Made by a program: the position numbers and the translations under genes. Source: Nostoc punctiforme PCC 73102 (GTDB lineage Bacteria > Cyanobacteriota > Cyanobacteriia > Cyanobacteriales > Nostocaceae). Taken from it: a DNA stretch of 32,000 nucleotides. Numbering within the stretch: position 1 is the first letter of the stretch; each line of letters opens with the position of its first letter. A model generated the notes under the pieces. It made no database searches, was not told where the DNA came from, and worked only from the letters and a program-made list of their open reading frames with translations. The stretch covers positions 7,650,001 through 7,682,000 of the forward strand of contig NC_010628.1 in the NCBI RefSeq assembly GCF_000020025.1, read 5' to 3'. Of this stretch, positions 1-32,000 are shown one piece after another.

Positions 1-1258
1 CCACGATAACTTTGAAGGTAGAGCTATAAGCATCGCTAGTAGCAAAGCCCACAAATACCATCAATTCTGCTACGAAACCGCTCATCCCTGGCAGTGCCAA
101 AGAAGCCATTGAACAAGTGGTGAACATGGCGAAAATCTTCGGCATTCTCTTCGCAACACCGCCCATTTCATCCAACATCAGGGTGTGTGTGCGATCGTAA
201 GTTGCGCCAACCAGGAAGAACAAACTCGCCCCAATTAATCCGTGGGAAACCATTTGTAACACTGCCCCACTCAATCCCAAATCGGTGAAGGAGGCAATAC
301 CAATCATCACAAAGCCCATGTGGGAAATTGAGGAGTAGGCAATTTTCCGCTTCAGGTTGCGCTGGGCAAAGGATGTCAAAGCAGCGTAGATGATATTAAC
401 TACCCCCAAAACCACCAACACTGGTGCAAAAAGAGCGTGAGCATCAGGGAGCATTTGGGCATTCATCCGAATTAAGGCGTAACCGCCCATTTTCAAGAGA
501 ATACCTGCTAATAACATGTGTACAGGGGCTGTCGCTTCACCGTGGGCATCAGGTAGCCAGGTGTGCAACGGAATAATCGGCAACTTGACGGCGTAGGCAA
601 TCAGGAAGCCAGCATAGACGGCAAGTTGGAAATTGAGGGCAAAGTCTTTTAAACCGAGCGATCGCATGTCAAACGTCACCGTATCGCCGTAAAATCCCAT
701 TGTCAGGGCAGACAGCAAAATAAACAGCGAACCGCCTGCGGTGTATAAAATAAATTTAGTCGCTGCATACTGCCGTCTTTTGCCTCCCCAAATCGACAGC
801 AGAAAGTAGATCGGTACTAGTTCCAGTTCCCACACCAGGAAAAATAACAGCATATCCTGGACAGCGAACACGGCAATCTGACCGCCATACATAGCCAAAA
901 TCAAGAAGTAAAATAGCTTCGGCTTGAAGGTGACAGGCCAAGCTGCTAATATCGCCAGCGTGGTAATGAATCCAGTCAAAATAATTAGGGGCATAGATAA
1001 GCCATCTGCCCCTACTGACCAATTCAAATCTAGTTGGGGTACCCAGGGGTAACTCTCCACCAACTGCAAATCTGGATTGGAGAAATCATACCTAGTATAA
1101 AAAGCATAAACAATTAGTGCAAAATCGATCAGCCCTACGATGAGGGAGTACCAGCGCACTGTTTTGCCTTCTTTATCCGGGATGATGGGAATCAGTAGTG
1201 AAGCGGCTATCGGCAACAGAATAATCGTCGTCAGCCACGGAAAATTAGCTGTATTCAT
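1..1258 (-). CDS. ndhD: NAD(P)H-quinone oxidoreductase subunit 4 (NDH-1 NdhD1-type). N-terminal 419 codons; the C-terminus runs off the window.
   Basis: Absent from the ORF track because it is open at the window edge. My reverse-complement translation from the ATG at 1258 reads [39 protein letters not shown]... and is still open at position 1 (...[19 protein letters not shown]). This is a typical NdhD/NuoM-family sequence. Confidence 0.9.
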
Positions 1259-1520
1259 CACAATTCGTCTGCTATCAAAATCATGTTTGGCAAAAAGTCA
1301 CTAGTTATTAAGTAACAGCTTTTTGAGGATTTCGTCTTCCTCGTTAGGTTGATTTAATTAAATTAGCAATCCCCTATTTTTTCTCTTGAGAGTCTTTTTT
1401 GATATTTGCGGATGCGGGATGTGCGTTGTGATACTCCCAGTCAAGTCAAAAATTTACCCTAAAAAGGTTGGTAAAATTATAGTTTAGGGGTGCGATGTCT
1501 ACGACAAGCCGCTGACGCTC

Positions 1521-1560
1521 CTTCTCTGCAAGACGCTGCGCGAACGTCGCTACCGCTTCG
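1521..1560. repeat. Dispersed short repeat (CTTCTCT-N3-AGACGCT-N-CGCGAACG core); second copy at 9624-9660
   Basis: A hand alignment of 1521-1546 with 9624-9649 gives 23 of 26 identical bases. This copy also contains AGACGC...GCGTCT inverted segments. Confidence 0.55.
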
Positions 1561-1795
1561 CTAATGCGTCTACGCGTAGTCCAACCCATCGCTAAAAATA
1601 CACGATGCTGTTTGGTGGTTGTTGAAAAAAGCGATTTTGTGCAAAAAAAGCATAGCACGAGGAATAACCATAATGATAATCGCACAAATTGAAAGCCATT
1701 TTCCCGGCTTGAAAGCTTTGGGACTAGAGTAAACAATTTGATTGAGTTTTTTTTAGTAAAATAGACAGGGAAAGTTGATAAAGGAAACTCGAATT

Positions 1796-2026
1796 ATGTC
1801 ATCTCCAGCGATCGCTACTGTAATTAAGATGATGGAATCTTTATCTGAAGATGTGCAAGAAAGAGTTGCAGAACATCTCCGAGAGTACCTGGAAGATTTG
1901 CAAGATGAATTGAAATGGAGTAAATCATTTAAGAAAACTCAACAACAACTCATTGCATCTGCCCAATCCGCTAAAAGAGAAATTGCAAAAGGACTTGCAA
2001 AACCAATGAACTATGAAAATTTATGA
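1796..2026 (+). CDS. Small helical protein resembling a type II antitoxin (76 aa from the ATG at 1796; the ORF track starts at TTG 1775)
   Basis: AAGGAA lies upstream of ATG 1796. The sequence ...LSEDVQERVAEHLREYLEDLQDELKWSKSFKKTQQQLIASAQSAKREIAKGLAKPMNYENL matches the pattern I associate with cyanobacterial antitoxins partnered with RelE/ParE toxins. Its stop overlaps a downstream ATG as ATGA. Confidence 0.5.
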   Translation: MSSPAIATVIKMMESLSEDVQERVAEHLREYLEDLQDELKWSKSFKKTQQQLIASAQSAKREIAKGLAKPMNYENL

Positions 2027-2058
2027 AGTCTGCAACCCTTCCTTATTTTTGGAATTAA
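2023..2058 (+). pseudogene. 11-codon stub (MKSATLPYFWN*) in the position of a cognate toxin gene; probable truncated toxin remnant
   Basis: ATG 2023 overlaps the TGA of the upstream gene (ATGA), the usual toxin-antitoxin coupling. The frame stops at 2056-2058, exactly where the AT-rich block begins. Confidence 0.3.
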
Positions 2059-2094
2059 GATTATATTATTAATTTTTTGATATTAACTGAAAAA

Positions 2095-4092
2095 ATGGAT
2101 TTTACTTTATCAAATGCGCCTGAATATGCGATCAAAAATATTGAGAGTTTACAACAAATATGGTTGGAAAGATGCGGTGCTATTGAAAACAACCAAAAAG
2201 GATCCTATAGTCGCCATTTATTATTAATTTTACACGATTTGCGTGAAGAGATACAGAATAATAAAAATAGATTTTCTCAAAATGCTTACGGAAAAAAGTT
2301 CTTTAAAATTCAATTTTCTACTTACTGTAGTTTTAAAAAAGAACAACTTGATGATCTAGACAGAATTAGACAAATCTGGACAAGAGAAGTAGATCGAGAA
2401 CTATATTTCATTACTGAAGCTTTATCCGACAATAAAAGTAAATTTGAATTAGAGGATATTTTAATATTAATTCAACGTATAGAAGAAAAAATAACGTCAG
2501 AAAATAGCTTGAGGCAAGTTATTAATATTTTATACCAAAAACTACTTGAAAAAGACTTAAATTCTAATCAGATAGAATTTATTGTAGATATAATAATTAT
2601 ATTATTTAATTCTAAGGGAATGTTGGAGTTAGAATCAATACTAAATCATCAATTTCAAAAATTTGAAGATATAGGAACAGATCCTGAGCAAGTCCATTTA
2701 TACCCTACCCTATTTGGCTCACCATCAAGAGATGCAAAATCAGTTGATGAACATAAGGAAGAACTTAGAACATATTATGATTCTTCAAGTATTAAACAGA
2801 GACTTAACTTTTTAAGAGAAATTTATTGTCTAGAGCCTCAAACTTATAAAGTTATTTTCAAGATAACAGGTGTGGAATTCAAAAACAAAATTAATATAGG
2901 CAAAGTTGAACTATATCGTCCTAAAATAGATGGAAAATACATTAAAAAAAATGAGATTATAAGCATAACTGTTGAAGATAAGTCAGATTACTGTGTTGCA
3001 GTGGATATCCGAGGTGTAGATAGTAAATTCATGAAAATTAAAGCCCAACAAATGGCTGAAAGAACAATAGCTGTTCTCTCAACACGAAAGAGGAAAGACC
3101 AGGCTATTATTTTATCAAGTGATTGGGTTATTTGTAATTCTCAAGGAGAAATTCGAGCTTTTAGCTTTAAAGGCAGGAATAAGCCAGACACTATTAGACA
3201 TAACTCTATTGACTCGCAAAATAATCACCAAAGGCTTGGTCAGTGGATATCTTCTGAAGATATATGTCATCCAACTGTAGCAAAATGGCTTGCTTCTACC
3301 GACTGGTATAGACGAGCAACTGAAGCTTCACAAAGCACTGAAGAAATATTAAATTCCTGGTTTGCTGTAGAAAAGTTTTCTGAAGATTCTAAAATAATTT
3401 CTAAAAAACTTCCTGAACTATCAGATGCTCTTAAGAATAAAAAGAAGATTCTTAAAGAAAATATAGATTTATGGCTTGATGGTGAAGGTATTAGAACAGT
3501 ACAGTTACTTCTTACTTTGAGTGAATTAAAATTTAATTTATATCATGAAGTAAGACAAGTTGGACGTATTTTTACGACACCTCTAACATTTCCTGAAATG
3601 GATATATCTAAGTCTATAGACCAGGATTTGCAAGACTATTTATCTGCTAATAAAGATAAAATAGATTTTTTAGAAAAATTTATAGAAAAAACTCCTGAAA
3701 TAAAGAAACAATTAGATTCTAAAAACATAGTGTTGCCAGATTTAAATAAAGTCAATGAAATTTTTTATAATAATGATTATTGTGAAAAATACTTGGTTGA
3801 TAAAATTATTGACCTCAAAGATGATGTTTATAACATCTATCGTATTCGCAATATGCTAGTTCATTCTAGTAGTACTACTAGTAAACTATTAGATTATTAT
3901 GCAAAACGTAGCCGAGAGTATTGTCACTCTTTGTTAGATGCCATTGCATATAAAATATATCAGACTTCTAACGATGATGAAATTATGCCTTTGGAGTTTT
4001 ATTTTAGAGAAATGGTAATTGATGCAAATATTGCTTTAGAGGCGGTAAAAGAAAATCAAATGGACAACTTTAGGAATTGGGCTTTATCGTAA
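2095..4092 (+). CDS. Large protein of unknown family with a C-terminal HEPN-like RNxxxH motif (665 aa from ATG 2095; the track starts at TTG 2077)
   Basis: This is a long uninterrupted ORF in very AT-rich DNA. Its C-terminal segment DDVYNIYRIRNMLVHSSSTTSKLLDYY contains R-N-M-L-V-H (nt 3847-3864). The rest is not recognisable to me. Confidence 0.7.
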   Translation: MDFTLSNAPEYAIKNIESLQQIWLERCGAIENNQKGSYSRHLLLILHDLREEIQNNKNRFSQNAYGKKFFKIQFSTYCSFKKEQLDDLDRIRQIWTREVDRELYFITEALSDNKSKFELEDILILIQRIEEKITSENSLRQVINILYQKLLEKDLNSNQIEFIVDIIIILFNSKGMLELESILNHQFQKFEDIGTDPEQVHLYPTLFGSPSRDAKSVDEHKEELRTYYDSSSIKQRLNFLREIYCLEPQTYKVIFKITGVEFKNKINIGKVELYRPKIDGKYIKKNEIISITVEDKSDYCVAVDIRGVDSKFMKIKAQQMAERTIAVLSTRKRKDQAIILSSDWVICNSQGEIRAFSFKGRNKPDTIRHNSIDSQNNHQRLGQWISSEDICHPTVAKWLASTDWYRRATEASQSTEEILNSWFAVEKFSEDSKIISKKLPELSDALKNKKKILKENIDLWLDGEGIRTVQLLLTLSELKFNLYHEVRQVGRIFTTPLTFPEMDISKSIDQDLQDYLSANKDKIDFLEKFIEKTPEIKKQLDSKNIVLPDLNKVNEIFYNNDYCEKYLVDKIIDLKDDVYNIYRIRNMLVHSSSTTSKLLDYYAKRSREYCHSLLDAIAYKIYQTSNDDEIMPLEFYFREMVIDANIALEAVKENQMDNFRNWALS

Positions 4093-4285
4093 ATAATTTT
4101 AATACCTACTTTTCCGGCAAATTATACTTTTTGAATAATATATTGACCATCACTGATAGATTGATTAGGTGTCTATATGGTAGATATAATAAATATTTTC
4201 ATACCTTATATAGCAATTTTAGAGCAAATAAATTTATATAGCTTGTATTAAAAAATATTGTCATATTTTCAGAGCAAACTTTCAA

Positions 4286-4309
4286 CTCCTCTCTGTGCCT
4301 CTGCATGAG
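4286..4309. repeat. Single copy of the TCTCTG-N3-YCTCTGC short dispersed repeat
   Basis: ctcctctctgtgcctctgcatgag shares the TCTCTG-N3-CTCTGC core with both arms of the inverted pair at 28617-28690. Confidence 0.5.
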
Positions 4310-4324
4310 ATAAAAAATAATGTA

Positions 4325-4346
4325 GGGGCGGACATTTGTCCACCCC
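4325..4346 (-). terminator. Rho-independent terminator of ndhF
   Basis: On the minus strand, GGGGTGGACA-AA-TGTCCGCCCC is followed by TACATTATTTTTTATC, 9 nt after the ndhF stop. Confidence 0.8.
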
Positions 4347-4354
4347 GATTAAAA

Positions 4355-6460
4355 TCAGGTAACACCAAAAACAATCACTAAGCCCAAAACCGCCCCAAAC
4401 ACAATCAAGGCATAGAATTGAGCGCGACCGTTTTCTAGGTACTTCAGACCTTCACCGCTAACAAGGGTGAAAAAGCCTGTGAGGTTAACAGCGCCATCAA
4501 CAACGCGGAAGTCAACTTCCATAACTTGTCTAGCTACGCGACGCAAGCCGAGGACAAAAACCCGATGGTAAATTTCATCAAAGTACCACTTGTTGAGGGA
4601 TAACTCGTAAAGTGGTTGGATTTTAGCAGCGATCGCAGCCGGATCAATTTTACGGCGCAAATACATCAGCGAAGCCAGGGTAATCGCAATTAAAGAAATT
4701 CCGACTGAAGCACCCGCCATGATGTAGAATTCCGTCGGATTGAACTCGGCAGCCTTTTCTATAACTTCGGAGAGAGTTTCGCTAGGAGGAAAGATAAACT
4801 CTTCAAAATAATTGGCGTAGGGAGTTCCCACCAAACCAATCAAAATCGAAGGCACAGCCAACAGTGCCAACGGCAGCGTCATTGTCCACGGCGATTCGTG
4901 GGGGGAGTCGCTGTGATGCCCGTGGGAGTCATGGGAATCATGATGCTGACTAGTTGCCGCCAATTCTCCTTTCTTCATCGCCCCAGGCCCAAAATTTGGG
5001 ACTGGTTCTTCTGACTCTAATTCCAGGACAATTGTCGCCGCAGCTTTCTTGAGTTTTTCCTTGATTTTCTCGTCAGTACCCCGGAATTTGCCTTCAAATG
5101 TCATGAAATACATTCTGAACATGTAGAAAGCAGTAATACCGGCAGTTAGCCAGCCAATCATCCAGAGAAGTGGGTTAGCCTCAAAAGCTTTCCCTAAAAT
5201 TTCATCTTTTGACCAGAAACCAGCAAAAGGTGGAATACCAGAAATTGCCAAGCAACCAATTAAGAAGGTAGTTGCTGTGACGGGCATGTATTTCCGTAGT
5301 CCACCCATCAAGCGCATATCTTGCGCTAAGGCGGGGTCGTGTCCAACGACACCTTCCATACCGTGAATTACGGAACCTGAACCCAAGAACAGCATCGCCT
5401 TAAAATAGGCGTGGGTCATTAGGTGGAATAGTCCAGCACTGTAGGAACCTATTCCCATTGCCATCACCATGTAACCGAGTTGGGAAATGGTGGAGTAAGC
5501 CAAGCCCTTTTTGATGTCGTTTTGGGTAATGGCAATGCTAGCCCCCAAAAACGCCGTAAACGCCCCAGTAAAGGCAATGACATTCATTGCGGCTGGAACG
5601 TCTTCAAATACTGGGTACATCCGGGCAATCAGGAAAACACCCGCCGCCACCATTGTTGCCGCGTGAATCAAGGCAGAAATGGGGGTGGGGCCTTCCATCG
5701 CATCTGGTAGCCAGACGTGGAGGGGGAATTGGGCTGATTTTGCTACTGGACCTAAGAAAACTAAAATCGCAAACAGGACAGCGAGAAAATTGCTGATCGA
5801 ACCTGATTCGACAAGTTGGGCGAGGCGATCGCCCATGATATTAAAATCAAAGCTTCCTGTTGCCCAGAACAGCCCCAAAATGCCGAGTAATAGACCAAAG
5901 TCGCCCACGCGGTTGGTCACAAACGCTTTTTGAGCGGCATCTGCTGCTGACTTGCGATCGTACCAAAAACCGACCAGCAAGTAGGAACACATCCCGACCA
6001 GTTCCCAGAATATGTAAATCTGTACTAGGTTGGGGCTGACCACCAGACCTAACATTGAAGAGCCAAATAAACTGAGATAGGCGTAAAATCTTACGTAACC
6101 GGGATCGTGAGCCATGTAGCCGTCGGTGTAAACCATGACTAAGCAGGCTACCGTTGTGACAATCACCAGCATTAGGGCTGTCAGGTGGTCAATAGTGTAG
6201 CCCATGCTCAGGTGAAAATTACCTGCTGCCGCCCACTCAAAGGTGCGAAGATAAGATGCATGTCCTTGAATTTGACTCCAGAGCAAGGCAAACGACATCC
6301 CCATAGCTGCTGCCATCATGGAGATAATCACCACAGCATTAAGCTGGCGCAGGCGGTTTGTCACCTGATTCAACGAGATTAACCCTAGACCGACCAGCAT
6401 TGCCCCGAGAAGAGGGAACACCGGAATCAGCCAGGCATACTGATAGATTACTTCCATCAC
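4355..6460 (-). CDS. ndhF: NAD(P)H-quinone oxidoreductase subunit 5 (NDH-1 NdhF1-type), 701 aa
   Basis: The translation has the NuoL/NdhF hallmarks (...WELVGMCSYLLVGFWY..., ...LPDAMEGPTPISALIHAATMVAAGVFL...). Its length and long C-terminal region fit NdhF1 rather than the shorter NdhF3/F4. Confidence 0.93.
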   Translation of the reverse strand: MMEVIYQYAWLIPVFPLLGAMLVGLGLISLNQVTNRLRQLNAVVIISMMAAAMGMSFALLWSQIQGHASYLRTFEWAAAGNFHLSMGYTIDHLTALMLVIVTTVACLVMVYTDGYMAHDPGYVRFYAYLSLFGSSMLGLVVSPNLVQIYIFWELVGMCSYLLVGFWYDRKSAADAAQKAFVTNRVGDFGLLLGILGLFWATGSFDFNIMGDRLAQLVESGSISNFLAVLFAILVFLGPVAKSAQFPLHVWLPDAMEGPTPISALIHAATMVAAGVFLIARMYPVFEDVPAAMNVIAFTGAFTAFLGASIAITQNDIKKGLAYSTISQLGYMVMAMGIGSYSAGLFHLMTHAYFKAMLFLGSGSVIHGMEGVVGHDPALAQDMRLMGGLRKYMPVTATTFLIGCLAISGIPPFAGFWSKDEILGKAFEANPLLWMIGWLTAGITAFYMFRMYFMTFEGKFRGTDEKIKEKLKKAAATIVLELESEEPVPNFGPGAMKKGELAATSQHHDSHDSHGHHSDSPHESPWTMTLPLALLAVPSILIGLVGTPYANYFEEFIFPPSETLSEVIEKAAEFNPTEFYIMAGASVGISLIAITLASLMYLRRKIDPAAIAAKIQPLYELSLNKWYFDEIYHRVFVLGLRRVARQVMEVDFRVVDGAVNLTGFFTLVSGEGLKYLENGRAQFYALIVFGAVLGLVIVFGVT

Positions 6461-6540
6461 TGACGCCTACTTTTAGAATTCTTGATTTAGCGTGTCGAAA
6501 CTGTTAATAATTGTGACACACACCCTTTAGGATAAAATAA

Positions 6541-6565
6541 CCCACCCAAGACTGATTGGGTGGGG
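6541..6565 (-). terminator. Rho-independent terminator downstream of trxC
   Basis: On the minus strand, CCCCACCCAA-TCAGTC-TTGGGTGGG is followed by TTATTTTATCC. Confidence 0.7.
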
Positions 6566-6585
6566 TGTTAAGCATGGTTTTATAT

Positions 6586-6613
6586 TTGGTCATTAGTCAT
6601 TAGTCATTAGTCC
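6586..6613. repeat. STRR2-type tandem heptamers (TTGGTCA TTAGTCA TTAGTCA TTAGTCC)
   Basis: Four contiguous 7-nt units read directly. They match the TT(G/T)GTCA STRR2 class described for Anabaena/Nostoc/Calothrix. Confidence 0.85.
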
Positions 6614-6655
6614 CATACCCAATGACCTATGCTCCATGCCCAATATCAATATTGA

Positions 6656-7042
6656 TTAAGCTGACCGACACTCTAAGTCCACTGTTTTTGGAGTATTGTA
6701 GATTTTCGCGTAATTGCTGTAGCTGGCTTTAATGTCTTCTAAAGCTAGACGTAAATCTTCTCTGCCGCGAAAGCCTTCCAAGCGATGGCGAACAGTGCCA
6801 TTTTGAATCAGTAGTAAAGTTGGCAGTGACTTTAGCCTATAAGTAGTAGACAATTTAAAATTTTGATCGGCGTTAACTCCAACTAATTTAATTTCGTCCC
6901 CACATTGGGCTTGAAATTGCAACAACAGTGGGTGGATAATCCGACACAAGCCACACCAAGGTGCTTCAAAGTTAACTAAAACAGGAATAGGTGATTCTAA
7001 AACTTCTTGAGTAAATGTCCGTTCACTAACCGACAACACCAT
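6656..7042 (-). CDS. trxC: Thioredoxin with an atypical WCGLC active site (TrxC-type)
   Basis: 128 aa with a thioredoxin-fold sequence. The active site reads FEAPWCGLCR instead of WCGPC, which is the signature of cyanobacterial TrxC. Confidence 0.85.
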   Translation of the reverse strand: MVLSVSERTFTQEVLESPIPVLVNFEAPWCGLCRIIHPLLLQFQAQCGDEIKLVGVNADQNFKLSTTYRLKSLPTLLLIQNGTVRHRLEGFRGREDLRLALEDIKASYSNYAKIYNTPKTVDLECRSA

Positions 7043-7205
7043 GACGCCTCTTGGATTATAAGGTTTTTATATCAAACTACCTATCAGTAATGAAGTGAAG
7101 GATTGGTAAGTCAGTAACTGCCGATAGATGCTTTCAGAAACCAAATCTCAGGACACAGAATAATTGGGCAAAAATTCAGCGTGTTGATGTGTCTCTGATG
7201 TAAAA

Positions 7206-7230
7206 AGCCACTGCGACTCTCACTGTGGCT
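7206..7230 (-). terminator. Hairpin flanked by A-run and T-run (potentially bidirectional), 227 nt downstream of the NnrU-family gene
   Basis: AAAAAGCCAC-tgcgactctcact-GTGGCTTTTT: a 6-bp GC-rich stem with U-runs on both strands. Confidence 0.6.
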
Positions 7231-7456
7231 TTTTCGGATGTTAGACTCCTGATTGCTTTGGCCGCCTGGGATTTGACTGAATCTGCCACTGACTCCCAAG
7301 GAAAGACAACGGGCCTTCAACTACCAATATAAAATCTTAAGCTGACTAAACGCACCCCCACTGATAGATGTTTGAATTTATCCTACATTGATTCGGGGCA
7401 ATTGATAAGCGGAAATTTCAATCTATTTAGGATTTTCTGCTGACACTGGGGATCGC

Positions 7457-8179
7457 TTAAATTTCCCATTTTATTCTACCAGTTGCTTCCATCAACAGAG
7501 GGTGCGACCACCAAAGCAAAGCGATAAAAATGGCAACTCCCAAATAGGAAGGGCGGAGAAATTCCTGCCATAAGATAGATTGACGGCCGTCAATAATTGC
7601 TTTAAAGGGAATAATTGAAGTTCGTTGTTTGGCAATTTCAAAGGCTTCCCCATAGCGATCGCTCAAACGGCGATCCCCGTGCCAAACCCCAAACAAGTGA
7701 TGCAACACCAATCCAATGGAAGTTACCAGGGTAAAGGTAGTACCCAGCCAGAGAGTATGGGCAACACACCAGATTATTTGTCCCACCATCTGGGGATGAC
7801 GGGTAATTCGAATAATTCCTGTTTCGTAGAGATGAACTTGGGGCTTTTGAATGGCAGCAATTTCTAGTAGATTGAAGGTAGCAGGATATAAAAACAAAAA
7901 CGAGATTGCTGACAGCAGCCAAACAAATTCTCGTACTCCTGGCACTCCTTGTACCTGCCAAAGTTGCAAACCATCATAGCGGTGCCCAAAAAAGTAAATA
8001 ATTAATATCACAGCCAACGGGAGGCTGACTAATGCAAAAAAAATGCGATAAAGCCTTGGGCCAATATATTTTTCGGCCCTTGGACGCAAAGCAGCGCCTC
8101 CACTGTGAGCGATCGCAAAAACTATTTGTAACCCCAGTATGACAAAATGACTGGGTGTCAACCAAGAAATCAGCAGCAT
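7457..8179 (-). CDS. NnrU-family integral membrane protein (Z-ISO-related family)
   Basis: 240 aa and polytopic. Motifs such as AIAHSGGAALRPR and ITRHPQMVGQIIWCVAHTLWLG resemble NnrU-family proteins. Confidence 0.75.
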   Translation of the reverse strand: MLLISWLTPSHFVILGLQIVFAIAHSGGAALRPRAEKYIGPRLYRIFFALVSLPLAVILIIYFFGHRYDGLQLWQVQGVPGVREFVWLLSAISFLFLYPATFNLLEIAAIQKPQVHLYETGIIRITRHPQMVGQIIWCVAHTLWLGTTFTLVTSIGLVLHHLFGVWHGDRRLSDRYGEAFEIAKQRTSIIPFKAIIDGRQSILWQEFLRPSYLGVAIFIALLWWSHPLLMEATGRIKWEI

Positions 8180-8391
8180 ATAGACGGGTGAAGTAATTTA
8201 AAGAAAATTGAATTCAGTACAACCAATACCACAAAGTATTCCAAAGGAGACTTTAGTCAAGATGTTGTGCTACTGTCCTTTTCGAGTCAAGTCTTCAAGT
8301 TTAATATGCAACAAATCATACGCGGCTGATTGCTGCCAAAGTTTATTTGTTGTGTGCATCCGCTCCTTTCAATGTTTGTGGGTTGAGCCTT

Positions 8392-9405
8392 ATGTCTGAC
8401 CTTCCTTTCACTTTAGATCAGTTACGGATTTTAAAAGCGATCGCACAAGAAGGAAGCTTCAAGCGTGCCGCCGATAGTCTTTATGTCTCCCAGCCTGCCG
8501 TCAGCTTACAAGTCCAAAATCTCGAACGGCAGCTAGATGTCCCTTTATTCGACCGTGGAGGAAGACGTGCCCAATTAACTGAAGCAGGACATCTACTCCT
8601 AAATTACGGTGAGAAAATCCTCAGTCTGTGTCAAGAAACCTGCCGCGCCATTGAGGATTTACAAAATCTCCAAGGCGGTACGTTAATTGTCGGTGCTTCT
8701 CAAACCACTGGCACTTATCTTTTGCCTAGAATGATCGGAATGTTCCGACAAAAATATCCAGATGTGGCAGTGCAATTACACGTCCACTCTACTCGGCGGA
8801 CTGCTTGGAGTGTAGCTAACGGACAAGTTGATCTGGCAATAATCGGCGGTGAAATTCCTGGTGAACTATCAGAATCTTTGGAAGTTCTTTCTTACGCAGA
8901 AGATGAACTAGCGCTGATTTTACCTGTCTTTCACCCCTTTGCCAAACTTGAAACAATCCAAAAAGAAGACCTATATAAATTACAATTCATTGCCTTAGAT
9001 TCCCAATCGACCATCCGCAAAGTCATCGATCAAGTGCTAGGACGTTGTGAAATTGATACCAGACGTTTTAAGGTTGAAATGGAACTAAATTCCATTGAAG
9101 CAATTAAGAATGCTGTGCAATCTGGTTTAGGGGCTGCTTTTGTTTCAACAAGTGCGATCGCTAAAGAGTTACAAATGGGTGTTCTGCACCGTACCCCTAT
9201 TGAAGGGGTAGTCGTCAAACGGACGCTATGGTTGATTTTTAATCCTAATCGCTATAGATCCAAGGCCGCAGAAGCCTTTAGTCAAGAAATTTTGCCCCAG
9301 TTTGCTAACCCTGGATGGAGTCAAGATGTGTTAAAATTGGCACAAAAAAACATCGTGGTAAGTACATTGGATATAGCAATACCCGCCTCCTCTGGCGAAG
9401 ACTAA
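8392..9405 (+). CDS. rbcR: LysR-type transcriptional regulator, RbcR/Ycf30-like (337 aa from ATG 8392)
   Basis: The N-terminus [55 protein letters not shown] is almost the canonical Ycf30/RbcR helix-turn-helix. The track start at 8347 is a TTG, 15 codons upstream. Confidence 0.88.
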
Positions 9406-9520
9406 AATCTAGTTACTCAATTTTAAATTTAAGATTTTGGATTGATTCCATAGGAAAAGTGGGGCTTGAGATCATGAAATTAGTTGATTCATCTCTACGA
9501 TTTAATTCAAGGGTATAAAG

Positions 9521-9584
9521 CCAATTTTTTAGATTTTGGATGGGAAATTTTTCCTTAAATCCAAAATCTAAAATCTAAAATTGG
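9521..9584 (+). terminator. Imperfect hairpin built from TTTTAGA/TCTAAAA heptamers, downstream of rbcR
   Basis: ccaattttttagattttggat ... atccaaaatctaaaatctaaaattgg; the arms are complementary apart from one extra heptamer. Confidence 0.55.
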
Positions 9585-9623
9585 TAAGGTTATTAGTTTT
9601 TTGTTTTTTGTAAATGATCAATA

Positions 9624-9660
9624 CTTCTCTACGAGACGCTACGCGAACGATTACGCTCAG
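9624..9660. repeat. Second copy of the dispersed repeat seen at 1521-1560
   Basis: cttctctacgagacgctacgcgaacgattacgctcag aligns with 1521-1560. Confidence 0.55.
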
Positions 9661-9688
9661 TACAAGTGAATAATGACTAATCACGAAA

Positions 9689-11089
9689 ATGGAAGTTTAC
9701 TGTACTCGTCCACGTTGCCCACGCCCACAAAACTATTTTGCTGATTTAGATGATATTACAACCCTAAAAACAACGCAGCAAAAATACTGTACTACCTGTG
9801 GTATGCCACTACTGCTAGATGGTCGGTATGTGCCAACGAAGTTGCTGGGAAGGGGTGGATTTGGAGCAGCATTTTTGGCACGCGATCGCCGAATCCCAGG
9901 AATGCGTCAATGCGTGGTTAAGCAGTTTCAACCAGTGGGTAATTTAACCTCAACTCAACTGCAACAAGCACAGATAATGTTCGAGAGAGAGGCAGACGTT
10001 CTAGCACAACTTGGTAACGATCACGAACAAATTCCTGACTTGTTTGCCTTCTTCCCAGTGATAGTTAATAGTTCGCAATCAGGACAGGAAGACCAATTTT
10101 TTTACTTAGTACAAGAATATATTGATGGGCAAAATTTAGAAGAAGAATTAGTTCAACAAGGCAAATTTTCTGAACACCAAGTCTTAGAGGTGTTGCAAGA
10201 AATCCTGAAGGTGCTAAAGTTTGTCCACGAACGAGGCATTATCCACAGAGATATTAAACCCTCTAACATCATGCGCCGTCGTGATGGTAAGCTTTTTTTA
10301 CTAGATTTTGGCGCAGTTAAGCAAGTAACAAATGTTGCACTTGGTTCTGCTGCTTCTTCCACAGGAATTTATTCTATGGGATTTGCACCGCCGGAACAGA
10401 TGGCTGGGGGGCAAGTATTCCCATCTACAGACTTATACGCTTTAGCTGTAACTCTTATTACCTTGTTGACTAATCAGGAAGCAATTCAATTATTTGATGC
10501 CTATAGCAACCAGTGGAAATGGCGTGAGCAAGTAAATGTCAATTCTCGCCTTGCTGACATTTTAGATAAGATGCTGTTACCTGCTGCTAATCAGCGGTTT
10601 CAATCGGCACAGGAAGTTCTAGATGCACTTTACTCGCAGCCTCTAGCCGCTACACAGCTTAATTCACCTTCTGTAACACTTCCACCACAATCACCTAAAA
10701 GTTCTAATCCCGTCGTCTCCCAACCTCCACCAACTCAACCAGCGTTTTCTACAGTAGAATTGTTGGGTGGGGCGGCATTTAGTGGATTTGAAGGGGCATT
10801 GATAGCGATCGCCCTCTTCAGTTTAGTACAATCACCAATAGTTACTTTAAGCGTTGCATGTGTAATTTTGGGGATACTGGTATTTGCCCAAACTAGACGA
10901 TGGATTGAAAAGTTCGATTTATTAATTATTCCAACAATTACTTTTGCGATTATTTTTTTCATTCCCTTTTTACAAGGGGGTCTTGGCATTCAGGCAGTGG
11001 TCATTTTATCAGTTGCAGCAGCATTGGTAGCCATTTCACTGACAGCCATATTTCGGCTTATTTATAAATTATTATCTCTCATCCTTTAA
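9689..11089 (+). CDS. Membrane Ser/Thr protein kinase with an N-terminal 4-Cys (zinc-ribbon-like) prefix and a C-terminal multi-TM region
   Basis: The Cys pairs are CTRPRC...CTTCG. Hanks motifs are present: GRGGFGAAF, VVKQF (Lys), HRDIKPSN, DFG and APPE. A Pro/Ser-rich linker is followed by about four hydrophobic helices to the C-terminus. Confidence 0.9.
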   Translation: MEVYCTRPRCPRPQNYFADLDDITTLKTTQQKYCTTCGMPLLLDGRYVPTKLLGRGGFGAAFLARDRRIPGMRQCVVKQFQPVGNLTSTQLQQAQIMFEREADVLAQLGNDHEQIPDLFAFFPVIVNSSQSGQEDQFFYLVQEYIDGQNLEEELVQQGKFSEHQVLEVLQEILKVLKFVHERGIIHRDIKPSNIMRRRDGKLFLLDFGAVKQVTNVALGSAASSTGIYSMGFAPPEQMAGGQVFPSTDLYALAVTLITLLTNQEAIQLFDAYSNQWKWREQVNVNSRLADILDKMLLPAANQRFQSAQEVLDALYSQPLAATQLNSPSVTLPPQSPKSSNPVVSQPPPTQPAFSTVELLGGAAFSGFEGALIAIALFSLVQSPIVTLSVACVILGILVFAQTRRWIEKFDLLIIPTITFAIIFFIPFLQGGLGIQAVVILSVAAALVAISLTAIFRLIYKLLSLIL

Positions 11090-11116
11090 AAAGCTTCTGA
11101 TGCTAATAGTCACATA

Positions 11117-12163
11117 ATGTCTCAGAAAAACGAAACACTTAGTCTTTTCTTAGCTGTTGTTATCACCATTGGCTTAATCTTTAGTGGCTTATGGTTTTTT
11201 ATGGAACGGTGGGCACAACTAAATGGAACTGCTGCTAAATCTTCGGGGACTAACAATACAGATAATCCGATAAACCAGTTTATTAGTAGTAAATGTAACG
11301 TGCCCAACCTCTTAGAAGGGACATTCAACTATGGTGGTAGCACAACTTGGGCACCCATTCGTAAAGATGTAGACTCCGTACTAGAAAGCCAGTGCCCTCG
11401 GTTTATTTTACGTTACACTCAACCTCCATCAGGTAATGCAGGATCTGGAACTGGGATTCGGATGTTGATAGACAATCAACTAGCTTTTTCTCAATCTTCT
11501 CGTTCAGTAAAGGCTGAAGAAAATGCCGAAGCTCAACAAAAAGGATTTAGTTTGAAAGAAATTCCAGTAGCGATTGATGGAATTGCGATCGCTGTCAATC
11601 ACGATCTCAACATCCCTGGTTTAACTGTGGCTCAACTCAAAGACATCTACACAGGCAAAATTACTAATTGGCAACAGGTGGGTGGGTCAAATTTACCAAT
11701 TAAAGCTTACTCTCGTAGCGAAGAAGCTGGGGGTACAGTAGAATTCTTTGTCGAAAATGTTCTAAATAAAGAAAAGTTTGGTGCCAATATTAATTATGTT
11801 GGCACGACCACTGAAGCAGTACGAAAAGTAGCTGCAAATCCTGGGGGAATTTATTATGCTTCTGCCCCAGAAGTTGTACCTCAGTGTATTATTAAAACCA
11901 TACCACTGGGACGCACAAGCAGTCAATTAGTGCCTCCTTACCAACAACCGTTTGTATCTCCATCTCAATGTCCCAGTAAACGCAATCAATTGAATAGTCA
12001 GGCATTTCGTAGTGGAGATTATGCAATTACTCGCAATTTATTTGTAATTATTAAACAGAATGGTCAAACAGATCAGCAAGCTGGCGAAGCTTATGCAAAT
12101 TGGCTTCTGACACCTCAGAGTCAAGACCTGATTGAAAAGGCTGGATTTGTCAAAATTAAATGA
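11117..12163 (+). CDS. Membrane-anchored PstS-like (PBP type 2) solute-binding protein, paralog 1
   Basis: 348 aa, starting MSQKNET plus a TM helix. PstS-family-like segments follow (FNYGGSTTWAPIR, GSGTGI, AFSQSSR, IAIAVN, QLKDIYTGKITNWQQVGG). No pstCAB genes lie nearby. Confidence 0.8.
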   Translation: MSQKNETLSLFLAVVITIGLIFSGLWFFMERWAQLNGTAAKSSGTNNTDNPINQFISSKCNVPNLLEGTFNYGGSTTWAPIRKDVDSVLESQCPRFILRYTQPPSGNAGSGTGIRMLIDNQLAFSQSSRSVKAEENAEAQQKGFSLKEIPVAIDGIAIAVNHDLNIPGLTVAQLKDIYTGKITNWQQVGGSNLPIKAYSRSEEAGGTVEFFVENVLNKEKFGANINYVGTTTEAVRKVAANPGGIYYASAPEVVPQCIIKTIPLGRTSSQLVPPYQQPFVSPSQCPSKRNQLNSQAFRSGDYAITRNLFVIIKQNGQTDQQAGEAYANWLLTPQSQDLIEKAGFVKIK

Positions 12164-12220
12164 TCAAAGCAGTTAGATTTAGCCAAATAATAAACATTTT
12201 TATTTTATTAAAATCTGTTC

Positions 12221-13621
12221 ATGTCACAAAAGAATGAAACCGCAGTTTTAACCTTGGCTCTGTTGCTGACAGTTGGAATAGTTGGCGGTGGTGTGTGGTG
12301 GTTTACTAATGGCTCTGGAGCCAAAATAGGTAATACCCTCATTCCAGGTTCAGAAGCAGGCAAAAATCCATCCCTACAAGATCGGATTAGTTTTGGAGAC
12401 AAAACTTTGACTCCAGGTGCGGTTTCTGCTGCAAAAAAAGAAGGAGTCCAGGCGATCGCTGCTAAAAGTTATGATAAAGCGATCGCTAATTTCACAGACT
12501 CCCTCAAACTCAACCGTAACGATCCAGAAGCGCTGATCTTTCTTAATAACGCCCGCATCGGATCTTCCAAGAGTTACACCATTGTAGCTTCTGTACCAGT
12601 AGGGACTGATCCCAATGCTGCTTTAGAAATTTTGCGTGGCATTGCCCAAGCACAAAATGAAATTAATACCTCTGGAGGAGTCAAAGGAGTACCGTTAAGG
12701 GTAGGGATAGCTAACGATGATGACAATCCAGAAATAGCCAAGCAAATCGCTTCCAACCTAGTCAGTAATTCAGAAGTATTAGGTATAGTTGGGCCTAATA
12801 CTAGCGATTCCACCTTAGCCGCCGGTACTATTTATACTTCAGGACAACTTGTAGCAATTTCCCCTACCAGTACATCTGTAAAAATTTCTAACTTTAGCCG
12901 CTACGTTTTTCGCACGGTTCCCAGTGATTTTATGGCTGCTAGAAGTCTAGCCAACTATATGGTGAGAACCTTGCAGAAAAAAAATGCAGTGATTTTCTTT
13001 AATTCGCAAAGCAACTATAGCCAGTCTTTAAAGTCTGAGTTTGTTTCATCTGTTTCTTTAGAAGGTGGACAGGTATCCAGCGAATTTGACTTATCCAAGG
13101 CGGATTTTAGTACAGCTAAAAGTGTAGAACAAGCAACTAAGCAAGGTGCAGAAGTGTTGATGTTAGCTGCTAACACTGAAACTCTCGATAAAGCGCTGCA
13201 AGTAATTCAGATTAACCAAAAAAAGTTAACTCTGTTAGCGGGAGATGATGTTTATACCGCCAAAACTTTAGAGATTGGTAGAGAACAAGCTGTGGGGATG
13301 GTGGTGGCAGTTCCCTGGCATATTGACGGCGATCCTAAGTCAGATTTTCCCCAGAAATCGCGGCAGCTATGGGGCGGTGATGTGAGTTGGCGAAGCGCTC
13401 TCAGCTATGATGCTACAGTGGCTTTGATTGCCGCATTAAAACGCAATCCCACACGTTCTGGAGTTCAACAAGCACTCTTTTCCTCTGACTTTTCTGCCAC
13501 CGGCGCTTCTGGTACAATTCGGTTTTTAGCATCAGGCGATCGCAATGCGCCAGTCCAACTTGTAAAAATTGTTCCTGGTTCTCGCTCTCGCACTGGTTAT
13601 GACTTTGAGCCAGTGCGTTAA
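12221..13621 (+). CDS. Membrane-anchored type 1 periplasmic-binding protein (LivK/ANF-receptor-like) with a TPR-like N-terminal motif
   Basis: 466 aa, starting MSQKNET plus a TM helix. A TPR-like segment (AAKSYDKAIANFTDSLKLNRNDPEALIFLNNARI) precedes a branched-chain-amino-acid-binding-protein-like body (GIVGPNTSDSTLAAG..., FRTVPSD...). Confidence 0.75.
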   Translation: MSQKNETAVLTLALLLTVGIVGGGVWWFTNGSGAKIGNTLIPGSEAGKNPSLQDRISFGDKTLTPGAVSAAKKEGVQAIAAKSYDKAIANFTDSLKLNRNDPEALIFLNNARIGSSKSYTIVASVPVGTDPNAALEILRGIAQAQNEINTSGGVKGVPLRVGIANDDDNPEIAKQIASNLVSNSEVLGIVGPNTSDSTLAAGTIYTSGQLVAISPTSTSVKISNFSRYVFRTVPSDFMAARSLANYMVRTLQKKNAVIFFNSQSNYSQSLKSEFVSSVSLEGGQVSSEFDLSKADFSTAKSVEQATKQGAEVLMLAANTETLDKALQVIQINQKKLTLLAGDDVYTAKTLEIGREQAVGMVVAVPWHIDGDPKSDFPQKSRQLWGGDVSWRSALSYDATVALIAALKRNPTRSGVQQALFSSDFSATGASGTIRFLASGDRNAPVQLVKIVPGSRSRTGYDFEPVR

Positions 13622-13909
13622 TCAGCAATAAAAAATTAAAAATTAACCAATAGTTAACCTAAAAAAGCTCTCAAGATGAGAAATTGAGCTTTATAGGGAA
13701 CAATATTAACGCCAACTAACAATTTATGACTTACAGAGAAGTAACAAATAATTCAAAGCAAATTTACTATATCTAGAACCCTAAGTAATTCAGAAGTTAG
13801 GATTTGTCATAATTCACTAACAAAATACCCGTTCGCCAAATACAATCTCAAGTAGCAAGCACCTATTAAGTTAAGCACTTATATTGAATGGACGTGCGGG
13901 TAATTTACT

Positions 13910-14956
13910 ATGTCTCAAAAAAATGAAACAACTATTCTTGTTTTATCCATCCTAATCACAGCCGGGTTAATAGCTGGCGGTTTTTGGTGGTTTAGTAGAA
14001 GGTCTGGTGTTAACCTAAATTCAATTAATTCTGATGGCACTAAAACACCCCAGGCTGTATTAGAACAACCTAGTGGCAAGACTTTCGCCTCAATACAAGA
14101 TGTTCCTACAGGGTTATTCAATTATGGAGGTAGTACATCTTGGGCACCGATTCGCTTGGTAGTTGATTCACCAATTCAAGCGGCGCGACCAGAGTTTCGG
14201 CTGCGTTATGTAGAACCCAGTAATGCATCTCCTGGAACTGGTACTGGCATCCAGTCACTGATAGACGGTCAGCTAGCCTTTGCCCAGTCTTCCCGACCAC
14301 TTCTCGATCAGGAATTAAGCCGCGCCCAGCAGCGTGGATTCAGTTTGAAACAAATTCCTGTAGCTATTGATGGTTTAGCAGTCGCAGTTAACCCCAACCT
14401 CAAAATCTCAGGACTGACTGTAGACCAATTAAAGTCAATTTACACAGGCAAAATCAATAATTGGAGCCAGGTGGGTGGCCCCAATATCCCGATTAAGCCC
14501 TATTCTCGCCGCATTGCTGATGGCGGTACTGTAGAGCTTTTTGTCCAAGACATCTTGGGTGGTCAAGCTTTTAGCCCCAATGTGGAATTTGTCTCCACAA
14601 CCACCCAAGCCTTGCAAAAATTGGCTGGTAGTTCTGGTGGTATTTACTACGCTTCTGCCCCAGAAGTGATTCCTCAATGTTCAATCAAACCCTTACCGTT
14701 GGGGCGAGCACAAGGGCAATATATTGCTCCTTACCAAGAAACATTTGTCCTCCCGTCTGAATGTCCTGGTAAACGGAACAAATTGAATATTGAGGCTTTC
14801 CAATCAGGAAAATACCCGATTACCCGAAATCTGTTTGTGGTGGTCAAACAGAATGGTCAGACTGAGCAGCAAGCAGGTGTCGCTTACGCCAACTTACTGC
14901 TGACTGAGCAGGGACAGGAATTGATTACCCAAGCTGGATTTGTCAAAATTCGCTGA
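13910..14956 (+). CDS. Membrane-anchored PstS-like solute-binding protein, paralog 2
   Basis: 348 aa, colinear with and clearly paralogous to 11117-12163 (FNYGGSTSWAPIR ... FVKIR), with the same MSQKNET plus TM start. Confidence 0.8.
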   Translation: MSQKNETTILVLSILITAGLIAGGFWWFSRRSGVNLNSINSDGTKTPQAVLEQPSGKTFASIQDVPTGLFNYGGSTSWAPIRLVVDSPIQAARPEFRLRYVEPSNASPGTGTGIQSLIDGQLAFAQSSRPLLDQELSRAQQRGFSLKQIPVAIDGLAVAVNPNLKISGLTVDQLKSIYTGKINNWSQVGGPNIPIKPYSRRIADGGTVELFVQDILGGQAFSPNVEFVSTTTQALQKLAGSSGGIYYASAPEVIPQCSIKPLPLGRAQGQYIAPYQETFVLPSECPGKRNKLNIEAFQSGKYPITRNLFVVVKQNGQTEQQAGVAYANLLLTEQGQELITQAGFVKIR

Positions 14957-14977
14957 CACCTGCGATTACACTCAGGC

Positions 14978-15000
14978 AGAGTGGCGGAAATCGCCGCTCT
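14978..15000. terminator. Hairpin between convergent genes
   Basis: AGAGTGGCG-gaaat-CGCCGCTCT: a 9-bp stem with one G-U pair. The flanking U-runs are weak. Confidence 0.45.
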
Positions 15001-15010
15001 GAACTCTGCT

Positions 15011-15730
15011 TTAACCAGCTCTATTAATCGATTCTGCTGGTAAACAAATTAAATTATCCCCTTGGGTGAGGATTAAGCCGCGTTGACGCAGCTTACCCAT
15101 CAAGCGGGTGACGGTGACACGGGTCGAACCAATCGCGCTACCAATTTGGGCATGGGTGAGGGGGAAAGGCAGACAATAGCCGCGAATCACATCAGGATCG
15201 GTGTCGCTCATTGCTGGCTCTCCATATTCCTCAATTAACAATGTGAGAAATCCTAAGAGTCGATCAATTGTACGGCGTTGTCCCAAGGCACTCAGCCACA
15301 GCAGCTTACGCTGGTGCTGATACCTAAAGGCATCCATAACTTCACGACGGAAGTGAGGCCAGTTGTCTAGGTCATGCCAGTACATCCACAGCACCGCAGT
15401 TTGGTCAACATGGGCGTAAGCCTGGAGTGTAAATGGCGACTGAGCAACAATTTCAAATGGCTGTCCCGCTCCCACAAAACCCAAGAACGCTTCTTCTGGG
15501 GTTCTGTTAATTCGTCGAGACGTTAGCTGACTAGCTGTTGCACTAACTTGGGCAGTTCCTACCATGCGGATCGCACCCCTTTGCACCAAATATAGCAATC
15601 CAGGCCGGGCTGGAATGCGCTCATCTTTGCTAAAGGTACGGCATCGATAGTGTTCTTGAGCCCAGTCAAGAATTCGTTGCCAAGTTAAAAAAGGCCGTGA
15701 TGCCTCAGAAAAGGAGGATGGAGATTGCAT
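15011..15730 (-). CDS. Crp/Fnr-family transcriptional regulator (239 aa from ATG 15730)
   Basis: The C-terminal helix-turn-helix reads LTHAQIGSAIGSTRVTVTRLMGKLRQRGLI, and a cNMP-binding-like fold lies upstream. The track start at 15838 is a TTG, 36 codons further upstream. Confidence 0.8.
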   Translation of the reverse strand: MQSPSSFSEASRPFLTWQRILDWAQEHYRCRTFSKDERIPARPGLLYLVQRGAIRMVGTAQVSATASQLTSRRINRTPEEAFLGFVGAGQPFEIVAQSPFTLQAYAHVDQTAVLWMYWHDLDNWPHFRREVMDAFRYQHQRKLLWLSALGQRRTIDRLLGFLTLLIEEYGEPAMSDTDPDVIRGYCLPFPLTHAQIGSAIGSTRVTVTRLMGKLRQRGLILTQGDNLICLPAESINRAG

Positions 15731-16041
15731 AGGTAACAAAGAGCGTTCGGCTGAAGACAAAGACGTGATCAAAAGGTGCAAGGAGTGTCTTTGTGTTGAC
15801 GAGGCAGGCTTAACGCCTAACAGCGCCAGCCAATCCAAAGAATAGAAAGCAAATTACTCTCTACTCTTTTGTTATACTTCCTACTGTACAATGATGGTAG
15901 TAAAGTTTACTTACTATTCATCGATTATTCATCAAATTTTATCCTCTTCTCATTTTTCTTCATCTAAATTAAATTTATACCGCAAGATAGATGACAGAAA
16001 AGTAACAAATATATCTTACATGACTGTTTAAATAATATTAC

Positions 16042-16989
16042 GTGCATTATAAATTACCAGTTAGCAACTATAAGTCAATCAAGCGGTTATTGTACAGTTA
16101 TTTAATAAAATCACTAAGCATTGATACTTATAACACAGAAAATAAATGCATAAAAGATAAAAAAATTCCTCTACATAAAGATAGAGATGTAAATAGAGTT
16201 TTATATACCTCAAGTGTGTCTCTGCAACTGTCAAAATCTCAGAATCGAAAACCTATGGAGCTTGCTAGTGCGATCGCATCTGATTTATCAAGGACTTGTG
16301 GTGACGTTTTTAGAATCCAAATTGTTCCTCCTGGCTGGATACATTTTGAATTGACTCACTTGACCTTAGCGACTTGGTTACAAAGTCTTGCAGTCGGGAG
16401 TTTGGGGGAAGAGGGGGAGATGGGGAGCAGGAAGCAGGGAGCAGGGGGGAAAGAGGTAATTTTTAATTCTCCCCCTTGCCCCCTGCCCCTTGACCCTCTG
16501 TCTTTTGTGCCCAATGCCCAATCCCCAATCCCCAATTCACTATTTGCTGTTCAGCACGCCCATGCACGTTGCTGTTCGCTGGTATTGCTGGCTCACCGAG
16601 AGGGATTGATTAAACTTAAACAACCTGTTACAAATACTAGTCAAGGTTTTTGGGATGTTATTTCTCCTAACCCTCTACCTTGGCTCAACTGTGACGCAAC
16701 ATTACGGCTAAATCATCCAGGTGAGCGTCGTTTAATTGCCGAGTTAATACAAGTAGTAGACAACATAGAGTCCCCTGATATTAAGGGTTCTGTGAAATGG
16801 GAAAAATTAGCGCTGAATTTGAGTCAAGCTTTTGAACACTTCTGGTCTAATTGCCGGATTTGGGGCGAGGTGAAAGCTATATTACCAGAGTTAGCCCAAG
16901 CCAGACTCGGATTACTTATGGCTACTCAGTCAGTATTAAGATATGTACTAGAGGAAAAGTTGGGTGTTTTTGCGCCCTTGGAGTTATAA
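16042..16989 (+). CDS. Arginyl-tRNA-synthetase-like paralog lacking the catalytic core (N-terminal ArgRS-like segment plus DALR anticodon-binding-like domain)
   Basis: YTSSVSLQLSKSQNRKPMELASAIASDL resembles the ArgRS N-domain, and FAVQHAHARCCSLVLLAHREG resembles the DALR-domain YAHAR motif. At 315 aa it has no Rossmann-fold core. The start is GTG; the first in-frame ATG is at 16255. Confidence 0.6.
   Translation: MHYKLPVSNYKSIKRLLYSYLIKSLSIDTYNTENKCIKDKKIPLHKDRDVNRVLYTSSVSLQLSKSQNRKPMELASAIASDLSRTCGDVFRIQIVPPGWIHFELTHLTLATWLQSLAVGSLGEEGEMGSRKQGAGGKEVIFNSPPCPLPLDPLSFVPNAQSPIPNSLFAVQHAHARCCSLVLLAHREGLIKLKQPVTNTSQGFWDVISPNPLPWLNCDATLRLNHPGERRLIAELIQVVDNIESPDIKGSVKWEKLALNLSQAFEHFWSNCRIWGEVKAILPELAQARLGLLMATQSVLRYVLEEKLGVFAPLEL
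16396..16536. repeat. Repeat block inside the coding sequence: G-rich arm, AT loop, C-rich arm, then four STRR1-type heptamers ((G/C)CCCAAT)
   Basis: The G-rich arm at 16396-16456 and the C-rich arm at 16469-16500 are partly complementary. 16509-16536 reads GCCCAAT GCCCAAT CCCCAAT CCCCAAT. With my boundaries the block is 141 nt, a multiple of 3. Confidence 0.6.
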
Positions 16990-17035
16990 ATCGGTAATGT
17001 CGCTTAGGCACAAATAAAAACTTTTATAATAGCTA

Positions 17036-17134
17036 TTGACTCAATGCATCACCTCGGCTACATTAGCAGGTGTGTGAGGAGCGAACCAGCTAGGGCACCG
17101 AGACGAAACACGGCCAGTCGTCGGTGTCCTTTCT
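17036..17134 (+). ncRNA. Candidate small RNA or structured 3' UTR ending in a Rho-independent terminator; strand assignment is not certain
   Basis: TTGACT (17036-17041), a 17-nt spacer, then TACATT (17059-17064). GTGTGAGGAG lies at 17072-17081. A hairpin pairs GGGCACCGA (17093-17101) with TCGGTGTCC (17121-17129), followed by TTTCTGATTT. Confidence 0.35.
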
Positions 17135-17169
17135 GATTTATAGGGTTTAGGCTTGAAAAAGTGTCCTCA

Positions 17170-18039
17170 TTACAGCAAAAACTTTTCAATTGCTACTGCT
17201 GCTCCGTCTTCCTCTACACTAGGAGCTACCCACTGCGCGATCGCTTGAACTCCTTCAGGTGCGTTGCCCATAGCTACACCAAGTCCAACAGACTCTAGCA
17301 TTTCTACATCATTGAAGTTATCACCAATCGCCATAACGTTGGCTATCTCTAATCCCAGTAACTCTTCGGCTAGGTAACGCACAGCAGTTCCCTTATTCAC
17401 AGAGGCGTTAGTTGCTTCAAAGAAAGTAGCAACGGATGTTGTGAGATAAAGTTCAGCAGGTGTGTATTGGCGGCGCAAATTCCCCAATAACCGATCGATT
17501 AAATCTGTGTCATCAGATAAAGCGAGAATTTTTGTTGGTTCATTTGTTAAGGTTTGGCGCAAATCACCAACGGGAATCGGGATAATAGCAGAACGTTCTG
17601 CATAAATTTGGGTTTCTCTGGTTAACTCACGGACGTATAGCTGATCGTTGATGTAAAAGTGGACAGATAGAAGCGATCGCAACTCAGGCTGTTCAAAATA
17701 GTCGAGTAGCTGATGGGCCATTTCTCTGGAAATAGCCCAATGGCGATGAATTTGTTGAGTGTTCGGGTCTTGAATCCAGGCTCCCTGATAAGCCATTAAT
17801 GGTAAGGTAGAGCCGATGTCTTGATGAAAGCGCAAGGCTGAACGATACATTCTACCTGTAGCGATCGCCACTGGAATCCCTTGTGCTTGGGCTGCCACAA
17901 TAGCTTGCTTTACACCTGCACTGATGGTGTTAGAATGTCCTGCGATCGTGCCATCTATATCCAAAACTAGTAGTTTAATGTCTTTTGCAGCAGCCTGATA
18001 ATCGGTAGATGCCAAATGAGTGGCGGATGCTTTCTGCAT
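17170..18039 (-). CDS. Cof-type HAD-IIB family hydrolase (sugar-phosphatase-like)
   Basis: 289 aa with the DxD motif in LLVLDIDGTIAG. The later motifs GDNFNDVEM and the overall Cof-like layout are present. Confidence 0.85.
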   Translation of the reverse strand: MQKASATHLASTDYQAAAKDIKLLVLDIDGTIAGHSNTISAGVKQAIVAAQAQGIPVAIATGRMYRSALRFHQDIGSTLPLMAYQGAWIQDPNTQQIHRHWAISREMAHQLLDYFEQPELRSLLSVHFYINDQLYVRELTRETQIYAERSAIIPIPVGDLRQTLTNEPTKILALSDDTDLIDRLLGNLRRQYTPAELYLTTSVATFFEATNASVNKGTAVRYLAEELLGLEIANVMAIGDNFNDVEMLESVGLGVAMGNAPEGVQAIAQWVAPSVEEDGAAVAIEKFLL

Positions 18040-18090
18040 AATTTCCTAGATTTTAAGTTCCAGTAAGAGGTTAACAGGCTCTAGTGAGAA

Positions 18091-18118
18091 TTTTAGATTT
18101 TAGATTTTAGATTTTAGA
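18091..18118. repeat. Tandem heptamer array, TTTTAGA x4
   Basis: Read directly. This is the same unit that builds the hairpin at 9521-9584. Confidence 0.85.
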
Positions 18119-18216
18119 TTGACTAATGATTCCTTGATGATACAGAGCAAGCGGATTTATTCGTGGACTCAATCGAAAATTCCCAAGCCCCCGGATTTAA
18201 TGGTTAATAATCGCAA

Positions 18217-18254
18217 CAAAAAACCCCTATTCTCAAAAAAATTGGGGTTTTTCA
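18217..18254 (-). terminator. Terminator-like hairpin downstream of the PEP-CTERM gene
   Basis: AAAACCCC-16 nt-GGGGTTTT, with T-runs following on both strands. Confidence 0.55.
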
Positions 18255-18313
18255 TTTAAATTAGAGAGCCTGACGGATAGATAAGATGGAAAAAACCACT
18301 TATTTAAGAAAGT

Positions 18314-19048
18314 CTATGAATTTGACCCTTTGAGCCAGCTTTTTTTGCGTTGTGACAACAGACAAAGCCCAGCAATTAAACCAATTCCAAGTGTGGCAGA
18401 GGGTTCGGGTACTGATTTAATATCATAGTTATAGGTTAATTTGATACCTGCTTTGGCATAAGTATCAATATAGGAGCTAATGTTGCCCGATCCTTTAACT
18501 TCTGAGTCGGCTATAGCTGAGAACAAAAAGTCTACGTTGCCATTGCCAATAAAAGACTGCAATAATTGCGTATCAGTGAAAGACTGGATACCAGATTGTG
18601 TAGCAGTTAAGTTAGAAAGAGTCTTTCCAGATGTGCCACCATAATCACTGATGCCATCATATTTGGCAACTTGGTAACTAGAAGTATATTGTGGATTCAG
18701 TTCCAACAAAGACTGATTATTTAGTTTTAAGCTTAATTGACTGCCAAGATTTACTGTGGCTTGTCTTGCGTTTGGACTTCTATTTTCAAAACCTGCATTT
18801 CCAAGTATGTCGCCAGTAAATTCTATTGTTATGCCTTGGAGTGTGCCTAGAGATGAGTTAAATTTTTGGACGCTCAAAGGTGAGTCAATGATATCTGTAA
18901 ACTCGTAATTAGTGGAAGTACTGTACGAGAGAGAAGCTGCATTAGCTGCTCCAGATGTTACAACAATACCTGCCAAAGTTGTAGCAGCAGCTAAAGTGTT
19001 CAATAGTTTTGTTGTCATAATGGAGGATACTTTTCTAAAACGAATCAT
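18314..19048 (-). CDS. Secreted PEP-CTERM sorting-domain protein
   Basis: An N-terminal signal peptide (...LAGIVVTSGAANA) is present. The C-terminus reads VPEPSATLGIGLIAGLCLLSQRKKS, i.e. PEP motif, TM helix and basic tail. An alternative ATG lies at 19018. Confidence 0.8.
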   Translation of the reverse strand: MIRFRKVSSIMTTKLLNTLAAATTLAGIVVTSGAANAASLSYSTSTNYEFTDIIDSPLSVQKFNSSLGTLQGITIEFTGDILGNAGFENRSPNARQATVNLGSQLSLKLNNQSLLELNPQYTSSYQVAKYDGISDYGGTSGKTLSNLTATQSGIQSFTDTQLLQSFIGNGNVDFLFSAIADSEVKGSGNISSYIDTYAKAGIKLTYNYDIKSVPEPSATLGIGLIAGLCLLSQRKKSWLKGSNS

Positions 19049-19296
19049 TACAGGATTACTAAGTTATTTCTAACTCTGAAACTTTACTTGTAGTATTGAT
19101 AAATCCACGTAACTTTATGTAAAGTTTTTATGTTCGAGTTACTTCGGCTAATATACTTTTTGATTGGTATATATAAAGTTTTGTTAAGGTAAAGAGGCTT
19201 TGGGTCGTATCATGTCGAAATACTAAGCTAGTTTTTGTTGGTCACTGAGAAGTAAGCTAGGTCAACCTAATTAAATACAAAACACTCAAAAGACAG

Positions 19297-19326
19297 ATCC
19301 CCAACTTTTGGTTAGAAGTCGAGGAT
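19297..19326. repeat. Degenerate copy of the common cyanobacterial hairpin repeat (GATCCCCGACTTCT...AGAAGTCGGGGATC type)
   Basis: atccccaacttttggttagaagtcgaggat; about 10-11 of 13 positions can pair. Confidence 0.4.
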
Positions 19327-19564
19327 TTGGTTATTATGTGGTTACTATGTTGATACTTATGTACTTATTTTAGAGCGGTATTCCTGCCAAAAGTTGGTTC
19401 TACTGAACCTTGGTACTAAAACTATAAATACGTATATAGTTTTGCATAAACTTATACTAAAGATTGTTTGAGACTTAAAAAGTTCGCTATTGTCGTCAAA
19501 GCCAAGGTGAACGAGCATCGAAAATTGCTAACTATGTGACAAAGCTTCTGGCTAAAATAGGGCT

Positions 19565-22501
19565 ATGTCTGAAACTTTCACTTCTGTAACTTCAACACGC
19601 CCCACGTTCATCCTTGTAGATGGACACTCTCTGGCTTATCGTTCATACTTTGCTTTCGCCAAAGGGCGAGATGGAGGACTGCGTACTAAAGCAGGGATTC
19701 CTACGAGTATATGTTTTGGTTTTGTGAAGTGCCTGCTAGAGGTAATGGCAACACAACAGCCTCAAGCAATGGCGATCGCTTTTGATTTGGGTGAGGCTAC
19801 TTTTCGCCATGAAGCTGACGAGACTTATAAAGCCGATCGCAAAGAAACGCCAGAAGACTTCATTCCCGACTTAGCAAACCTGCATGAGTTGCTAAATGGC
19901 TTCAATATACCAATTTTCACTGCTCCTGGTTACGAGGCGGATGATGTTTTGGGAACCTTAGCACAGCGAGTAACTGCTGCTGGGTATAGGGTGAAGATTC
20001 TAACTGGCGATCGCGATTTATTTCAACTGATCGACTCTGACAAAGAAATCACTGTTCTGAATTTTAGTCCAGATGCCATAAAACGCTCTACAAATAGCAT
20101 TACGGAATTTGAAGCAGAACAAGTAAAAGAGAAGATGGGCGTTTTACCTTCACAAATTATCGATTTCAAAGCTCTTTGTGGAGATAAATCAGATAATATT
20201 CCTGGAGTTAAAGGAATTGGAGAAAAGACAGCAGTACAGCTGCTAAATACCTATGGTTCCCTTGACAATATTTATGCTGCATTAGATGAAATTAAAGGCG
20301 CAACTCAGAAAAAACTGGCAAGTGGTAGAGAAGATGCCGATAAGTCTCGTTATTTGGCAACTATTGTTTTGGATGTTCCTATAGAAATTAATTTAGAAGA
20401 TTGCAAATTAAAAGGATTTGATACAAGCGTCTTATCCCCCATTTTAGAAAAGTTAGAATTCAAGTCTTTTTTAGGGAAAATCAACGACCTTCAACAACGT
20501 TTTGGTGGCAAAGTTGAAGAAAAGCAAGAAGCCAAAACAGACGTAATTAATCCTAAATCAGAATTGAGAGATGATGAAGATAATGATTTGTGGTTTTTCA
20601 GTGCTAGCGATACAGCAGCAGTTCCACAACAATCTACTTCTCCTATTACACCACGCATCATCAACACCGAAGCCAAACTAACTGAGTTAGTGAAACTTTT
20701 ACAAACATTCACCACCCCAGATATTCCCGTTGCTTGGGATACTGAAACTACCGCTTTAGAACCAAGAGATGCTGATTTAGTAGGAATTGGTTGCTGTTGG
20801 GGAATGCAACCAGATGAGGTAGCGTATATTCCTCTGGGGCATAAAACTGGAGAAAATTTGCATAAAGATTTGGTGCTAGAAGGATTACGCCCAATTCTTG
20901 AAAGCGCTGATTATCCTAAAGCTTTACAGAATGCTAAATTTGATCGCCTAGTTTTAAAGTGTCAAGGGATTAATTTGGCAGGAGTAGTGTTTGATCCCAT
21001 GCTGGCAAGTTACATTCTAAATCCAGATTCAAGTCATAATTTGATGGATTTAGGGCAGCGATATTTAGGATTGATAGCAAAAAGTTACTTAGATTTAGTT
21101 CCTAAAGGCAAAACCATCGCTGATATAGATATTCCCTCCGTTGCAGATTACTGCGGTATGGATGCCTATTCTACTTTTGGCTTAGTGCCGAAATTGCGTG
21201 AAGAACTGGATAAAATTCCAACTTTGTCTAAGCTGTTAGTGGAAGTGGAACAGCCACTAGAAGCGGTTTTAGCCCAAATGGAATACACGGGTGTCCGCAT
21301 TAATTCAGCTTATTTAAAAGAACTTTCGCAGCATTTAGAAACAGAGTTAGCCAGGTTAAAAGAGGAAGCAACTAAAATAGCTGGGGAAAATTTTAACTTG
21401 GGTTCTCCTAAGCAGTTGAGCCAAATATTGTTTGAAAAGTTGGGCTTAAGTACCAAACATTCTCGTAAAATTCAAACTGGCTTCTCTACAGACGCAGCCA
21501 CACTAGAAAAACTCCAAGAAGATGATAAAAGTGGTTTTGTTGAGGCGATCATTGAGTATCGCACTCTATCTAAATTAAAGTCTACTTATGTTGATGCTTT
21601 ACCTGCATTGGTGCGTCCAGATACCCAGAGGGTGCATACTGATTTTAATCAAGCAGCAACATCAACTGGTAGGTTATCTTCTTCTAATCCGAATTTACAA
21701 AATATCCCGATTCGTACAGCTTTTAGTCGCCAAATTCGGAAGGCCTTTTTACCTGAAGCTGGTTGGTTAATGGTGGCTGCTGATTACTCACAAATTGAAT
21801 TGCGGATTTTGGCTCATTTGAGTCAAGAGCCGATATTAGTGCAAGCATATCAGCAAAATGAAGATGTTCACACTGTTACCGGGCGGTTAGTCTTTGAAAA
21901 AGAAAAGATAACCTCAGAAGAACGAGGAATAGCAAAAACTATCAATTTTGGCGTGATTTATGGAATGGGTTCTCTAAGATTTTCGCGCTCAACTGGGATA
22001 GATAAAAACATTGCCAATGAGTTCATTAAGCGGTTTAATGAACGATATCCTAAAGTTTTTGCATATTTGGAGCAAGTAAAAAAAGAAGCGATCGCTCTTG
22101 GTTATGTAGAAACTATTCTCGGTCGTCGTCGTTACTTTGATTTTACTAATAACAGTTTACGTAGATTAAAAGGCAGCAATCCAGAAGATATTGATCTGAG
22201 TAAATTGAAGAATTTGGGCCCTTATGATGCGGGTTTATTACGTTCAGCGGCTAATGCACCAATTCAAGGTTCTAACGCTGATATTATCAAAATTGCGATG
22301 GTAAGGTTGCATGAGGTTTTGAAGAACTATCAGGCGCGTTTATTGTTGCAAGTACACGATGAATTAGTGTTTGAAATTCCCCCTGATGAGTGGGAAGAAT
22401 TACAACCGCAAATTAAGTCGGTGATGGAAAACGCAGTTCAGTTGAGCGTGCCTTTACTGGTAGAGGCGCGTGTTGGAGAAAATTGGATGGATACAAAGTA
22501 A
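19565..22501 (+). CDS. polA: DNA polymerase I
   Basis: 978 aa. It has a 5'-3' exonuclease N-terminus (ILVDGHSLAYRSYFA), a 3'-5' exonuclease region (VAWDTETT) and polymerase motifs (DYSQIELRILAH, INFGVIYG, QVHDELVFE). Confidence 0.97.
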   Translation: MSETFTSVTSTRPTFILVDGHSLAYRSYFAFAKGRDGGLRTKAGIPTSICFGFVKCLLEVMATQQPQAMAIAFDLGEATFRHEADETYKADRKETPEDFIPDLANLHELLNGFNIPIFTAPGYEADDVLGTLAQRVTAAGYRVKILTGDRDLFQLIDSDKEITVLNFSPDAIKRSTNSITEFEAEQVKEKMGVLPSQIIDFKALCGDKSDNIPGVKGIGEKTAVQLLNTYGSLDNIYAALDEIKGATQKKLASGREDADKSRYLATIVLDVPIEINLEDCKLKGFDTSVLSPILEKLEFKSFLGKINDLQQRFGGKVEEKQEAKTDVINPKSELRDDEDNDLWFFSASDTAAVPQQSTSPITPRIINTEAKLTELVKLLQTFTTPDIPVAWDTETTALEPRDADLVGIGCCWGMQPDEVAYIPLGHKTGENLHKDLVLEGLRPILESADYPKALQNAKFDRLVLKCQGINLAGVVFDPMLASYILNPDSSHNLMDLGQRYLGLIAKSYLDLVPKGKTIADIDIPSVADYCGMDAYSTFGLVPKLREELDKIPTLSKLLVEVEQPLEAVLAQMEYTGVRINSAYLKELSQHLETELARLKEEATKIAGENFNLGSPKQLSQILFEKLGLSTKHSRKIQTGFSTDAATLEKLQEDDKSGFVEAIIEYRTLSKLKSTYVDALPALVRPDTQRVHTDFNQAATSTGRLSSSNPNLQNIPIRTAFSRQIRKAFLPEAGWLMVAADYSQIELRILAHLSQEPILVQAYQQNEDVHTVTGRLVFEKEKITSEERGIAKTINFGVIYGMGSLRFSRSTGIDKNIANEFIKRFNERYPKVFAYLEQVKKEAIALGYVETILGRRRYFDFTNNSLRRLKGSNPEDIDLSKLKNLGPYDAGLLRSAANAPIQGSNADIIKIAMVRLHEVLKNYQARLLLQVHDELVFEIPPDEWEELQPQIKSVMENAVQLSVPLLVEARVGENWMDTK

Positions 22502-22555
22502 GTTGAATTTGGGACTACGGATTTAGACAATTTTTAGTGAAAAATTTCAAAGGTG

Positions 22556-22584
22556 ATCAAGAGTCAAAAATTTTGACTCTTGAT
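22556..22584. terminator. Perfect 14-bp-arm palindrome after polA (ATCAAGAGTCAAAA-A-TTTTGACTCTTGAT)
   Basis: Read directly. It lies 55 nt after the polA stop, between convergent genes. Confidence 0.6.
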
Positions 22585-22617
22585 TCTTGATCATTGAATA
22601 GATAATAAGCTGTTTCA

Positions 22618-22703
22618 CATTTAAATTGCATAAACTGGGCGGGCTTTTCGGCCTACCGCACAAGAGTTATATTTAATTTGGTTATGCAAATTAGATGTTT
22701 TTT
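22618..22703 (+). terminator. Long-range hairpin (16-nt arms, 14 of 16 paired, about 48-nt interior) followed by TTTTTT
   Basis: CATTTAAATTGCATAA (22618-22633) pairs with TTATGCAAATTAGATG (22682-22697), followed by TTTTTT. Confidence 0.4.
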
Positions 22704-22718
22704 CGCTTAGTCTAAAAG

Positions 22719-23123
22719 TTAACCGCCACGTTTTAGTGCGGCCTCAACCTGCTGTAATTCCTTCTCTAAACGATTTTTGAGTTTTTCGGGTACGGGACGA
22801 TTTGGGTAAGAACTGTAGTGTCCAGCCAGGGAATTAAGGGCTGTCCGCATAGTTGTAAATGAGCCAAGACCAGAAACAGAGTTAACTCGCTGATAGCGAG
22901 CCGAAAAGTCATTAATTTTCTGACGCGCTTCTGCTTGAACTGCTGTTTTGTCTGATGAATCTTGTGATAGATTCAGAGCCTGTCTCATCACATTGACCAC
23001 AGCTAAGGTATCTTGGCGATAATCCCCAGTCAAACTATCTGGACTGCCAGTACAGCCCATTAAGCCGATAGACACAACCAAAACCAGCGCAAGCAAACGC
23101 GACCAATAGCGCTTCATATGCAT
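22719..23123 (-). CDS. psb27: Photosystem II assembly lipoprotein Psb27
   Basis: A lipobox is present (IGLMGCTG). The mature sequence LTGDYRQDTLAVVNVMRQAL...FTTMRTALNSLAGHYSSYPNRPVPEKLKNRL closely parallels Psb27 of Synechocystis as I remember it. Confidence 0.92.
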   Translation of the reverse strand: MHMKRYWSRLLALVLVVSIGLMGCTGSPDSLTGDYRQDTLAVVNVMRQALNLSQDSSDKTAVQAEARQKINDFSARYQRVNSVSGLGSFTTMRTALNSLAGHYSSYPNRPVPEKLKNRLEKELQQVEAALKRGG

Positions 23124-23427
23124 TAATTAAAAGAATACGTAAATCAACGTCCATCCTATCTTGGATTGGTAACGTGGGGATCAATTTAGTGGGGAGTGGA
23201 GAGAGGATAATGGCTGTTTCATTCCCTAAAAGGCGCTGATTTACAAGCATCCTGGGCAAAAAATCAGGTAATTAAAAAATCTGATTGGACAATTATCATC
23301 GTCATGCCTTCTTTGCGAGAGGTAAGGCTGACTCTGGGCTTACTGCCTAGATTGAGAGCAACAGTTTTCGGTCTATGGAAAATAGGAGCATGAGAGTTAG
23401 AGTTATGGAATTAAAGGTTGATAGGAT

Positions 23428-24126
23428 TTAATCAACTAAGTTTCTCTGCTTCAATTTTTGCAATTTCAACATCGTAATACATATCATCAGCCATAAAAAC
23501 CCCACTCCATAACCTGCAATTATGTCTGTAGGCCAATGGACTCCTAAATATAAGCGGCTAATACCAATGGCAGCAATTAAAATAACTGTCAAACTGTAAA
23601 TAAATTTGGCAAAACGAGGATAGTGAGTTGCCAATTCGTGAGCAATAAAACCATAAAGTACCATAGAACCTAGTGCATGACCGCTAGGAAAACTAAAAGA
23701 TTTTTCATAAATCAATCGATGCCACAGTTCAGGGCGAGGTTTAGAAAAAAATAACTTTAGTCCTGTATTTAAAATGAATCCTCCTAAACAAGCAAGGACG
23801 AAAAATTTCGCTTCTTCTCGATAATGTTGCCACCAGAGTAATATTAGATTAACGCTAACAACGATGACTACTGTACTAGGATTACCAAGGTTGGTAATGA
23901 ATAACATAAAGTTATCTAAGCTGGGATTGGCGAACTGATGTAGCCATAACAGAAAAGTCGTATCAAATCTAAAAGCTTCTCGCTCTAAAACTTCTTCAGC
24001 TATTTTTGCTAAAACGAAAAGTATTAGCAGACAACTAGCAAGTCCAAAAATACCAATTGTGGCAATTAAGCCAGTCAAACGAGGATGTATGTGACGCAAC
24101 CAGAAATTAGAAATTTGTCGGAGCAT
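23428..24126 (-). CDS. PAP2-superfamily membrane phosphatase (lipid phosphate or undecaprenyl-diphosphate phosphatase type)
   Basis: All three acid-phosphatase motifs are present: KLFFSKPRP, PSGH and SRLYLGVHWPTD. The start lies 12 nt after the upstream gene. Confidence 0.88.
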   Translation of the reverse strand: MLRQISNFWLRHIHPRLTGLIATIGIFGLASCLLILFVLAKIAEEVLEREAFRFDTTFLLWLHQFANPSLDNFMLFITNLGNPSTVVIVVSVNLILLWWQHYREEAKFFVLACLGGFILNTGLKLFFSKPRPELWHRLIYEKSFSFPSGHALGSMVLYGFIAHELATHYPRFAKFIYSLTVILIAAIGISRLYLGVHWPTDIIAGYGVGFLWLMICITMLKLQKLKQRNLVD

Positions 24127-24138
24127 ACTTAAAACGTA

Positions 24139-24882
24139 TTACTCAATTGGACGACGCACTTTTTTTTCATTTCGCACAGAAAAGAATAGCACAACTGCTA
24201 GCAGGATAAAGGCGATAGCAGAAGCATAGCCCCTTGGCAGTGATAGACCGCCATTTTTAACTGGTTTTGTCAGAAAATCTCCGAAGGTGGCTCCGAAAGG
24301 ACGTGTGAAGATAAATGCGAGCCAGAATAGAAGGATATCGCTCAACTTTGTTACGTAGTGAAGGGCGATGACAACACCAATGACGGTAGCTGTCACCAAT
24401 GCACCCTGGATATAACTTAGTCCCAAGTTGCTTGTGAGAAAATCACCAAAGGCTGTTCCCAAACTGTTGGAGAACACCACAGCCAGCCAATAGGTAGTCT
24501 CTGCATCTTTCTTGACAATCGGATAAACGCTCAGATCGCGATCGCGGTAATACCAGATGCTAAGAACGCTCAACAGACCGGCAACCAGAAGAAGCGATCC
24601 CAGTGCGTAGCCAAGTCCAAGAGATCGATCCATCAAGTCTGAAACTTCGGTTCCGGCTGTAGTTGTGGCGATGATGGCCACCCAATAAAGGACTGGACGA
24701 TATCTGTCGGATTGAATTTGAAAAAACAGGAGAATAGCCAGAATAGCAAACGTTATAGCAAAGCCTATGTAATACCCCAGGCCAAGAGTCATTGAGATGA
24801 AGTCACCTGCCGTCTCGCCGAGCGTCGTGGCGATAATCTTCATGATCCAGAAGAAAATTGTGACTTTTGCAACTTTGTTCAT
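24139..24882 (-). CDS. Polytopic membrane protein with four internal 2-TM repeats (uncharacterised family), paralog B
   Basis: 247 aa with a repeated motif (F/Y)W-x7-(T/S)xG(T/E)xxxD(F/L)...LGLGY, e.g. FFWIMKIIATTLGETAGDF, LYWVAIIATTTAGTEVSDL, TYWLAVVFSNSLGTAFGDF and LFWLAFIFTRPFGATFGDF. Confidence 0.75.
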   Translation of the reverse strand: MNKVAKVTIFFWIMKIIATTLGETAGDFISMTLGLGYYIGFAITFAILAILLFFQIQSDRYRPVLYWVAIIATTTAGTEVSDLMDRSLGLGYALGSLLLVAGLLSVLSIWYYRDRDLSVYPIVKKDAETTYWLAVVFSNSLGTAFGDFLTSNLGLSYIQGALVTATVIGVVIALHYVTKLSDILLFWLAFIFTRPFGATFGDFLTKPVKNGGLSLPRGYASAIAFILLAVVLFFSVRNEKKVRRPIE

Positions 24883-24923
24883 TTATTTTTCACAATAAAA
24901 AATAGTAAGTCAGCGATTGCTAA

Positions 24924-25691
24924 TCAGTCTTGTCGGTCAATCGGCAGTAAGACTGGTTTTTTCTGCTTAAGGCTTAAGTAAATAACTAGGCTTATGATTA
25001 TAGAAAGAAAAAGCATACTGGTTCCGACAGTACCAAAACCAAAGCCACCATTTGTAGTAGATTGGGATAGTAAATCACCTATAGATGCTCCAAGTGGACG
25101 AGTTAAGATATAAGCTAACCAGAATGCCAAAACTGCATTCATCCACAAGTAATAATAAGTGATCGCTATGATTGCAATTGAAGCACCAAATATCAGTGCT
25201 GATTGTGCATAACCCAATCCCAAAGACTCTGCTAAGAGGTCTCCTGTTGCAGTGCCCAAGGCAAACGTAAATAAAACAGCCACCCAATAAAAAAGCTCTC
25301 TTTTAGCTGTATTGATGGAGTGCATGGCTAATGTCTTTTCGCTTGAATACCAGAGTGCAAAAACTATCAACAAGGAAACACTAAAAATTACAGTAGTTGT
25401 TACCAAACTAACTCCAAGCTCATCTACTAATCTATCAGTGATCAGTGTGCCAACGATACTTATCAAAACGACCACAAACCAGAAACTTGCTGGAACATAG
25501 CGTTTAAGCTTAAACTGATTCAACAGCACAATCAATAATACAGCGCTCATAATGTAGGATGTAATGCCTAAACCAAGGTTCAGTGTTGCTGATAGAAAAT
25601 CTGCTGCGGTTTCACCTACTGTAGTTGCCAAAACCTTAATGATCCAGAAGTAAATTGTTACCTCTGGAACCCTGTTTAACATCTTATTCAT
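24924..25691 (-). CDS. Polytopic membrane protein with four internal 2-TM repeats, paralog A
   Basis: 255 aa with the same fourfold motif (IYFWIIKVLATTVGETAADF, FWFVVVLISIVGTLITDRL, FYWVAVLFTFALGTATGDL, AFWLAYILTRPLGASIGDL). Confidence 0.75.
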   Translation of the reverse strand: MNKMLNRVPEVTIYFWIIKVLATTVGETAADFLSATLNLGLGITSYIMSAVLLIVLLNQFKLKRYVPASFWFVVVLISIVGTLITDRLVDELGVSLVTTTVIFSVSLLIVFALWYSSEKTLAMHSINTAKRELFYWVAVLFTFALGTATGDLLAESLGLGYAQSALIFGASIAIIAITYYYLWMNAVLAFWLAYILTRPLGASIGDLLSQSTTNGGFGFGTVGTSMLFLSIIISLVIYLSLKQKKPVLLPIDRQD

Positions 25692-25795
25692 GAGCTTTCT
25701 CCTTCTTGATTTTTCCGTAGAAGTGAGATTACATCACATCTTAAAGTTAGCTGTATTCTCAGAAATCACTGAGTGATTGTACTTTACACAGTAAA

Positions 25796-25814
25796 AGTCA
25801 AGAAATAGTCAAGA
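25796..25814 (-). promoter_or_regulatory. Putative response-regulator box (direct repeat with 11-bp period) upstream of the membrane-protein/PAP2 operon
   Basis: The plus strand reads AGTCAAGA-AAT-AGTCAAGA. In the gene direction the box is followed by a 9-nt spacer and TAAAGT (25786-25781). Confidence 0.5.
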
Positions 25815-25922
25815 TTTGATAGAAAACGGAATTTTATCTTAATCGAGGCAGTAAAAATAGCTAAAATCTCTACTTAAAAATTAATTTTACTATTTGATAT
25901 TAAATTTTTTAACTAAAATCAA

Positions 25923-25941
25923 TCTTGACTATTTCTGGACT
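25923..25941 (+). promoter_or_regulatory. Mirror copy of the same box upstream of the PepSY gene
   Basis: TCTTGACT-ATT-TCTGGACT is the reverse complement of 25796-25814 at 18 of 19 positions. It is followed by a 9-nt spacer and TACTGT (25951-25956). Confidence 0.5.
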
Positions 25942-25993
25942 TTTATTACCTACTGTGAAAATACAAACCCAGACTTAAAGGAATTTTTAAAGT

Positions 25994-26479
25994 ATGAAAA
26001 CTTCAACACAAATTATTTTGGCAGCAGCTTTTGTTGGTACTTTAGGACTTGCTGAATTGTCGAGAGTTGTGTCTGCAAAACAACCACAATCTTTTGTAGC
26101 AATTGCACGTCAGCATCATAGTGTTATCAAAGTTGCTGAAGCCAGTGATGGAGACGGTGAAACCAACGACGATGCACAAGAAACGGCAAAACTGCAACCG
26201 CTAGCTAAAATTACAGCACAACAAGCACAGCAAGCAGCTGAAGCATCTGTGGAAGGTAAAGCCAAAAGCGTCAAACTCGAAAATGAGGATGGCAATTTAA
26301 TTTATGCTGTAGAAATTGGTCAGCAAGAAGTTACAGTAGATGCTGGTAACGGCAAAGTTCTCTATGTTGAAAATGCCAATCAACAAGATGAAAAGAATGA
26401 AGCCACTCGTCCCAAGAGTAGTATTCAAGTTAAAGAAACTAGTGATGGCGATCGCGAAACCAATGATGATGGTAAGTAG
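25994..26479 (+). CDS. Secreted PepSY-domain protein flanked by two acidic SDGD(G/R)ETNDD motifs
   Basis: It has a signal peptide and a PepSY-like core (ITAQQAQQAAEASVEGKAKSVKLENEDGNLIYAVEIG...VTVDAGNGKVLYVE). The acidic motifs lie at nt 26144-26173 and 26441-26470. Confidence 0.8.
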   Translation: MKTSTQIILAAAFVGTLGLAELSRVVSAKQPQSFVAIARQHHSVIKVAEASDGDGETNDDAQETAKLQPLAKITAQQAQQAAEASVEGKAKSVKLENEDGNLIYAVEIGQQEVTVDAGNGKVLYVENANQQDEKNEATRPKSSIQVKETSDGDRETNDDGK

Positions 26480-26498
26480 GGAACTTAAAATCACATTG

Positions 26499-27731
26499 TC
26501 AAGAGGTTGGTAAATGCACAGTAAAACAACTACCAACTCCTAATTGACTCGTAACACTAATTAATCCACCGTGATTTTGGGCAATAGCTTGAGCGATCGC
26601 CAGCCCTAAACCAGAACCACCTGACCAATAAGAACGAGACTGATCGGCTCGCCAAAAACGCTCAAAAACCTTGTCTATATGCTCTGGTGCAATTCCCACG
26701 CCTGTATCTTGCACATTGACATAAAGCTGGGAACCGACGCGACTAGTTTTAATTTCGACTACGCCTCTTGATGGTGTATAATAGAGTGCGTTTTCAAATA
26801 AATTAGTAAATAGTCGCGTTAATTGAACTAAATCACCTATTAGCTGAAGATTAGCAATTAATTGAAATTTAAAAGTAATTTGTTTAGCTTCAGCTTGAGG
26901 TTTATACAGTTGTATTAGGTTCTCTAATATTGAGGTTAAATTGAGAGTATCCCTATTTTGAGTAGGGACTTTCTCGGTGCGTGCTAACAATAATAAGTCT
27001 TCTGTGAGGCGAGTCATCTGGTTAGTAGCACTGGCGATCGCTTGAAACTTTTCTGCATCTTTTGGCCCTATTTCTTCTGGATATTGTAGCGGTAACTCCG
27101 CATTAATTTTGATAGCCATTAACGGACTGCGTAATTCATGGGAAGCATCAGCAGTAAACTGTTTTAATTTTTGAAAGCTCTCTTCAATAGGTTGCATTGC
27201 TTGACGAGTTAGCAAAATTCCGCCAATACCGCTAAGAAGCAAAGTTATAATAATTCCACCGCCTAATACCCAGTCTAGTTTTTGTAGAGTTTCATCAAAT
27301 TCTTCTAAAGATTGGCTCACCCTTACATACCCAACAAGCTGACCATTATCATTAGCAAGAATTGGAACAGTCACTACTTGGATAGGAACTTTACCTGTCT
27401 GAATTTGTACCCTTTTGTTTGGTAAAAAAGGTAAAATTAAAACAGTTTTCCCTTGTTGGTTAATTAAATTTCCCTGAGTATCAAACCACTGTAATCCTTG
27501 ATGATAAGCAATTAAGTCTTGTGGACGAAAGTCACTTTCAACCGTTAGGCGACCTTTTTCAAACTCTACATTTGCAGCCGCACCTTTTCCTATTGCTATG
27601 AGTTTATCTGTTATTTGTTCACTCAGACTCCGAGTGAAAGCAAATCTGACTGCGATCGCAAATATTCCCAGCAGCGATGCAAACACCACTAAATAAGACA
27701 ATAATAAACGATATCTGATTCTTTGAAACAC
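26499..27731 (-). CDS. Sensor histidine kinase (two TM helices, periplasmic loop, HisKA, HATPase)
   Basis: H-box FTADASHELRSPL, N-box FENALYYTP and G-boxes DTGVGI and GGSGLGLAI are present. The predicted start is GTG. Confidence 0.9.
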   Translation of the reverse strand: MFQRIRYRLLLSYLVVFASLLGIFAIAVRFAFTRSLSEQITDKLIAIGKGAAANVEFEKGRLTVESDFRPQDLIAYHQGLQWFDTQGNLINQQGKTVLILPFLPNKRVQIQTGKVPIQVVTVPILANDNGQLVGYVRVSQSLEEFDETLQKLDWVLGGGIIITLLLSGIGGILLTRQAMQPIEESFQKLKQFTADASHELRSPLMAIKINAELPLQYPEEIGPKDAEKFQAIASATNQMTRLTEDLLLLARTEKVPTQNRDTLNLTSILENLIQLYKPQAEAKQITFKFQLIANLQLIGDLVQLTRLFTNLFENALYYTPSRGVVEIKTSRVGSQLYVNVQDTGVGIAPEHIDKVFERFWRADQSRSYWSGGSGLGLAIAQAIAQNHGGLISVTSQLGVGSCFTVHLPTS

Positions 27732-27799
27732 ATTATTTTCGCTATATAATTGTTAATTATTAGATCATGGATCTCTAAAATTAATATTTTTTAAATAGT

Positions 27800-28474
27800 T
27801 TAATTGTGTCCTAAACGATAACCAATGCCATAAATATTTTCAATAAATTCCTCTGAACTTCCAGATGCTTTAAGTTTATTCCGCAAATTGGTAATATGAG
27901 TTTTAATACTTCCTTCACCCGAAGATTTATCAAAGTCCCACAGTTTGTCAAGAATTGCAGAACGAGTTACAACTAGATTGGGATTTCTCAAAAAATATTC
28001 TAATATCATATATTCTTTAGGAGTTAATGATATGATATTTCCTGCATAAGTAACCTGTTGAGTTGCTGGGTCTAGTTGCAAATCACCGTGGATTAAAATC
28101 TGAGGACGAATCTCTGGAGTTCTTCGAGCTAAAGCCCTGATGCGTGCTGCTAATTCTTTTAGTTCAAATGGCTTAACTAAGTAATCATCAGCACCAGCAT
28201 CAAGTCCTATAATTTTATCGTCTGTTGTATCTCGTGCCGTCAGCATTAAAATCAAAACATTAGATGAAGTAGCGCGTAAACGCTTACATAAAGTAATTCC
28301 ATCTAATTTAGGAAGCATTAAATCTAATAAAATTAGCTCATAGAATCCTGACTGCGACCATTCCCAGGCTGCAAAACCATCAGTTTTTATATCTACAAGA
28401 TGGTGTTGTCGTCTTAAAAACTCGGCTAATGGTTTAGCAATGCGATCGTCATCTTCAACTATCAAAATTCTCAT
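27800..28474 (-). CDS. OmpR/PhoB-family response regulator
   Basis: The receiver domain reads MRILIVEDD...DLMLPKLDG...K. The winged-helix C-terminus reads LTPKEYMILEYFLRNPNLVVTR...IYGIGYRLG. Confidence 0.93.
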   Translation of the reverse strand: MRILIVEDDDRIAKPLAEFLRRQHHLVDIKTDGFAAWEWSQSGFYELILLDLMLPKLDGITLCKRLRATSSNVLILMLTARDTTDDKIIGLDAGADDYLVKPFELKELAARIRALARRTPEIRPQILIHGDLQLDPATQQVTYAGNIISLTPKEYMILEYFLRNPNLVVTRSAILDKLWDFDKSSGEGSIKTHITNLRNKLKASGSSEEFIENIYGIGYRLGHN

Positions 28475-28616
28475 AATGCTCCACCTCTAAATTATTAGAG
28501 CTTGCTAACACCGAATCAGGATTATCTTATCTACAAGGGTAATCTTAAAATTTTTATCATATATTCTTAATCTGAACTTAATTCGATTTGATTAATGTTC
28601 CTATAAATTATTTATT

Positions 28617-28690
28617 TCTCTCTGAAGTCTCTGCACTTTTGCGGTTTAAAAGTAATTTATTTCATCACAGAGGCGCAGAGAACACAGAGA
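28617..28690. repeat. Inverted pair of the TCTCTG-N3-TCTCTGC short repeat (MITE-like hairpin) between cofH and the response regulator
   Basis: tctctctgaagtctctgcac (28617-28636) faces cacagaggcgcagagaacacagaga (28666-28690), whose reverse complement is tctctgtgttctctgcgcctctgtg. Confidence 0.6.
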
Positions 28691-28702
28691 TCAAAGCTAT
28701 TC

Positions 28703-29845
28703 TTAACTATTAACTTTTTGATAAAGAGTGTTACGTTGTTGGTAAGGTCGTCCTAAAGAAGCGATCGCAGTTTTTAAAGTTTCCACTTCCATACATGTAC
28801 CGCCCAAAGCACCCGCCATTGTGGTGATATGCTCCTCCATCAAGGTGCCACCGATATCGTTGCAACCCCAAACTAGGGCTTCGGTTGCACCTGCAAGCCC
28901 CAGTTTTACCCAACTCTGCTGATGGTTGGGAATCCAATTACCCAAGTAAATCCGCGCCACAGCGCCTAGCAGCAGCGCATCGCTTAAAATTGGTTGATCG
29001 CGTCCAACACGGCGACGTAAGGGTTTGGGCGCTTCTTGACCAACAAAGGGTAATAAAATAAACTCTGTGATCTTTGCGGGATATCCCTGGTTGATGGCGG
29101 TTTGTTGGAGCGATCGCAATTTTTCTAAATGCCCAATTTGCTGCTCGTGGGTTTCAATATGCCCAGATAACATGGTGCTAGTGGTATGTAAGCCTAATTT
29201 ATGAGCGGTGCTGACAATTCCTAGCCAAGTTGCTGTATTAATCTTCTCTGGACACAATATCCGCCTTACTTCATCGTCTAATACTTCTGCTGCTGTTCCT
29301 GGCATTGAGCCAACGCCAGCATCACGCAAAGCAATAATTACATCGGCATATTCAAGTCCATCAAGTCTGGCGATAAATTCCACTTCCTGGGGAGAAAAAG
29401 CATGGAGATGAATCTGCGGAAATTCCTGTTTGATGGTTTCCACTACCTTGAGGTAATAGGGTAAAGATTTACCATTTATCTGCGCTTGCGGATTTAACCC
29501 ACCCTGCATACAGATTTCTGTTGCACCCCGTCGCACTGCATCTGTTGCCTTTTCCAAAATTTGCGCCGAATCTAACCAGTATGCACCGACATCACCATCA
29601 TCTCGACGGAATGCACAAAAACTACAGTGCTGCTCACAAATATTAGTAAAGTTGATGTTACGGTTAATTATGTATGTAACCATATCGCCTGCTTGGGTAT
29701 GGCGGAGTGTATCGGATGTAGCACGGATTGCTGCGATCGCCTCTGGCTCAGTTTGTTGTAACAATACCACTCCCTCTTGAGGAGATAAGTCGTACCCCAT
29801 CAAGGCACGCTCAAGAATTTTTTCAACAGCAATTTTTGTCAGCAT
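28703..29845 (-). CDS. cofH: Radical-SAM FO (7,8-didemethyl-8-hydroxy-5-deazariboflavin) synthase subunit CofH
   Basis: 380 aa with [19 protein letters not shown] (CxxxCxxC cluster). The overall CofH/MqnE-like layout, in a cyanobacterial context, favours CofH. Confidence 0.8.
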
Positions 29846-29948
29846 TATTTCTTAATTTCTCAGTAAATTTTAATTTTATGATCTGGTAAATAATAAAATT
29901 TTACTTAATAAATACGCCAAGTTCTGGAGAATCCCAGCTAGAGAAAAT

Positions 29949-31550
29949 TTAGGTACCTTTCTGTTCTAGCCGCCACAGCCTACTATACTGGAAAACATCG
30001 ACTAGTTTGTATTTTCTCTCGAGTTGATATCTAAATTCCTTAGAAGGATTATACAGAAATACCTCACTGAAACTATTAGGGATATTTGGCAGACTTGGTT
30101 CAATTACCAATTGCATCTGCACTTTCTGATCTAGCAGATGAACGAGAGACATTAAATCGCCAATATTTAGAGAATAATTACTACTAATTAATAGTGGGTT
30201 ATTAGCTTTATTGATGATGCGAGCTATTTGAGGATTAGCATGGCTGCTTTTATTCCACCACGTCTCAGCTTGAGAACTGACGGCACAAGATAGAACTCCA
30301 CTGGAAATTACTACTACCATTACTACTTGCCAAAATTTGCGGGTTATTAACTTAGAAGTAATAATTTGAGATGCCAGCAAGTAAGGAACAGCTAGCTGAA
30401 TGCCTACATAGCACGGGATGACATATCTAGCTCGCAGACTGACCTTACCTCCAATAATCAAATCAGGCAATATGAAAGCTAAAGCAGGTACTCCACTTAA
30501 GATAAAAACAAATAACCAAACTCGCTTTCCTACCTGACCATAAAGAAATAAGAATGAATATATTACCAAGATTAGTAGCAAGGGAATTAAAAATCGACCC
30601 CAGCGCAAAACTGGCAAATTCAAATCTCTAAAAAATGGTTCGTAGCGCCAGAAATCAGCAAATAAATAGCTAATATTGCTAATCCAACCAGAAACCAAAA
30701 CTGACACAGATTGCCTGGTTTGAGTGCTGGTTGTTGTGCGTTGAATTTCAGATAAGCCGTTAATAATAGTTAAAATCCAAGGAACGAAAGCTAAAAACCC
30801 GACACTAGTTGCTATTAGATAAGCTTTAATGGTTTTGGTGAATCGAAAGCGCTCGATAGCAAATACATAAATACCGTAGGCGATCGCTAGCAACCCAGAA
30901 AACAAAAAGGTGTACAGTCCTAGTGCCACTGTTACTGCATAAATCCCCCAAAGCTTCTTGCTACCCAGTCTTATTGCTCGCAGCAGTACAGCACTCTCTA
31001 GCAAAGTAGTCACCATCCACAAACCGAACTCCCTTGCCTCTTGGGCGTACAGCACATGGAAGGGCGAGACTGTTAGAAGGGCTACGCCGATCCATGCTGT
31101 TATAGGTGACTGAAATAATTCTAAGCACAGCCAATAAATGCAAGGAAAAGCTATTAAGCTAATTATGGCTGACAAGCTTCTCGTAATCGCTACTGAATTG
31201 CCAAAAAACTGCATCCATAATCTAAGCATCACGTAATAGAGTGGAGGATGCTGGGCATCCTCCACCGCCAAAGAGTTGATTGTATTTATTAAACCTTTTT
31301 CAGAATTAGGCTGTTGATATTTTTGTATATCTCCAACAGCAAACACACGCCCATTAAACACTTTTTGAACAAATTCTGTCTTAGTGTAACCAGAAATTCT
31401 TAATGAGGTATAAGCTTCATCATGCCAGTAGACTTTTCGATCCAGATAGGCAAAGCGAAAAAATATCCCTAATATTAACAAAATAATAATTAAAAATCGT
31501 AGCCAAATCGGAGGAGAATATTTTGCAATTATTGATTGTCTGTTTATCAT
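29949..31550 (-). CDS. GT39/ArnT-like membrane glycosyltransferase
   Basis: 533 aa and polytopic. The N-terminal YWHDEAYTSLR and HPPLYYVMLRLW resemble PMT_2/ArnT-family proteins. Confidence 0.7.
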   Translation of the reverse strand: MINRQSIIAKYSPPIWLRFLIIILLILGIFFRFAYLDRKVYWHDEAYTSLRISGYTKTEFVQKVFNGRVFAVGDIQKYQQPNSEKGLINTINSLAVEDAQHPPLYYVMLRLWMQFFGNSVAITRSLSAIISLIAFPCIYWLCLELFQSPITAWIGVALLTVSPFHVLYAQEAREFGLWMVTTLLESAVLLRAIRLGSKKLWGIYAVTVALGLYTFLFSGLLAIAYGIYVFAIERFRFTKTIKAYLIATSVGFLAFVPWILTIINGLSEIQRTTTSTQTRQSVSVLVSGWISNISYLFADFWRYEPFFRDLNLPVLRWGRFLIPLLLILVIYSFLFLYGQVGKRVWLFVFILSGVPALAFILPDLIIGGKVSLRARYVIPCYVGIQLAVPYLLASQIITSKLITRKFWQVVMVVVISSGVLSCAVSSQAETWWNKSSHANPQIARIINKANNPLLISSNYSLNIGDLMSLVHLLDQKVQMQLVIEPSLPNIPNSFSEVFLYNPSKEFRYQLERKYKLVDVFQYSRLWRLEQKGT

Positions 31551-31847
31551 AAATATCGGACTATAGCGCGGATTAAAAGTTCATAAAGTCCAGTATTCGT
31601 AGTTTTTAAAGCACTTTTTTAGATGTTAATAATTAATAAATTAAAAGCCATTGCAATCATATAGATCGTAGACGAACTTTGTAATTAATTAACAATAAAA
31701 TAGGCAATTAAGGTAATTTATAGTAAGGGCAGGAGCCGCTTACTATAAGCAAATTTAATTAATTTGAAATTGCGTAATTTAGTTTACTTACTTAATCCCC
31801 ATTGTTATATTGATTAGCTGGAATTCTCACTAAAACATTGGATTTTA

Positions 31848-32000
31848 CTAATTTCCCCTTGCTTGTGGTGTTCGCCGGTGCTGTATTAGTAACCCGATCG
31901 CCATACCAATGCCGACAAAGGCTGTAAAGTAGAATAAACCAATCAATCGGATATAAATTGGTGGTGCGATCGCTTTAACTTCCACTTCTTGCGCTACTTT
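31848..32000 (-). CDS. C-terminal 50 codons of an unidentified membrane protein (5' part lies outside the window)
   Basis: My reverse-complement translation reads KVAQEVEVKAIAPPIYIRLIGLFYFTAFVGIGMAIGLLIQHRRTPQARGN*. The frame is open to the window edge and contains one hydrophobic helix. Confidence 0.35.
   Translation of the reverse strand, partial: KVAQEVEVKAIAPPIYIRLIGLFYFTAFVGIGMAIGLLIQHRRTPQARGN

What the first reader, a model, noticed from the sequence alone, without database searches (positions are those of the whole stretch)
2040..4290. AT-rich, HIP1-free insertion between ndhF1 and ndhD1 encoding one 665-aa protein with a C-terminal RNxxxH (HEPN-type) motif: candidate single-gene defence or toxin module
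Seen in the sequence: the block is much more AT-rich than its flanks. Two 60-nt lines counted by hand gave 28% and 18% G+C, against 45% for a line inside ndhF. The block holds no GCGATCGC copy, although about thirty occur elsewhere in the window. It is wedged between two core NDH-1 genes on the opposite strand, and ndhF keeps its own intact terminator at 4325-4346. The only long ORF (2095-4092) matches no family I can name. Near its C-terminus it reads DDVYNIYRIRNMLVHSSS (R-N-M-L-V-H at nt 3847-3864). Established knowledge: Rx4-6H, often RNxxxH, is the catalytic signature of HEPN RNases found in Abi proteins, Cas13, Csm6/Csx1 and type II toxins. Inference: this is a horizontally acquired stand-alone HEPN effector whose roughly 550-aa N-terminal part could be the sensor. 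No transposase, integrase, CRISPR array or obvious partner gene accompanies it.
Basis: partly seen in the sequence, partly recalled or inferred. Interest (0 to 1): 0.85.

Follow-up and report, generated by a model that had tools for sequence, protein, structure and literature searches.

The report
Divergent ApeA anti-phage RNase in Nostoc

Summary
Window 2062-4311 is the most AT-rich stretch of the 32 kb (28.9% GC; median 40.3%). It holds one intact ORF (2095-4092, +, 665 aa) between ndhD and ndhF, with RNMLVH at nt 3847-3864. The lack of HIP1 sites is not significant alone (P about 0.065).

The protein is not an orphan. It belongs to a 32-cluster Nostocales family within a superfamily of mostly 600-660-aa proteins. 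That superfamily's profile matches solved E. coli ApeA structures (E = 2.7e-23). Full-length HHalign links hold at both steps, and the direct comparison with Ec2ApeA gives 95.8%. Domain order matches ApeA. R585, N586 and H590 (Ec2ApeA R502, N503, H507) are invariant in 77 of 77 sequences. Pfam and PADLOC miss it because their models are narrow.

The gene is accessory. Among 30 ndhF-ndhD gaps measured in Nostocales and close relatives, one holds it intact and one holds a deletion scar. Other species carry NACHT, methyltransferase-HEPN or kinase genes there. Its low GC in every host and ndhF-scale synonymous divergence argue against recent arrival.

Most likely function: a ligand-activated HEPN RNase that blocks cyanophage. 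Activity, oligomeric state and ligand are untested, and Foldseek fold searches were inconclusive. Verdict: new member of a known kind, with modest interest.

The parts
2062..4311 (.). AT-rich accessory block in the ndhD-ndhF gap (28.9% GC)
   Evidence: Left edge: Nostoc L010 matches the window up to 2061 and then lacks the gene. Right edge: sequence conserved downstream of ndhF resumes at about 4312 in most Nostoc loci. Lowest-GC 2250-nt window of the 32 kb. No bounding repeats.
2095..4092 (+). ApeA-like gene, 665 aa, intact. DNA shared between unrelated genomic contexts covers only about 2067-4114, the ORF plus 20-30 nt on each side.
   Evidence: dN/dS 0.36-0.55 against orthologues. Homology to ApeA.
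2095..2793 (+). N-terminal helical domain (residues 1-233), equivalent to Ec2ApeA 1-198. In ApeA this domain forms half of the ligand pocket.
   Evidence: AF2 model helices 10-244. HHalign chain mapping. Residues G36, Y38, S39, R40, E52 are invariant in the family.
2794..3177 (+). Mid alpha/beta domain (residues 234-361), equivalent to Ec2ApeA 199-309
   Evidence: Strands at 249-258, 266-274, 300-307, 339-347 and 353-357 in the AF2 model. Direct HHalign to Ec2ApeA starts here. Mapping.
3241..4089 (+). Split HEPN domain (residues 383-665), equivalent to Ec2ApeA HEPN_ApeA 335-583
   Evidence: Domain-only AF2 model has pLDDT 83.5 and pTM 0.84, all helical.
3358..3372 (+). Conserved helix residues W422-E426 (LNSWFAVEKF), equivalent to Ec2ApeA W367/E371. 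I take this helix to be HEPN H1.
   Evidence: W and E are invariant in 77 of 77 superfamily sequences. In the 24-member Nostocales family, E426 is E in 22 and D in 2.
3841..3864 (+). Catalytic motif R583-I-R585-N586-M-L-V-H590, equivalent to Ec2ApeA R500, R502, N503, H507
   Evidence: R585, N586 and H590 are invariant in 77 of 77 sequences; R583 is R in 72 of 77. Ec2ApeA R502A and Ec1ApeA R521A abolish defence (10.64898/2026.01.26.701840).
4325..4346 (-). Context only: intrinsic-terminator-like hairpin of ndhF, conserved across Nostoc loci
4355..6460 (-). Context only: ndhF (701 aa)
2..1258 (-). Context only: ndhD (5' 419 codons; cut by the window start)
   Evidence: tblastn, 97% identity to the L001 ndhD.

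Best explanation
The ORF at 2095-4092 encodes a divergent cyanobacterial member of the ApeA family of single-protein anti-phage defences.

By homology it has three domains. An N-terminal helical domain and a C-terminal split HEPN domain together form a sensor pocket, and a Mid alpha/beta domain lies between them. The HEPN active site is R583/R585/N586/H590.

The likely mechanism, inferred from characterised E. coli ApeA proteins, runs as follows. HEPN domains pair to build a composite RNase site, possibly within a ring of dimers. The enzyme stays idle until an infection-derived ligand binds the pocket. It then cuts RNA, either host tRNA anticodon loops (abortive infection) or phage RNA, and this halts cyanophage multiplication.

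The pocket-equivalent residues are conserved inside the Nostocales clade but differ chemically from Ec2ApeA. The activating ligand is therefore probably not the 5'-phosphorylated deoxydinucleotide that Ec2ApeA senses.

Shown here: homology, domain order, motif conservation, accessory distribution and purifying selection. Inferred: RNase activity, oligomeric state, ligand activation, RNA target and phage defence.
For: Homology to ApeA:
- The Nostocales family profile finds 227 representatives at E <= 1e-3, many of 600-660 aa and matched along most of their length.
- The superfamily profile hits solved ApeA structures: Ec2ApeA 9HXI at E = 2.7e-23, and Ec1, Ec3 and Ec4 at 1e-17 to 1e-19.
- HHalign, Nostocales profile against intermediates-only profile: 100%, E = 1.2e-49, 606 columns.
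- HHalign, intermediates-only profile against Ec2ApeA: 99.1%, E = 1.2e-18, 534 columns. Reversed and shuffled controls give nothing.
- HHalign, Nostocales profile directly against Ec2ApeA: 95.8%, E = 7.6e-9, 343 columns.

Architecture and motifs:
- The AF2 model (pLDDT 78) has helical, alpha/beta and helical regions in the ApeA order, and the mapped boundaries agree with them.
- RNxxxH and the W/E helix are invariant in 77 of 77 sequences.

Accessory, single-gene behaviour:
- Only the ORF is shared between different genomic contexts.
- The gene lies beside toxin-antitoxin islands or an integrase in other genomes.
- The ndhF-ndhD gap holds other defence-type cargo in other species.
- dN/dS is 0.36-0.55.

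ApeA mechanism: 10.64898/2026.01.26.701840 and 10.64898/2026.03.20.713152.
Against: - Curated ApeA models do not recognise the protein: PADLOC ApeA, Pfam and NCBIfam give no hit. Calibration weakens this point, because validated Ec2ApeA reaches PADLOC ApeA only at 1.5e-11 and hits no Pfam HEPN model.
- Plain HMMER of the Nostocales profile against Ec2ApeA is only borderline (E = 0.013 with filters off; no hit with default filters).
- Foldseek of the whole model and of the C-terminal domain against PDB found no significant match. Neither ApeA nor HepT appears among the 50 best matches shown for each search.
- Residues equivalent to Ec2ApeA's pocket, regulatory loop and ring interface are mostly not conserved.
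- No experiment exists for any cyanobacterial member.
Confidence: 0.8

Rival explanations
1. It is the toxin of a type II toxin-antitoxin pair, with the 83-aa ORF at 1775-2026 as its antitoxin, in the manner of HEPN/MNT (HepT-MntA) modules.
For: A small same-strand ORF lies 68 nt upstream. HEPN toxins with small partners are common (PMC3710099). Homologues sit next to toxin-antitoxin islands in Dolichospermum.
Against: - The small ORF occurs only in close Nostoc relatives. It is absent upstream of the gene in Nodularia, Anabaena, Dolichospermum, Cylindrospermum and L008.
- It also occurs without the gene, in L010-L012 and L022.
- DNA shared between contexts starts at about 2067, after the small ORF.
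- ApeA works as a single gene (10.64898/2026.01.26.701840).
Confidence: 0.04
2. It is a HEPN protein that shares only the catalytic domain with ApeA, has unrelated N-terminal parts, and works by a different mechanism or has a different role.
For: The direct HHalign match to Ec2ApeA covers only the Mid and HEPN domains. N-terminal similarity in the HMMER alignment is weak (14.7 bits). Pocket residues differ.
Against: Both steps of the HHalign chain are full-length and include the N-terminal domain. Lengths and domain order are the same throughout the superfamily.
Confidence: 0.08
3. It is a decaying or silent remnant with no current function.
For: Several homologues are truncated (390-529 aa). 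L014 keeps only an 88-nt scar. dN/dS is higher than for ndhF. No strong promoter is evident directly upstream of the ORF.
Against: The ORF is full length and aligns end to end with 23 intact homologues. dN/dS is 0.36-0.55, well below 1. Catalytic residues are invariant.
Confidence: 0.05
4. It is a housekeeping RNA-processing enzyme functionally tied to the NDH-1 genes it sits between.
For: It lies next to ndhF in three genera: Nostoc, Anabaena and Cylindrospermum.
Against: - Only one of 30 measured ndhF-ndhD gaps holds it intact.
- It lies elsewhere in Nodularia, Dolichospermum and L008.
- Only 32 clusters were found in 5.8 billion proteins.
- It is on the opposite strand to ndhF, which has its own terminator.
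Confidence: 0.02

Closest known systems
ApeA (Ec1ApeA to Ec4ApeA of E. coli; PDB 9HXB-9HXN; first described according to the two 2026 preprints in a large defence-system screen; mechanism in 10.64898/2026.01.26.701840 and 10.64898/2026.03.20.713152)
   Same: - Single gene of about 600-665 aa.
- Same order of N-terminal helical, Mid alpha/beta and split HEPN domains.
- Same extended motif, IYRxRNxxVH, and the same LLNxWxxxE helix.
- Full-length profile-profile homology.
- Accessory distribution at variable loci.
   Different: - About 15% identity to Ec2ApeA in the superfamily alignment.
- Missed by PADLOC, Pfam and NCBIfam.
- The cyanobacterial host is not mentioned in either ApeA paper or in their held supplements.
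- Pocket-equivalent residues differ: Ec2 R148, R152 and R490 become E161, D165 and D/E573.
- Ec2's ring-interface and regulatory-loop residues are not conserved.
- About 70-80 residues longer than Ec2ApeA.
- Oligomeric state, ligand and RNA target are unknown.
HepT, the minimal HEPN toxin of HepT-MntA (PDB 5YEP, 7AE8)
   Same: Rx4-6H HEPN RNase. The ApeA authors report it as the closest structural relative of ApeA's HEPN core. HEPN domains dimerise to form a composite active site.
   Different: HepT is a small single-domain toxin neutralised by the MntA antitoxin. This protein has no conserved partner, has two extra domains and has large insertions in the HEPN domain. Neither sequence nor Foldseek searches here matched HepT.
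PrrC/RloC anticodon nucleases and Csm6/Csx1 (ligand-activated HEPN RNases)
   Same: HEPN effector held inactive until an infection signal arrives. PrrC targets tRNA anticodon loops, and Csm6/Csx1 are activated by small nucleotides.
   Different: Their sensor domains are different (ABC ATPase; CARF) and they depend on partner systems (restriction-modification; type III CRISPR). No homology outside the HEPN motif was detected here.

Membership tests
ApeA | Detectable sequence homology to experimentally validated ApeA over most of the length | tested here: met
   Superfamily profile against PDB ApeA chains, E = 2.7e-23. HHalign chain: 100% (E = 1.2e-49, 606 columns) and 99.1% (E = 1.2e-18, 534 columns), with clean controls. 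Direct HHalign 95.8%. Plain HMMER direct is only borderline, E = 0.013.
ApeA | Single-gene system of about 600 aa with no obligate partner | tested here: met
   665 aa. Only the ORF plus 20-30 nt on each side is shared between six different genomic contexts. The upstream 83-aa ORF does not co-occur with it.
ApeA | Three-domain architecture: N-terminal helical, Mid alpha/beta, C-terminal split HEPN | tested here: met
   AF2 secondary structure and HHalign boundary mapping: 1-233, 234-361, 383-665. This is agreement in secondary structure and alignment, not a 3D superposition.
ApeA | Conserved HEPN motif RNxxxH, whose arginine is essential (Ec2 R502, Ec1 R521) | tested here: met
   R585, N586 and H590 are invariant in 24 of 24 family and 77 of 77 superfamily sequences, and align to Ec2 R502, N503 and H507.
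ApeA | Recognition by curated ApeA models (PADLOC PDLC02157; Pfam HEPN_Apea and Apea_NTD1) | tested here: not met
   No hit. The models are narrow, however. Validated Ec2ApeA scores only 1.5e-11 on PADLOC ApeA and hits no Pfam HEPN family, and only 7 of 77 superfamily members touch PADLOC ApeA.
ApeA | Conserved ligand pocket between the N-terminal and HEPN domains, with a consensus resembling Ec2ApeA | tested here: inconclusive
   Equivalent positions are conserved within the Nostocales clade (Y38, Q73, K570, D577, R605, Y609) but mostly differ from Ec2ApeA; only Y525 = Y609 is the same. N-terminal alignment at this distance is uncertain, and model coordinates could not be inspected.
ApeA | Ring-shaped decamer or dodecamer of HEPN dimers | not testable with these tools
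   Only monomer prediction is available. Ec2 interface residues are not conserved, except that R551 aligns with R638, which is invariant in the clade.
ApeA | Infection-activated RNA cleavage (tRNA anticodon loops or phage RNA) and phage protection | not testable with these tools
   Needs experiments.
HEPN superfamily | Rx4-6H motif on a conserved helix | tested here: met
   RNMLVH lies at the end of helix 560-588.
HEPN superfamily | Four-helix HEPN core shown by structure comparison | tested here: inconclusive
Type II toxin-antitoxin (HEPN-MNT type) | Conserved adjacent antitoxin gene | tested here: not met

The most novel reading that the evidence does not exclude
The Nostocales clade may be an ApeA lineage that senses a different class of infection signal. 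Its pocket-equivalent positions are strongly conserved within the clade. But the basic, phosphate-binding residues of Ec2ApeA (R148, R152, R490) are replaced by acidic ones (E161, D165, D/E573). If that mapping is right, the activator would not be a 5'-phosphorylated deoxydinucleotide. It could be a positively charged or non-nucleotide product of cyanophage infection. That would widen the known range of ApeA triggers and give a single-gene, ligand-gated defence to study in multicellular cyanobacteria.
Probability: 0.25. Interest if true: 0.5.

Novelty: new member of a known kind. Interest (0 to 1): 0.3.

Why it matters
- **Annotation gap.** A defence gene that standard annotation (Pfam, NCBIfam, PADLOC 2.0) labels 'hypothetical' can be assigned to ApeA by profile-profile methods. 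That adds a Nostocales clade, and a superfamily of more than 200 representative clusters, that defence-system surveys probably undercount.
- **Trigger diversity.** Ec1ApeA and Ec2ApeA already respond to different cues. A clade with a differently charged pocket is a natural place to look for a third cue.
- **Insertion hotspot.** The ndhF-ndhD gap in Nostoc and its relatives takes up defence-type cargo, which may help in finding further cyanobacterial immunity genes.
- **Limits.** None of this overturns current understanding. It extends a known family to a new host group.

Tried and rejected
**Searches that gave nothing**
- Pfam, NCBIfam, PADLOC and PHROGs on the protein itself: no significant hit.
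- phmmer of the protein, and hmmsearch of the Nostocales profile, against PDB sequences: nothing.
- A second homologous-protein search with the superfamily alignment returned only the same 32 close relatives.
- Foldseek against PDB with the whole model and with the C-terminal domain: no significant match.
- Rfam on 1200-4500: nothing.
- Repeat search for ends of a mobile element: only AT-rich chance matches.

**Ideas considered and rejected**
- The 83-aa upstream ORF as an antitoxin or partner: it does not co-occur with the gene.
- Lack of HIP1 as independent evidence of foreign origin: not significant.
- Low GC as evidence of recent transfer: the gene is 27-29% GC in every host.
- A role tied to NDH-1: the gene is absent from most ndhF-ndhD gaps.

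**One error corrected**
- My first residue mapping through the HHalign output had an off-by-one fault, because '.' gap characters were counted as residues. It was corrected and passed a sanity check.
Full report
**1. The observation**

The sequence features are as described.
- ORF 2095-4092 (+) is intact and encodes 665 aa. It ends in ...DDVYNIYRIRNMLVHSSS..., with R585-H590 at nt 3847-3864.
- GC falls to 24-37% across 2100-4350, against 44-51% inside ndhF.
- The block 2062-4311 is 28.9% GC, the lowest of all 2250-nt windows in the 32 kb. The median is 40.3% and the next lowest non-overlapping window is 36.0%. GC3 is 0.20 against 0.52 for ndhF.
- The window has 31 HIP1 sites (GCGATCGC), with none between 1815 and 4629.
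- That HIP1 gap is weak evidence alone. A 2734-nt gap occurs elsewhere in the window, and a Poisson estimate gives P about 0.065.
- ndhF lies at 4355-6460 (-). Its terminator-like hairpin lies at 4346-4325 (-).
- ndhD occupies 2-1258 (-) and is cut by the window start.

**2. The protein is not an orphan**

Direct scans gave nothing significant. This covers Pfam, NCBIfam, PADLOC and PHROGs, and a sequence search of PDB.

The large protein collection holds 32 clusters of homologues at 47-92% identity. All named ones come from Nostocales (Nostoc, Nodularia, Anabaena, Dolichospermum, Cylindrospermum). All are labelled hypothetical and none has a Pfam domain.

In an alignment of 24 full-length members, the C-terminal ~100 residues are the most conserved part. 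YNIYRIRNMLVHS is invariant.

A profile of that alignment was searched against 1.84 billion representatives.
- It found 227 proteins at E <= 1e-3 and 118 at E <= 1e-10.
- Many are 600-660 aa and match along most of their length.
- Essentially all of the roughly 100 full-length ones carry [IL]-Y-R-x-R-N-x-[IV]-V-H about 70-100 residues from the C-terminus.
- Those with a source name come from Bacteroidota, Clostridium perfringens and Halobacteriovoraceae. Two are called 'HEPN domain-containing protein' by NCBI.

**3. Identification as ApeA**

A 41-sequence superfamily profile matches solved PDB structures of the 'bacterial antiviral defense protein ApeA'.
- Ec2ApeA (9HXI) matches at E = 2.7e-23. 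Profile positions 272-639 align with chain residues 233-571, and there is a weaker N-terminal match.
- Ec4, Ec1 and Ec3 ApeA match at 1e-19 to 1e-17.
- The alignment places IYRxRNxIVH on Ec2ApeA's IYRTR502NLIVH507. It places LLNYWIxIE on LLNLW367IAIE371.

The superfamily profile mixes close and distant sequences, so I tested each link separately.
- Nostocales-only profile against a profile of 68 intermediates, with no cyanobacterial-clade sequences and no ApeA: HHalign 100%, E = 1.2e-49, 606 columns.
- The same intermediates-only profile against Ec2ApeA: 99.1%, E = 1.2e-18, 534 columns.
- Reversed and shuffled Ec2ApeA: nothing.
- Nostocales profile directly against Ec2ApeA: 95.8%, E = 7.6e-9, over the Mid and HEPN domains.
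- Plain HMMER on that direct comparison is only borderline (E = 0.013 with filters off).

The homology is therefore real and full-length but remote. The window protein is 15% identical to Ec2ApeA in the superfamily alignment.

**4. Why standard tools miss it**

Ec2ApeA has been validated experimentally. Yet it reaches PADLOC's ApeA model only at E = 1.5e-11, and it hits no Pfam HEPN family. Only 7 of the 77 superfamily sequences touch the PADLOC model at E <= 0.1. The curated models cover a narrow part of the family.

**5. Architecture**

The AF2 model of the full protein (pLDDT 78.3, pTM 0.61) shows three regions.
- Residues 10-244 are helical.
- Residues 249-357 form an alpha/beta region.
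- Residues 375-664 are helical. The motif sits at the end of helix 560-588.

A model of the C-terminal domain alone has pLDDT 83.5 and pTM 0.84.

Mapping through the two HHalign alignments gives these boundaries:

| Ec2ApeA domain | Ec2ApeA residues | Window residues |
|---|---|---|
| N-terminal | 1-198 | about 1-233 |
| Mid | 199-309 | 234-361 |
| HEPN_ApeA | 335-583 | 383-665 |

These agree with the predicted secondary structure.

Conservation of functional residues:
- R585, N586, H590 and W422 are invariant in 77 of 77 sequences.
- E426 is also invariant in those 77. It is D in two Nostocales members outside that set.
- Pocket-equivalent positions are conserved within the clade: Y38 in 24 of 24, Q73 in 21, K570 in 21, D577 in 22, R605 in 22 and Y609 in 24.
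- These residues mostly differ from Ec2ApeA. The phosphate-binding R148, R152 and R490 correspond to E161, D165 and D/E573.
- Ec2's regulatory-loop and ring-interface residues are not conserved.
- The N-terminal mapping is uncertain at this level of divergence.

**6. Fold test**

Foldseek against PDB gave best E = 0.26, both with the whole model and with the C-terminal domain. No HEPN protein appears among the 50 best matches shown for each search.

The 9HX* ApeA entries do not appear in those lists either. They may be missing from that fold library, which holds entries released up to 8 April 2026. I could not check this.

**7. Genomic behaviour**

The gene's location varies between genomes.
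- It lies in the same ndhD-ndhF gap in a Nostoc relative (88% identity) and in Cylindrospermum (51%).
- It lies next to ndhF in Anabaena cylindrica (64%).
- In Nodularia it lies next to leuA.
- In Dolichospermum it lies next to a toxin-antitoxin island.
- In L008 it lies near an integrase.

I collected 80 ndhF loci, one genome per species. Most cyanobacteria have ndhF and ndhD adjacent, with gaps of about 15-600 nt. In Nostoc and its relatives the gap ranges from 236 nt to 6.7 kb.

Of 30 gaps measured:
- One holds the intact gene (L013).
- One holds only an 88-nt internal fragment, joined directly to the region downstream of ndhF. This is a deletion scar (L014).
- L016 has a partial copy at a contig end.

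Other species carry different cargo in the gap:
- NACHT NTPases (L015, L034);
- an N6-methyltransferase next to a Swt1-like HEPN protein (L020);
- a PDC-S28 fragment (L032);
- sensor kinases (L014, L026, L030);
- a DDE transposase (L015).

DNA shared between unrelated contexts covers only about 2067-4114, the ORF plus 20-30 nt on each side. No repeats bound the block.

The 83-aa upstream ORF occurs both with and without the gene. It is not a partner.

**8. Age and selection**

- The gene is 27-29% GC in every host, 9-15 points below its surroundings.
- dS against same-site orthologues is 0.10-0.85, comparable to ndhF's 0.20-0.78 in the same genome pairs.
- dN/dS is 0.36-0.55, against 0.07-0.11 for ndhF.

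The gene is thus under purifying but relaxed selection. It has probably been in these lineages for a long time, with repeated loss and some relocation. It is not a recent arrival.

**9. Mechanism**

This section rests on the literature for E. coli ApeA, not on tests here.

From 10.64898/2026.01.26.701840:
- ApeA dimerises through its HEPN domains and assembles into decameric or dodecameric rings.
[quoted passage not shown] For Ec2ApeA this is a 5'-phosphorylated deoxydinucleotide ending in G; for Ec1ApeA it is unknown.
- The activated enzyme cuts tRNA anticodon loops, which gives abortive infection.
- R502A in Ec2ApeA, or R521A in Ec1ApeA, abolishes defence.

From 10.64898/2026.03.20.713152:
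- Ec1ApeA can also cut ssRNA-phage genomes without killing the cell.

I infer the same logic for the Nostoc protein, probably with a different ligand.

**10. Verdict**

The protein belongs to a family that is already known and mechanistically characterised.

Neither ApeA paper, nor the supplements held here, mentions cyanobacterial members. So this is a new, divergent member of a known kind.

Interest is modest. The main open point is what the differently composed pocket senses.

Noticed in passing
window 1775-2026 (+) and 2023-2058 (+): An 83-aa ORF (36% GC, carrying a HIP1 site at 1808) whose stop codon overlaps the ATG of an 11-codon ORF (MKSATLPYFWN*). This may be an orphan antitoxin-like gene with the stub of a lost toxin gene. 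It occurs with the ApeA-like gene (L001, L013) and without it (L010-L012, L022). It has no significant Pfam, PADLOC or PHROGs hit.
   Followed up: partly
window 1573-1698; also L023 13517-13645 and 14596-14700: A ~125-nt sequence recurs in the ndhF-ndhD gap of many Nostoc genomes and is present twice in L023. No Rfam family matches it. It overlaps a probably spurious 96-aa ORF on the minus strand.
   Followed up: partly
ndhF-ndhD gaps of L014, L015, L018, L020, L024, L026, L030, L032, L034: In Nostoc and its relatives the gap is an insertion hotspot with different cargo in each species: NACHT NTPases, an N6-methyltransferase next to a Swt1-like HEPN protein (PDC-M34B), a PDC-S28 fragment, MASE1 and PAS histidine kinases, a DDE transposase, and two unassigned ORFs (420 and 368 aa).
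   Followed up: partly
L014 12205-12292: An 88-nt internal fragment of the ApeA-like gene (window 2966-3053, 91% identical) is joined directly to the region downstream of ndhF (window 4246-4400). This is a deletion scar showing that the gene was once there and was lost.
   Followed up: yes
Superfamily alignment A3; Ec2ApeA residues 342-381: Pfam MauJ (PF17419) gives sub-threshold hits in 24 of 77 superfamily members. In Ec2ApeA the hit falls on the conserved W/E helix region of the HEPN domain. This hints that MauJ proteins may be related to HEPN.
   Followed up: no
window 2095-4092 against L001 and L013: Synonymous divergence of the ApeA-like gene between close Nostoc genomes (0.105-0.119) is about half that of the adjacent ndhF (0.20-0.22). 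This could reflect recent exchange of the gene between strains. It could equally be an artefact of its extreme AT bias on the Nei-Gojobori estimate.
   Followed up: no
window 11117-12163 and 13910-14956 (+): Two paralogous PBP_like_2 periplasmic-binding-protein genes, 58% identical. Each is preceded by a 466-aa ORF. The first of these is a Ser/Thr protein kinase. The second shows no similarity to the first.
   Followed up: partly
P0040 (Bacteroidota MAG); P0007, P0011, P0019-P0023: The closest named relative outside cyanobacteria that shares the extended YNIYRIRNMLVH motif comes from a Bacteroidota MAG. Several Nostoc homologues are truncated (390-529 aa), including one in the complete Nostoc sp. 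GT001 genome. These may be pseudogenes.
   Followed up: no

Follow-up and report, generated by a model that had tools for sequence, protein, structure and literature searches.

A membrane Ser/Thr kinase and three anchored solute-binding proteins of Nostoc punctiforme as a probable split receptor kinase

In Nostoc punctiforme PCC 73102, a membrane-bound Ser/Thr kinase and the solute-binding proteins (SBPs) encoded directly downstream of it probably form a non-covalent split receptor kinase, in which a four-transmembrane (4-TM) module at the C-terminus of the kinase would act as docking base for the anchored SBPs. We place the probability of this reading at roughly two in three. The idea of a split receptor kinase had been raised in the initial annotation, and it is now supported by a gene neighborhood conserved across related genomes and by kinase–SBP fusions that stand in place of the split genes. 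The window analyzed here is the whole stretch of 32,000 nt from contig NC_010628.1 (Table 1). Within it, the kinase and the three SBP genes share the + strand and are separated, in order, by gaps of 27, 57, and 288 nt, an arrangement first read from the list of open reading frames (ORFs) and reproduced from their coordinates. The kinase ORF ends in a TAA codon before the first spacer, i.e., kinase and SBP1 are separate ORFs and not a single-chain receptor.

Table 1 Features of the kinase–SBP locus, with positions counted from the first letter of the window.
Feature	Position	Strand	Basis or subfeatures
LysR-type regulator, CbbR/RbcR-like subfamily	8347..9405	+	HTH_1 + LysR_substrate
Membrane-bound Ser/Thr kinase of 466 aa, with 4-Cys prefix, Hanks kinase domain, disordered linker, and 4-TM module	9689..11089	+	
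4-Cys prefix of kinase (C5, C10, C34, C37), zinc-ribbon-like cytoplasmic N-terminus	9698..9811	+	NF045510
Hanks-type catalytic domain, residues 49–312	9833..10624	+	PF00069
Kinase linker, residues 319–351, Pro/Ser/Thr/Gln-rich, disordered	10643..10741	+	pLDDT
Kinase 4-TM module, residues 355–465	10751..11083	+	AlphaFold2 helices, conserved motifs
SBP1, signal-anchored PstS-like	11117..12163	+	Anchor 11117–11206, PBP_like_2 11321–12112
SBP2, signal-anchored LivK/ANF-receptor-like	12221..13621	+	Anchor 12221–12310, Peripla_BP_6 12632–13564
SBP2, weak TPR-like stretch	12407–12580	+	
SBP3, signal-anchored PstS-like paralogue	13910..14956	+	Anchor 13910–13999, PBP_like_2 14123–14902
Crp/Fnr-family regulator, convergent with SBP3	15011..15838	−	HTH_Crp_2/Crp

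The complete catalytic motifs and N-terminal 4-Cys prefix attributed to the kinase from its sequence were both borne out by profile matches and orthologue alignments. The catalytic domain matched Pkinase (119.9 bits, E = 1.7e-34, Pfam cut-off 31.7) and residues 4–41 matched the NCBIfam 4Cys_prefix_kin model (47.2 bits, cut-off 24), while the four prefix cysteines, GRGGFG, K78, E101, H186-R187-D188, D206-F207-G208, and E236 (the Glu of APE) were invariant among 74 orthologues. An AlphaFold2 model based on 74 sequences placed C-terminal helices at residues 355–380, 384–402, 410–429, and 434–465, connected on the outer side by loops of 3–4 residues, and hydropathy likewise indicated four TM helices in this region. 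In the same model, pLDDT was mostly >85 across the catalytic domain and ~35 in the linker, which is also poorly conserved (majority-residue frequency 0.35, versus 0.80 for the catalytic domain). Given the short outer loops and the disordered linker, the kinase has no extracytoplasmic domain, in line with the initial annotation. The 4-TM module includes several conserved motifs (G-F-E in TM1, Q.RRWIEK.DL in its cytoplasmic loop, and C-terminal FRLIYKLLS), and TM1 has a conserved membrane-embedded Glu. It matched no Pfam family, and no further Pfam domain, TPR included, was detected on the kinase.

Each of the three SBPs has one N-terminal TM segment, and the folds initially proposed for them were confirmed. 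SBP1 and SBP3, which share 59% identity, matched PBP_like_2 (119 bits, E = 4e-34, and 99 bits, E = 4e-28, respectively; cut-off 27) as well as PstS structures in the PDB (E = 2e-20), and SBP2 matched Peripla_BP_6/ANF_receptor (118.8 bits, E = 5e-34, cut-off 31.7; PDB matches at E = 5e-16). Across the PstS-like family, the GGST, G-x-G-I, SSR, R...GGT, and TTT loops are invariant and coincide in alignments with the anion-binding loops of PstS proteins of known structure; however, the S-G-T loop of PstS here reads GGT, and phosphate binding is thus not assured given this Ser-to-Gly change. Two cysteines are also invariant in the family, compatible with a periplasmic disulfide. The SBP3 type, which lies proximal to the Crp gene, was found in nearly all related loci. 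SBP1-type and SBP3-type proteins are old and stable paralogues, so that distinct inputs are likelier than redundancy; the three SBPs may be mutually interchangeable.

All three SBPs begin with the same signal-anchor, MSQKNET..L.L..LIT.GL.GG.WWF, which is thereby common to two unrelated folds. The corresponding DNA is identical at 50–59 of 90 nt and differs by synonymous changes, which indicates that selection maintains the peptide and that the anchors were not copied recently at the DNA level. Majority-residue frequencies over 95 PstS-like proteins were 0.76 for the anchor, 0.32 for the linker that follows it, and 0.77 for the folded domain, with nearly the same profile in 19 LivK-like proteins (0.73, 0.30, and 0.76). 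Between PstS-like and LivK-like proteins, anchors are ~60% identical, versus 10% for linkers. When 11,389 ORF segments from all loci were searched with an anchor HMM, the hits comprised 125 PstS-like proteins, 29 LivK-like proteins, 1 fusion, and nothing else, and a database search with the anchor alone returned only fragments.

The gene-neighborhood analysis of kinase homologues proposed in the initial annotation gave a positive result, with a conserved cluster order of LysR, kinase, 0–4 anchored SBPs, and Crp. Anchored SBPs were located directly 3′ of an orthologous kinase with its 4-TM module in 8 of 12 diverse kinase lineages (Nostoc, Tildeniella, Crinalium PCC 9333, Synechocystis PCC 7509, a Lyngbya-like contig, and three MAGs), and the remaining four (L002, L083, L085, and L089) had no adjacent SBP. 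From the SBP side, 50 of 58 informative metagenome loci had a kinase directly upstream (49) or fused (1), and 8 had no kinase upstream. Since 4 kinase lineages and 8 SBP loci are unlinked, the association can be broken, or may act in trans.

A search for fused kinase–TM–SBP proteins was likewise positive, and the fusion of kinase and SBP in related genomes argues that the two function jointly as a multi-part receptor. Two kinase–1TM–PstS-like fusions were found at the equivalent LysR/Crp locus: P0146 (locus L081, with gene order LysR, kinase–1TM–PBP_like_2, Crp) and a 702-aa protein in locus L158 (NnrU, LysR, fusion, Crp, HAD). The latter is 75% identical to the kinase and 77% identical to the SBP of split locus L159, and its junction, read residue by residue, runs from "...AFS" directly into the anchor helix, so that the fusion lacks the 4-TM module together with the spacer between the genes and the MSQKNET tail. 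The 4-TM module is also missing from P0146, which retains the anchor signature GGGWWF. The two fusions share only 47% identity and do not group as sisters in a neighbor-joining (NJ) tree, indicating that they arose independently. Kinase–1TM–LivK-like fusions are also common, and the 150 closest kinase relatives include fifteen 50%-identity clusters in which a 4-Cys-prefix kinase is followed by one TM helix and Peripla_BP_6/ANF_receptor or PBP_like_2. Such fusions fix the topology, and hence place the SBP domain on the extracytoplasmic side.

As first noted, no ABC permease or ATPase domain was detected near these genes, here among all ORFs ≥110 aa long across the 32-kb window. Likewise, no ORF combining Walker-A and LSGGQ (ABC-ATPase-like) was found in 79 related loci, with a test that recognized both real ABC genes in L089. 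This absence weighs against the SBPs being ordinary membrane-tethered subunits of Pst (phosphate) or Nat/Liv (amino acid) ABC importers with genes elsewhere, which adjoin the kinase because of shared regulation or inherited order, an explanation we consider unlikely. Their membership in the PstS and LivK superfamilies and the conserved anion-site loops would fit such a role, but their scores fall below NCBIfam cut-offs both for PstS (151.8 and 149.2 versus 206.6 bits for TIGR02136, 37.9 and 40.3 versus 205 for TIGR00975) and for the LivJ/LivK subfamily (63 versus 477 bits for SBP2). The incomplete linkage would be expected as well, and NnrU, DALR, and HAD genes are similarly syntenic with no obvious functional tie; however, transport requires no uniform and strongly conserved anchor shared by two unrelated folds, and covalent kinase–TM–SBP fusions take the place of the split genes at the equivalent locus. 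An SBP welded to a kinase cannot be a transporter subunit only.

The fusions also bear on a second and rather improbable alternative, namely that the SBPs are targets of the kinase, with Ser2 and Thr7 of MSQKNET phosphorylated to control stability, localization, or partner choice, and with the 4-TM module sensing a membrane property. Ser and Thr do occur in the tail of most members, yet neither is universal, as illustrated by MAKRNEL (L086) and MAQKNDT (L001). The membrane-embedded Glu of TM1 would suit a sensing module, and the 4-TM kinase may have an input of its own, since it is kept in lineages without adjacent SBPs. The fusions, however, drop the tail while keeping kinase and ectodomain, which is a better fit to signal flow from sensor to kinase.

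Part of the synteny must reflect inherited gene order, because the unrelated flanking NnrU, DALR, and HAD genes are also conserved. A frozen accident, in which kinase and SBPs are functionally uncoupled within an inherited block (NnrU–LysR–kinase–SBPs–Crp–DALR–HAD, entirely syntenic in many loci, with many of the metagenome loci fairly close kin at 56–91% SBP identity), is nevertheless very improbable, as kinase–SBP spacing is tight (median ~26 nt in metagenome loci) although the kinases of such lineages are only 40–60% identical, adjacency is kept while SBP number (0–4) and order change, and in-frame fusion occurred twice independently.

If kinase and SBPs do form a split receptor, the kinase domain would be cytoplasmic and tethered by its flexible linker to a compact 4-TM module with essentially no periplasmic surface, and each SBP would be a type-II signal-anchored periplasmic protein. 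The MSQKNET tail and LIT.GL.GG.WWF helix may then dock side-on in the membrane against the 4-TM module, so that the assembled complex would correspond to a receptor kinase with one TM pass and a Venus-flytrap ectodomain. The two PstS-like SBPs may bind a phosphate-like oxyanion, and the LivK-like SBP2 an amino acid or a comparable small molecule. Ligand binding would change the packing or pairing of ectodomains, and in turn the encounter and trans-autophosphorylation of the tethered kinase domains. Because disordered segments flank the membrane on both sides, clustering or dimerization is likelier than a rigid piston, although the same flexible linkers offer no obvious route for a conformational signal, which is a point against the split receptor.

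The likely outputs would be one or both of the co-located LysR-type and Crp-family regulators. The LysR-type gene, which probably starts at the ATG at 8392, has as its best PDB match 5y2v ("Rubisco operon transcriptional regulator", 122 bits), and is found immediately upstream of the kinase in nearly all related loci (L081, L084, L086, L088, L089, L090, L172, and most of L091–L169); it may be part of the operon, a regulator, or an output. The Crp-family protein, a possible output or co-regulated partner, weakly matched the cyanobacterial PtrA model (76 bits versus a cut-off of 300). Among the 8 SBP loci without upstream kinase, its gene adjoins the last PstS-like gene in 6, and the other 2 loci end just past the SBP. 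More tentatively, the anchor could be a dedicated 28-residue plug and the 4-TM module its socket, allowing multi-input receptor kinases to be built from interchangeable SBPs without fusion; co-transcribed with LysR and paired with Crp, these would convert external phosphate-like and amino-acid-like signals into Ser/Thr phosphorylation and global control of carbon or nutrient genes. The widespread cbSTKI-TM (SpkF-type) kinases would thereby gain their first defined input, and we found no description of a split kinase/anchored-SBP arrangement in the literature searched.

Reuse of a transporter-type binding protein as the detachable sensor of a membrane signaling protein is known from LuxP–LuxQ, TorT–TorS, ChvE–VirA, and MBP–Tar, in which a soluble binding protein docks on the periplasmic sensor domain of its partner. 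In contrast, the Nostoc kinase lacks any periplasmic domain, and contact is proposed to be intramembrane, via a dedicated anchor. Compared to transport SBPs of the PstS/SphX/Sll0540 type (PDB 4q8r, 4gd5, 9l8j), the PstS-like proteins share the PBP_like_2 fold and most anion-site loops, but differ in their sub-cut-off scores, lack of pstCAB neighbors, uncleaved TM anchor, and GGT in place of SGT; SBP2, unlike LivJ/LivK, is not encoded with livHMGF, or near any ABC gene. PknG, the kinase of the GlnH–GlnX–PknG system, has an N-terminal rubredoxin-like domain, a Cys-rich motif of metal-binding type reminiscent of the 4-Cys prefix. In that system, described in Corynebacterium and Mycobacterium, a periplasmic SBP signals nutrient availability via a four-TM element to a Hanks-type kinase, and the genes are clustered (PMC6069109, PMC9769921). 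The precedent invoked in the initial annotation holds for this logic only, with any likeness beyond the kinase fold judged from domain content and published description: GlnX is a separate protein with large periplasmic domains (PMC6069109, PMC9769921), whereas the Nostoc 4-TM element belongs to the kinase polypeptide and has minimal outer loops; the Nostoc SBPs, unlike GlnH, carry a dedicated conserved TM anchor, and such SBPs, up to four per locus, have two folds, neither GlnH-like; and PknG is soluble and combines rubredoxin-like, kinase, and TPR domains, whereas the Nostoc kinase is membrane-bound without TPR.

The Nostoc kinase fits the definition of the cbSTKI-TM subfamily, i.e., a Hanks-type kinase domain followed by 3–6 TM helices and no other recognizable domain or sensor (PMC2176072). 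This class, for which no proposed partners or inputs were found in the literature searched, includes Synechocystis SpkF (slr1225; PMC2176072), an integral plasma-membrane protein (PMC11863333). Single-chain relatives with a periplasmic-binding-protein ectodomain belong to the same 4-Cys-prefix kinase lineage and connect through one TM helix to Peripla_BP_6/ANF_receptor or PBP_like_2; among them, the "cbSTKII ANF" proteins alr0344 and CwatDRAFT_0902 were listed by Zhang et al. 2007 (PMC2176072). The same overall logic is used by eukaryotic Venus-flytrap receptors, such as natriuretic-peptide receptors and VFT receptor tyrosine kinases (PMC2680970). Unlike these single-chain receptors, the Nostoc kinase and ectodomains are separate polypeptides, for which the 4-TM module and the conserved anchor would be the only connection, and several alternative ectodomain genes lie beside a single kinase gene.

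The stretch carries a Hanks-type Ser/Thr kinase followed by three solute-binding proteins (SBP1–3), and the four open reading frames annotated initially were recovered on the same strand, with recomputed gaps of 27, 57, and 288 nt. Proteins of Nostoc sp. TCL240-02 and C057 match the kinase at 98% identity. Its 4-Cys prefix corresponds to an NCBIfam domain at residues 4–41 (47 bits vs a cut-off of 24), and the kinase domain is complete (residues 49–312, E = 1.7e-34), all catalytic residues being invariant among orthologues. In an AlphaFold2 model built from 74 sequences (mean pLDDT 77), the kinase domain is the confident part; it is followed by a disordered Pro/Ser/Thr/Gln-rich linker (residues 319–351) and by four C-terminal helices (355–380, 384–402, 410–429, and 434–465), hereafter the 4-TM module. 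The modeled outer loops span just 3–4 residues, which would leave no part of the kinase outside the membrane and agrees with the original description of a kinase devoid of an extracytoplasmic domain. SBP1 and SBP3 are PBP_like_2 (PstS-like) proteins sharing 59% identity, and SBP2 belongs to the Peripla_BP_6/ANF_receptor (LivK-like) family; a TPR-like stretch in SBP2 cross-matches the TPR repeats of an unrelated locus (L008). A promoter and terminator scan yielded counts at or below shuffled expectation and did not indicate operon boundaries. The kinase and SBP1 share a reading frame, and a read-through product would be a topologically sensible 5-TM fusion. We rejected this frame as meaningful, and it probably arose by chance, because it is not conserved across loci.

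Coordinates and annotation of features in the window
Feature	Position	Strand	Annotation
Low-GC stretch	2001–4000		holds most of the 671-aa ORF
671-aa ORF	2077–4092	+	in the low-GC stretch
LysR regulator	8347–9405	+	CbbR/RbcR-like subfamily; best PDB match 5y2v, 122 bits
Kinase	9689–11089	+	466 aa
Kinase/SBP1 junction	11087–11119		one reading frame; one TAA and nine sense codons between the genes
SBP1	11117–12163	+	PstS-like
SBP2	12221–13621	+	LivK-like
TPR-like stretch	12407–12580		SBP2 residues 63–120, between anchor and Peripla_BP_6 domain; weak Pfam TPR scores
SBP3	13910–14956	+	PstS-like
Crp-family gene	15011–15838	-	weak match to PtrA model, 76 bits vs cut-off 300
Choice-of-anchor E domain protein	18314–19048	-	PEP-CTERM sorting signal
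Gene cluster	23428–28474	-/+	PAP2 phosphatase, two DUF347 membrane proteins, PepSY protein, ArlS-type histidine kinase, OmpR-type response regulator

All three SBPs start with the same MSQKNET tail, followed by one hydrophobic helix ending in G..GG.WWF. Over the first 90 nt, 50–59 nt are identical between genes and the MSQKNET codons differ synonymously, indicating that selection acts on the anchor peptide. Across related loci, the frequency of the majority residue in the anchor, linker, and folded domain was 0.76, 0.32, and 0.77 for 95 PstS-like sequences, and 0.73, 0.30, and 0.76 for 19 LivK-like ones. Between these two unrelated folds, the anchors are ~60% identical while the adjoining linkers share 10% identity. 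Judged by its sequence, the anchor helix does not read as a cleaved signal peptide or a lipoprotein signal, given its excessive length and the absence of the respective motifs. When an anchor HMM was run against 11,389 ORF segments from every locus fetched, it matched only 125 PstS-like proteins, 29 LivK-like proteins, and 1 fusion; a search with a 42-aa anchor-based profile returned only 18 matches, all short fragments, and neither the anchors nor the 4-TM module matched any family in a Pfam scan at E up to 10. In one related contig (L130, 3866–5032), a member of this PstS-like family has a CxxC...CxxC zinc-ribbon as its cytoplasmic N-terminus, followed by a TM helix; this ribbon replaces the MSQKNET tail and resembles the 4-Cys prefix of the kinase.

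The proposed association of kinase and SBPs was borne out by gene order from both sides. A search of 1.8 billion representative proteins retrieved about twenty full-length relatives of the kinase including its 4-TM module (36–61% identity), and a profile search detected the family widely among cyanobacterial orders, for instance in Xenococcaceae, Microcoleus, Coleofasciculus, Crinalium, Stanieria, Lyngbya, Chroococcus, Scytonema, and Halomicronema. A profile scan of genome contigs with the kinase alignment picked generic kinase motifs, true orthologues being found at 2 of 80 loci. Anchored SBPs lie directly 3' of the kinase in 8 of the 12 lineages with readable context: a PstS-like, a LivK-like, and a PstS-like protein in the window; one PstS-like protein in Tildeniella (L001); one LivK-like protein in L082 and in L086/L087; one LivK-like and two PstS-like proteins in L084 and in a Lyngbya-like contig (L172); one of each in Crinalium PCC 9333 (L088); and two PstS-like proteins in Synechocystis PCC 7509 (L090). 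No SBP follows the kinase in the other four (L002, L083, L085, and Stanieria PCC 7437, L089). Unannotated genes upstream in L082 were checked as further anchored sensors and are not such.

From the SBP side, aligned anchored PstS-like proteins served as the query for a metagenome scan that yielded 79 loci, 58 of which included enough upstream DNA. The kinase with its 4-TM module lies directly 5' of the SBP cluster in 49 of these (median gap ~26 nt), is fused to the SBP in one, and is missing upstream in eight, where all SBPs retain the anchor and six still neighbor the Crp-family gene (contigs L104 and L120 end just past the SBP). The recurring block reads NnrU(-), LysR(+), kinase(+), SBPs(+), Crp(-), DALR(+), HAD(-), with SBP sets of two PstS-like genes (21 loci), two PstS-like and one LivK-like (12), one PstS-like (9), one of each (4), or one PstS-like and two LivK-like (3). 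The Crp-proximal PstS-like gene is always of the SBP3 type, and in close relatives the PstS-like gene nearest the kinase belongs to the SBP1 type; given these fixed positions, the two types represent old paralogues. Consistent with the initial annotation, no ABC permease or ATPase domain was found in any ORF of 110 aa or longer across the 32 kb of the window, and an ORF combining Walker-A and LSGGQ motifs was detected in 0 of the 79 metagenome loci, using a test that recognized both real ABC genes of L089.

Single-chain versions of the system, which were anticipated as evidence for a functional link, do exist. The 150 closest kinase representatives include a single kinase-1TM-PBP_like_2 fusion, P0146 (694 aa), whose match to SBP3 (E = 3e-86) extends into the TM helix, where the GGGWWF signature of the anchor is retained. 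Its contig (L081) displays the same context as the window, i.e., LysR(+), fusion(+), and Crp(-). A 702-aa fusion in the metagenome set (L158) is likewise flanked by NnrU, LysR, Crp, and HAD genes. It is 75% (kinase) and 77% (SBP) identical to the split locus L159, relative to which the 4-TM module, the spacer, and the MSEKKET tail are absent, so that the kinase sequence '...PPRSAFS' runs directly into the anchor helix 'PVLVLAALMAIGLVSGGVWWF'. The two fusions share 47% identity and do not group as sisters in a neighbor-joining tree of catalytic domains, where L158 groups with L159; we read them as two apparently independent fusion events. Fourteen further representatives are kinase-1TM-Peripla_BP_6 fusions, the best being P0145 (SBP2 match, E = 3e-130), and 12 of the 14 form a separate clade in the same tree. 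Gene context was read for two of these LivK-type fusions, P0274 (L170; from the same cluster as P0145) and P0225 (L171); both are stand-alone genes located elsewhere, and no ABC genes were found near either. This LivK-type architecture was catalogued in 2007 as 'ANF' kinases (PMC2176072).

Overall, these sequence comparisons support the interpretation of the locus as a split receptor kinase. In the simplest reading, the 4-TM module, MSQKNET tail, and anchor helix would be a non-covalent stand-in for the peptide bond of the fusions, and would thereby couple a binding domain in the periplasm to a kinase in the cytoplasm. The SBP domain lies outside the membrane, since the fusions fix its topology, and the PstS-like family has two invariant cysteines, fitting a periplasmic disulfide. 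Both the kinase and the binding domains sit on poorly conserved linkers, and the kinase linker is modeled as disordered, which makes a rigid transmembrane signal unlikely. It would be more plausible that ligands induce pairing or clustering and so bring the kinase domains together. The SBPs score under the NCBIfam cut-offs for true PstS and LivJ/K. Loops of the PstS-like proteins that correspond in alignment to the anion-binding loops of solved PstS, and that presumably map onto the matching E. coli PstS residues, show no variation within the family, with one exception: S-G-T is replaced by G-G-T. A phosphate-like oxyanion would therefore be a reasonable candidate ligand, though an unproven one.

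The SBPs could instead be ordinary transporter subunits with permeases encoded elsewhere, which fits their folds and the incomplete kinase–SBP linkage, but leaves unexplained why two folds share an anchor, why ABC genes are lacking at every locus, and why fusions replace split genes at the same locus. It is also possible that the SBP tails are kinase substrates, although neither Ser2 nor Thr7 is found in every tail and the fusions have lost the tail entirely. Purely inherited synteny is unlikely, as spacing stays tight although the kinases are only 40–60% identical, SBP number and order vary, and two in-frame fusions occurred.

The proposed split receptor kinase may also be linked to its neighboring regulators. 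The LysR gene lies just 5' of the kinase on the same strand in nearly all related loci, with gaps of 5–283 nt (the window, L081 with a 5-nt gap, L084, L086, L088–L090, L172, and most of L091–L169). Its CbbR-like subfamily membership and an N-terminus that may resemble the RbcR/Ycf30 motif are only suggestive of an RbcR/PacR identity. The Crp-family gene is convergent with the last, SBP3-type gene in the window, L097, L112, L116, L122, and L149, and this pairing persists even where the LysR-kinase part is absent. Both regulators are candidate outputs of the kinase. Elsewhere in the window, the gene cluster at 23428–28474 is unrelated to the kinase–SBP system. The 671-aa ORF lies in a low-GC island (27–31% vs about 40–47% elsewhere) and had no Pfam, NCBIfam, or PADLOC match; its C-terminal 'RIRNMLVHS' looks like an Rx4H HEPN-type motif, and the ORF could represent an acquired defence or Abi-like gene.

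Cyanobacteria encode dozens of Hanks-type kinases, and to our knowledge the activators of such bacterial kinases are mostly unknown, in cyanobacteria almost entirely. The locus provides a concrete and widely conserved candidate: a sensor-less kinase with one to four anchored SBPs whose ligand pockets can be assayed. The fusions represent a natural control, predicting that holding the pieces together is all that the 4-TM module and MSQKNET tail are required for. Confirmation would add an intramembrane 'plug and socket' mode of sensor-kinase attachment, would account for a set of 'orphan' PstS/LivK genes that current annotations treat as transporter components, and would offer a route from nutrient sensing to the neighboring LysR and Crp regulators.

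Our literature search found no description of the anchor, the operon, or the split/fused relationship, and for the fused/split system, Sll0540, SpkF, and Anabaena locus tags it returned catalogue entries only (PMC2176072), with no functional description. Sll0540 is an orphan PstS homologue (PDB 9l8j) among the closest solved relatives of SBP1. For Synechocystis PCC 6803, an ethanol-stress table (PMC3564720) lists sll0540 and the TM kinase gene slr1225/SpkF, each a putative counterpart of a window gene, among the induced genes of one column; this is no more than a weak hint of co-regulation. The window kinase falls into the 'cbSTKI-TM' class described by Zhang et al. 2007 (PMC2176072), which includes Synechocystis SpkF and for which our search found no proposed input or partner. 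The proposed logic parallels that of GlnH-GlnX-PknG (PMC6069109, PMC9769921), in which a binding protein acts through a four-TM element on a Hanks kinase. Unlike in that system, the 4-TM element in the window forms part of the kinase chain and lacks a periplasmic domain, and the SBPs are anchored, belong to other families, and number several per kinase.

Follow-up and report, generated by a model that had tools for sequence, protein, structure and literature searches.

A tail-and-helix module shared by binding proteins encoded next to a Ser/Thr kinase in Nostoc points to a possible split receptor kinase in cyanobacteria

The activators of bacterial Hanks-type kinases are largely unknown, and the cyanobacterial kinases of this type are especially poorly understood. 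According to a 2021 review, the only characterised pathway in which a solute-binding protein (SBP) stimulates a Ser/Thr kinase is GlnH/GlnX/PknG (PMC8050422). In this system of Corynebacterium and Mycobacterium, clustered genes link an SBP to a Hanks-type kinase via a four-helix membrane element, an arrangement to which the locus described here bears a likeness. It differs in that GlnH, which is free or lipid-anchored, binds a second protein, GlnX, at its two large four-helix-bundle domains in the periplasm, and in that PknG is soluble. In LuxP-LuxQ, TorT-TorS, ChvE-VirA and MBP-Tar, a membrane signalling protein relies on a periplasmic binding protein as its subunit for ligand recognition, and the SBP genes adjoin signalling genes instead of transporter genes, as they do here (PMC8050422). 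The SBPs of these systems contact a periplasmic sensor domain, which is where the likeness ends.

The locus considered here is from Nostoc punctiforme PCC 73102. It lies in a 32-kb stretch of DNA that was analysed as a whole (the window, to which all positions refer) and contains the following features:

8347..9405, + strand: LysR-family regulator gene, context (Pfam HTH_1 and LysR_substrate)
9689..11089, + strand: Ser/Thr protein kinase gene, 466 aa (open reading frame, Pkinase, 4Cys_prefix_kin)
10745..11086, + strand: C-terminal membrane domain of the kinase, residues 353-466 (hydropathy, conservation)
11117..12163, + strand: gene A, membrane-anchored PstS-like binding protein, 348 aa (PBP_like_2)
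11117..11200, + strand: module of gene A, MSQKNETLSLFLAVVITIGLIFSGLWFF (translation, pattern, conservation, codon comparison)
12221..13621, + strand: gene B, membrane-anchored LivK-like (type I) binding protein, 466 aa (Peripla_BP_6)
12221..12304, + strand: module of gene B, MSQKNETAVLTLALLLTVGIVGGGVWWF (translation, pattern, codon comparison)
13910..14956, + strand: gene C, membrane-anchored PstS-like binding protein, 348 aa, paralogue of A (PBP_like_2)
13910..13993, + strand: module of gene C, MSQKNETTILVLSILITAGLIAGGFWWF (translation, pattern, codon comparison)
15011..15838, - strand: Crp/Fnr-family regulator gene, convergent with the operon, context (HTH_Crp_2 and Crp)

The kinase, correctly recognised as a neighbour of the binding-protein genes in the initial annotation, consists of a 4-Cys prefix (NF045510 4Cys_prefix_kin, residues 4-41), a Hanks kinase domain (Pkinase PF00069, residues 49-312, E=1.7e-34), a Pro-rich linker and a C-terminal domain with four transmembrane (TM) segments. 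The catalytic motifs GRGGFG, VVK, HRDIKPSN and DFG are readable in its translation; with a catalytic domain, a Gly-rich loop, the catalytic Lys, HRD...N and DFG it has the marks of a Hanks-type Ser/Thr kinase. Hydropathy places the hydrophobic segments at about residues 358-380, 382-400, 411-429 and 437-455, with outer loops of only about 3-5 residues, and the kinase thus has no ectodomain. A receptor kinase of the PknB/PknD type, in which a single TM segment carries a fused extracytoplasmic sensor such as PASTA or a beta-propeller, was rejected in view of the four segments, the tiny loops and the lack of any domain beyond them. No model in Pfam or NCBIfam covers the membrane domain. Its sequence is conserved in a set of 125 unique kinases, and the positions that reach at least 95% include F353, E357, F364, G366, Q401, R404, E407, D410, T452, F455, L457 and Y459. 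Unlike in GlnX, the four helices are part of the kinase itself and carry no periplasmic domain. A GlnH/GlnX/PknG system was also rejected, since the kinase itself is membrane-embedded and no GlnX-like gene is present in the operon or among its conserved neighbours. Because the kinase has no periplasmic sensor domain, contact with an SBP would have to occur in or at the membrane.

Gene A starts 27 nt past the kinase stop, and gene C is preceded by a 288-nt spacer. The three proteins had been described as otherwise different, which holds for B, with its distinct fold (Peripla_BP_6, residues 138-448, E=5.4e-34; distant, LIVBP-type matches in the PDB), but not for A and C, which are PstS-like paralogues with 59% identity over 311 residues (PBP_like_2, E=3.9e-34 over residues 69-332 of A and E=3.9e-28 for C). 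The single hydrophobic segment of A is N-terminal. None of the three proteins reaches the equivalog cut-offs of PstS or LivK: A and C score 151.8 and 149.2 bits with TIGR02136 (cut-off 206.6) and 38-40 bits with TIGR00975 (cut-off 205), and B scores 63 bits with PRK15404 (cut-off 477). On these curated scores, A and C were rejected as PstS of the Pst ABC transporter. The AF2 model of C (pLDDT 83.8) predicts a helix at residues 6-32, a disordered tether at 33-57 and a folded domain of PstS fold at 68-346, with TM-scores of up to 0.90 on the target against PstS structures; the low-confidence model of B (pLDDT 53) has a helix at 6-30 followed by disorder at 31-49. With regard to the anion-binding signature of PstS, the columns G74-S75-T76, S128-R129, R200 and G206-T207 are conserved in 45 relatives, and 143 of 149 PstS-like ectodomains contain two or four Cys residues, even counts that would fit disulfides outside the cytoplasm.

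The solved structure closest to the ectodomain of C is that of Sll0540, the 'fourth PstS' of Synechocystis PCC 6803 (PDB 9l8j; sequence E=5.6e-22, Foldseek E=1.7e-22 with 32% identity), followed by phosphate-bound PstS proteins. The crystallised Sll0540 construct was without its N-terminus. Sll0540 has no pst linkage, weak phosphate binding, little response to phosphate limitation and no known function; the literature regards it as what is left of a transporter and not as a sensor (PMC13614923).

All three proteins start with MSQKNET followed by a similar TM helix (window positions 11117, 12221 and 13910, + strand), exactly as the initial annotation had reported. The degenerate pattern ATGTCNCARAARAAYGARAC has exactly three matches in the 32 kb, which are the starts of A, B and C, against a chance expectation of 0.00 in 100 shuffles. 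The conserved unit is longer than the heptapeptide tail that had first been proposed: it extends over about 28 residues of tail and helix, with K4, E6, L10, T17 in the middle of the membrane, the motif G19xxxG23 and W26-W27-F28, and L10, T17, G19, G24 and W26 are conserved to the same degree as the tail. In a set chosen independently of the motif, E6 (97%), L10 (97%) and T17 (96%) are most constrained, and K4 likewise ranks among the most constrained positions. Between classes with unrelated ectodomains the anchors are 53-62% identical, compared to only 20-35% for the linker (residues 29-70). Within the helix, where the Thr in mid-membrane is invariant and a small-xxx-small motif occurs, conservation is one-sided, with a helical moment that peaks at 103 degrees (7.08 vs 3.99 in permutations; p=0.019, a periodicity test of only moderate significance). 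No model in Pfam or NCBIfam covers the module. After the helix the sequences read FFMERWAQ, WWFTNGSG and WWFSRRSG, and inspection of the translations revealed neither a lipobox nor a small-x-small (AxA-type) cleavage site at this place in any of the three proteins; a cleaved Sec signal peptide or a lipoprotein signal was rejected on this ground. The charge around the helix is ambiguous (tail net about 0 plus the N-terminus; residues 29-43 net about +1, with R/K directly after the helix), so that it is the kind of ectodomain that speaks for the proposed N-in topology.

That this conservation acts at the peptide level, as claimed at first from synonymous differences, is borne out by the codons: the DNA strings quoted were correct, and over the first 28 positions the codons at identical, variable-codon residues differ at 10/13 (A/B), 6/15 (A/C) and 8/14 (B/C). 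Among 138 genomic copies MSQKNET is encoded by 48 different 21-nt versions. Since the codons differ between the modules of A, B and C, recent gene conversion is excluded.

Of 1.84 billion representative proteins, only 132 matched a 32-residue profile of the module. Scanning genomes with the pattern yielded 154 matches, 139 of them MSQKNET plus helix, nearly all cyanobacterial and on PstS-like or LivK-like proteins. Elsewhere, WD40 propellers bear the module, and the longer profile matches that were scanned are all PBP_like_2, Peripla_BP_6 or WD40; its occurrence on unrelated folds, noted earlier for two of these, is thus confirmed. The label that annotators give to module-bearing proteins is ABC transporter substrate-binding protein. 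Judged by these matches, the module is cyanobacteria-wide and is no generic anchor. Together with the linkage described next, they contradict the case that had been named as refuting at first, a generic signal anchor on many proteins without relation to kinases.

Genetic linkage of the module with this kinase family runs both ways. The same kinase is found upstream in 56-57 of 104-108 motif-anchored 8-kb loci. Starting from 80 metagenomic loci that were retrieved through the kinase TM domain alone, 71 have one to four module genes directly downstream on the same strand, with a gap between kinase stop and first module gene of mostly 11-38 nt. Five of the nine remaining loci stop at a contig edge; a few kinases have no module genes downstream. 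No kinase lies nearby in about 16 motif-anchored loci whose upstream sequence spans at least 3.5 kb, including those of Microcystis, Microcoleus and others, and in Rippkaea PCC 8801 and Chroococcopsis the module gene is solitary within 10 kb on either side. Unlike GlnH, the SBPs here have a conserved TM helix of their own, and up to four of different folds accompany one kinase.

The LysR-family gene is present upstream in 41/41 long related loci, a synteny that may reflect relatedness only, as this sample is dominated by Nostocales. The Crp/Fnr-family gene, which has a weak PtrA-like match (76 bits vs a cut-off of 300), is kept in 34 of the 41. Families of ABC permeases and ATPases are absent among the conserved neighbours of these 41 loci, and such genes are also absent from the window around the operon and within 10 kb of solitary module copies. 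A role of the PstS-like and LivK-like proteins as transporter components was rejected on the absence of cognate permease and ATPase genes at all three kinds of site. Genes for proteases or candidate processing enzymes are likewise absent among the conserved neighbours of the 41 loci.

The module may be a dedicated, uncleaved anchor and docking helix that ties ligand-binding domains to the 4-TM domain of the kinase, forming a split, modular receptor kinase; we give this reading an even chance. The binding proteins would most likely be exchangeable ligand sensors docked onto a kinase that has no ectodomain of its own. The N-terminus of the inserted anchor would lie in the cytoplasm, and about 25-40 disordered residues would act as a tether that holds the binding domain in the periplasm. 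The helix face formed by A/S13, T17, L20, G24 and W27, with G19xxxG23, would pack against kinase helices, TM1 with its GAAF(S/T)GFEG sequence being a candidate partner, and the juxtamembrane residues K4 and E6 may contact the kinase either at its cytoplasmic QxRRWIEKxD loop, which is equally conserved, or at its C-terminal sequence FRLIYKLL. Closure of the binding domain on its ligand could then be relayed to the kinase domain, and as each kinase would be served by one to four distinct binding subunits, several inputs are conceivable, with oxyanions similar to phosphate and a ligand similar to amino acids as the probable ones. The system would work like plant RLP-SOBIR1/BAK1, where receptor-like proteins pair with adaptor kinases, and like immunoreceptor-DAP12/CD3 complexes: their single-pass subunits bind the ligand, have very short cytoplasmic tails and depend on GxxxG or polar TM contacts with a signalling partner. 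These eukaryotic systems are unrelated to the Nostoc module in sequence and can serve as an analogy of mechanism only.

A clearly less probable explanation is that the module is a lineage-specific signal for membrane targeting or retention, e.g. for selection between plasma and thylakoid membrane or for a dedicated insertion or processing route, with the kinase as a merely co-regulated neighbour without physical contact and the SBPs serving distant ABC transporters or acting alone. Its N-terminal position and signal-anchor shape fit this idea, as do the copies in Microcystis, Rippkaea, Chroococcopsis and Microcoleus that stand alone, the nearest 4-10 kb being free of a kinase. Among the ABC importers of Gram-positive bacteria and archaea, binding proteins with a TM anchor are a familiar feature; there too, anchored or permease-fused SBPs are kept at the membrane by an N-terminal TM helix. 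Annotators label the present proteins as SBPs of ABC transporters. The anchors of those importers, however, are not a conserved module shared across folds, and the permease and ATPase genes are adjacent. Cargo of many kinds should bear a targeting signal, whereas the profile matches are few and the longer ones scanned belong to just three domain types, the module genes immediately follow the kinase in most kinase-anchored loci, and no permease, ATPase or candidate processing enzyme is a conserved neighbour. The one-sided conservation of the helix and its invariant Thr indicate a protein partner, not lipid.

It is unlikely that the heptapeptide is mainly a substrate of the adjoining kinase, with Ser2 and/or Thr7 as phospho-acceptor, although such a function may coexist with docking. 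Once phosphorylated, the tail could, for instance, attract an FHA protein, or the binding protein could be regulated in this way. The module genes directly follow the kinase gene, the long Pro-rich linker could let the kinase domain reach the membrane face, and S2 and T7 are each conserved to about 88% in the motif-independent set. In the same set, however, S2 is replaced by A, T, K or F (across relatives also by P and N), and T7 by Ile in 9%, as well as by A and S, with MSQKNEI as the tail of one whole Nostoc clade. This variation weakens the acceptor half of the initial proposal of a phospho-acceptor or docking tag; docking or anchoring fits best. T7 may still be phosphorylated in most members. 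The phospho-acceptor idea also leaves unexplained why E6, K4, L10 and T17 are most constrained and why the helix is conserved like the tail. Two FHA-domain genes adjoin an unlinked module copy in two Microcoleus loci, but other Microcoleus loci are without FHA neighbours, and a literature search found the MSQKNET motif or peptide mentioned in no paper.

Helix-destabilising Gly residues are typical of substrates of intramembrane proteases. The conserved Gly residues within the helix (G19, G22-G24) could mark a site of regulated, e.g. rhomboid-type, cleavage that frees the binding domain or the tail, but we regard this as very improbable: no protease gene is a conserved neighbour, signal-peptidase and lipobox motifs are absent after the helix, and the G19xxxG23 spacing and the single conserved face suit helix packing equally well or better. 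That the modules resemble each other only because neighbouring genes recently duplicated or underwent gene conversion, as the tandem genes and the paralogy of A and C might suggest, has a negligible chance and is refuted by the different codons at most identical residues and by retention of the module across cyanobacterial orders on unrelated ectodomains.

It is well conceivable, if somewhat short of an even chance, that split receptor Ser/Thr kinases of this kind form a widespread class in cyanobacteria that has gone undescribed, with a four-helix socket that accepts up to four interchangeable PstS-like, LivK-like or WD40 subunits through the same 28-residue MSQKNET-helix plug, and that orphan 'fourth PstS' proteins of the Sll0540 type are sensors. 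One kinase would then integrate several nutrient signals, e.g. phosphate and amino-acid or nitrogen status. If the docking model is true, GlnH/GlnX/PknG would be joined by just one further kind of pathway from an SBP to a Ser/Thr kinase, with a different coupling principle, intramembrane helix-helix contact, as opposed to contact with a periplasmic sensor domain. The short, transplantable TM plug-and-socket pair would be usable for rewiring inputs. Docking would further suggest a function, open to experiment, for the orphan PstS-like proteins of low affinity that are now regarded as vestigial (PMC13614923), and it would name candidate ligand sensors for a kinase that is conserved across filamentous cyanobacteria.

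The initial annotation drew attention to a shared MSQKNET start on three neighbouring proteins, and this stands as quoted. Genes A, B and C, which encode membrane-anchored binding proteins and follow a Ser/Thr kinase gene in an operon-like row on the forward strand, all begin with MSQKNET and a hydrophobic stretch, and a degenerate DNA pattern for MSQKNE(T) gave three matches in the window and none in 100 shuffles. Calling them three otherwise different proteins was an overstatement, as A and C are paralogues (59% identity over 311 residues; PBP_like_2 in Pfam, PstS-like), but two unrelated folds are indeed involved, B (Peripla_BP_6, LivK-like) being unrelated to both. The N-terminal unit of about 28 residues, i.e. 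tail plus transmembrane helix, is called the module here.

Features of the window (coordinates, strand, description)
2077-4092, +, 671-aa ORF, no Pfam match
4355-8179, -, NnrU - thioredoxin - NdhF cluster, divergent from the LysR gene
8347-9405, +, LysR regulator, directly upstream of the kinase; in 41/41 related long loci, mostly Nostocales
9689-11089, +, Ser/Thr kinase gene, ORF
11117-12163, +, gene A, ORF, 27 nt after the kinase stop
12221-13621, +, gene B, ORF, 57 nt after A
13910-14956, +, gene C, ORF, 288 nt after B
15011-15838, -, Crp/Fnr-family regulator, convergent with the operon; in 34/41 related long loci
16042-16989, +, 315-aa ORF, weak DALR anticodon-binding-domain match only; conserved neighbour in 29/41 loci
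18314-19048, -, 244-aa protein, no Pfam match, ending in VPEPSATLGIGLIAGLCLLSQRKK, a PEP-CTERM-like sorting tail

The spacer before gene C (288 nt, window 13622-13909) is AT-rich and holds one promoter-like site at 13817-13846, and gene C may be transcribed from a promoter of its own. Over 9300-15200, promoter and terminator sites were no more numerous than in shuffles, and Rfam and tRNA searches of the window, this spacer included, gave zero matches. Across 41 long loci, the conserved neighbours are the LysR regulator, NnrU, thioredoxin, NdhF and the Crp-family regulator, with no ABC permease or ATPase genes among them. Because these loci are mostly from Nostocales, the wider synteny may reflect relatedness, and the LysR/NnrU arrangement may be plain synteny. 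The Crp/Fnr-family regulator matches the phosphate-stress regulator PtrA weakly (76 bits against a cut-off of 300).

The association with the kinase that had been noticed in this one stretch is borne out in other genomes. Among the matches listed, 56-57 of the 104-108 motif-anchored 8-kb loci have the kinase immediately upstream in the same orientation, and many of the kinase-less ones simply end at the locus edge. When metagenomes were scanned with an alignment of only the membrane domain of the kinase, one to four module genes were found downstream on the same strand in 71 of 80 loci, mostly after a gap of 11-38 nt from the kinase stop. Five of the nine remaining loci end at a contig edge and three (L140, L143, L178) are true exceptions; the kinase of L169 also lacks a module gene, but only some 650 nt of sequence follow it. 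The number of module genes in the 44 loci with enough downstream sequence was one (15 loci), two (14) or three (15), locus L190 has four, and their combinations vary between loci. In some Nostoc loci, module genes that are apparently decaying are cut off just after the anchor, with intact neighbours on either side (L019, 73 aa; L062, 51 aa; L131, 46 aa).

The kinase begins with a 4-Cys prefix (NF045510), which is followed by a complete Hanks catalytic domain and a Pro-rich linker; at the C-terminal end are four hydrophobic segments with minute loops, and an ectodomain is lacking. The prefix, with two CxxC-like pairs (window 9698-9811, +), is probably a zinc ribbon. Conservation of the membrane domain among 125 unique orthologues includes GAAF(S/T)GFEG in the first helix, a cytoplasmic loop AQxRRWIEKxDL and a C-terminal TAxFRLIYKLLS. 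This domain and the anchor of A occupy the same reading frame, and no fused kinase-SBP (solute-binding protein) was present among 200 loci, in which the kinase ORFs all end ...LIYKLLS....

The ectodomains have binding-protein folds, and the PstS-like ones contain an even number of cysteines (2 or 4 in 143/149; none or one in LivK-like domains), from which we infer that they are located in the periplasm, with the anchor predicted to be N-in. The charge bias around the helix is ambiguous, R/K occurring directly after it. An AlphaFold2 model of C (pLDDT 83.8) has a helix at 6-32 and a disordered tether at 33-57 that leads to a confidently modelled PstS-type fold, whereas the model of gene B (pLDDT 53) was too poor for a fold search. 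The motif RISFG(E/D)K is conserved between tether and binding domain of LivK-type members (gene B residues ~51-112, window 12371-12556), and this stretch of gene B is modelled as three short helices (70-80, 84-97, 102-113; pLDDT about 78-89) that look TPR-like, with no Pfam TPR match. Neither A nor C reaches the PstS equivalog cut-offs; both retain the G-S-T, S-R and R...(S/G)-G-T columns, and the model of the gene C ectodomain is similar to phosphate-bound PstS structures. For the closest solved relative, Sll0540 of Synechocystis, weak phosphate binding was reported, with no linkage to pst genes and no known function (PMC13614923). In one RNA-seq table, ethanol induces sll0540 together with slr1225 (spkF), which was set aside as anecdotal, the orthology being putative.

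The distribution of the module is narrow. Scanning one genome per prokaryotic species with the DNA pattern gave at least 154 matches in at least 120 loci; among the matches listed, 139 combine MSQKNET with a transmembrane helix and are nearly all cyanobacterial (Nostocales, Oscillatoriales, Microcystis, Leptolyngbya-like, Chroococcidiopsis), one coming from a MAG labelled Sericytochromatia, while the 15 without a helix are scattered chance hits, mostly in other phyla. A 32-position profile found just 132 matches at E<=0.001 in 1.84 billion representative proteins, almost all N-terminal; the module is no general signal anchor. It is covered by zero Pfam or NCBIfam models, and a literature text search for the MSQKNET/SQKNET peptide found no paper. 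Protein searches with full-length gene B returned close Nostoc relatives only (at least 77% identity), and those with the 42-residue N-terminus returned, among length-matched candidates, short fragments only.

The cargo, in the longer profile matches and divergent locus proteins scanned, is PBP_like_2, Peripla_BP_6 or, in two cases, a WD40 beta-propeller. The latter proteins (L083:4238-5290 and P0106) are seven-bladed propellers headed by MSQKNET/MAQKNET and a helix, so that the spread over unrelated folds goes further than was first noticed, to a third, unrelated ectodomain type. A third PstS-like subfamily has shorter proteins (305-325 aa; Microcystis, Rippkaea, Crocosphaera and others), and the module is present in 118 of its 120 homologues.

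The tail had been proposed to be a phospho-acceptor, or else a docking or anchoring tag; the second option is now favoured and the first is weakened, although phosphorylation could be an added layer. Among 113 unique tails from loci retrieved via the kinase membrane domain, and thus independent of the motif, conservation was 88% for S2, 75% for Q3, 89% for K4 (plus R 5%), 85% for N5 (K 14%), 97% for E6, 88% for T7 (I 9%), 97% for L10, 96% for T17, 81% for G19 and 90% for W26. T7 is Ile throughout one Nostoc clade and S2 varies, whereas most constraint lies on the helix and on E6, K4 and L10. Tail variants include MAQKNET, MTQKNET, MSQRNET, MSKKNET, MSQKKET, MSQKNEI and MSQKNDT, and in tails with insertions, such as MSQKHQANET, '(N/K)ET' still adjoins the helix. 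In the pattern-selected set, L10 (100%), T17 (99%), G19, G24, W26, W27 and F28 are strongly conserved outside the selected heptapeptide.

A lineage-specific targeting signal that makes no contact with the kinase would explain the solitary copies. Among the matches listed, the kinase is absent from about 16 motif-anchored loci whose upstream sequence measures 3.5 kb or more (Microcystis, Microcoleus, several marine or Oscillatorian MAGs), including the WD40 gene of L083, which is surrounded by transposase fragments and has no 4-TM kinase in its vicinity. The shorter PstS-like subfamily in unicellular Chroococcales is also solitary: in the loci examined, no kinase or ABC genes lie within up to 10 kb (Microcystis L038:3206-4174; with 10 kb on each side, Rippkaea orientalis PCC 8801, L201:10001-10960, and Chroococcopsis, L203:10001-11002), and the small ORFs downstream of these three copies are unrelated to one another. 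One lineage can have both the kinase and unlinked copies, since Microcoleus locus L051 has the kinase together with a module gene. In two Microcoleus loci only (L026:3355-6066, -, and L005), two FHA-domain genes (171 and 696 aa) are divergent from an unlinked LivK-type module gene; FHA domains bind phosphothreonine. Against targeting alone stand the limited range of cargo, a linkage to the kinase that is nearly obligate, and the one-sided conservation of the helix. The latter is periodic, with a moment peak at 103 degrees per residue (7.08 versus a permutation mean of 3.99; p=0.019), a conserved face of 9/13/16/17/20/24/27 and a variable face of 8/11/15/18/22/25/29; the helix also contains a small-xxx-small motif, G19xxxG23. 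Within each protein class, anchor and folded domain are conserved to a similar degree, and between classes with unrelated ectodomains the identity of the anchor is 53-62%, against 20-35% for the linker (residues 29-70).

The Gly-rich stretch may be a site of intramembrane cleavage, but the neighbours include no protease gene. Gene conversion as the source of the likeness is refuted: within the first 28 codons, residues identical between genes use different codons in 10/13, 6/15 and 8/14 cases, so that the similarity is held in the protein sequence and does not stem from recent conversion, as the initial annotation had argued; 48 different 21-nt versions code for MSQKNET among 138 genomic copies.

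Docking of the binding proteins by the module onto the kinase membrane domain, giving a split receptor kinase, is thus the reading that we prefer, and we consider its chances evenly balanced. Uncleaved, the module would serve as an N-in anchor with the conserved face of its helix docked on the four-helix domain of the kinase, while K4 and E6 would lie against the cytoplasmic loop or the C-terminus of the kinase, which are just as conserved; we infer this contact, the relay and the output. By eye, covariation of tail variants with the kinase loop or C-terminus was not convincing, and the independent pairs were too few. Functionally, such a system would resemble the SBP-dependent signalling of GlnH/GlnX/PknG, LuxPQ and TorTS, the first being the only characterised case with a Ser/Thr kinase according to a 2021 review (PMC8050422). 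It does not belong to the GlnH/GlnX/PknG type: a distinct GlnX protein carrying periplasmic bundles is missing, the kinase itself sits in the membrane, and a common helix anchors the SBPs. Short-tailed single-pass ligand binders that pair with a kinase via transmembrane helices occur in plant RLP-SOBIR1 and immunoreceptor modules, which the proposed coupling recalls by analogy only. The tethered binding domains would then be exchangeable ligand sensors of the kinase.
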